A DNA stretch of 35,501 bases from a virus (taxonomy: Duplodnaviria > Heunggongvirae > Uroviricota > Caudoviricetes), in the IMG/VR virus record IMGVR_UViG_2534682003_000005, positions 1-35,501 of that record. The stretch is one strand, 5' to 3'. This document shows, in pieces, positions 1 through 35,501 of this stretch. A program made the translations under genes and the position numbers. How positions within the stretch are numbered: position 1 is the first letter of the stretch; each line of letters begins with the position of its first letter. Below the pieces are notes generated by a model. That model made no database searches. It saw only the letters and a program-made list of their open reading frames with translations, and was not told the origin of the DNA.

Positions 1-729
1 TTACTCACCAACAGCCCACCAACTGTAATTCATCGATACCGTGTCGCTGGTTGATGACGTTCTGTAAGCAGAATTAAAGCCGGTTAACGTTGGGCCTTCT
101 GCGGTCATCATGAATCCCCGCCCAGCGCCTAAAGGCGCACCGCCATCACCAGAATGAGTAAGCATGGCGCAGTCCGCTTTTTTGGGGAAAGGGATGCTGA
201 ATGTAATTCTCATTGTTTGCGTCGATAATGTCGGCGTAACCGCACCACGACCATATTGCAGGATTTTCCCGTTGGGTAATTTCATCCATCCATCACCACT
301 GGCAAAAGAGGCCATGTCCGGTATCTGATTTTCCCCTGTTCCCACATCCCGTTTTGCCGCTTCTCCCAAACCAAGGTTTTCGAGAGCCGTTCGCACAGTG
401 CCATCCGATTTGATATCGCCAAACGGATTCTTGCGGCTCAGGTATTCAACAGCAAACCCCGATTCCAGCAATTCAACAAAACCGGGCAGATCACCATTAT
501 CAAGCACATCCCGTTGCGTTTTATCACTTACAAACTGGGCCAGAGCTGCAGCAATAAAGCTGGCCTGCCGAATAACCTTATTGACTTGCGCACTGGATGC
601 TTTCCCTGCTGTAAATCCGGATATAAGCGCAGGCAACGTTTCCCATTCCTCCTGCGACATAACATTGGCATTTCGATCAGTTGCAAACGCTTTAAAGTCA
701 TTTTTCGCCATCAGAGTAATACTCCCCAT
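1..729 (-). CDS. Putative tail fiber / receptor-binding protein (short, 242 aa)
   Basis: Last gene of the baseplate cluster, Gly/Ser/Thr-rich C-terminus; stop codon at 1-3 so the ORF is complete at the window edge; family not recognised with certainty. Confidence 0.4.
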
Positions 730-1391
730 GCCCCTACATCAAAACCACTGATGAATTCGTTATCCATATCAAAACCAAAAAATTTAGAGCCTTCCGATGG
801 AGTTTCCACCGAAGGTGTTTCAATGCCCCCCGCCCATACCCCGGCGGCTTTTACTGTTAGATACCCCTGTTTAATTGCCGCAATTAACTCACGCGATACA
901 TCTGAAATATCAGTATCAGGAAAGACCCAGACCGATATCGTCATGTCCTGGTTATCGACTATCTGCATTCGCAGCCCGGATCCTGCTGTTGCAGCGTCAA
1001 GAATTGCTGGAAGCGAATCATTCCGTCCGTCCCAGTTATTAATCGCAATCTTCGCTTTAAGGATGACACGATAAGTTTCATCGCTGAGGTACATGTATCC
1101 GGAATCAGGATCGTATGGCCCCTGCCATACACCCTGATCATATCCAAGCCCGTCGGTATCCCAGCTGAAATAGACACCTGAGATAGGCTGGCTGACAACA
1201 CGGCTACGTCCGATCCACAATCCCAGAATGTCAAGTTGCACACCAACCGCAGAGTCAATATCAAATGCAGTAATCAGCCCTCTGGTGGCCGCCGCAACAT
1301 CAATAAGCGGCCGGGTCATCAGATCAACATGTGCAAGAAATTTAGGTTTGGTGGCGTGGTAGTTCGTGATTAGTTCGGTATATTTGCTCAT
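711..1391 (-). CDS. Baseplate/tail protein, gpI-like (226 aa)
   Basis: Directly downstream of and overlapping the baseplate J-like gene; position matches P2 gpI / Mu gp48. Confidence 0.5.
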
Positions 1392-2587
1392 GACTCCACC
1401 GTTATAACGATATTTTCCGGTGTACAGGACGCAGATTCGTTGTATCTGATATCAATGTTTGATGACGACAAAGCCCCCGGGGATTTCCCAATCGTCAGTT
1501 CCTGAATATCGTAATAGCGTGCATTCCCGCCACTCACCACACCAAGATTCGCCGGTGAGTAAATGCGACTTAAAAGGACCGAATCACCAATCATCAGACT
1601 ATTGATATAGTCGGAAATAGCCTGCTGGATCTGCTGCCCTATCTGTGAGGTATAACCCGTAAAAACTTTTAATTTAATCCGGGCATAAACAGGCACATCA
1701 CTAGAGCGCGAGAATTTGATTACATGGGGATTGCCGTATTTATCCGGAACCGTAACGGATGTTGTACCGTGAGTGGATGTCCCCTGGCCTTTATTCCCTC
1801 TGATAGCCTGAGCAATATCCGTCACATCACCGCCATCCACAATTACAGCAACAGAGTGTGGCGGTAACCCGTTACCGTCCTCCGAACCAGTATCGTTTTC
1901 ATAGAGTTTGTGGCGGGTTACACCGGTAACATTAGAAACAGCACCATCCAGTGCTTCAAATGGGGTTATTGATGGCAACGCAACACTTTGCGACTGGCGG
2001 ATACGTAACTCAGCGTCAGTTTCTGCCGGAGTGCCCACAGTGGCTGCAGCAGGATTGGTTACCGAAACCCAGCCACGGGTTGGCGTATTAATTTCAGTGA
2101 TAGTTCCAGCCAGCGCCGCCACTGCACCACTGACGGAACATGTTGCGGTCACCATCACTGTACCATCCACGCCTACCACCACTGAAGCAGGCAAACGCCA
2201 TATCACATTATTACTGTCTTTCACGCTGCCATTAATGATGGTTGTTCCGGCAGTTCCTGTAAGAAGCAAATCAACCGTAGAGTTCGTCGCGCCTTTACGT
2301 GAAATACCATTTATTTTCACGTTACTGGTCAGTGCAGCCCCATAGCCGGTTGCCGGTGAAAAACAGTTGTAGACAGTTATCGCCGTATTATTGGCATCAT
2401 GAATCGCCAGCGCCATCAGAGCCACCATCTGGCCGTCTTTGCTGTCCGGTTCGAGGTAGGCATCACTACCATAAATCTGCTGAAAATAGCTAATCAGGGT
2501 GCTGAGTATCGTCTGATAATCAGGCGCACTGATCCCCTCCGCGGTTACCTTTGCAGATAAACCGAGAGAATCAAGGTTCAGAGCCAT
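1388..2587 (-). CDS. Baseplate J-like protein (399 aa)
   Basis: Size and position after the gpW-like gene; typical baseplate J family composition; 4-nt overlap coupling. Confidence 0.65.
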   Translation of the reverse strand: MALNLDSLGLSAKVTAEGISAPDYQTILSTLISYFQQIYGSDAYLEPDSKDGQMVALMALAIHDANNTAITVYNCFSPATGYGAALTSNVKINGISRKGATNSTVDLLLTGTAGTTIINGSVKDSNNVIWRLPASVVVGVDGTVMVTATCSVSGAVAALAGTITEINTPTRGWVSVTNPAAATVGTPAETDAELRIRQSQSVALPSITPFEALDGAVSNVTGVTRHKLYENDTGSEDGNGLPPHSVAVIVDGGDVTDIAQAIRGNKGQGTSTHGTTSVTVPDKYGNPHVIKFSRSSDVPVYARIKLKVFTGYTSQIGQQIQQAISDYINSLMIGDSVLLSRIYSPANLGVVSGGNARYYDIQELTIGKSPGALSSSNIDIRYNESASCTPENIVITVES

Positions 2588-2940
2588 TACGCCTCCGATG
2601 TAACAGTCGTTATTCCATAAAGAGTGTCGATTTCAGCGGAAAACATGACACGTCGGGTCGTGGTATCCACCGTCGTATTGAAAGAGAGGATTGATTTAAC
2701 GCCCTGCGTTTCCAGAATGCGCTTACGGATCGCCAGGTTGTAGGTTTCCGGCTTCTGCCTGCCCAGCACGGACTGGATCCATGGAGTCCCTTCGGTGGTG
2801 TCGAGAAACCATTGCCCATACCACAATTCGAATCGCGTTTTTACCGCCTGCGCCACGGCCTCCGGTGAGTTAATCAGCCAGGTGTCATCACCGCTGCCAA
2901 AGGTGTAATCACCATCGGCGTCTTCACGTCTGTATCGCAT
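2587..2940 (-). CDS. Baseplate protein, gpW / Mu gp46-like (117 aa)
   Basis: Small protein between V-like and J-like genes, start-stop coupled. Confidence 0.55.
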   Translation of the reverse strand: MRYRREDADGDYTFGSGDDTWLINSPEAVAQAVKTRFELWYGQWFLDTTEGTPWIQSVLGRQKPETYNLAIRKRILETQGVKSILSFNTTVDTTTRRVMFSAEIDTLYGITTVTSEA

Positions 2941-3692
2941 CAGTTTACCCCATCGGTATTGCTTCCACCGCGCTGAACACCGCCATGAGTGTGCGTATCA
3001 TCGATTGGCTTGCCGTTAGCCTTAACGCTCCCCAAGAACTCAACAGCACCAGTGATTTTTGAAGCCACACCAGAAACAACAGACCCCACCATGCCCCCCA
3101 TCCAGGTTAACAGGCCATGAATGGTTACTTTCTCAGAAAAATCAGCCAGAGGGGCAACCACATCAAGGCCCCCCGGAGCGACAATTTTAATTTTCCTGGT
3201 ATCAGGATTAAGCTCAAAATAGGTGCTGCCGTCATCACTACGCAACTGTGTGGCACTGGTATTAATACCGCTAATCTTCCTTGCCTGCGACTGGGGACCG
3301 ACAATACAAAACGCATCCGATAAATCATGCATTCTGTCATCGACCGGCTCCTGTATCCCGCCACTCTGCCACCAGAAATCAATACAACGATCGGCAAAAA
3401 TCACCAGGCATTCATCGCCGGCTTCCACCGGGAAAGTTAACGTGCAGCCGCCGCCGCGCGGGAATACCACTGGTACATCCACCAGCAATGGGTAATTTTG
3501 GGTAATGCGGTTGCCGTCATTATCCTTTTCAACCGAACGGATCGCAGGCTGCACAACCGCTGTCACCGCATCAGGATCGAATGACTGGACGATGCCAGGC
3601 AAAGCAACACGTATCTGGTTCTTTGTTGTTTCCCGTTCAGATTTGAATGTTTCGGCAAGGTCGCCGCTGCGGGTCTGGTCAGATACTGCCAT
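2940..3692 (-). CDS. Baseplate assembly protein V / spike-like (250 aa)
   Basis: N-terminal region resembles Mu gp45 / P2 gpV family; Gly-rich C-terminus. Confidence 0.6.
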   Translation of the reverse strand: MAVSDQTRSGDLAETFKSERETTKNQIRVALPGIVQSFDPDAVTAVVQPAIRSVEKDNDGNRITQNYPLLVDVPVVFPRGGGCTLTFPVEAGDECLVIFADRCIDFWWQSGGIQEPVDDRMHDLSDAFCIVGPQSQARKISGINTSATQLRSDDGSTYFELNPDTRKIKIVAPGGLDVVAPLADFSEKVTIHGLLTWMGGMVGSVVSGVASKITGAVEFLGSVKANGKPIDDTHTHGGVQRGGSNTDGVN

Positions 3693-3709
3693 TTAGTAGG
3701 CTCCAGAAA

Positions 3710-3734
3710 GCAAAAAACCCGCCGAAGCGGGTTT
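3710..3734 (-). terminator. Intrinsic terminator downstream of the membrane-protein moron
   Basis: Minus-strand hairpin AACCCGC-TTCG-GCGGGTT followed by a T-tract (TTTTGCTTT). Confidence 0.6.
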
Positions 3735-3749
3735 GAAAGGATGTATGGA

Positions 3750-4322
3750 TTATTTAGGTTTCTTCCTACCATAAACAAACACTGTAGTTAATCCTACGAG
3801 ATCTAAAGTAGCAAGAGTACCTGCGAACCAAGTGTTACCGCGATTAGCAAAAAACGCAGCCATTATAAGCACTACCATTGCAATGCAAAATCCCATCCAT
3901 TGCCCACGTTTGTCGCGTGAAACCGCACCAAGTAATGCATCACTTTGCGTCTTATGCCTATGCTCTTGCTCTTTTTCGGTTAGCCTGAAAATTCTCTCAG
4001 CGCCGCCGGGTAATATTTGATTATATTGTAAGAGCATAGCAGGAGGTGGGAGTGGTCCCTGAAAAGACTCCTGCTGAAACATGGCAATAACCTTCGGGTT
4101 CTTAGAAACTCTCTCAAGAAGTTCAGGTGTTAACTTCGATTTTAGCTCAGGATCAAGGTTGGCAACTGCAGACAGCTTTTCCACTACTTCCTGAGACTCA
4201 TCATATTCCGAGGAATCAATATCTTCGTCGATACCATCCGAATCAGGAACGGCTTTTTGCGACGCTTTGTTTTCCTGATGCTTTTTGAGAACGGCCGCCT
4301 GCTTGCGGGGTTTTGAACTCAT
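3750..4322 (-). CDS. Moron: hypothetical protein with acidic N-terminus and two C-terminal transmembrane helices (190 aa)
   Basis: ORF with predicted TM segments (FCIAMVVLIMAAFF, LATLDLVGLTTVFVY); inserted between gpD-like and gpV-like tail genes; followed by its own terminator; looks AT-richer than flanking tail genes by eye; recalls a predicted-membrane-protein DUF family from memory, unverified. Confidence 0.6.
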   Translation of the reverse strand: MSSKPRKQAAVLKKHQENKASQKAVPDSDGIDEDIDSSEYDESQEVVEKLSAVANLDPELKSKLTPELLERVSKNPKVIAMFQQESFQGPLPPPAMLLQYNQILPGGAERIFRLTEKEQEHRHKTQSDALLGAVSRDKRGQWMGFCIAMVVLIMAAFFANRGNTWFAGTLATLDLVGLTTVFVYGRKKPK

Positions 4323-4482
4323 ACCTGATAACTCTGTTCATGTCACTTGCAATGACTTTAACATCACTTCTTATTGCCCGACAATCAGATCCAGAAGCAG
4401 CATATTGCCAGTAATCTGTAGTCGGCATAATGTCCATAACACTACCGGCAGCGGCTAAGTAACGATTAACGATTTTCCTCAT
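4243..4482 (-). CDS. Hypothetical small protein (79 aa from internal ATG), overlaps start of downstream moron gene
   Basis: ORF with strong Shine-Dalgarno (GGGAGGGG) 4 nt before ATG at 4482; 80-nt out-of-frame overlap with the 3750-4322 gene leaves it uncertain. Confidence 0.3.
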   Translation of the reverse strand: MRKIVNRYLAAAGSVMDIMPTTDYWQYAASGSDCRAIRSDVKVIASDMNRVIRYEFKTPQAGGRSQKASGKQSVAKSRS

Positions 4483-4647
4483 ATCCCCTCCCATAGTGAA
4501 CATCAGTGGAGCGCAGAGTTTACCTTTAAGGTAAAGTGTAGACAACTACTGTGTACAGATGGTTCAAAAAATGCGTTAACCAGTATTAATTTGTTAAAAT
4601 TAGCGCAATTGGCAACAGTTCATCCATAATATTATGGACGTCAAAAA

Positions 4648-4992
4648 TCATCGCCCAGCCACTTTTTTACACGGGAAAGATCCGATGATTTTCGGTGCAT
4701 CCATGCTGTTCTGCAGAAGCTGGACGTTCAGGAAACGCGTTTCGGTGCCAGGGCGACGAATGTATTCAAAGCCGTAGTTGTTACCGTCTTTGGCAGGCAT
4801 AAGCCCCATATCAATCTTAATGCCATCAGCACCAAGATTTGTAATTTTCTGAGATGTGACGCGTTCACCGTTAATCATGTCCATTTCCCCCAACCTTGCA
4901 GTGATGGTGTAAGGTCCACAATAAGCGGTGTAACCGCTTGCAGATGCCCCAAATGACATAAAGGCAACAATTAAAATGGCTAAGGCTTTCAC
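4648..4992 (-). CDS. Hypothetical secreted/periplasmic protein with signal peptide (114 aa)
   Basis: N-terminal signal peptide MKALAILIVAFMSFGASASG; GTG start 2 nt after gpD-like stop with GGGGG SD-like run upstream; two Cys. Confidence 0.55.
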   Translation of the reverse strand: MKALAILIVAFMSFGASASGYTAYCGPYTITARLGEMDMINGERVTSQKITNLGADGIKIDMGLMPAKDGNNYGFEYIRRPGTETRFLNVQLLQNSMDAPKIIGSFPCKKVAGR

Positions 4993-4994
4993 AT

Positions 4995-6056
4995 TTACCC
5001 CCGGTTAAGCGAGTCCTGAGTGCGGAGATCCGCCGCGCCACGCGCTTCGCACATCATATCCATGTACCACGCCTGGCCCCTTGTATCGCCAGTGTACATA
5101 ATCCCGCGCACAATATAAACGCCATCCGTTGCGATGCTGGCAGGTTGTGCTGTGGTGCCGCTTAGCGTGATATTTCCGTCCGTGTTCTGGTCGGTGATCT
5201 GACCACCAGCCATCGCAATATCGTTGTTCGACAACGCGGTACGATAGACGGAAGCCTGATCCAGCTGAATGAGCCCGTTAACCCGGATGTTCGGATTAAT
5301 AAGAGCGCGGACGTTTACGCCGTTGCCGATGGTCTGCTGCGGCATGCCGATAAGCCCGGTGGCGCTGCTGAGCACAATCGCGTCGTGAACATACTCGTTA
5401 TTCGCCACCATCTGGCGCTGACCGTCCACAAATTGCCATGTTGCGCCACATTGTCCGGCCACGTTATCCATAAGATGCCGTGTCATGCCGAACAGCACCC
5501 GCCCTCGAGGGAATACGGTAGCAGGCATTTCAGGCGTCAGTCCTTCGGTCGCGCCTTTGGCCTCAAAGTCTTTCATCAGCGCACGGTTCACATCTGCGAC
5601 CGTGTAACCGGCCGCCAGCGTCTGCGAGGTTATACTGGTGGCAAATGCCAGATCCGTATCTGCTGCCTGAATCAGGACATAGGAATCAATAGGGCTGTCT
5701 TTTCCTGTGACCGAGTAGCGAATTTCTCCGCTGAAAATCAGCCCGTAGTTGCGGCCATCACTCTGGCCCACATCTGCCGCGTCGACTTCGCGCACGGTCA
5801 CGACGTCGCTTGCCGCCACCTCCGGCGCGATACCGTCGTAACCGGCAATCAGCCGCACTTTCGAAAACTCCTGCCCGGTAATTCGGTTCACAGTATCTGC
5901 CGAGAGGTTATAAATTTTGATAGTCCCTACCCGGGACGCGCTGCTGATGTTGAACCAGTCGATCGTAAAGGTGACTTTGAAATCACTTAGCTCAATTCCC
6001 TGACCGTTCCCGTCCACAAGCTGCAGCTCGAAATGTCTCATCCAGTTCTGTGACAT
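4995..6056 (-). CDS. Tail protein, late-control-D (gpD)-like / baseplate hub (353 aa)
   Basis: N-terminal pattern typical of gpD family (LQLVDGNGQGIELSDFKVTFTIDW); position after tape measure and small tail proteins. Confidence 0.6.
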   Translation of the reverse strand: MSQNWMRHFELQLVDGNGQGIELSDFKVTFTIDWFNISSASRVGTIKIYNLSADTVNRITGQEFSKVRLIAGYDGIAPEVAASDVVTVREVDAADVGQSDGRNYGLIFSGEIRYSVTGKDSPIDSYVLIQAADTDLAFATSITSQTLAAGYTVADVNRALMKDFEAKGATEGLTPEMPATVFPRGRVLFGMTRHLMDNVAGQCGATWQFVDGQRQMVANNEYVHDAIVLSSATGLIGMPQQTIGNGVNVRALINPNIRVNGLIQLDQASVYRTALSNNDIAMAGGQITDQNTDGNITLSGTTAQPASIATDGVYIVRGIMYTGDTRGQAWYMDMMCEARGAADLRTQDSLNRG

Positions 6057-6058
6057 GC

Positions 6059-6361
6059 TTACTCCGTTGATACCAGTAAATGACTGCGACCGCCCAGATC
6101 AGTTTTCGTGGGATAATCCTGTGTGTTGTCATCGCAGACCACCACCAGCTTAAAACCAAGCCCCATACAGGCGTACTGCGCCAGCAGATCAGCGCCAGTG
6201 ACGAGAGGAATACCGGAGATTACCGGCTCTCCTCTGTCGTTCTGCAGGTCCATAATCCAGTAAGGATCGCGCCATATGATGCTAATCTGCCAAGTGACAC
6301 CACCCAGGACGATGCTGAACTGCTGGTTGTCCGCTGTCAGCGGAATTTCCTGAATTGTCAT
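6059..6361 (-). CDS. Tail protein (100 aa), gpX/gpU-position
   Basis: Start-stop coupled ORF between tape measure and gpD-like gene. Confidence 0.4.
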   Translation of the reverse strand: MTIQEIPLTADNQQFSIVLGGVTWQISIIWRDPYWIMDLQNDRGEPVISGIPLVTGADLLAQYACMGLGFKLVVVCDDNTQDYPTKTDLGGRSHLLVSTE

Positions 6362-6948
6362 TAGCCGCCTCCCAGTAATGACGCCACGTTACCCGTAATG
6401 CTTTTCAGCAGTGAAGTATCTGGAGGCTTTGTGGTTTTGTTGCCGCTGTTCTGTACCGCCGACGTGCTGGCCCCTTCCTTCATGTTGGTTTTATCCGCGA
6501 CGGTAATCTGCTGTGTCCGGGAGATAATGACCTCCCTCAGGGTGAGGACGGCGGACAGGACGTTTTCGGTTGTCTTGTCCGTCGTCACTTCCAGCGCCCG
6601 GATCAACATGTTGCTGTACAGCCGTTTACCGGTTACCACATCGAAGGGGATACGGCTTTCCTGCAGATCCAGTAGCTCCTGATACGTCTGCTGAGGACTC
6701 AGGCCGAGCAGGCTGGTAGCCGTCAGATTACTGGCAAAATCCAGCAATGCGCCGCCACCGGCGAAACCAACCTCCATCACCACTTCTGACGGTTTTTTAT
6801 AGGCATGATCAGCGACAGCGGCCCCGACCTCTACCGGATGCTCTGTTATTTCAAGCATATCTGTATGCTTCTCTGAAATAACAATACTGGGAACAATCAT
6901 TCCTATTTTTCTGCTCTGCTGATGAAAAAGTGTAGAGAGAATATCCAC
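6361..6948 (-). CDS. Tail protein (195 aa), immediately downstream of tape measure
   Basis: Start-stop coupled ORF; position only. Confidence 0.4.
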   Translation of the reverse strand: MDILSTLFHQQSRKIGMIVPSIVISEKHTDMLEITEHPVEVGAAVADHAYKKPSEVVMEVGFAGGGALLDFASNLTATSLLGLSPQQTYQELLDLQESRIPFDVVTGKRLYSNMLIRALEVTTDKTTENVLSAVLTLREVIISRTQQITVADKTNMKEGASTSAVQNSGNKTTKPPDTSLLKSITGNVASLLGGG

Positions 6949-8936
6949 TAACCCACCCTCACCTGATTACTTCGCATGACCTGAGCATTTGCAGACTGTT
7001 GCCGACGTGCAACCTCATTACCGACAGCGTGCGGATCTCCGCCACCGTAAATGTGGTAAGTATTTTGCTGGTTAACCTCTGTCATTTTGCCACTAATTCC
7101 CGCCACGGCAGCCTTATTAATCAGCTCTCGAGAATAGATATTTCTTCCATTTTCATGCTGGATAATGCTGCTCATCAATGCTGACATGGTTTGCGGATCG
7201 CTCATATTCAGGGCAGCCCGGGGATCCACTCCCAGTCGTTGCGATACAGCCCTGATATACGCAGTTGTGTTGTTATTATCAGACGCAGGTGCCCAGGTAG
7301 AGATAATTTTCTCCACACTGTTTATTCCCCGTCCGGCGTACAGCATTAACTGACGAGCAAGAGCCCGTAATCCATCAAAAGCAGTTTCAAATCTGGCAAA
7401 TCGCCCGCCCGGGCGTTCAAGAGAAGCCCCTGCCTGACCAGCAAAATTAAGGTTTCCCGGATTGTTATTCCGTTCTCCTCGTTTCGTAGCCTGTGCATAT
7501 TGTTCCGGCTCATCATCACCAAACCAGCCGCGTACCGTCCGGCCCACACTGCGGGGATCGAATCCCCAGTGCTCTTTAATCCAGTCGGCAGTACTGTTAG
7601 CGCTGTCTGTAACCATCGGCATCGCTGACGGATTTTCGCTGCCCTGATTAAGTATCTGTTTGCCGATGCTGACGGCATCAGCCCAGCGGCCATCTTTGAT
7701 AGCGTTGAGCAGGTCGGCGATCATGTTCAGCATTTTGCTGAATTCGCCCATCTGGTCGATGAAGTTGCTGAAATCCCACTTCAGGGACCATGATTTGGGG
7801 TCAATATTGAGCAGTTTCGCCAGCGCTTTCACCAGTTCATTAACAGACCCTTTCAGGTCACGAACCATCTTCAGCGCGGCATCGACCTCCGGCTTCCACT
7901 TGCCCCAGTCAATCAGGCTGTCGCCGCCTTCCTTCCAGGTCTGATAGTCCTCCCACAGAAGGGCAATCCCCGCCGCCAGCGCGGTAATGAGGCCAATCGG
8001 CGACATCCAGAACGTACTGTTCAGAATGCGCAGCGCAATCGTCAGCGCGCCAAACAGCGAGATGAGCTCCCGCGTTTGCTTATCCAGCGATTGCCACCAG
8101 GTGATAAGGCTGGATGTTCCCTCAATTAGCCTGAAGAACAGCCGCCCGATGATGTCTCCGAGCGCCAGAATGCCTTTTATGGCTTTCGTCAGGGTCTGCT
8201 CGATGCGCGGGAAGTTATCGAGGATGTGGCGGCGCAGTGTGTCCAGCGAACCCGCCAGACCACCAGCAAGATTAGAGCCGATTTTGTCACGGGCCATACC
8301 TGCCATCGCGCCGAACTCGCGCAGGGAGGTCATGAATTTGTTGGAGCTTCTGGCCGCCTCGTCAGCATTGAAGCCGATAGCTTTCGCCATTGCGCTGTAC
8401 TGCCCGGAGAAATCACCCACACCCCGGCGCATCGCCATGAGGGTATTTTCGTCAATGCCCAGCATCTGCGCATACTGGTTAGCCCGGTAATACGGCATGC
8501 TGCTGAGCTTCTGTCCGACACCCGTAAAAATAGCGGCCATGTCGCGCATGTTGCCGCTGGCGTCACGGGTCTGTACGCCCAGGCGATTCAGAAAGCCTTC
8601 TGCACCGGGATTGTTACGAATAAACCGGGAGAGGCTTTCCAGAGAAGATCGCGCAGCGTCCACGCTGCCGCCAATCTGCGAAACCGCATAGCCAATAGAC
8701 TGAATCCCCTGAACCGTCGCGCCGGTGCGCTGTGACGCCCAGTAGAGATTATCCAGACCGGAGGCGATCTTGGCCGTGAAGGCCACCACGGACAGCGCAG
8801 CTCCTTCAACAGCCAGCCCCATTTTGATGACATTTGTAGTTGTACCGGCGAGGACAGAACCGAATTTTTTCGCGCCTGCATCATCCACACTGAAGCCAAG
8901 CGAGACAAGGAAATCTTTAATAGTTTCAGCGTTCAT
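6948..8936 (-). CDS. Tail tape measure protein (about 662 aa from ATG at 8936)
   Basis: Large Ala/Gly-rich, helix-rich protein downstream of the chaperone genes; ATG at 8936 with GGAGAGAGG SD (the ORF track extends to a TTG at 8957). Confidence 0.8.
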   Translation of the reverse strand: MNAETIKDFLVSLGFSVDDAGAKKFGSVLAGTTTNVIKMGLAVEGAALSVVAFTAKIASGLDNLYWASQRTGATVQGIQSIGYAVSQIGGSVDAARSSLESLSRFIRNNPGAEGFLNRLGVQTRDASGNMRDMAAIFTGVGQKLSSMPYYRANQYAQMLGIDENTLMAMRRGVGDFSGQYSAMAKAIGFNADEAARSSNKFMTSLREFGAMAGMARDKIGSNLAGGLAGSLDTLRRHILDNFPRIEQTLTKAIKGILALGDIIGRLFFRLIEGTSSLITWWQSLDKQTRELISLFGALTIALRILNSTFWMSPIGLITALAAGIALLWEDYQTWKEGGDSLIDWGKWKPEVDAALKMVRDLKGSVNELVKALAKLLNIDPKSWSLKWDFSNFIDQMGEFSKMLNMIADLLNAIKDGRWADAVSIGKQILNQGSENPSAMPMVTDSANSTADWIKEHWGFDPRSVGRTVRGWFGDDEPEQYAQATKRGERNNNPGNLNFAGQAGASLERPGGRFARFETAFDGLRALARQLMLYAGRGINSVEKIISTWAPASDNNNTTAYIRAVSQRLGVDPRAALNMSDPQTMSALMSSIIQHENGRNIYSRELINKAAVAGISGKMTEVNQQNTYHIYGGGDPHAVGNEVARRQQSANAQVMRSNQVRVG

Positions 8937-9566
8937 TATCCTCTCTCCATTTCTCAATGCGCCGCTGGTTATCCGCTTTTACCGCCAGATGGTCATTCAA
9001 GAGAGCAATGTCATACAAATCGACAGAGCCATCTTTAAGTGCTGTATAAGGAATTAACCCGGCGTCAACCGGATTGAGAAGGTAGGACAGCCCGTCCGGC
9101 AGGCTGTTAAACGTCAGCCCTGTTGCAGGCTCTGCGTCGTGCTGGTAAGGGGTGTAGGCAAAAAATTTCCCAGCGAATTGGCGACCACCCGCGCCACCAG
9201 CTGCAGCATGGTTAGCAGGTCGATATCATCGAACATCAGCTGACCGCTGTTGAATACCGGCGTCCATCCGTCCATGTGCTTACGTGACACTACGGCCAGG
9301 CAAGGATGAATAATCGCGTTGGTATCTTCTTCAGTCAGGGAAGACAGTTCCTCAGCGATACGCGGGAGCATGGTTTCAAACACCGGTTTTAACTGCTCGA
9401 ATTTCACGGTGTCGATTTTGCCATCAGCAGGCAAACGGGAGCGAATGCTCCCGAAATCTGACATCATTCCTGCCAGCACCGGCAGAAGTTTGCGGATCAC
9501 TTTCAGCTGATCAAAAACGCTGAGTTTTGCCGCGCGATATTTCACGCCTTTGATTTCGAATTCCAT
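8926..9566 (-). CDS. Tail assembly chaperone frameshift fusion (E+E' / G-T-like), made by -1 frameshift at 9159-9165
   Basis: -1 frame is open for 78 codons from the slippery heptamer to a TGA overlapping the tape-measure ATG (ATGAACGCTGA); translated by hand. Confidence 0.55.
9114..9566 (-). CDS. Tail assembly chaperone (E/G-like, 150 aa)
   Basis: Position between tube and tape measure; contains TTTTTTG slippery site near its 3' end. Confidence 0.6.
   Translation of the reverse strand: MEFEIKGVKYRAAKLSVFDQLKVIRKLLPVLAGMMSDFGSIRSRLPADGKIDTVKFEQLKPVFETMLPRIAEELSSLTEEDTNAIIHPCLAVVSRKHMDGWTPVFNSGQLMFDDIDLLTMLQLVARVVANSLGNFLPTPLTSTTQSLQQG
9159..9165 (-). promoter_or_regulatory. Programmed -1 ribosomal frameshift slippery heptamer T_TTT_TTG
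   Basis: Heptamer in the 0 frame of the chaperone gene (codons AAT TTT TTG); same motif as P2 E/E'. Confidence 0.55.
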
Positions 9567-9569
9567 GTA

Positions 9570-10010
9570 TTAAAACTCCCCGAGAACCTGGTCAATCTTG
9601 CCGCAGTCAAACACCCACGGCATCGTATTACCGGTTTTAGCGTTGGCATTATCCGGTTGTTTCTGGAACGCAACACTACGTGCCGTGATGATGTCGCCGC
9701 TGACCTTGTTTCGGATCACAATAACGTTATTCCCCCATGTGGCCGAAGACTGGCTCTGTGCGTTATACGCCAGCGACAATTTTTTATTTGTCGGTGATGT
9801 CTTCAGAAGGTTAACGGTAATCGTCCCGCTTTTATCTGCATGGAGACTGTGCATCACTTCGCCATCAGCACCGATGGTCATGGTGTTTTTAGGACCGCCC
9901 ATCGCAACCACAATCCCCTCTTCAGAACTTGCAGAACCGTACCCGAGGTCAATCGAACCGGTCGGCCCGGTCAGCGTCGCAGTGACATCCATAAAAGAAT
10001 AGGTAGACAT
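9570..10010 (-). CDS. Tail tube protein (146 aa)
   Basis: Size and position between sheath and chaperone. Confidence 0.55.
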   Translation of the reverse strand: MSTYSFMDVTATLTGPTGSIDLGYGSASSEEGIVVAMGGPKNTMTIGADGEVMHSLHADKSGTITVNLLKTSPTNKKLSLAYNAQSQSSATWGNNVIVIRNKVSGDIITARSVAFQKQPDNANAKTGNTMPWVFDCGKIDQVLGEF

Positions 10011-10020
10011 TCACTTCCCC

Positions 10021-11166
10021 TTAGCGAACAACGTTAATCTGTACGTCAGCGTAATGAACCGCGCCTGCAAGTTTTATTGCAGCCTGAATCACCGGAGCCT
10101 TACGGGCTTCACGTTCTGATTGTGCCTGTTCATCCAGCGGCTGGGCGTATACGTAATAACCTTTGGGCAGCGTGTCACCTGATGACAACTGGCCAAGGTC
10201 GCCCCCGTTCCATACGCCCGGAGCAATCAGTCCATTCTGAACGGCCTGATCCAGTGATTTTTCAACATTTGATAACAGTCGGGTAATACCGGCTTCAGTC
10301 TGGGGAACTTTCGTGGTGCTGGTATAAAGCAGGTTATAGAGGTTGGTCTGCACATAATTCTGTAACCAGTCCAGGCCGTGGCGTTCATCAAAGAAATCGC
10401 CGTTAGCCATCACTCCCTGCTGGAGGATAGCTGTATCATTCTGGTAGTACACGAACACATTGCAGTTTTTTGCATCAAGTGCCGATGCCTGGCTGACTGT
10501 CAGTGTTTCATACCCGACACCCGGCTCCTGCTTAAACTTGAGCGTAATCGCGGTATTACTGCCATTGAAATTAACCGTGAATGCCCGGCCAAATGCAGAT
10601 AACGCAGCGTATTTATTACCCGATGAATACTGAATAAAACTGCGTGAATATCCGGCGGTTTTCAGTTTTGATGCCAAATCATCTCTGGATGCAGTCTGCA
10701 GGCATTTCTCATCGCTTGTCGTAATCGCCAGAATACGGCTTACAGAAGAGGATTCGATCGCCGCAGCCACTTTCAGCCAGTCTGCATCCGGAATATCTGC
10801 ATCGTCTGCAATCCCCAGCCCATACCATGAAGTATAATCAAGCATGGCATTCACAGCCTGCTCCAGCGTCTCAGGCGTGGCCTGTTCGCTGTCTCCATTC
10901 GTTTTCATCCAACGACCAACAAAAACCTCCTGAGGTTTCGGTGATTGAGAGAAAAACACCTGCGCAGCCTTATATTCTGGTGATTCCACGCCAAAATCTT
11001 TTCCAATATCTTCCGCGGCAGAATAACGGCGAATGCGCTCACTTACCGGAATGATTGTGGACGGGCCGAGAATGAGTAATGCACCAAAATTTCGCCCTGA
11101 TGCTGCACGCGGCGACATGATCACATCAACATTAACAACGTTTGATACAGGCAAGCCCTGTGCCAT
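10021..11166 (-). CDS. Tail sheath protein (381 aa)
   Basis: Size and position upstream of tube gene in a contractile-tail cluster. Confidence 0.55.
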
Positions 11167-11169
11167 AGC

Positions 11170-11736
11170 TTAATCTCCGAAAAAGATGACTGGTGCTTCC
11201 ACCAGCGATTTAATACCGTACTCGCGCACAACCTTCCGGCGCAGACGCACCGTCATATCGTAGCGGCGGACCCATTGCTGATTAATAAGTTCAGGGAAGG
11301 GAGTCAGACCTGTGTAATCGCCAAGAGACAGCCCCAGCGCATTCAGTGCTGCATTGTTCTGCGGCACAGATATACCGTCACGAAACCGGGACGCATACAC
11401 CATCCCCGCCGGTCCATAAAACGAAGCCATACACTCAATCGTTTCATGCCGCCAGAGCTGAGAGCCATTATCGGTCTGTCTGGTGAATGCCGGACTGTCA
11501 TCACCTGACCATCCGATAACCCCAAACGCACACCAGTTCGTTTCAACCGGTAGCAGTGGCGGCTGCTCTTTCTGCCAGCGCGGGCGAACCATCCCGGCAG
11601 ACAGGCCGGAAACGTTACGCATCCACTGGCTTAACAGCCTGTCGAGCGCTTCGTCATAATCCGGATCGCCACTGGTTGGTATTAACCATCCGCGCTCTGT
11701 ACTGGTGTTATTGCTCAACCGGAGTTCCCCCATCAA
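11170..11736 (-). CDS. Head-tail joining / tail completion protein (188 aa)
   Basis: Position between capsid and sheath genes. Confidence 0.35.
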   Translation of the reverse strand: MMGELRLSNNTSTERGWLIPTSGDPDYDEALDRLLSQWMRNVSGLSAGMVRPRWQKEQPPLLPVETNWCAFGVIGWSGDDSPAFTRQTDNGSQLWRHETIECMASFYGPAGMVYASRFRDGISVPQNNAALNALGLSLGDYTGLTPFPELINQQWVRRYDMTVRLRRKVVREYGIKSLVEAPVIFFGD

Positions 11737-12097
11737 ACGGCATCAACTCACAATGCGCCTGAACGAATCCGGCCCCATAAGCTGTATACGGGTCGACGAA
11801 GGTCACACGATAATCACGACCCTGATACGTCACGATATCGGCATCACGGCCAGTCTGTCCCTGCGTCAGTCGCTCAGTCGTCACAATCAGAATTGCACCG
11901 CTGATTACCTGCCCTGCCTGCATACGGCGGTTTTCCAGAGAGCGATCAACAGTTACGACTCCGGCAAACTGCTTTTTAACTTCACTGTCGCTGCCGATCC
12001 CGTCCTCATCAACCGTTTGCACTCGGCGTGTTACCCACAAATTGAAGTCGCAAAAATCGGGGTCAAAAAGCACATCTGTTACATCAAGAGTCGGCAT
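11708..12097 (-). CDS. Head-tail joining protein (129 aa)
   Basis: Position; compact operon. Confidence 0.35.
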   Translation of the reverse strand: MPTLDVTDVLFDPDFCDFNLWVTRRVQTVDEDGIGSDSEVKKQFAGVVTVDRSLENRRMQAGQVISGAILIVTTERLTQGQTGRDADIVTYQGRDYRVTFVDPYTAYGAGFVQAHCELMPFDGGTPVEQ

Positions 12098-12638
12098 CTT
12101 TATCCCTCACTACATGGGTAATCGCTCTGCGATATTGCCCGGTGTCAATTAATGGTTTCGCCAGTTCGGTTCCCGGGGATTCGCCAGCAGCACGCCGGGT
12201 AAGTTCCAGTGTTGCCCCCTTGCGCCCCCGACGAGCCCGGGCTTCAACAGTACTGTCAGCAAGCGGCGTAAAGCCGGTAATGGTCATGTAACGCCTGACG
12301 CCATTAGCGGCCAGCGTTCCGGCACGGTTGAGCGCTCTTTCCGCACCCGCCGCATTACCATCAAGCGCAGCCTGCGCCGCTGCTTTGAGCTGCGGCACTG
12401 TCTGTTCTTCTACCGATTTAACGCCGGGGACCAGGTGAGGTCGTGGCGGGATGTTTTGCGCCGGTGAGCCGTATTCGTTGAGGTAACCGATGCTCGCATT
12501 ACCAAACGGAACATCATCCCGCTCGCTGTCTTCCGAAGGGATGCCGACCAGCACATCTTTTTTGGTTAACGACCTGAGCGCATCCAGAATGGCCTGAGCG
12601 TTATCCACCCTCGTTGTTACACCGCTTTTGAAACTCAT
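12084..12638 (-). CDS. Head-tail joining / neck protein (184 aa)
   Basis: Position; compact operon. Confidence 0.35.
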
Positions 12639-13042
12639 AGCTGGCGACCGCCTGCACCGAACATCGTGATCAACTGATAAAATTCAGCGCCATATCGGGT
12701 GTTATTCCAGAAACCTGCATCAGGATTCAGCGTCGCGCTGGTGTCATAACTGACGCTTACCTTATCCACGGACTTTGAGGACTGAACACCATTGGTTGAA
12801 CCGCCCGGACCACCAGCCAGCATCGCCCAGCTGTCTGCCGCCCAGAGCGTCATGTAGTGCGCAACGAACAACCCGGCAAAGTACGGAAACAACTTTTTCC
12901 CGGTGACGTTTTCGCTCAGCAGTTCATCGGCCAGATTCAGACGAAACTGGATTTGCGCTTCGGGATATTTGGCAGGGTCAGCAAACTGCGGGAAGTCGCG
13001 GCGAAAATCACTTACCGCTGGCAGACTTTGATTCTTTGGCAT
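12635..13042 (-). CDS. Head completion / adaptor protein (135 aa)
   Basis: Position; compact operon. Confidence 0.35.
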
Positions 13043-13229
13043 TTTTTACCTCGTTACGCGCGTCTGTGGCTTTGCCAACGGATACTTCCGCGTGCGCACG
13101 AGTGAACCAGTGCGTGGCAACGTCTTCCTCCACTGCATGACGTCCTTTAACAAACTCGCGCCGCGAACCGTCGGGAAGCGTGAGCACAAACGGGGTATGT
13201 ACGTGTATTACTGCATTATTTTTTGCCAT
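13008..13229 (-). CDS. Small structural protein (73 aa)
   Basis: ORF directly downstream of major capsid gene. Confidence 0.3.
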
Positions 13230-13270
13230 CGGGTCATCCTTAATGGCCCCGCCAGGGGGCCATATGGCTG

Positions 13271-14212
13271 TTAAATGCCATCAACGTACGAAATGGTTTC
13301 TTTGTACACTGGCTCGACTGCACCCAGCTTGCCGTAGTAGGTCGCAATCTGGTACAAACCGCGATACTGCACCGGCACGCTCTGAAGCGGAACCAGCGGG
13401 TAGCGGACGTATTTTTTATCGTTGGTGTACGCAACCATGCGATCCTTATTCCCCACACCACGGCCTTTCAGCCATTTAACCGCGCGGATATTCAGCGGAA
13501 CACCGTTCTGGTGATAGCTGATGGTGTTGGTCTGAAGGTACGTCAACAGGGACTGGTTACCCGCAGATGAAACGATGATGCTGGACAACAGAGCAAACTG
13601 CTCAGGCGGGATCAGCAAATCACGCGGAACCACAGAGTAACCGGAAGCGGCCCACGCATCAGACAGCACCTGGTTAATGCTTGCGCGGATTTCGTCCGGT
13701 GTTGAGGTTGCCCACGTTTTGGCAGCGTTGTTGACAGGAACACCGTTCAGGGTAACAAGGCCTTTCAGGTTTAATGCGGAATCGCCAACATACACCTGTT
13801 CATCGTTATCCATCTGCCATTTCAGTTGCATCCCGTCATACTTCTGCGTATCGATCGGGCGTCCGACCTGCTGAGCAGCCTGCAATTCTATGACCGTCCA
13901 GCCAAGTTCCATCCCCCACAGGTTCAGCGGGTTACCGGATTTGCCGATATCCACGTTTACGCCAGCAATAGCGGTTGAGTCTTTGCCTACCCAGTTTTTG
14001 CCATTCGGATTTGCACCAGTACCCGCAGCGGCGAAGCTGGTATTCGTCCAGCTGGAAATGTCATCTGCGATAGAGACATCTTCACGCAACTGAATATCGC
14101 GGGTCCAGGTGTACCCCACCAGTGGCAGGTTCAGCGTCTGGTCGAGTCGCTCCAGCTCCCCGATGAGAAAGGCACCAGAGCTGTCAACGGTTGCCTGATC
14201 AAAAGTAATCAT
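13271..14212 (-). CDS. Major capsid protein (313 aa)
   Basis: Size and position after scaffold/decoration genes; Mu gpT-like module order. Confidence 0.65.
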   Translation of the reverse strand: MITFDQATVDSSGAFLIGELERLDQTLNLPLVGYTWTRDIQLREDVSIADDISSWTNTSFAAAGTGANPNGKNWVGKDSTAIAGVNVDIGKSGNPLNLWGMELGWTVIELQAAQQVGRPIDTQKYDGMQLKWQMDNDEQVYVGDSALNLKGLVTLNGVPVNNAAKTWATSTPDEIRASINQVLSDAWAASGYSVVPRDLLIPPEQFALLSSIIVSSAGNQSLLTYLQTNTISYHQNGVPLNIRAVKWLKGRGVGNKDRMVAYTNDKKYVRYPLVPLQSVPVQYRGLYQIATYYGKLGAVEPVYKETISYVDGI

Positions 14213-14223
14213 TCGTCTGTTCC

Positions 14224-14730
14224 TTAAATCTTCCAGGAAATTTCTGCATTGCCGTCAGCATCACCGGCACCTGTGAATTCAGCGTTGGTCAGCACCACGT
14301 TTTTGCCACTGACTGACGTGGACATGAATCCACCCAGCGGCACTTTGATGGATTCATCAGTGGAGACGACAACGTATACCGGGTCGCCTTTTTTGATGGT
14401 GCTGGCATCAAAATCAGAACCGAGGTTAACGGTCACGTAGCCACGCTTCATGGCGTCGCCCGGGAAGTTCTTGCCACTCCCCACCTGGCGAACCATGTCC
14501 GGCTGCGACGTGGTAGGATAAGGGCGCACGTAGATCCCCTTCACCTTGTCTGCGGTATCACCATCTGCCAGCGGCACGAAAAAACCGTCATCATCGTATT
14601 TACCAGCCAGCCCATAGGCAGCGAAGGCGTTATCGGATTTAAGGACCACCGGTTCGACGGTTAAGTCCTGCGGGCGAGAGACAGCCCCGGTAATGCCAAC
14701 AGGCATCCGGTACAGAAATACATTATTCAT
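14224..14730 (-). CDS. Capsid scaffold/decoration-type structural protein (168 aa)
   Basis: Position between protease/scaffold and capsid genes. Confidence 0.4.
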   Translation of the reverse strand: MNNVFLYRMPVGITGAVSRPQDLTVEPVVLKSDNAFAAYGLAGKYDDDGFFVPLADGDTADKVKGIYVRPYPTTSQPDMVRQVGSGKNFPGDAMKRGYVTVNLGSDFDASTIKKGDPVYVVVSTDESIKVPLGGFMSTSVSGKNVVLTNAEFTGAGDADGNAEISWKI

Positions 14731-14733
14731 TTT

Positions 14734-15954
14734 TTACCCTTTACGGTTTGCCCAGAATTCAGCGTTTTGTTTGTTCAGGGAAGCGATACTGGTCATGCCC
14801 ATGTTTAGGCGCTGTGCATCGCCGGTGGTGGCGCGGGTGTTTCGCCCTTTGGCAATTTCAGACACGGCATTAAACGCCATGTCGACCGATTGTTTCGGTA
14901 ATTTGCGGATATCCGCATCACCGACTATCTGGCGAACCAGCGTTTTGTCAGCAGAAGCCAGAACCTCACGTTTGAACGCGGTCGGTTTCATCTTACGGCT
15001 CAGATCGATACCCGGAACGATAACTTCGGCACGCCAGGCTGAGTCACCAGTAATCGTGGTTTCCTCTTCATCGTCCTCGCCGTCACCGGTCGGATTATCG
15101 TCAGGCTTATTGTCGTTATCGCCCGTCGCATTTCCTTCCAGCTTAGCCAGCAGGGCTTTCAGTAATGTTTTGAGGTCATCATCACTGTCGCCGGTTGGAC
15201 CTCCGCCCATCTCTGGTGCTTTGTCCGGTAGCGGTTGCTGCGGGGACAGGTTGATGTTGAGATTAACGCCCTGCGGCAAATCCCCCTCATCTCCTGTAAC
15301 CGATGCGGGAGCCGACTCCACCAGTTCGTTCATGGTGTCAGCGTCACCCGTTTTGATGGCCGTGCGCATGCGGGTCCACCAGCTTTTCTTTTGATTTGCC
15401 ATTGTGTCTCTGTCTCCAATTGCACAACGATTTCCGGCTCTGCCTTTAGGGACAAGAGCCACATGGTTTCCGGTAATATCGACCTGCCCGGCTTTACCTG
15501 GCTCGGTCTGCTCGTACTCCGCGTCATAGCCACACGACACTTCACGCAGGCCATCTTCGATAAGCTGAATAGCGCTTTCGTCTTTGACGATAAGGTCAGC
15601 CAGCATCAAATCAGACTGGTTACCAGTCCCGCGCCGCACATTCTGAAGATGCCCGACAGCAAGCTCTTTCCAGTTCTCGGGATTTACCAGCCGCACATTC
15701 CCGTTTTCATCTTCAGGATGCAGGATCGTGATGCTCATCCCTTCGAATGAGGCGAGCGTGGCCGGATGGAATACCTGCTCAGGAGAACGCGTTACGACTA
15801 TCTCACCGAGCTTGTCGGGTTTGAGGTTTGGCAGATCGGCAGCGCCGTAGAGCTGCTTACCCGTTCGACCTATCGGCACGTCTTTGCACAGCAGCGAGCC
15901 GTCAGCCAGCTGATAGCGGGTTTCCCCCAGCCGGGTATTGAAAAAATATTTCAT
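14734..15954 (-). CDS. Prohead protease/scaffold-like protein (406 aa)
   Basis: Position after F-like gene; acidic Asp/Glu-rich linker; Mu gpI-like placement. Confidence 0.45.
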   Translation of the reverse strand: MKYFFNTRLGETRYQLADGSLLCKDVPIGRTGKQLYGAADLPNLKPDKLGEIVVTRSPEQVFHPATLASFEGMSITILHPEDENGNVRLVNPENWKELAVGHLQNVRRGTGNQSDLMLADLIVKDESAIQLIEDGLREVSCGYDAEYEQTEPGKAGQVDITGNHVALVPKGRAGNRCAIGDRDTMANQKKSWWTRMRTAIKTGDADTMNELVESAPASVTGDEGDLPQGVNLNINLSPQQPLPDKAPEMGGGPTGDSDDDLKTLLKALLAKLEGNATGDNDNKPDDNPTGDGEDDEEETTITGDSAWRAEVIVPGIDLSRKMKPTAFKREVLASADKTLVRQIVGDADIRKLPKQSVDMAFNAVSEIAKGRNTRATTGDAQRLNMGMTSIASLNKQNAEFWANRKG

Positions 15955-15968
15955 GGTTTACCTGCGAT

Positions 15969-16742
15969 TCAGGCGAGATAAGAATGAGGGTTGGGGAAGA
16001 CGATTTCTTTGTAACAGCGGCAGTTCGGCAGCTCACCAGCGTGACCGGTCATACCGTCAAGCGTTGGAGGTCGGCCCCATTCGACAAACTTACCTTCCAT
16101 CTCCCGATGAGAATGCCGGACGTCGCCATCTTCGGCTGTACGCCAGATATAACCATTCGAGCCGATTGACAGCGCACGCGCCTGATCGAGCGCGCCGGTT
16201 GCGCGTCCAAGCTCGGTACGGGCGATAAGGTTCGCTCGTGAGCGTGACACGTCACCGGACGCAGCTATCTCTTTCGCGAATGGCTCAGCGCGGCCACCAG
16301 TCACAACGGCCTCGATGGCTTTGTTCTGAATGTCATACACCCGATCGGCGGCCTCAAGAGGTAGCGATTTGATGTACTTAATCTGCTCGGCAACGATGGA
16401 TTTCATCACCTGGCCTACCGGGGCGCGGTCAACCATGTTGCGCAGCTCTGCACTGATGTTCCGGCTGTGCTGACGCCACTGCTTTTCATTCTGGCGCGCA
16501 ATGTCGGCGGTAAAGTTCTCAGCAACCTTCGTCGCCCAGGGGGTGATGATTTCGCTGTAGCGCTCCAGCGCATCCATGATTTCGGTGACGCTATCGTTTG
16601 AACCATCGTAGCGCCCATTTACGATATCCCCGACCGCCCGCGCTATCTGCCGTAGGCTCGTTCGATATCGGATCTCCGCCTGGCGACTCTGGCGGGTTGT
16701 CGCCAAGTTCGCCGATGCCTGGCGGCGCTTCGTCTTCGGCAT
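15969..16742 (-). CDS. Head morphogenesis protein, Mu F-like (257 aa)
   Basis: F-like family features; ATG at 16742 has a GAGGA SD but overlaps the portal 3' end by 152 nt; alternative start at 16577. Confidence 0.55.
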   Translation of the reverse strand: MPKTKRRQASANLATTRQSRQAEIRYRTSLRQIARAVGDIVNGRYDGSNDSVTEIMDALERYSEIITPWATKVAENFTADIARQNEKQWRQHSRNISAELRNMVDRAPVGQVMKSIVAEQIKYIKSLPLEAADRVYDIQNKAIEAVVTGGRAEPFAKEIAASGDVSRSRANLIARTELGRATGALDQARALSIGSNGYIWRTAEDGDVRHSHREMEGKFVEWGRPPTLDGMTGHAGELPNCRCYKEIVFPNPHSYLA

Positions 16743-18060
16743 TCTCTATGTCCTCGTCGGTAATGGATGCCCCGATGCCGGTGACGTCAGAGTTTTCGCG
16801 CAGGTCGGTCATTGCCGCCTTACGCGTCATCAATCCGTCGCCCAGCGCGGTGCTGATCGCGTTGGTGGTGTTTACGGCCACCGTTGAGCGGTCAACGTCA
16901 GACATTTGCCATAGCGGGTTAAACTCAAACGTGAAATCGTCCGGCAGTGGCTTACCGAGTTCCGAGCGGTGCATAATGTCCAGTATCCGGCGCATCGGCA
17001 GCCGTAAGCGGCGCTCCTGCAATGAGCTCACCCGGTCGTAATAGTTGGCAAGATCTGCATCACCGGTAGAAAATCCTTTCGGGGACTGTCCGAACAACCG
17101 CACCAGTGGGATACCAACAGCGCCACTAATCTGTTCTGCAAACTGTGATAGGATGTCATCCAGACCACTGAAGCTGTACTGATGCGTTTCAAACTTATCC
17201 CGCGAGTCCATGAGCGTCATGCCTTCATTGCTCTGGAACTGTCGAATCAGGTCGATATTCTTCAGCAACGCTTCATACGCAGGACCACCAAGTGCGATAA
17301 GCTCGCGTAGCTTCTCCACGCTGTAGGTACGCAAATGCGCTTTGTAGACCAGCTGCGCCGCGCCGACAGTAGCGCTGTCGAACGCGGTAAGACGATCCCA
17401 GATACGCTCTACAACCGACATTCCCCATTCGTTCTCGGTCATCTTCTGCTGAAATGGCAGCGTGACGCCATCAAAGCGAATCAGTCGACTGTGATGGATG
17501 CGCCAGGCTGGAATGCCCGTGGCAGTGGTCACCACGTCGTAAAACTCAGGTTTGCCGAGATCCGGCCCCATCTCTTTAATGCGGCGGGTCAGGACCGGGT
17601 TAATCATCCAGCGGTCGAGCGGGAGAATGCCCTTAAACTTGCCTTCTCCAATGGTTTCGAGCCGCAGCGGGGTCATTGGTGCCTGCCCCTCGATCATGAT
17701 GAAGCCGACCGCGCCGCCGTAGAGGCGCGACCATTTCAGCACGTCGTTCAGCGCATCCCAGATCTGCAACTCATCCAGCTGCGCTTCCAGGGTGCCACGG
17801 TCTTTGGCGTCAATCTCCGAAGTGATGCGAATGCCTTTCCGGGTCATATCGTCCGGGATAGCGTCGACCGCTTCGCCGATGATCCAGGACGAACGATAGG
17901 ACCATTCCACCAGCATGCGGTTGCGGCTGGTGAAGTTAGCCCGGTAGGTCGATGCTGAGTGCTGGTTAGGCGTCTGTATCCCTACGCGGGCAATAAAATT
18001 CTCATAACCATCAGCTGTGGCCTGCGCAGTTCGCCGCAGGGCTTGTTTGTTTCGTGCCAT
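16591..18060 (-). CDS. Portal protein (489 aa)
   Basis: Size and position immediately downstream of terminase large subunit. Confidence 0.7.
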   Translation of the reverse strand: MARNKQALRRTAQATADGYENFIARVGIQTPNQHSASTYRANFTSRNRMLVEWSYRSSWIIGEAVDAIPDDMTRKGIRITSEIDAKDRGTLEAQLDELQIWDALNDVLKWSRLYGGAVGFIMIEGQAPMTPLRLETIGEGKFKGILPLDRWMINPVLTRRIKEMGPDLGKPEFYDVVTTATGIPAWRIHHSRLIRFDGVTLPFQQKMTENEWGMSVVERIWDRLTAFDSATVGAAQLVYKAHLRTYSVEKLRELIALGGPAYEALLKNIDLIRQFQSNEGMTLMDSRDKFETHQYSFSGLDDILSQFAEQISGAVGIPLVRLFGQSPKGFSTGDADLANYYDRVSSLQERRLRLPMRRILDIMHRSELGKPLPDDFTFEFNPLWQMSDVDRSTVAVNTTNAISTALGDGLMTRKAAMTDLRENSDVTGIGASITDEDIENAEDEAPPGIGELGDNPPESPGGDPISNEPTADSAGGRGYRKWALRWFKR

Positions 18061-19682
18061 CAGGCCTGTCTCCCTAGCAGCTCCCAGATGTTCAGGGCTG
18101 AATTCATTGGGGCATAGTTGATCATCACCGAGTCGGCAAGGTTTGGCGATCGGGTTCCATCAGGCTGTTTATCAATAACGATTTTTCCCACACCATTAAT
18201 GGAATAGGTCGGCTGCGAAAGCTCGATGATGAGTTTATCTTTGAGTGCCATGCTACTGCTGATTGAGATGATTTCGTCCGGGTTGTAAGCCATACCTTCA
18301 ACCACGGCGCGCCAGGTATTCTGAAAAAGTTTACGTAACCGCCACCAGCTCTGGGCTTTGGCGTTAGCGAAGAAGTCCTTGTTCAGACGTGCGGCTTGCC
18401 CGTTGTCCCCGCGAACAGCTTCATCATCCGGATCAAATACCGCGCCACTACCTCGAAACGGTGTGGCGAGTATTGACGGTCGGCGCGCAGCGTTACGCAG
18501 TTCGTTGATAGCGCGTGCATCGCCGCGAACGCCAGCGCCCAGCCCGTCCTCGTCAAAGCGAAACTCTTCGAGGTTGTCCTGTTCGCAAAAGCCGAAAACC
18601 TTCTCGACGGACTGATAAATGTCGCTGCCCACACCGGACCATTCCCGCACATTCTCCAGGAGGAAGCCATGACGGGTGGAAAAGGCATTTTTGTCCCTGC
18701 CTTCGTCGGCGACATCCATCGCGCCAAGTCGTTTGCCTGTTGGCTGGATCCCCAGTTTGATATGCGCATCAACGGCAGCCTGTACCCATTCGGATGGAAT
18801 CAGGACGCCTTCCGCTGATGCGCTGTAGTTCAGATCAAGTTCCTGTGCCACCACCACCGGATTATCGATTTTCTCGCATTCCCTGCGATACCACTCTTCA
18901 TCCTTGCGAGGATCATCCCGCCAGTGGAATGTGAATACCGGTATCTTCCCGCCATGACGCTTCTGAGCGAACGGGTTCGCCATGCCATTAACTGAACTCA
19001 GGTCAATACGGCAACGCGTCGTTTGTGACAATGCCGCATCAATCAGCAGAGGACGCTGAAGGAATGCAGCCTCATCAACAAGATAAAGCGTGGTACGGTC
19101 ACCACGACCAATATTATCGCCAGCCTCGCCTTTGATAACGGCACCAGTTTCAGGAAACTCAACACGCATATATGGCGCGTGCTTCTTCTCGCTCCACGAA
19201 CCGCGAAACTCTACAGGTAGTGTTTCCACGAACTTGCGCGCCTTCCAGAACAATGCTTTCGGGTCACCGGTGCTGTCGACGTATTCCTCTTTACGGGAGC
19301 CGAAACCGATAACCATTTCTTTGTTGAAGAGACAAAGCGAGCAGGCCAGTCCGATCGCGGTCCAACTGAGCCCCATTTCACGGGATTTTTCGGTAATACC
19401 ATTCTCCCGATTGCCCCAGCGTTCCATAATCCAGTGGATCCACTCCTCCTGCTTAGGGAAGAGTAAAAACGGAATGGTCACCGGCAGGCCATAATCAATA
19501 TTACGCGGGTCCGTTGTCATGCCCCAGTCGATGATGAACTGAGCCGGATTGGTTCGGTAAAACTGTTTTAGTGCAGGCAATATTTCAGGATTCTGGCGAA
19601 TGCGCTGTAAGCGTTCCATCCGCCATTCAAAAACCATCTGGTAATCAGGATGTTTAAAATCGAAGGGGAATGGTAACGGCAT
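18060..19682 (-). CDS. Terminase large subunit (540 aa)
   Basis: Size, position after terminase small subunit, terminase-like sequence. Confidence 0.85.
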
Positions 19683-19684
19683 AC

Positions 19685-20236
19685 TTAGCCCATCATTTTT
19701 CTATACGCCTCTGCAGCCTGCTCCGGCGTTAAGTTGGTAATTTCTGTTCTGACTGGTCCTCCATCAGCGCCAGTCACTTCATTTTTGACGTTGTCTTTAA
19801 ACGCCTGAACAGAAACATGACGCCCAAGCAACTCAAGGTTTTTAACCTTATCAGGCCATTTGATTTTCTTCAGAAGTGCGGCGCTATCTGCGGATACCAT
19901 CTCCACGACATCCATTCCTGATAGCGTTGTGCGCCATACCTTAGGCCAGTCTTTAATGGGCTTTAGCTCACCGTTTTGCAGGAGAATGTCGAGCACATCC
20001 ATCTGGTCGATTTCAATAAGGCGATTAAGTACATATTCTGCATTAATACCAACAAGATCATTGCGTTGCGCTTTCAGTTCAGCGATTCTGAATTGTATGT
20101 CAGGTTTTGACAGGTTTTCGGATGCGGTACGGTTAGCTGTCTTTGCGCTGTACCCCGCCCGAATAGCCGCTTGCGTGGCGTTTAAATCGATGAGGTACTC
20201 GCGACAGAACATTTCTTGCTTGTCGGTGAGTGCCAT
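19685..20236 (-). CDS. Terminase small subunit (183 aa)
   Basis: N-terminus [34 protein letters not shown] is the typical small-terminase helix-turn-helix signature. Confidence 0.8.
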
Positions 20237-20255
20237 TGATATACCTGAGGAAATT

Positions 20256-20804
20256 ATGAAGTTAGAAGATTTCGCAGCTTATAACCGCCCTCAATCGAAG
20301 GTGTCCGATGAGAGGAAATTTCTTGATTACATTCACAGTCGGAACAGATGGGTTGAGTTTATCAAAAGCATCGATAACGCAAAGCCAGTATCAATTGCCA
20401 TGAAAAATTCATTCCATAGTCAATGGGTTGAGTCTGGGGCCTTTATACGTGAAAAGATCAACGACGACTCAATTCTCCTCAAACTATTAACGCTCTTATT
20501 GCCAACATATGATGGTGACAGCCTTGTACTTTATCGGGGGGAAAATAAAGACAGGTTCGATAAAGGGCTCATTGGATTTTGCTGGACAACGGACATTTCA
20601 GTCGCCGAGAAGTTTGGTCGTGGATTGAATGCATACAAATCACCAGGTTTGCTGTTAAGAGCTGAAGCTCCAGCCTGTTCTATATTAGCTGGCCCCAATG
20701 CCCACAGTCGTTATCTTGGTGAAAATGAGTTCACGGTTAACCCCTCGCGTCTTTCAAACATAACCGTTATTGAAACCTATCCGGACAACTCTTTTTTCAA
20801 ATGA
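20256..20804 (+). CDS. Moron: hypothetical 182-aa protein with candidate ADP-ribosyltransferase-like R / T-T-D / E-x-E motifs
   Basis: Opposite strand to all late genes; ATG at 20256 with GAGG SD; AT-rich by eye; motifs YRG (R94), TTD (111-113), ENE (156-158) read from translation; occupies the locus where lambda carries bor. Confidence 0.55.
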   Translation: MKLEDFAAYNRPQSKVSDERKFLDYIHSRNRWVEFIKSIDNAKPVSIAMKNSFHSQWVESGAFIREKINDDSILLKLLTLLLPTYDGDSLVLYRGENKDRFDKGLIGFCWTTDISVAEKFGRGLNAYKSPGLLLRAEAPACSILAGPNAHSRYLGENEFTVNPSRLSNITVIETYPDNSFFK

Positions 20805-20936
20805 TGAATAAATAGATGCCCTATACTTCACCCGCCACTGGTACGCCGTTTCGATGGCCTCCCAGTCCGGTTTTGCCATGAATTTTTCCTCTTAGTGACA
20901 TTATCGAAGCCCCTTATCAAAGGAGCTTCTGTAATG

Positions 20937-35501: not shown

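Follow-up and report, generated by a model that had tools for sequence, protein, structure and literature searches.

Between the hub and spike genes of a prophage tail operon lies a stretch of about 0.9 kb that encodes a small membrane protein. The locus raises the question of whether this DNA belongs to the tail machinery or is accessory cargo and, in the latter case, what the cargo does. The analysis presented here covers the whole 35,501-nt stretch of DNA (the window) and a comparison set of 13 related phages and prophages from Escherichia coli, Salmonella, Yersinia, Klebsiella, and Photorhabdus. The tail operon of this contractile-tail E. coli prophage, which has lambda-type regulation, contains a standing cargo slot, and positions 3737 to 4647 are the cargo that fills it at present. 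The occupant is a phage "moron" of an ordinary kind, and its gene pair is very widespread. The features of the locus are collected in Table 1.

Table 1. Elements of the cargo slot, its occupant, and the antiterminator gene, with positions in the window
Feature	Position	Strand	Description
Baseplate spike gene, 250 aa	2940..3692	-	Right frame of the slot; Pfam spike N-terminal domain, 2.6e-44
Intrinsic terminator AAACCCGC-TTCG-GCGGGTTT plus T-run	3705..3734	-	Immediately upstream of the spike RBS; right edge of the cargo
DUF2335 membrane protein, 190 aa	3750..4322	-	Pfam PF10097, 66.6 bits against a cut-off of 25
Partner gene, 79 aa	4243..4482	-	RBS GGGAGGGG at 4485-4492; phrog_26284 at 2e-12
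Cargo-specific intergenic region	4483..4647	-	37% GC
Perfect palindrome TTTACCTT-A-AAGGTAAA	4519..4535	-	Immediately after the -10 element; unique in the window
Candidate promoter -10 element TCTACACTTTA	4532..4542	-	Sigma-S extended -10 consensus KCTAYRCTTAA, 10 of 11 positions
114-aa protein gene	4648..4992	-	Sec-type signal peptide; phrog_3443 at 2.3e-46
Baseplate hub gene, 353 aa	4995..6056	-	Left frame of the slot; phrog_196 'baseplate hub', 2.3e-88
Q-family antiterminator gene	22915..23403	-	PGAP annotation of the 100%-identical record NZ_CM149601.1

The Cargo Slot and Its Frame

The frame of the slot shows the order hub, 114-aa secreted protein, cargo, terminator, and spike. The hub gene, which has a further weak Pfam match to E217_GP41, is present in all relatives compared. 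The spike additionally contains the GpV Apex motif and is named membrane-puncturing spike protein by PGAP. A preliminary description of this DNA had located the cassette between a gpD-like hub gene and a gpV-like spike gene; the location is correct, but the hub gene does not abut the cassette, as the 114-aa gene intervenes. This gene is tightly coupled to the hub gene, and its stop codon marks the left edge of the variable cargo. The encoded protein shows 63 to 70% identity in seven relatives, with the invariant cysteines C25 and C108, carries the name STY1065/STY2022 family phage-derived protein in one relative, and has no match in PADLOC-DB 2.0 at E values up to 1. The suggestion that SEN34 does without the 114-aa gene was rejected, since SEN34_20 belongs to the same family and its annotation is shortened at the N terminus.

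The relatives are homologous in DNA up to exactly the stop codon of the 114-aa gene and again from the terminator hairpin upstream of the spike gene onward. Between these breakpoints, the 13 sampled relatives contain 11 distinct cargo sets, with no empty slot seen among them. Among the cargoes are DUF4282, a YafO toxin pair, and membrane proteins with a weak resemblance to PycTM/2TM effectors. Nearly all cargo families are without a known function, and the matches to known defence models are only weak. The earlier remark that tail operons normally carry no membrane protein at this point is inapplicable to this lineage, because every slot seen here is filled, often with small membrane proteins. 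Several other cargoes begin within a few bases of the 114-aa gene, leaving no room for a promoter of their own, and the slot is therefore not uniformly occupied by independent transcription units.

The base composition of the cargo differs from that of its surroundings. Positions 3737 to 4647 have a GC content of 42.5%, compared to 52.1% in the remaining late operon, which confirms the AT richness first judged by eye. Only 3% of all 911-bp segments are as GC poor as the cassette; apart from the cassette itself, such segments are confined to the immunity region at 28 to 31 kb, and the cassette is the sole low-GC stretch of the late region.

Comparison of related prophages, as proposed in the preliminary description, shows that the cassette genes are not universally syntenic. 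Among 5,426 complete E. coli genomes, 336 contain a related frame, and 16 of these carry the DUF2335 cargo at the slot, always with at least 99.6% identity. This corresponds to ∼5% of the prophages with the same tail module, and the pair is absent from most relatives whose hub and spike genes are near identical. E. coli lysogens with the cassette include BEN2908, M-17, FDAARGOS_144, and MEI1A-0323. The cassette thus lacks the conserved presence and synteny across sharers of a tail module that would mark a structural or assembly gene. It does show the extra DNA, filled differently in close relatives, and the deviating base composition that characterize a moron. A frame that is kept while 11 different cargo sets alternate within it supports the assignment to accessory DNA and not to the tail machinery.

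The Terminator of the Slot

The terminator consists of an 8-bp stem (3734 to 3715) followed by TTTTTT and lies 15 nt past the DUF2335 stop codon. Within positions 1 to 20000, which take in most of the late operon, no terminator-like site of the coding (minus) strand is stronger. The site also folds better than its shuffled versions (z = -2.2). A clean intrinsic terminator had been recognized at 3710 to 3734 as part of the insert. The terminator is indeed present, but it belongs to the frame of the slot and is not insert specific, because the same hairpin and leader are found upstream of the spike gene with every cargo in the E. coli and Salmonella relatives. The cassette ends in a terminator as a moron does, though in one that the slot has with any cargo. 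In the more doubtful proposal discussed below, cargo might be swapped between unrelated tail operons by crossover at this common sequence (...GCGGGTTTTT(T)GCTTTCTGG).

No terminator was found between the 114-aa gene and the cassette, so that late transcripts must include the cassette. Late transcription should also pass the slot terminator, because the prophage is of the lambda type with a Q antiterminator: besides Q, the PGAP annotation of the same prophage lists N, a cI-like LexA-family repressor, cII, O, P, ren, nin genes, and a lambda-family holin.

The DUF2335 Membrane Protein

The match of the 190-aa protein to PF10097 spans the whole 50-position model and exceeds the curated gathering threshold. 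The protein also matches phrog_3996, labelled 'moron... membrane protein'. Structure searches against the PDB, the PDB by sequence profile, and viral folds returned family members or noise only and no solved structure, so that the profile and structure searches advised at the outset yield a family but no informative fold match.

In alignments, the N-terminal extension is variable and changes from basic to acidic, the cytoplasmic core is conserved, and the C terminus forms a membrane hairpin of two helices. The core (residues ∼88 to 140) contains the motif GPLPPP..L..Y..ILPG.AERIF..EKEQ.HRH, and P92, P94, Y100, R110, and G140 are invariant. The two C-terminal transmembrane helices noticed initially are found by hydropathy at residues ∼142 to 160 and ∼165 to 184. 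The description of the N-terminal region as highly acidic holds for residues 25 to 60 (13 D/E versus 1 K/R) but not for residues 1 to 24, which are basic (7 K/R). The protein is predicted to reside in the inner membrane with both termini in the cytoplasm, and its AlphaFold model consists entirely of long helices (mean pLDDT of 75). Neither the alignments nor the model suggests enzyme or transporter features. An alternative GTG start at residue 47 was rejected because this codon is missing from the 81%-identical copy L066, which does retain the ATG at 4322 and an intact frame through the extension.

A profile search with DUF2335 yields 16,678 related clusters with lengths of 99 to 215 aa, and the family is not confined to recognizable prophages. 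No literature on the function of DUF2335 was found, and a search for 'PF10097' returned nothing useful. Papers that name DUF2335 as a type VI secretion phospholipase or Tle1-like domain were rejected as a confusion of names; this description presumably fits DUF2235, an alpha/beta hydrolase, and not the two-helix membrane family DUF2335. Neither cassette protein matches the PADLOC-DB 2.0 defence models at E values up to 1, and a search for toxin or antitoxin domains gave no Pfam, NCBIfam, or PADLOC family for either of them beyond DUF2335.

A Conserved Small Partner

The 79-aa ORF upstream overlaps the start of the DUF2335 gene by 80 nt. It had been noted as a possible ORF with a strong Shine-Dalgarno sequence; the ORF and its ribosome-binding site stand, and the conservation described below turns the mere possibility into a conserved partner gene. 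PGAP leaves the ORF unannotated, a protein database search with it gave no match, and no Pfam family was found for the partner, with seven homologues yielding noise only at E values up to 10. The protein is nevertheless 36 to 41% identical to 64-aa ORFs upstream of DUF2335 genes in Citrobacter and Proteus prophages and shows the conserved N-terminal motif Y..(A)GS..D(I/L).P..(D/N)Y, with Y8, G13, S14, D17, P20, and Y24 as invariant residues.

With an HMM built from three copies, the partner is detected immediately before DUF2335 in 35 of 48 viral loci and in 11 of 42 genome loci, the scan of the genome collection having used a narrower alignment that is biased towards Enterobacterales. In a further 2 viral and 29 genome loci, the latter being Xenorhabdus and related loci, the partner is fused to DUF2335. 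A separate partner ORF is kept upstream of DUF2335 in Citrobacter, Proteus, Photorhabdus, Yersinia, Dickeya, and Pantoea as well as in IMG/VR contigs. The fused Xenorhabdus forms retain only the N-terminal 25 residues of the partner. In the AlphaFold model of one natural fusion (P0028), the partner-derived segment has low confidence and the motif is not confidently docked, and the model is therefore silent on contacts between the two parts.

As judged from this conservation, the cargo is a self-contained two-gene module, and its 79-aa ORF is a genuine gene that is found with DUF2335 in nearly all contexts examined. The partner is a cytoplasmic protein and is probably translationally coupled to the DUF2335 protein.

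The Intergenic Region and a Candidate Promoter

The proximal 90 nt of the cargo-specific intergenic region (4483 to 4572) are the best-conserved part of the cassette, with 93.3% identity to L066, whereas the DUF2335 coding region reaches 81%. Most of the distal part is deleted from that copy (∼47 nt), and much of 4580 to 4626 is therefore dispensable. The same deletion makes most of the interval 4546 to 4647, originally suggested to hold the promoter, dispensable as well.

This element is the only match with at most one mismatch to the sigma-S extended -10 consensus (PMC5650638, citing Weber 2005) on both strands of the whole 35.5-kb window, and it falls inside the most conserved noncoding stretch of the cassette. 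The -10 hexamer reads TACACT in the window, TATACT in near-identical copies, and TATAAT in L066, so that only its positions 3 and 5 vary. The closest -35-like hexamer, TTGAAC (4562 to 4567), is 21 nt away from the -10 element, a noncanonical distance, and a sigma-70 consensus scan gave no site in 4483 to 4647. Other DUF2335 cassettes show good sigma-70-like promoters at the equivalent place, 60 to 75 nt upstream. The best promoter candidate of the present cassette is thus the sigma-S-type -10 element and not a canonical sigma-70 site. A promoter belonging to the cassette, as originally claimed, remains plausible by virtue of this element, without the canonical form or an acceptable -35 region. 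A -10 element of the sigma-S type would suggest expression in stationary phase or under stress.

The adjoining palindrome is identical in L066 and forms a 7-bp hairpin in the fold. It could serve as an operator-like site or, alternatively, as a 5'-terminal hairpin of the transcript.

Contexts of the Pair in Other Phages

Elsewhere, the pair travels as a unit with an upstream promoter-like site and a downstream terminator in classic prophage accessory positions. A terminator follows the DUF2335 gene within 15 to 60 nt in ∼13 of 17 contexts inspected by eye. The pair lies directly downstream of a cI-type repressor gene in the loci L007, L028, and L041, and in Proteus and other prophages, the repressor-adjacent pair is on the same strand as the repressor gene. 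It stands beside gtrABC in L005, and in Citrobacter it adjoins O-antigen conversion genes at the prophage end. Four further loci (L030, L031, L042, and L043) contain the pair between the tail chaperone and tape-measure genes, within accessory-gene arrays, and it is often found beside tail parts that penetrate the membrane. The neighbours are enriched in the KilA-N, HTH_3/Peptidase_S24, Rha, ORF6N, and Arc families, and ParE toxins also occur. The fused gene in Xenorhabdus directly follows cro on the same strand, a position that would point to early lytic and not lysogenic expression.

Possible Functions of the Cassette

The reading with somewhat better than even chances is that of a two-gene cargo expressed from the prophage with its own transcription, for which a membrane-level anti-phage module would be the most likely function. 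In the lysogen, the pair would be transcribed from its own promoter with the sigma-S-type -10 element as far as the slot terminator. In the lytic cycle, RNA polymerase modified by Q would pass this terminator, leading to expression of the spike and the rest of the baseplate. The anti-phage action would take place at the membrane, either as a block of genome entry at the inner membrane or as abortive infection. Here, the N-terminal motif of the small protein may bind or gate the cytoplasmic DUF2335 core, while the variable acidic N-terminal region of DUF2335 may set the specificity. Several observations count against this reading: the lack of an acceptable -35 region, a promoter missed by the consensus scan, searches that gave no PADLOC match, no solved structure or informative fold, and no paper on function, and the Xenorhabdus fusion on the cro strand. 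Further points are the slot cargoes without room for a promoter and the fusion model without confident docking.

A wider and distinctly more doubtful proposal takes the pair as an unrecognized, very widespread, phage-borne two-component membrane system for superinfection exclusion or abortive infection. This system, a new family, would be expressed from prophages and controlled by sigma-S, its location beside the tape-measure or spike gene would be linked to the tail type that is excluded, and the terminator would serve as the crossover point. The basis of this proposal is formed by more than 10,000 sequence clusters and by the natural fusions that tie the two parts together.

An addiction module similar to toxin-antitoxin systems is unlikely. 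The DUF2335 protein would be the toxin and the small upstream protein the antitoxin, stabilizing the prophage with defence as an optional effect. A small upstream gene overlapping a larger one is typical of type II systems (overlaps here range from none to 80 nt), and the perfect palindrome at the promoter, the YafO pair in the same slot of relatives, and the ParE toxins among neighbours elsewhere are in line with such a module. However, neither protein matches a known toxin or antitoxin family or a PADLOC model. The fused Xenorhabdus forms keep only the 25 partner residues, and no DNA-binding fold is evident in the partner, which leaves autoregulation through the palindrome unsupported.

Equally improbable is a lysogenic conversion factor, a membrane protein of stationary phase or stress that benefits the lysogen in a way unrelated to phages. 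The sigma-S type of the -10 element, the O-antigen conversion genes next to the pair in Citrobacter, and the very large size of the family (16,678 clusters, reaching beyond recognizable prophages) speak for this role. Most contexts, however, are phage immunity regions or tail operons with other phage interaction genes, and the sequence suggests no enzyme or transporter.

Slightly less probable still is a role in the lytic cycle, in which the pair is cotranscribed with the late operon and acts as a holin-like or lysis-timing factor or as a membrane-conditioning helper in the phage's own infection or assembly. The absence of a terminator between the 114-aa gene and the cassette, the frequent position beside membrane-penetrating tail parts, and the Xenorhabdus fusion after cro agree with this role, and the predicted topology, a hairpin of two helices whose ends both face the cytoplasm, is reminiscent of class II holins. 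Such holins stand in a lysis cassette next to the endolysin, where the DUF2335 pair is not found; the prophage has a complete lysis cassette with holin, endolysin, and Rz/Rz1 ∼17 kb away. The presence in so few of the prophages with the same tail module and the promoter-like and terminator signals in nearly all contexts also count against a lytic role, and the viral fold library gave holins only at E values above 5, with no significant fold match.

Nonfunctional ORFs in decaying filler DNA between baseplate genes, a reading that could draw on the missing PGAP annotation and the fruitless database search for the 79-aa ORF, are refuted by the conservation of both frames across divergent copies: both are intact in L066, including an in-frame 3-nt indel, the partner motif persists across genera at identities as low as 36% as well as in fusions, and the DUF2335 Pfam match is strong.

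Significance of the Slot and the Gene Pair

Accessory genes in prophage hotspots have been a rich source of anti-phage and host-modifying systems in the past. The present slot defines a sharply bounded hotspot in a common group of enterobacterial prophages, and candidates can be drawn directly from its cargo families. The very large DUF2335 family emerges as a conserved two-gene unit with an unannotated and sometimes fused small partner. This changes the way in which DUF2335 should be cloned and tested, namely, with both genes together. If the pair proves to be an exclusion or abortive infection system, it will be a new and abundant one; otherwise, it is an ordinary moron.

Comparison with Known Systems

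The pair shares with type II toxin-antitoxin systems the order of a small and then a larger gene, the overlap, the palindrome at the promoter, and natural fusions, and differs from them in that neither protein matches a known family. The comparison extends to fused toxin-antitoxin defence proteins such as CapRel.

[quoted passage not shown] The logic of RexAB, a cytoplasmic partner combined with a membrane effector, is also suggested for the pair. In contrast, the pair has no sequence similarity to RexAB or SieB. RexB contains four membrane helices, and the size of RexA far exceeds that of the partner with its 64 to 79 aa. The prophage carries its own sieB gene besides the DUF2335 pair.

Two other systems were considered and rejected. 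The exclusion genes olg1 and olg2 of Pseudomonas phage Fc02 (PMC9936078) have similar sizes but are nested and not arranged tail to head, without a link to DUF2335. The Tai tail assembly interference systems (PMC11364771) occupy another genomic position and contain no membrane protein.

The slot resembles the P2-type hotspots Z/fun and old/tin (Rousset et al. 2022; bioRxiv 10.1101/2024.10.15.618418), in which unrelated accessory or defence genes are swapped among close relatives at a fixed site between conserved structural genes; one of the P2 hotspots adjoins baseplate and tail genes. The lineage of the slot is different, with lambda-type regulation, a SEN34/Brunovirus-like tail, and other flanking genes, and its cargoes are mostly without a known function and show only weak matches to defence models.

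The closest parallel is gene 15 of HK97, a moron in the tail operon that encodes the inner membrane exclusion protein gp15 (Juhala et al. 2000; Cumby et al. 2012; reviewed in PMC3594210). The exclusion activity of gp15 is established, whereas exclusion by the DUF2335 pair is a proposed activity. The sequences are unrelated: Pfam gives DUF2335 only for the 190-aa protein, nothing for the 79-aa protein, and no YebO for either. In addition, the present cassette contains two genes instead of one and lies between the hub and spike of a contractile tail. Both loci consist of extra DNA in a lambdoid tail operon with divergent base composition, promoter or promoter-like and terminator signals, and a small inner membrane protein, and the four DUF2335 pairs between the tail chaperone and tape-measure genes occupy the same position as gene 15. 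Read-through by Q-modified polymerase is the accepted explanation for gene 15 and would hold for the present slot as well.

Genomic setting and features of the cassette

A prophage of E. coli MEI1A-0323 (NZ_CM149601.1), which adjoins tRNA-Arg, intS, and yfdC, shows 100% identity to the window. Its regulation follows the lambda pattern, with genes for N, a cI-type repressor of the LexA family, a Cro-like protein, cII, O, P, and ren, the nin genes, an antiterminator of the Q family, a holin of the lambda family, and sieB; the virion module is of the contractile-tail type of Salmonella phage SEN34 (genus Brunovirus). All late genes lie on the minus strand and form one long unit downstream of the antiterminator gene. 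Two tRNA genes, Thr-TGT and Asn-GTT, between the antiterminator and holin genes are placed at the start of the late transcript.

The preliminary description proposed a promoter-gene-terminator moron cassette between gpD-like hub and gpV-like spike genes, and every feature that it listed is present in the sequence. The location holds on the spike side, but a conserved 114-aa signal-peptide gene comes first after the hub, so the cassette lies between this gene and the spike. The AT-rich character is borne out by a GC content of 42.5% at positions 3737-4647 compared to 52.1% in the remaining late operon, a value that no other 911-bp window of the late region reaches. Similarly low GC (39 to 43%) occurs elsewhere only in the immunity region with the repressor, N, and a sieB-family exclusion gene, through which the prophage already has one recognised exclusion function.

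The 190-aa protein contains two hydrophobic helices (about residues 142-160 and 165-184) and belongs to Pfam family DUF2335 (66.6 bits; cutoff, 25), with a further match to phrog_3996 of the PHROGs category "moron... membrane protein." Its N-terminal region, highly acidic in the preliminary description, is strongly acidic at residues 25-60 but basic at residues 1-24. Basic residues before the first helix and after the second indicate that both termini should be cytoplasmic. The 79-aa open reading frame (ORF), here called the partner, is equipped with the ribosome-binding sequence GGGAGGGG and matches phrog_26284. The terminator, a stem followed by six T residues, is the strongest on the minus (coding) strand within window positions 1-20000, which hold most of the late operon.

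The 114-aa protein shows a predicted Sec-type signal peptide without a lipobox and two invariant cysteines. Its homologues (63 to 70% identity) directly follow the hub in every relative examined; the family is phrog_3443, and one record labels it "STY1065/STY2022 family." The constant presence of a gene for a secreted periplasmic protein within a baseplate gene block is an oddity.

Features of the window around the cassette and in the regulatory regions
Feature	Position	Strand
Baseplate J	1388-2587	-
Sheath initiator	2587-2940	-
Spike	2940-3692	-
Cassette stretch	about 3700-4647	-
Terminator stem	3734-3715	-
190-aa DUF2335 ORF	3750-4322	-
79-aa partner ORF	4243-4482	-
Palindrome TTTACCTT-A-AAGGTAAA	4535-4519	
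Candidate promoter element TCTACACTTTA	4542-4532	-
Palindrome CCATAATATTATGG	4623-4636	-
114-aa protein	4648-4992	-
Hub	4995-6056	-
Baseplate plug	6059-6361	-
Dit-like protein	6361-6948	-
Tape measure	6948-8957	-
tRNA-Thr and tRNA-Asn	22668-22823	-
Low-GC immunity region	about 28000-31300	

A slot with exchangeable cargo

Comparison with prophages and phages of E. coli, Salmonella (SEN34), Yersinia (YP3), Klebsiella (Mulock), and Photorhabdus defines a slot whose frame is kept in all relatives: the plug, hub, and 114-aa homologue precede the variable interval, and the spike and sheath initiator follow it. In 13 sampled genomes, this interval contains 11 cargo sets, with no empty slot seen. The DUF2335 pair occupies the slot in the window, in the variant L066 (81% identical), and in a Photorhabdus locus (L075; 47% identical). 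The other sets are a 190-aa protein with a YafO-family toxin; a DUF4282 protein; a 184-aa protein (weak match to PycTM/2TM effector models) with a 56-aa protein; an unannotated 176-aa membrane protein with a 59-aa ORF; a 256-aa with a 131-aa protein; and single proteins of 121, 170, 266, 138, and 148 aa. The slot of E. coli MS20659 is annotated as empty, yet it holds the intact 176-aa multihelix membrane ORF and the 59-aa ORF (L012, 1655-2361). The 184-aa cargo of EL361 (L004, 2330-2884) weakly matches Pycsar PycTM (2.6e-4) and, more weakly, the "2TM effector" model (7.2e-3). Orphan genes resembling membrane effectors may be frequent cargo of the slot.

DNA alignments of relatives place the left breakpoint at the stop codon of the 114-aa gene and the right one at the terminator hairpin, where homology restarts. 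In the E. coli and Salmonella relatives, the hairpin, T-run, and spike leader GCTTTCTGGAGCC...ATG are kept whatever the cargo, and in Yersinia phage YP3 another hairpin takes this place. The terminator assigned to the cassette is thus present but is a component of the slot frame and not of the DUF2335 insert. Among 5,426 complete E. coli genomes, 336 contain some part of the frame and 16 carry the DUF2335 cargo (one copy each, at least 99.6% identical), which makes this cargo rare. Universal presence and synteny in related tails, the outcome that would have refuted the preliminary description, is not what the comparison shows, and the result favors that description.

Several loci show possible traces of cargo exchange. 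In a siphovirus-type tail operon (L043, L044, and L046) with a DUF2335 protein 52% identical to that of the window, a stretch behind the gene (about 4405-4440) matches the window terminator and tail over about 32 nucleotides, with a T-run one T shorter (AAACCCGCTTCGGCGGGTTTTTGCTTTCTGG). An exact-match IMG/VR scan finds this 5-T variant in only five contigs. Slot relatives with other cargo show the same stem and GCTTTCTGG tail with a different loop. Judged from such sequence matches, the terminator (3705-3734) may serve as a recombination joint in cargo exchange. In E. coli GZ2408P (L117, 2501-2563), a 63-bp intergenic relic of a 114-aa gene variant 3' end, matching window 4664-4726, lies between the resident 111-aa gene and a YafO-type cargo and looks like a scar of cargo-swap crossovers inside the 3' end of this gene. 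The 14-bp perfect palindrome CCATAATATTATGG, distal in the intergenic region directly after the 114-aa gene, is probably not essential to the cassette, since it is broken in L066, with about half left beside a 47-nucleotide deletion.

A two-gene module

The partner matches no Pfam family, is absent from the PGAP annotation, and was not found in a protein database search. In unrelated contexts, a 64-aa ORF precedes each DUF2335 homologue, namely in prophages of Citrobacter koseri, where the pair lies at the prophage end adjoining gtrABC-type genes, and of Proteus mirabilis, where the pairs are directly downstream of the repressor gene. These ORFs show 36 to 41% identity to the partner, with an invariant N-terminal motif (Y, GS, D, P, Y). 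A hidden Markov model (HMM) built from only three copies places the partner directly upstream of DUF2335 in 35 of 48 IMG/VR loci, with fusion in 2, and in 11 of 42 genome loci, with fusion in 29. The loci without a match contain the most divergent homologues, for which misses are expected from a three-sequence model; one of them, L049, shows a similar motif by eye.

In almost all sampled Xenorhabdus species, the DUF2335 core and the first ~25 residues of the partner form one in-frame fusion, which is direct evidence of joint action by the two products. The fused gene usually lies ~0.3 to 0.5 kb from a divergent ~237-aa gene (L080 to L108) resembling the cI-type repressor of L050, the one locus viewed gene by gene, where a cro-like gene intervenes and a NADAR-domain gene follows. 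Two Xenorhabdus species have an additional unfused pair elsewhere.

Both frames are open in the window and L066, including the 80-nucleotide overlap and an in-frame 3-nucleotide indel. The ATG at 4322 is kept in L066, which together with the open frames argues that the charged, variable N-terminal extension is translated; an alternative GTG start is ruled out, as it is not conserved.

Transcription signals

In other contexts, promoter-like sites lie 60 to 75 nucleotides upstream of the partner start codon (for example, TTGATC-17-TATACT, TTGCTA-18-TATACT, TTGACC-18-TAGACT, and TTGATC-16-TACACT), and inspection by eye places an intrinsic terminator within 15 to 60 nucleotides of the DUF2335 stop codon in about 13 of 17. 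With these recurring signals, the module behaves as a portable unit in which a promoter and a terminator flank the two genes.

In the window, a consensus scan found no sigma-70 promoter upstream of the partner gene (4483-4647). The most conserved part of the cassette is the 90 nucleotides before the partner start (93.3% identity with L066, compared to 88.7% for the partner gene and 81% for DUF2335), and ~47 nucleotides farther upstream are deleted in L066. Within this stretch, TCTACACTTTA agrees at 10 of 11 positions with KCTAYRCTTAA, the extended -10 consensus of sigma-S (Weber 2005, cited from PMC5650638). No second match of this quality occurs on the two strands of the 35.5-kb window, for which chance alone predicts 2.3. 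The -10 hexamer varies at positions 3 and 5 only (TACACT in the window, TATACT in near-identical IMG/VR copies, and TATAAT in L066). Directly after the element lies the perfect palindrome TTTACCTT-A-AAGGTAAA, which occurs once in the window and is kept in L066. A promoter at 4532-4542 is likely, and its sigma-S dependence is a hypothesis only. The absence of a -35 consensus fits this type, as sigma-S promoters characteristically lack one according to the account in PMC5650638.

In the lambda/HK97 model, as summarised in PMC3594210, Q-modified polymerase passes intrinsic terminators (Juhala 2000). From family knowledge, we infer the same for the slot terminator: Q-modified polymerase would read past the hairpin to the spike gene, and the hairpin would stop only transcripts started at cargo promoters in the lysogen.

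Possible function of the DUF2335 pair

DUF2335 comprises 16,678 clusters at 50% identity (E value up to 0.001), the best 150 of which are 99 to 215 aa long without extra domains. A literature search returned no function assigned to the family, PADLOC models gave no match, and fold and profile searches with the 190-aa protein retrieved family members only. The AlphaFold model (pLDDT of 75) shows short N-terminal helices, a helix with a PPP..Y motif, and one long helix running from the EKEQ.HRH motif into the first membrane span before a hairpin back. A phospholipase/Tle1-like description fits DUF2235 and not PF10097. The name DUF2335 for such a type VI effector domain (bioRxiv 10.1101/2023.07.16.549128; PMC6267618; PMC13600407) is probably a propagated DUF2235 naming error in type VI secretion papers, and a phospholipase role is set aside.

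The genomic contexts provide the best clue. DUF2335 genes occur in immunity regions downstream of repressor genes, in the hub-spike slot, in accessory-gene arrays between tail chaperone and tape-measure genes, and at a prophage end beside O-antigen conversion genes. KilA-N, Rha, ORF6N, Arc, and repressor domains are enriched among their neighbors. The pair is therefore most likely a prophage-expressed inner-membrane anti-phage module, a reading held with roughly even confidence. It would block entry or abort infection, and the N-terminal motif of the partner would act on the cytoplasmic DUF2335 core. A real point against this reading is the fused Xenorhabdus gene directly after cro, a position better suited to a lytic-phase role. 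The rivals of the anti-phage reading are a toxin-antitoxin-type addiction module, a conversion factor for stress or stationary phase, and a membrane helper of the lytic cycle.

Comparison with known systems

The cassette is a moron as Juhala and Hendrix used the term, and its slot is a diversity hotspot like those known from P2. The interval between tail chaperone and tape measure used by some DUF2335 pairs corresponds to the position of HK97 gene 15, but no homology links the cassette proteins to HK97 gp15/YebO, RexAB, SieB, or holins, or to any defence protein in the catalogues. Apparently new are the definition of the hub-spike slot with its boundaries, the recognition of DUF2335 with an unannotated partner and as fusions, and the candidate sigma-S-like promoter element.

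What the first reader, a model, noticed from the sequence alone, without database searches (positions are those of the whole stretch)
4648..4992. Signal-peptide protein translationally coupled to the tail hub gene
Seen in sequence: a 114-aa ORF starts with GTG 2 nt after the gpD-like stop codon, with a G-rich SD inside the gpD 3' end. It carries a classical Sec signal peptide (MKALAILIVAFMSFGASASG) and two Cys. A periplasm-targeted protein made with tail proteins is unexpected for a virion component assembled in the cytoplasm. It could be a lysis/entry accessory, an exclusion factor, or part of the adjacent moron.
Basis: partly seen in the sequence, partly recalled or inferred. Interest (0 to 1): 0.45.

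Follow-up and report, generated by a model that had tools for sequence, protein, structure and literature searches.

The report
Exported small protein beside tail hub
A real, conserved prophage gene sits right after the tail-hub gene and encodes a small protein that is almost certainly exported to the periplasm and is not a building block of the tail; what it does there is untested, most plausibly blocking or modulating phage entry, so it is a moderately interesting member of a known kind of phage accessory gene.

Summary
Window 4648-4992 (minus strand) is a 114-aa gene whose GTG lies 2 nt after the baseplate-hub stop, with GGGGG in the last hub codons. The window is an E. coli prophage, and NCBI annotates the same CDS as hypothetical.

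The family is narrow and uncharacterised: PHROG 3443, no Pfam, NCBIfam, PADLOC or PDB sequence match, Enterobacterales only. It is under strong purifying selection (dN/dS 0.01-0.2).

Export is well supported. The N-terminus varies in sequence but keeps signal-peptide character. Two Cys are invariant in the mature part. One relative is a lipoprotein fusion, and orphan copies sit in the Mixta chromosome.

The mature part models (pLDDT 92) as a generic 8-stranded beta-barrel with no specific functional match.

All 159 complete loci have the order hub-ORF-spike. The slot after the ORF holds variable cargo, so the ORF is not part of the adjacent moron. The same tail architecture exists without it (Pam3, BP63, PSTCR3, A785.1), which argues against an essential structural role.

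An apparent co-variation with the tape measure failed on 153 loci.

Best guess: a periplasmic accessory binder, most plausibly for superinfection exclusion. The function is inferred, not shown.

The parts
4648..4992 (-). CDS of the 114-aa exported protein (called SP114 here; phrog_3443; WP_001816141.1). GTG start, TGA stop.
4933..4992 (-). Codons 1-20: Sec-type signal peptide (n-region MK, h-region ALAILIVAFMSF, c-region GASASG). Cleavage is predicted after residue 18, 19 or 20.
   Evidence: Sequence. Signal-peptide character is conserved while the sequence varies, in alignments A1/A2 and in 116 unique homologues.
4651..4932 (-). Mature domain, about 94 aa: predicted 8-stranded up-and-down beta-barrel. 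The conserved loops are INGE(R/K)VTSQK, LMPA(K/R)DGNNYGF and LNVQLLQNSMDAPKIIGSFPC.
4918..4920 (-). Codon of Cys25. It is invariant or nearly so across the family and lies in the first strand of the barrel.
4669..4671 (-). Codon of Cys108. It is invariant or nearly so across the family and lies in the last strand. It is the inferred disulfide partner of Cys25, because the first and last strands close the barrel.
   Evidence: The disulfide itself is inferred.
4998..5002 (-). GGGGG Shine-Dalgarno-like run inside the last hub codons (CGG GGG TAA), 5 nt upstream of the GTG.
4995..6056 (-). Upstream baseplate hub gene (Pam3 gp19 / E217 gp41 type). Its stop codon lies 2 nt before the SP114 start. 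Its last ~50 codons travel with the SP114 allele.
3715..4647 (-). Context, not part of the gene: the variable cargo slot between SP114 and the spike gene. In this window it holds an AT-rich spacer, an unannotated 79-aa ORF (4243-4482), a DUF2335 membrane protein (3750-4322) and an intrinsic-terminator-like hairpin (3715-3734).

Best explanation
SP114 is a non-structural accessory protein of a temperate contractile-tail phage.

Shown:
- It is a real gene under purifying selection.
- It is fixed immediately after the baseplate-hub gene, in an arrangement that allows translational coupling. I infer from this that it is made with the late tail proteins.
- It carries a Sec-type leader.
- Its mature 94-aa part is predicted with high confidence to be a small soluble 8-stranded beta-barrel with two invariant Cys.
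- The same tail architecture is built without it in other phages.

Inferred:
- It is exported by Sec, cleaved by signal peptidase I, and disulfide-bonded in the periplasm (Cys25-Cys108, closing the barrel).
- It acts there as a binding or blocking protein.

The most likely job is protecting the infected or lysogenic cell envelope from incoming phage. That would mean superinfection exclusion, or anti-re-adsorption at the periplasmic step of tail penetration and DNA entry. It would work like T4 Spackle or HK97 gp15 without being related to either. Its target is probably a conserved feature of the tail tip or of the host envelope, not an allele-specific tail part.
For: Gene reality:
- PGAP CDS, PHROG hit, 393 homologues, dN/dS 0.01-0.22.

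Export:
- Leader features are conserved in 109-113 of 116 unique homologues, while the leader sequence is the least conserved part.
- Exactly two Cys lie in the mature part in 113 of 116. They sit in the first and last barrel strands.
- The relative P0144 is a fusion behind a lipoprotein-type leader (...VLSGC) and is still encoded directly after the hub.
- Stand-alone chromosomal homologues with leaders lie between yciY and yciI/tonB. One is from Mixta gaviniae.

Not structural:
- The window's module maps one-to-one onto the Pam3 baseplate, whose solved structure is complete with gp17-gp24 and has hub gp19 directly followed by spike gp20 (PMC9942802).
- Hub is followed directly by spike in BP63, PSTCR3 and A785.1.
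- There is no PDB sequence hit at E <= 10.
- There is no significant match to predicted viral structures: none at E <= 0.001, and the best is a phage lipoprotein at E = 0.09.

Accessory or foreign character:
- GC is 47% against 56% for the hub and 54% for the tape measure.
- The allele is exchanged independently of the tail proteins. It is 57% identical to vB_EcoM-689R2, whereas hub, plug, Dit, spike and wedge are 95-99.6% identical.
- It sits next to a cargo hotspot.
- All phage records I inspected that carry it are temperate or induced prophages.

Precedent for periplasmic or envelope exclusion proteins, some encoded in tail operons: PMC7677548 (Spackle), PMC3594210 (HK97 gp15), PMC9586334 (T5 Llp).
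Against: - No functional test exists.
- No homology or specific structural similarity to any known exclusion protein was found.
- No sigma-70-like promoter was found upstream and no terminator downstream. Expression from a repressed prophage is therefore not supported, and the gene may be made only late in lytic growth.
- No co-variation with tape measure, spike or hub body was found across 153 loci. Allele-specific self-exclusion would predict such co-variation.
- The very stable position next to the hub across 28-40% identity could instead mean a functional tie to baseplate assembly.
- A dedicated signal-peptide predictor was not run.
Confidence: 0.4

Rival explanations
1. Periplasmic inhibitor of a peptidoglycan hydrolase, working like PliC/MliC/PhiA or Ivy. 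It would bind the tail-borne lytic domain at the C-terminus of the tape measure, or the phage endolysin. This would protect the wall of the producing cell or tune lysis.
For: - It is a periplasmic, disulfide-containing small barrel.
- Related tape measures carry an SLT domain, and PGAP names a 'lytic transglycosylase' in related E. coli tail clusters.
Against: - No member matches Pfam MliC, even at E <= 10.
- The SP114 allele does not track the tape-measure C-terminal domain (AMI 0.24-0.28, the same as background).
- vB_EcoM-689R2 has a 100% identical tape-measure C-terminus but only a 57% identical SP114.
Confidence: 0.15
2. Host-benefit cargo unrelated to phage entry. It would be a small periplasmic ligand- or protein-binding barrel (lipocalin- or avidin-like) that changes envelope physiology, stress tolerance or host interaction of the lysogen.
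For: - Chromosomal orphan copies exist outside prophages in Mixta.
- GC is low.
- The closest fold matches are ligand-binding barrels.
- Alleles move independently of tail genes.
Against: - There is no own promoter or terminator, and it is coupled to a late structural gene, so lysogenic expression is doubtful.
- The mature protein has no Trp. From my own knowledge, avidin-type biotin binding depends on several Trp residues.
- A random cargo gene would not be expected to hold its position next to the hub at 28-40% identity, including in a marine phage.
Confidence: 0.2
3. Tail or assembly component. The hydrophobic N-terminus would be a membrane-active or anchoring helix of a minor virion protein (hub- or tape-measure-associated) or of an assembly factor, not a cleaved leader.
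For: - Gene order is invariant inside the baseplate core genes, and translational coupling to the hub is conserved in 153 of 159 loci.
- The position is kept in distant relatives.
- The hub C-terminal ~50 residues co-vary with the allele (AMI 0.80).
Against: - The solved homologous baseplate (Pam3) needs no such protein.
- Several phages with this architecture lack the gene.
- A lipobox fusion variant and chromosomal orphans exist.
- The leader sequence is poorly conserved while the mature part is well conserved.
- Physical linkage over about 150 nt is enough to explain the hub-tail co-variation.
- A Sec leader would remove the protein from the cytoplasm, where tails assemble.
Confidence: 0.07

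Closest known systems
T4 Spackle (Sp), a periplasmic superinfection-exclusion protein (PMC7677548)
   Same: It is a small phage-encoded protein (about 100 aa) with a signal peptide. It acts in the periplasm against the tail tip of incoming phage. This is the working model proposed here.
   Different: - There is no sequence similarity: the PDB-wide profile search found nothing at E <= 10.
- The fold is reported as helical (my own knowledge), against a beta-barrel here.
- Spackle is an early gene not linked to tail genes and has a known target, the gp5 lysozyme. The target here is unknown.
HK97 gp15 and other envelope-acting morons in tail operons (PMC3594210; lambda lom, cor and P2 Z/fun from my own knowledge)
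   Same: - It is an accessory envelope protein inserted among tail genes.
- Its GC differs from that of its neighbours.
- It is present or absent among phages with the same tail.
- It has bacterial homologues outside prophages.
   Different: - gp15 is an inner-membrane protein with its own promoter and terminator, and it is expressed from the prophage.
- SP114 is soluble and periplasmic, has no detectable promoter or terminator, and is translationally coupled to the hub gene.
PliC/MliC/PhiA periplasmic lysozyme-inhibitor barrels
   Different: - There is no Pfam MliC match.
- Sequence identity in the structural alignments is 6-9%.
- Many unrelated barrels score better.
T5 Llp and Cor-type receptor-blocking lipoproteins (PMC9586334)
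   Same: It is a phage-encoded secreted protein encoded next to tail or receptor-binding genes, with a proposed role in preventing (re)infection.
   Different: - Those are outer-membrane lipoproteins with a lipobox.
- SP114 has none (GASASG-YTAYC). Only the fusion relative P0144 carries one.

Membership tests
Sec/SPase I secreted proteins | Tripartite leader: basic n-region, hydrophobic h-region of 10-15 residues, small residues at -3/-1 | tested here: met
   - Window sequence: MK / ALAILIVAFMSF / GASASG.
- Among 116 unique homologues, 109 have a positive n-region, 111 a hydrophobic core and 113 a -3/-1 site.
- SignalP and DeepTMHMM were not available.
Sec/SPase I secreted proteins | No lipobox Cys at +1 and no twin-arginine motif | tested here: met
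   There is no L-x-x-C lipobox and no RR motif in residues 1-24. The first Cys lies 5-7 residues after the predicted cleavage site.
Moron (Hendrix/Juhala sense, as described in PMC3594210) | GC content different from flanking genes | tested here: met
   GC is 47.1%, against hub 55.7%, tape measure 54.2% and spike 51.7%.
Moron (Hendrix/Juhala sense, as described in PMC3594210) | Own promoter and terminator, allowing expression from the repressed prophage | tested here: not met
   - No sigma-70-like site lies upstream on the minus strand, and no terminator-like site lies between 4545 and 4648.
- The downstream spacer fold has z = 0.52.
- The start lies 2 nt after the hub stop.
- The scans are simple consensus scans, so weak signals could be missed.
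Moron (Hendrix/Juhala sense, as described in PMC3594210) | Extra DNA relative to related phages with the same module | tested here: met
   Hub is directly followed by spike in Pam3, BP63, PSTCR3 and A785.1.
PliC/MliC lysozyme inhibitors | Sequence membership (Pfam MliC profile or family motifs) | tested here: not met
   Neither the window protein nor any of the 32 family members has a Pfam hit to MliC at E <= 10.
PliC/MliC lysozyme inhibitors | 8-stranded beta-barrel fold | tested here: met
PliC/MliC lysozyme inhibitors | Inhibition of a lysozyme or lytic transglycosylase | not testable with these tools
   This needs an enzyme assay.
Avidin family | Biotin-binding residues (several Trp lining the pocket; my own knowledge) | tested here: not met
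T4 Spackle family | Sequence or structural homology to Spackle | tested here: not met
Virion baseplate component | Homologue present in a solved baseplate of the same architecture | tested here: not met
   - The Pam3 baseplate is complete with gp17-gp24.
- The E217 cap and nut components do not include the ORF between hub and tip.
- That ORF in PB1 is unrelated and has no leader.
Virion baseplate component | Detected in purified particles | not testable with these tools
   The SEN34 paper reports no virion proteomics.
PADLOC-listed anti-phage defence proteins | Match to a defence-system profile | tested here: not met
   There is no hit at E <= 0.1.

The most novel reading that the evidence does not exclude
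SP114 may be the enterobacterial representative of a recurrent but unrecognised theme: contractile-tail phages with the Pam3/E217-type baseplate repeatedly place a small periplasm-targeted protein next to the hub gene.

Three unrelated leader-bearing ORFs occupy this neighbourhood:
- the SP114 family;
- Burkholderia phage Magia gp021 (phrog_38062);
- the Providencia phage PSTCR3 ORF between plug and hub.

If this reflects function, these proteins would form a class of hub-linked periplasmic gatekeepers. They would act on the tail-tip, hub or tape-measure complex of incoming phages at the moment it crosses the periplasm. That would be a new, general exclusion step for myophages.
Probability: 0.15. 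Interest if true: 0.6.

Novelty: new member of a known kind. Interest (0 to 1): 0.33.

Why it matters
- The family is common in Enterobacterales prophages (E. coli, Klebsiella, Salmonella, Citrobacter, Enterobacter, Pantoea, Photorhabdus).
- It has no annotation in any profile library tried here (Pfam, NCBIfam, PADLOC; PHROGs lists it as unknown function).
- If it blocks phage entry from the periplasm, it would affect prophage-mediated resistance to therapeutic phages in Klebsiella and E. coli. It would also add a structurally new exclusion protein.
- If it does not, it is still a clean case of an exported protein hard-wired to a structural tail gene. It also marks a cargo-insertion hotspot between hub and spike that could be mined for defence genes.
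- SEN34_20 is annotated without its leader, which illustrates how GTG/TTG starts hide such proteins.

Tried and rejected
1. Co-variation with the tape measure.
- Five loci suggested that the SP114 allele tracks a middle segment of the tape measure.
- On 153 non-identical loci this failed. Pearson r of pairwise distances was 0.07-0.34 for all tape-measure windows, which is lower than for the hub (0.37). Allele-class AMI was 0.17-0.23, at or slightly below the level of the other tail segments (about 0.2-0.3).
- The only strong association was with the last ~50 hub residues (r = 0.51, AMI 0.80). I attribute this to physical linkage.

2. Library searches.
- Pfam, NCBIfam and PADLOC gave nothing. 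Pfam on 32 members at E <= 10 gave only scattered single hits.
- The PDB sequence profile search gave nothing.

3. Structure searches.
- BFVD (viral structures): no significant hit. The best was a Serratia phage lipoprotein at E = 0.09.
- afdb50 was unavailable.
- The first structure model, with the leader and a shallow alignment, was mediocre (pLDDT 70). It was replaced by a mature-domain model with a deeper alignment.

4. A conserved partner gene downstream: none. There are 199 cargo clusters, and the commonest is in 51 of 159 loci.

5. Homology between SP114 and the leader-bearing ORFs of Magia and PSTCR3: none. hhalign aligned only the leader.

6. The PB1/E217 ORF between hub and spike: unrelated, with no leader.

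7. Promoter and terminator signals flanking the ORF: none.

8. A degenerate-pattern search with the divergent alignment A2 failed for lack of conserved stretches.

Full report
**Observation**

The ORF lies on the minus strand at 4648..4992 and encodes 114 aa.
- Its GTG (4992-4990) follows the TAA of the upstream gene (4997-4995) after two bases.
- A GGGGG run (5002-4998) sits in the last two sense codons of that gene.
- The product begins MKALAILIVAFMSFGASASG and has two Cys, C25 and C108.

The window holds 91 ORFs of at least 90 aa, so length alone proves nothing. Four things make it a real gene:
- The window's first 12 kb are 100% identical to a prophage of E. coli MEI1A-0323, where PGAP annotates exactly this CDS as hypothetical protein WP_001816141.1.
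- The protein matches phrog_3443 (unknown function) end to end, E = 2e-46.
- It has 393 homologues in the 5.8-billion-protein collection.
- dN/dS of the mature part against relatives at 74-98% nucleotide identity is 0.01-0.22.

**Surroundings**

The genes around it form a contractile-tail module of the Pam3/E217 type:

| Gene | Window coordinates |
|---|---|
| Tape measure | 6948-8936 |
| Dit-like tube initiator | 6361-6948 |
| Pam3_gp18 plug | 6059-6361 |
| Hub | 4995-6056 |
| SP114 | 4648-4992 |
| Low-GC spacer with a DUF2335 membrane protein | 3750-4322 (DUF2335 gene) |
| Spike | 2940-3692 |
| Sheath initiator | 2587-2940 |
| Baseplate J | 1388-2587 |
| Wedge1 | 711-1391 |
| Fibre | 1-711 |

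**The family**

- It is narrow. A profile search of 1.84 billion representatives found only 38 clusters at 50% identity, several of them fragments.
- The three long multi-repeat proteins on that list are spurious matches to a GSDGNFYG repeat.
- Genome hits are all Enterobacterales, apart from one contig labelled Chryseobacterium: Dryocola, Pantoea, Citrobacter, Enterobacter, Raoultella, Photorhabdus, Shimwellia and others.
- There is no Pfam, NCBIfam or PADLOC match and no PDB sequence relative at E <= 10.

**Export**

Across divergent members (25-81% identity) the N-terminal ~20 residues vary freely but keep signal-peptide architecture. The mature part keeps its motifs and both Cys.

Among 116 unique proteins from 159 loci:
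- 109 have a positive n-region.
- 111 have a hydrophobic core.
- 113 have small residues at -3/-1 before the first Cys.
- 113 have exactly two Cys in the mature part.

The leader is the least conserved segment: 0.40 against 0.66 and 0.84 mean top-residue frequency.

Three independent observations fit export:
- P0144 carries the domain at the C-terminus of a protein with a lipoprotein-type leader and is still encoded right after the hub.
- P0153, P0158 and P0159 are stand-alone chromosomal genes with leaders, between yciY and yciI/tonB. One is from Mixta gaviniae.
- The two invariant Cys lie in the first and last strands of the predicted barrel. That position would let a disulfide close it. The disulfide is inferred.

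I could not run a dedicated predictor.

**Structure**

- With the leader removed and a deeper alignment, AlphaFold2 gives pLDDT 91.8 and pTM 0.80: an eight-stranded up-and-down barrel.
- Nothing significant appears among predicted viral structures.
- The fold suits a periplasmic binder or inhibitor but does not name a function.

**Synteny**

- In SEN34, Mulock and vB_EcoM-689R2 the gene directly follows the hub. SEN34_20 is annotated from an internal start and so lacks its leader.
- In 159 loci with the full gene set the order is always tape measure, Dit, plug, hub, SP114, spike, sheath initiator, J.
- In 153 of them the start lies within -4..+5 nt of the hub stop.
- A 28%-identical relative (P0147) and the lipoprotein fusion keep this position.
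- In a marine relative (P0140) the gene sits between plug and hub instead.
- The DNA between SP114 and the spike is 60-2108 nt and holds 199 different ORF clusters. In six loci it is essentially empty.

So SP114 is a constant unit next to a cargo hotspot. It is not part of the DUF2335 moron.

**Is it structural?**

- The Pam3 baseplate, solved by cryo-EM, is complete with gp17-gp24. These map one-to-one onto the window's genes, and hub gp19 is followed directly by spike gp20 (PMC9942802).
- BP63, PSTCR3 and A785.1 also go straight from hub to spike.
- In E217 the ORF between hub and tip is not among the modelled virion proteins. Its PB1 counterpart is unrelated and has no leader.

Tails of this architecture are therefore built without SP114.

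**Evolutionary behaviour**

- GC is 47%, against 56% for the hub and 54% for the tape measure.
- Against vB_EcoM-689R2 all baseplate proteins are 95-99.6% identical but SP114 is 57% identical. Against SEN34 the reverse holds: SP114 96%, hub 84%, spike 67%.
- This first suggested co-variation with a middle tape-measure segment. A scan over 153 non-identical loci rejected it: r = 0.07-0.34 for the tape measure against 0.37 for the hub, and allele-class AMI about 0.2, at or slightly below the level of the other tail segments.
- Only the last ~50 hub residues track the allele (r = 0.51, AMI 0.80). Linkage over about 150 nt explains this.
- Two co-resident prophages in Pantoea stewartii carry different allele classes, 55% identical. 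This is a single anecdote.

**Expression signals**

No sigma-70-like promoter lies upstream and no terminator downstream. The nearest terminator-like hairpin (3715-3734) follows the DUF2335 gene. The simplest reading is late expression together with the tail genes. Lysogenic expression is not supported, but simple scans cannot exclude it.

**Interpretation**

I am fairly confident (about 0.8) that SP114 is an exported, disulfide-bonded periplasmic accessory protein and not a virion part. The function is inferred.

- **Preferred (about 0.4 for the whole statement):** a periplasmic blocker of phage entry or re-adsorption. It would work like T4 Spackle (PMC7677548) or HK97 gp15 (PMC3594210), with a target that is conserved and not allele-specific.
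- **Rival, host-benefit cargo (0.2).**
- **Rival, hydrolase inhibitor of PliC/PhiA type (0.15).** It rests on fold class only and lacks co-variation with the lysin domain.
- **Rival, minor tail or assembly component (0.07).**

**Novelty and score**

Envelope-directed accessory genes inside tail operons are a known kind. This is an uncharacterised family of that kind. Its unusual points are the strict coupling to the hub gene, the lack of its own signals, and the conservation of position. Two unrelated leader-bearing ORFs near the hub in Magia and PSTCR3 hint at a recurrent theme, but n is tiny. Interest is moderate, 0.33.

Noticed in passing
window 3715-4647 (minus strand); loci L016-L199: The interval between SP114 and the spike gene is a cargo-insertion hotspot. 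Across 159 loci it is 60-2108 nt long and holds 199 ORF clusters. The commonest is a 154-aa protein in 51 loci, and TPR-like proteins of about 250 aa occur in 24 loci each. It may be worth mining for defence genes.
   Followed up: partly
window 4243-4482 (minus strand): An unannotated 79-aa ORF (MRKIVNRY...) has a GGGAGGGG ribosome-binding site and matches phrog_26284 (E = 2e-12). It overlaps the start of the DUF2335 gene (3750-4322). PGAP does not call it. Together with the terminator-like hairpin at 3715-3734, it looks like a two-gene moron.
   Followed up: partly
L201 3457-3828 (Burkholderia phage Magia, reverse strand); L200 1963-2436 (Providencia phage PSTCR3): Two unrelated small ORFs with classic signal peptides and two Cys each lie beside the hub gene of the same tail architecture. 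Magia gp021 (phrog_38062) lies between hub and spike. The PSTCR3 ORF lies between plug and hub. Neither shows sequence homology to SP114 by hhalign.
   Followed up: partly
L005 5001-5357; L009 4001-4327; L010: Stand-alone chromosomal homologues of SP114 (25-27% identity, with leaders and both Cys) lie between yciY and yciI/tonB. They occur in Mixta gaviniae and in two ENA metagenome contigs, with no phage genes nearby.
   Followed up: partly
L011/L012 4001-4879: P0144 is a 292-aa protein with a lipoprotein-type leader (VLSGC), an unknown N-terminal domain of about 190 aa and the SP114 domain at its C-terminus. It is encoded directly after the hub. The tape measure in that locus carries a Pfam SLT domain.
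   Followed up: no
window 6948-8936 compared with L001, L002, L003, L006, L011: The tape measure is a three-part mosaic. The N-terminal third, a middle segment after the hydrophobic stretch, and the C-terminal (lysin-like, NNPGN motif) domain are exchanged independently between relatives. For example, vB_EcoM-689R2 is 95-100% identical at both ends but 16-24% in the middle.
   Followed up: partly
L001 4001-4342 (SEN34, NC_028699.1 15497-15838): SEN34_20 is annotated from an internal ATG (77 aa) and so lacks the signal peptide. tblastn aligns it from residue 1 of SP114, starting 3 nt after the hub stop.
   Followed up: yes
window 29331-29735 (+): A second leader-bearing ORF ([19 protein letters not shown]..., phrog_2651, unknown function) starts 4 nt inside the end of the cI-like repressor gene (28702-29334). 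It is therefore probably co-expressed with the repressor in lysogens. A SieB homologue lies nearby at 30411-30965 (phrog_6399, E = 7e-114).
   Followed up: partly
window 4995-5150 (minus strand); alignment of 153 loci: The last ~50 codons of the hub gene co-vary with the SP114 allele (AMI 0.80), while the rest of the hub does not (AMI about 0.3). The recombination boundary of the SP114 unit therefore lies inside the hub 3' end.
   Followed up: yes
L013/L014 (TARA marine metagenome contigs): In a marine relative the SP114 homologue (P0140, 34% identity) sits between the plug and the hub, not after the hub. This is a different insertion point within the same baseplate core.
   Followed up: no

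Follow-up and report, generated by a model that had tools for sequence, protein, structure and literature searches.

The programmed frameshift of G/GT-type tail assembly chaperones belongs to a class that was reportedly described by Xu, Hendrix and Duda in 2004. Its members use a single start to make two proteins in a fixed proportion. Tail assembly requires both proteins, and neither is found in virions. Of the two lambda products, the short one binds the tape measure protein and the rare long one has an extra domain that recruits the tube protein; the frameshift works without a strong stimulator (PMC5009743). In P2 the sequence TTTTTTG lies a few codons before the stop of E, and E+E′ overlaps the start of T (PMC3091744). 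True homologues of the Escherichia coli prophage locus analysed here are found in Klebsiella phage Mulock (QFG06717.1, 58% identity to the fusion, with an identical GGGAAATTTTTTG) and in Burkholderia phage Magia (QPB08698.1, approximately 37% identity to the fusion, using C_CCT_TTT). Both have the same two-frame arrangement and carry in GenBank a joined 'tape measure chaperone frameshift product', which is itself a prediction; the frameshift is not mentioned in the Mulock genome announcement. Unlike these two, the E. coli prophage copy was annotated without a frameshift.

Gene order and reading frames in the prophage tail module

The window, by which we mean the whole 35,501-nt stretch of DNA that was analysed, carries a tail module of the SEN34/Mulock-like myovirus type in a lambdoid E. 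coli prophage. Pfam and PHROG matches gave the order sheath, tube, chaperone and tape measure along the module, so that the chaperone gene, flanked by the tube gene and the tape measure gene, occupies the position characteristic of the G/GT class. The gene order and the family matches fit a chaperone at this place and uphold the original tail-module annotation. The features are listed below.

9114..9566, minus strand: tail assembly chaperone gene read in the 0 frame; 150-aa short product ('G-like')
9159..9171, minus strand: 13-nt slippery run G_GGA_AAT_TTT_TTG; three overlapping in-phase heptamers
9114..9158, minus strand: dual-coding overlap; poorly conserved 0-frame end of the short form, where the −1 extension begins
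8926..9159, minus strand: −1 frame extension ('T/E′-like' part); 77 codons (9159-8929) and TGA (8928-8926)
8935..9051, minus strand: DUF6889 domain; fusion residues 173-211
6948..8936, minus strand: tape measure protein gene, 662 aa; phrog_2276 'tail length tape measure protein', E 3e-282
9570..10010, minus strand: tail tube gene, adjoining the chaperone gene upstream; Pfam PF11681 (KPP10_Orf10 / Phage_Tube_PhiTE), E 8.8e-61
10021..11166, minus strand: tail sheath gene; Pfam DUF3383 / E217_gp31_N, E 6e-101; phrog_205 'tail sheath', E 1.4e-134
22749-22823: prophage-encoded tRNA-Asn(GUU)

The recomputed chaperone ORF runs from an ATG at 9566 to a TGA at 9116-9114. Its 0-frame product matched Pfam Phage_TAC_15 (PF21822; E 1.1e-31, 110.5 bits, above the gathering cut-off of 22) and phrog_1688 'tail assembly chaperone' (E 6e-65), and is named 'phage tail assembly chaperone' in RefSeq (WP_000393943.1). 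The heptamer T_TTT_TTG reported by the first-pass annotation was found at 9165-9159 of the minus strand in the right phase (X_XXY_YYZ), with position 9165 as the third base of a 0-frame codon, so that the 0 frame reads AA[T TTT TTG]. Computational retranslation, which that annotation had recommended, revealed no stop in the −1 frame between 9225 and the TGA at 8928-8926. The open −1 codons number 79 when counted from 9165, 78 from 9162 and 77 when only those new after the slip are considered; the earlier count of 78 is thus right within the counting convention, and the predicted fusion product has 213 aa. The overlap between the −1 frame TGA and the tape measure start, also claimed previously, was seen in ATGAACGCTGA (8936-8926), which contains both the ATG and the TGA. 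This ATG (8936-8934), which gives an 11-nt overlap with the extension, agrees with the RefSeq CDS start; the tape measure ribosome-binding site, GGAGAGAGG, was located at 8948-8940. A promoter and terminator scan of positions 8700-9700 gave no signal above chance.

TTTTTTG had been correctly named as the P2 E/E+E′ slippery site (PMC3091744). As in P2, a T_TTT_TTG heptamer in identical phase lies close to the 3′ end of a short gene that is flanked by the tube gene (FII in P2) and the tape measure gene (T). The two loci are also alike in their local context (...VVGFL in P2 and ...SLGNFL in the prophage) and in the overlap between the end of the long form and the beginning of the tape measure gene, and P2 likewise has no hairpin downstream (PMC3091744). 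However, the products have 91 and 142 aa in P2 and 150 and 213 aa in the prophage, the prophage run has two extra in-phase heptamers, and the prophage tail module, with its DUF3383 sheath, belongs with PB1/E217/KPP10/Pam3 and not with P2. With lambda the locus shares the layout and the presumed logic, and its G_GGA_AAT resembles the lambda G_GGA_AAG, but the A-site codon is AAT instead of AAG, the T domain of lambda (approximately 140 aa) compares with 77 aa in the prophage, and lambda is a siphovirus. No homology to the P2 E+E′ protein was detected by BLASTP (E 36) or by hhalign with a 70-sequence family alignment (probability 0.7%), and none to lambda GT (best BLASTP E 3.2; hhalign probability 0.2%). 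Since there is no homology to the experimentally studied P2 or lambda proteins, position is the only basis of the functional assignment. The 'conserved G/GT and E/E′ arrangement' proposed for this locus therefore stands as far as layout and mechanism are concerned, but does not extend to the sequence family.

The slippery run and conservation of the two frames

The earlier reading overlooked the greater length of the slippery site, which is 13 nt and not one heptamer. The run qualifies as a slippery site through three in-phase heptamers, G_GGA_AAT (9171-9165), A_AAT_TTT (9168-9162) and T_TTT_TTG (9165-9159). The most efficient E. coli motifs of Sharma et al. do not include U_UUU_UUG, and A_AAU_UUU fits their efficient H_HH.U_UU.Y class (PMC4066793); A_AAT_TTT may be equal to TTTTTTG as an E. 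coli shift site. The heptamer alone is unremarkable. TTTTTTG is common in the window, with 17 copies versus 10.2 ± 3.4 expected, as would suit a chance coincidence without function for either the heptamer or the open −1 frame. Among the 53 annotated genes of the window, however, we found 29 in-phase X_XXY_YYZ heptamers with a median open −1 stretch of 10 codons, compared with 79 codons at the chaperone site. At least 50 open −1 codons followed four of the 29, and three of these four are the overlapping heptamers of the chaperone site. Chance is also contradicted by the identity of the extension as a Pfam domain, by the conservation of the arrangement down to approximately 31% identity and by the coding-type substitution pattern in the −1 frame. 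We give such a coincidence almost no credence, and the comparative sequence data have effectively refuted it.

The comparative set consisted of 63 genome or phage loci from other Enterobacterales (48-88% protein identity). The in-phase T6 run was kept in all 63 loci and the full 13-nt run in most of them, and the −1 ORF reached approximately 62 codons past the 0-frame stop. Synonymous variation collapsed precisely at codons 133-136, where GGA AAT TTT TTG was nearly frozen (GGA in 58/63, AAT in 59/59, TTT in 63/63 and TTG in 58/58), and the codon-position entropy of the run was 0.07/0.07/0.23 versus 0.82/0.56/1.43 for the gene body. Three exceptions in the set (L095, L121 and L132) are decayed prophage copies, not counter-examples, and another (L148) is an incomplete contig. 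GGGAAATTTTTTG was present in all 80 of the 80 close IMG/VR relatives. In the overlap 9114..9158 the mean column identity was 0.73 in the −1 frame and 0.50 in the 0 frame, the mean pairwise identity was 0.58 and 0.32, respectively, and the entropy periodicity tracked the −1 register (0.86/0.75/1.38). The entropy of the extension read in the −1 frame (0.74/0.57/1.45) matched that of the chaperone body in the 0 frame. Coding-type conservation of the −1 frame began at the first codon after the slip, and synonymous variation was lowered again in the last eight codons of the extension. What this analysis establishes is the geometry, its conservation and the coding nature of the −1 frame.

Similar layouts were observed at greater distance. 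The fusion protein matched 40 of 40 phage records in two pieces, down to 31% identity, and distant phages (31-40% identity) retained the two-frame layout. An in-phase heptamer was present at the homologous LG(N/P)F position in six of the seven distant phages examined, in the form of C_CCT_TTT, G_GGA_AAT, A_AAT_TTT, T_TTT_TTC or T_TTT_TTT; the Bordetella phage site is G_GGA_AAT and the Burkholderia phages have C_CCT_TTT. These sites bear on transcriptional slippage, in which RNA polymerase would insert an extra U in U6 and so produce an in-frame mRNA for the long form. The prophage site is homopolymeric, one added U would encode an identical protein (GNFFAY...), and T7 DNA or assembly variants that encode an in-frame 213-aa fusion exist. 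However, distant relatives without such a homopolymer keep an in-phase X_XXY_YYZ heptamer (G_GGA_AAT or C_CCT_TTT), a pattern specific to tandem tRNA slippage, and the flanking GGGAAA, which polymerase slippage does not require, is frozen too. A run of six residues is also short for efficient RNA polymerase slippage (see the review PMC5009743). We consider transcriptional slippage very unlikely.

The fusion is colinear with seven proteins of approximately 200 aa (approximately 30% identity), each found on only 1-3 contigs. We set such natural in-frame fusions aside as proof of the long form, as they are perhaps homopolymer errors or mutants. A 213-aa ORF (P0001) was likewise rejected as a natural fusion; it carries T7 in place of T6.

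The DUF6889 extension

The −1 extension matched Pfam DUF6889 (PF21829; E 8.7e-20, 70.6 bits, above the gathering cut-off of 23.9) and, over residues 161-213, phrog_4364 (E 1.3e-22). Comparison with known chaperone extensions, as suggested in the first-pass annotation, gave no match to P2 E+E′ or lambda GT but revealed a conserved domain. Solved structures were searched for by sequence and none was found at E ≤ 1. The AlphaFold model of the fusion had a mean pLDDT of 58, with a disordered linker at residues 133-160, and Foldseek against the PDB with this low-confidence model returned only noise (best E 3.4). DUF6889 was not mentioned in the searchable literature. The likely role of this domain is that of a 'T/E′-like' extension carried by the Phage_TAC_15 chaperones of contractile tails of the PB1/E217/Pam3 type.

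RefSeq/PGAP gives the extension as a stand-alone CDS (WP_071819661.1, 'DUF6889 family protein'), and most database matches to it are stand-alone gene calls of 40-90 aa. The DUF6889 ORF could accordingly be a separate small protein of approximately 54 aa, translated on its own with no recoding. However, the annotated start of the stand-alone CDS is a CTG at position 9090 of the window. The −1 ORF in the window has no ATG or GTG, its only TTG codons are inside the DUF6889 domain, and in 43 of the 63 related loci the −1 ORF has none of these three start codons upstream of the conserved domain. Conservation and −1 periodicity start right after the slip site, approximately 22 codons 5′ of the CTG, and the frozen synonymous sites of the slippery run would be left unexplained by independent translation. 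We regard a separate protein as highly improbable.

Predicted frameshift and annotation of the locus

A search was made for a downstream RNA stimulator, a check on the frameshift that had been proposed earlier. Folds computed from the single sequence over 59 and 99 nt scored no better than those of shuffled sequences (z −0.28 and −0.79), and the first 20 nt 3′ of the heptamer were unpaired. RNAalifold applied to 61 distinct sequences gave an essentially empty consensus (−0.26 kcal/mol), and an Rfam search gave no match. No conserved stimulatory structure was therefore detected by folding, RNAalifold or Rfam, and the conserved hairpin or pseudoknot 5-9 nt past the heptamer that defines dnaX or IS911/IS3-type sites was not found. 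A hairpin approximately 52 nt downstream (CAGCCUGC...GGGCUG) was rejected as a stimulator because it is too distant and not conserved. As an RNA stimulator is apparently unneeded, the frameshift efficiency is presumably a few percent.

Every prediction of the G/GT-type frameshift model that can be computed was supported. On the evidence of sequence we hold with high confidence that translation of the chaperone gene involves programmed −1 ribosomal frameshifting as in lambda G/GT and P2 E/E+E′. Most ribosomes would keep to the 0 frame as far as its stop at 9114 and make the 150-aa chaperone, and a minority would move one base back on G_GGA_AAU_UUU_UUG (9171-9159). The slip would be made by tRNA-Asn/tRNA-Phe on A_AAU_UUU or by tRNA-Phe/tRNA-Leu on U_UUU_UUG. 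After the slip, translation in the −1 frame would add 77 codons before ending at the TGA at 8928-8926, and the resulting 213-aa protein would combine the chaperone N-terminus with a C-terminal DUF6889 domain. The predicted junction peptide is VVANSLGNFLAYTPYQHDAEPATGLTFNSLPDGLSYLLNPVDAGLIPYTALK if the slip occurs on U_UUU_UUG and GNFFAYTPYQ if it occurs on A_AAU_UUU or G_GGA_AAU. Production of the fusion, the proportion of long to short form and the binding partners of the fusion are inferred. If lambda is taken as the model, both forms would bind the tape measure protein, the extension would recruit the tube protein and so start tube polymerisation, and neither form would remain in the virion. 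It is doubtful, though conceivable, that the nearly invariant 13-nt run acts as a composite signal, instead of one heptamer of the P2 kind, in which two or three successive in-phase slips set the short:long ratio without an RNA stimulator and yield two isoforms differing at residue 136 (Phe/Leu); the prophage tRNA-Asn(GUU) might then tune slippage on AAU.

The significance of these results lies mainly in annotation, together with confirmation of the tail-module reading of the window. They add no new biology to the well-established conserved tail-chaperone frameshift, a textbook arrangement of long-tailed phages. The frameshift is already annotated by GenBank in Mulock and Magia, and RefSeq lists the E. 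coli extension as a separate ORF. Hundreds of E. coli genomes carry this 'DUF6889 family protein' CDS with its CTG start, which very probably represents the C-terminal portion of a chaperone produced by frameshifting. Several records of Klebsiella phages mislabel the same ORF as 'NTP pyrophosphohydrolase'.

Reading frames at the chaperone gene

The minus strand of 8700–9800 was read and retranslated. The first-pass annotation had claimed a −1 frameshift at T_TTT_TTG in the tail assembly chaperone gene, and retranslation confirmed this observation: its coordinates and codon arithmetic were correct. The chaperone ORF runs on the minus strand from the ATG at 9566 to the TGA at 9116–9114 and contains TTTTTTG at 9165–9159. 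Since base 9165 is the third position of the 0-frame codon AAT (..GGA AAT TTT TTG CCT..), the 0 frame divides it as T_TTT_TTG, the canonical X_XXY_YYZ phase. No stop interrupts the −1 frame between 9225 and the TGA at 8928–8926, with 79 open codons from 9165 and 77 new ones past the slip, and the conceptual fusion protein has 213 aa. The ATG of the tape measure gene lies at 8936–8934, and ATGAACGCTGA therefore holds both this start and the −1-frame stop. The neighbouring genes belong to a tail module:

10021–11166, minus strand: sheath gene, upstream of the chaperone gene (DUF3383/E217_gp31)
9570–10010, minus strand: tube gene, upstream of the chaperone gene (KPP10_Orf10/Phage_Tube_PhiTE)
9114–9566, minus strand: tail assembly chaperone, 150 aa (Pfam Phage_TAC_15, E 1e-31; phrog_1688 'tail assembly chaperone')
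6948–8936, minus strand: tape measure protein, 662 aa, downstream of the chaperone gene (phrog_2276, E 3e-282)

Genes for Dit-like, Pam3_gp18-like and hub proteins follow further downstream. E. coli MEI1A-0323 has a prophage with 100% identity to the window; it combines a lambdoid early and lysis region with the structural module of a SEN34/Mulock-like myovirus. Among 5,426 complete E. coli genomes, 334 carry the region. In the tape measure protein, the third nearest the C-terminus matches the endolysin/transglycosylase PHROGs phrog_873 and phrog_7182, and relatives carry the annotation 'lytic transglycosylase'; such a tape measure would include its own hydrolase domain for the cell wall. A DUF2335 gene (3750–4322, minus strand; 31180–31752 in the compared locus L237), preceded by a gap of about 325 nt, separates the hub/baseplate genes from the spike gene; the tail module may have gained it as a moron-like insertion.

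The heptamer by itself was not unusual, with 17 copies of TTTTTTG on both strands of the window versus 10.2 ± 3.4 in shuffles. A scan of the 53 annotated window genes (10,305 codons) detected 29 in-phase X_XXY_YYZ heptamers, followed by a median of 10 open −1 codons. At least 50 open codons were found behind only four of them, three of which are the overlapping heptamers of the chaperone slippery site, so it is the combination of an in-phase heptamer with a long open −1 frame that is unusual. An in-phase G_GGA_AAC in the phage N6-adenine methyltransferase gene (about 25129–25135, minus strand; L237 10367–10373) is followed by 100 open −1 codons, into and through ninE; this stretch is probably just ninE itself, which occupies the −1 frame and begins at an ATGA overlap.

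Conservation of the slippery run and coding in the −1 frame

The −1 extension is not junk: it contains a Pfam DUF6889 match at fusion residues 173–211 (E 8.7e-20, 70.6 bits versus a cut-off of 23.9) and a phrog_4364 match at residues 161–213. A comparative scan with one genome per species gave 62 Enterobacterales loci of 48–88% protein identity. Together with four phage loci and the window, and with one truncated contig and three decayed copies left out, these formed a usable set of 63 loci. All 63 had TTTTTT[G/T/C] in phase at the corresponding position, together with a −1 ORF that reached the tape measure start about 62 codons past the 0-frame stop; most had the whole run G_GGA_AAT_TTT_TTG. 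GGGAAATTTTTTG occurred in 80 of 80 close IMG/VR relatives.

The slip codons 133–136 were nearly invariant (GGA 58/63, AAT 59/59, TTT 63/63, TTG 58/58), whereas the alignment's other codons for Phe, Asn, Asp and Leu vary freely (F112, TTC 36 and TTT 27; N191, AAT 38 and AAC 23). Mean entropies at codon positions 1/2/3 were 0.82/0.56/1.43 in the chaperone body (0 frame), 0.07/0.07/0.23 in the slip codons, 0.86/0.75/1.38 in the overlap (9114–9158) read in the −1 frame and 0.74/0.57/1.45 in the extension (−1 frame). The slippery run is thus the exact point at which selection on the protein passes from one frame (0) to the other (−1). Within the overlap the −1 translation was also better conserved than the 0-frame tail, by column identity (0.73 versus 0.50) and by pairwise identity (0.58 versus 0.32). 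Independent initiation of the −1 ORF is argued against by 43 of the 63 loci, which have no ATG, GTG or TTG in it ahead of the conserved domain.

In the linker just past the slip (9130–9158, minus strand) the E. coli clade has AYTPYQHD versus the family consensus ARTPRQRD, three conserved Arg being replaced by Tyr, Tyr and His. Decay of the module (loci L095, L121 and L132) took different forms: the chaperone gene is frameshifted in Apirhabdus, the extension is interrupted by a stop in Enterobacter sp. R1, and a deletion joins the extension to a baseplate-like ORF in Izhakiella australiensis. Rare copies with T7 in place of T6 (locus L007 2082–2723, Logan SRR23924998; E. coli ISC7 CDL28562.1) encode the 213-aa fusion in one frame; each is known from single contigs, and the cause is either a sequencing error in the homopolymer or a spontaneous mutation.

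Slippery heptamers in distant phages and the search for stimulators

A tblastn search with the fusion protein matched 40 phage records, each in two pieces. Seven distant phages (31–40% identity) were read in detail. In all seven a −1 ORF with DUF6889-like sequence continues to the start of the tape measure gene. In six the homologous LG(N/P)F position carries an in-phase heptamer, the exception being Edwardsiella ZHS with only GAT TTT A:

Magia and BgManors32: C_CCT_TTT
Bordetella IFTN9: G_GGA_AAT
Acinetobacter AbTJ: G_GGA_AAT and A_AAT_TTT
Ralstonia phage: G_GGT_TTT and T_TTT_TTC
Providencia PSTCR3: T_TTT_TTT

Exchange of one in-phase heptamer for another is expected from tandem slippage of the ribosome and is not expected from slippage during transcription.

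The slippery run consists of three in-phase heptamers. Sharma et al. place H_HH.U_UU.Y, which covers A_AAU_UUU, U_UUU_UUY and C_CCU_UUU, among the efficient E. coli classes, and U_UUU_UUG and G_GGA_AAU are absent from the best motifs they list (PMC4066793). TTTTTTG is nevertheless the slippery heptamer of P2 (PMC3091744), and we confirmed it in the P2 sequence. Either A_AAU_UUU or U_UUU_UUG, or each of them in turn, may thus be the place of the shift, and residue 136 (Phe or Leu) is all that would distinguish the products. A search for a downstream stimulatory structure found none: the 20 nt past the run were unpaired in the predicted fold, fold energies were unexceptional (z −0.28 and −0.79), an RNAalifold alignment of 61 distinct homologous sequences gave no consensus structure and Rfam had no match. 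This lack agrees with reports on P2 and its relatives (PMC3091744). The prophage also encodes tRNA-Thr(TGT) and tRNA-Asn(GTT) (22668–22823, minus strand), just downstream of the Q antiterminator gene; AAT (Asn) is one codon within the run.

Proposed working, known systems and existing annotation

The sequence analysis shows the geometry, conservation and coding status of the −1 frame, and the interpretation as a frameshift is supported; a low-level programmed −1 ribosomal frameshift giving 150-aa and 213-aa chaperones from one start is the best-supported reading. We infer the synthesis of the fusion, the ratio of the forms and their partners: one start would yield the short form and a rare long form. 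On the lambda model (PMC5009743), the two forms would use their common N-domain to coat the tape measure protein, recruitment of the tube protein would fall to the DUF6889 extension carried by the long one, and both would leave, so that the finished tail would contain neither.

The first-pass annotation had also equated the gene with the G/GT (lambda) and E/E' (P2) arrangement, with TTTTTTG as the P2 site. The likeness in mechanism, and with P2 in the heptamer, held, but homology did not: BLASTP against the lambda and P2 chaperones gave E values of 3 or higher, and hhalign gave probabilities of 0.2% for lambda G/GT and 0.7% for P2 E/E+E'. The AlphaFold model of the fusion (pLDDT 58) was too uncertain for fold comparison, and a sequence search of solved structures found none related. 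Mulock (Klebsiella) and Magia (Burkholderia) share the Phage_TAC_15 plus DUF6889 family with the E. coli copy. Their GenBank records already carry a joined CDS, 'tape measure chaperone frameshift product', and the frameshift in this chaperone family was therefore predicted before; neither the Mulock paper nor the literature that could be searched by Pfam name (Phage_TAC_15, DUF6889) discusses it. The E. coli frameshift is thus an ordinary, well-understood feature and a new predicted case of a known class. Our additions are two small ones: the three heptamers form a 13-nt run whose nucleotide sequence is frozen, and DUF6889 is the probable frameshift extension, mis-annotated in RefSeq as a separate gene. 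RefSeq has the chaperone CDS and a separate 54-aa 'DUF6889 family protein' with a CTG start at 9090, and does not annotate the frameshift. Several Klebsiella prophage records label the homologous −1 ORF 'NTP pyrophosphohydrolase'. Both labels for this ORF (8926–9090, minus strand; 2511–2675 and 2243–2395 in the compared loci L001 and L006) look like artefacts of an unrecognised frameshift.
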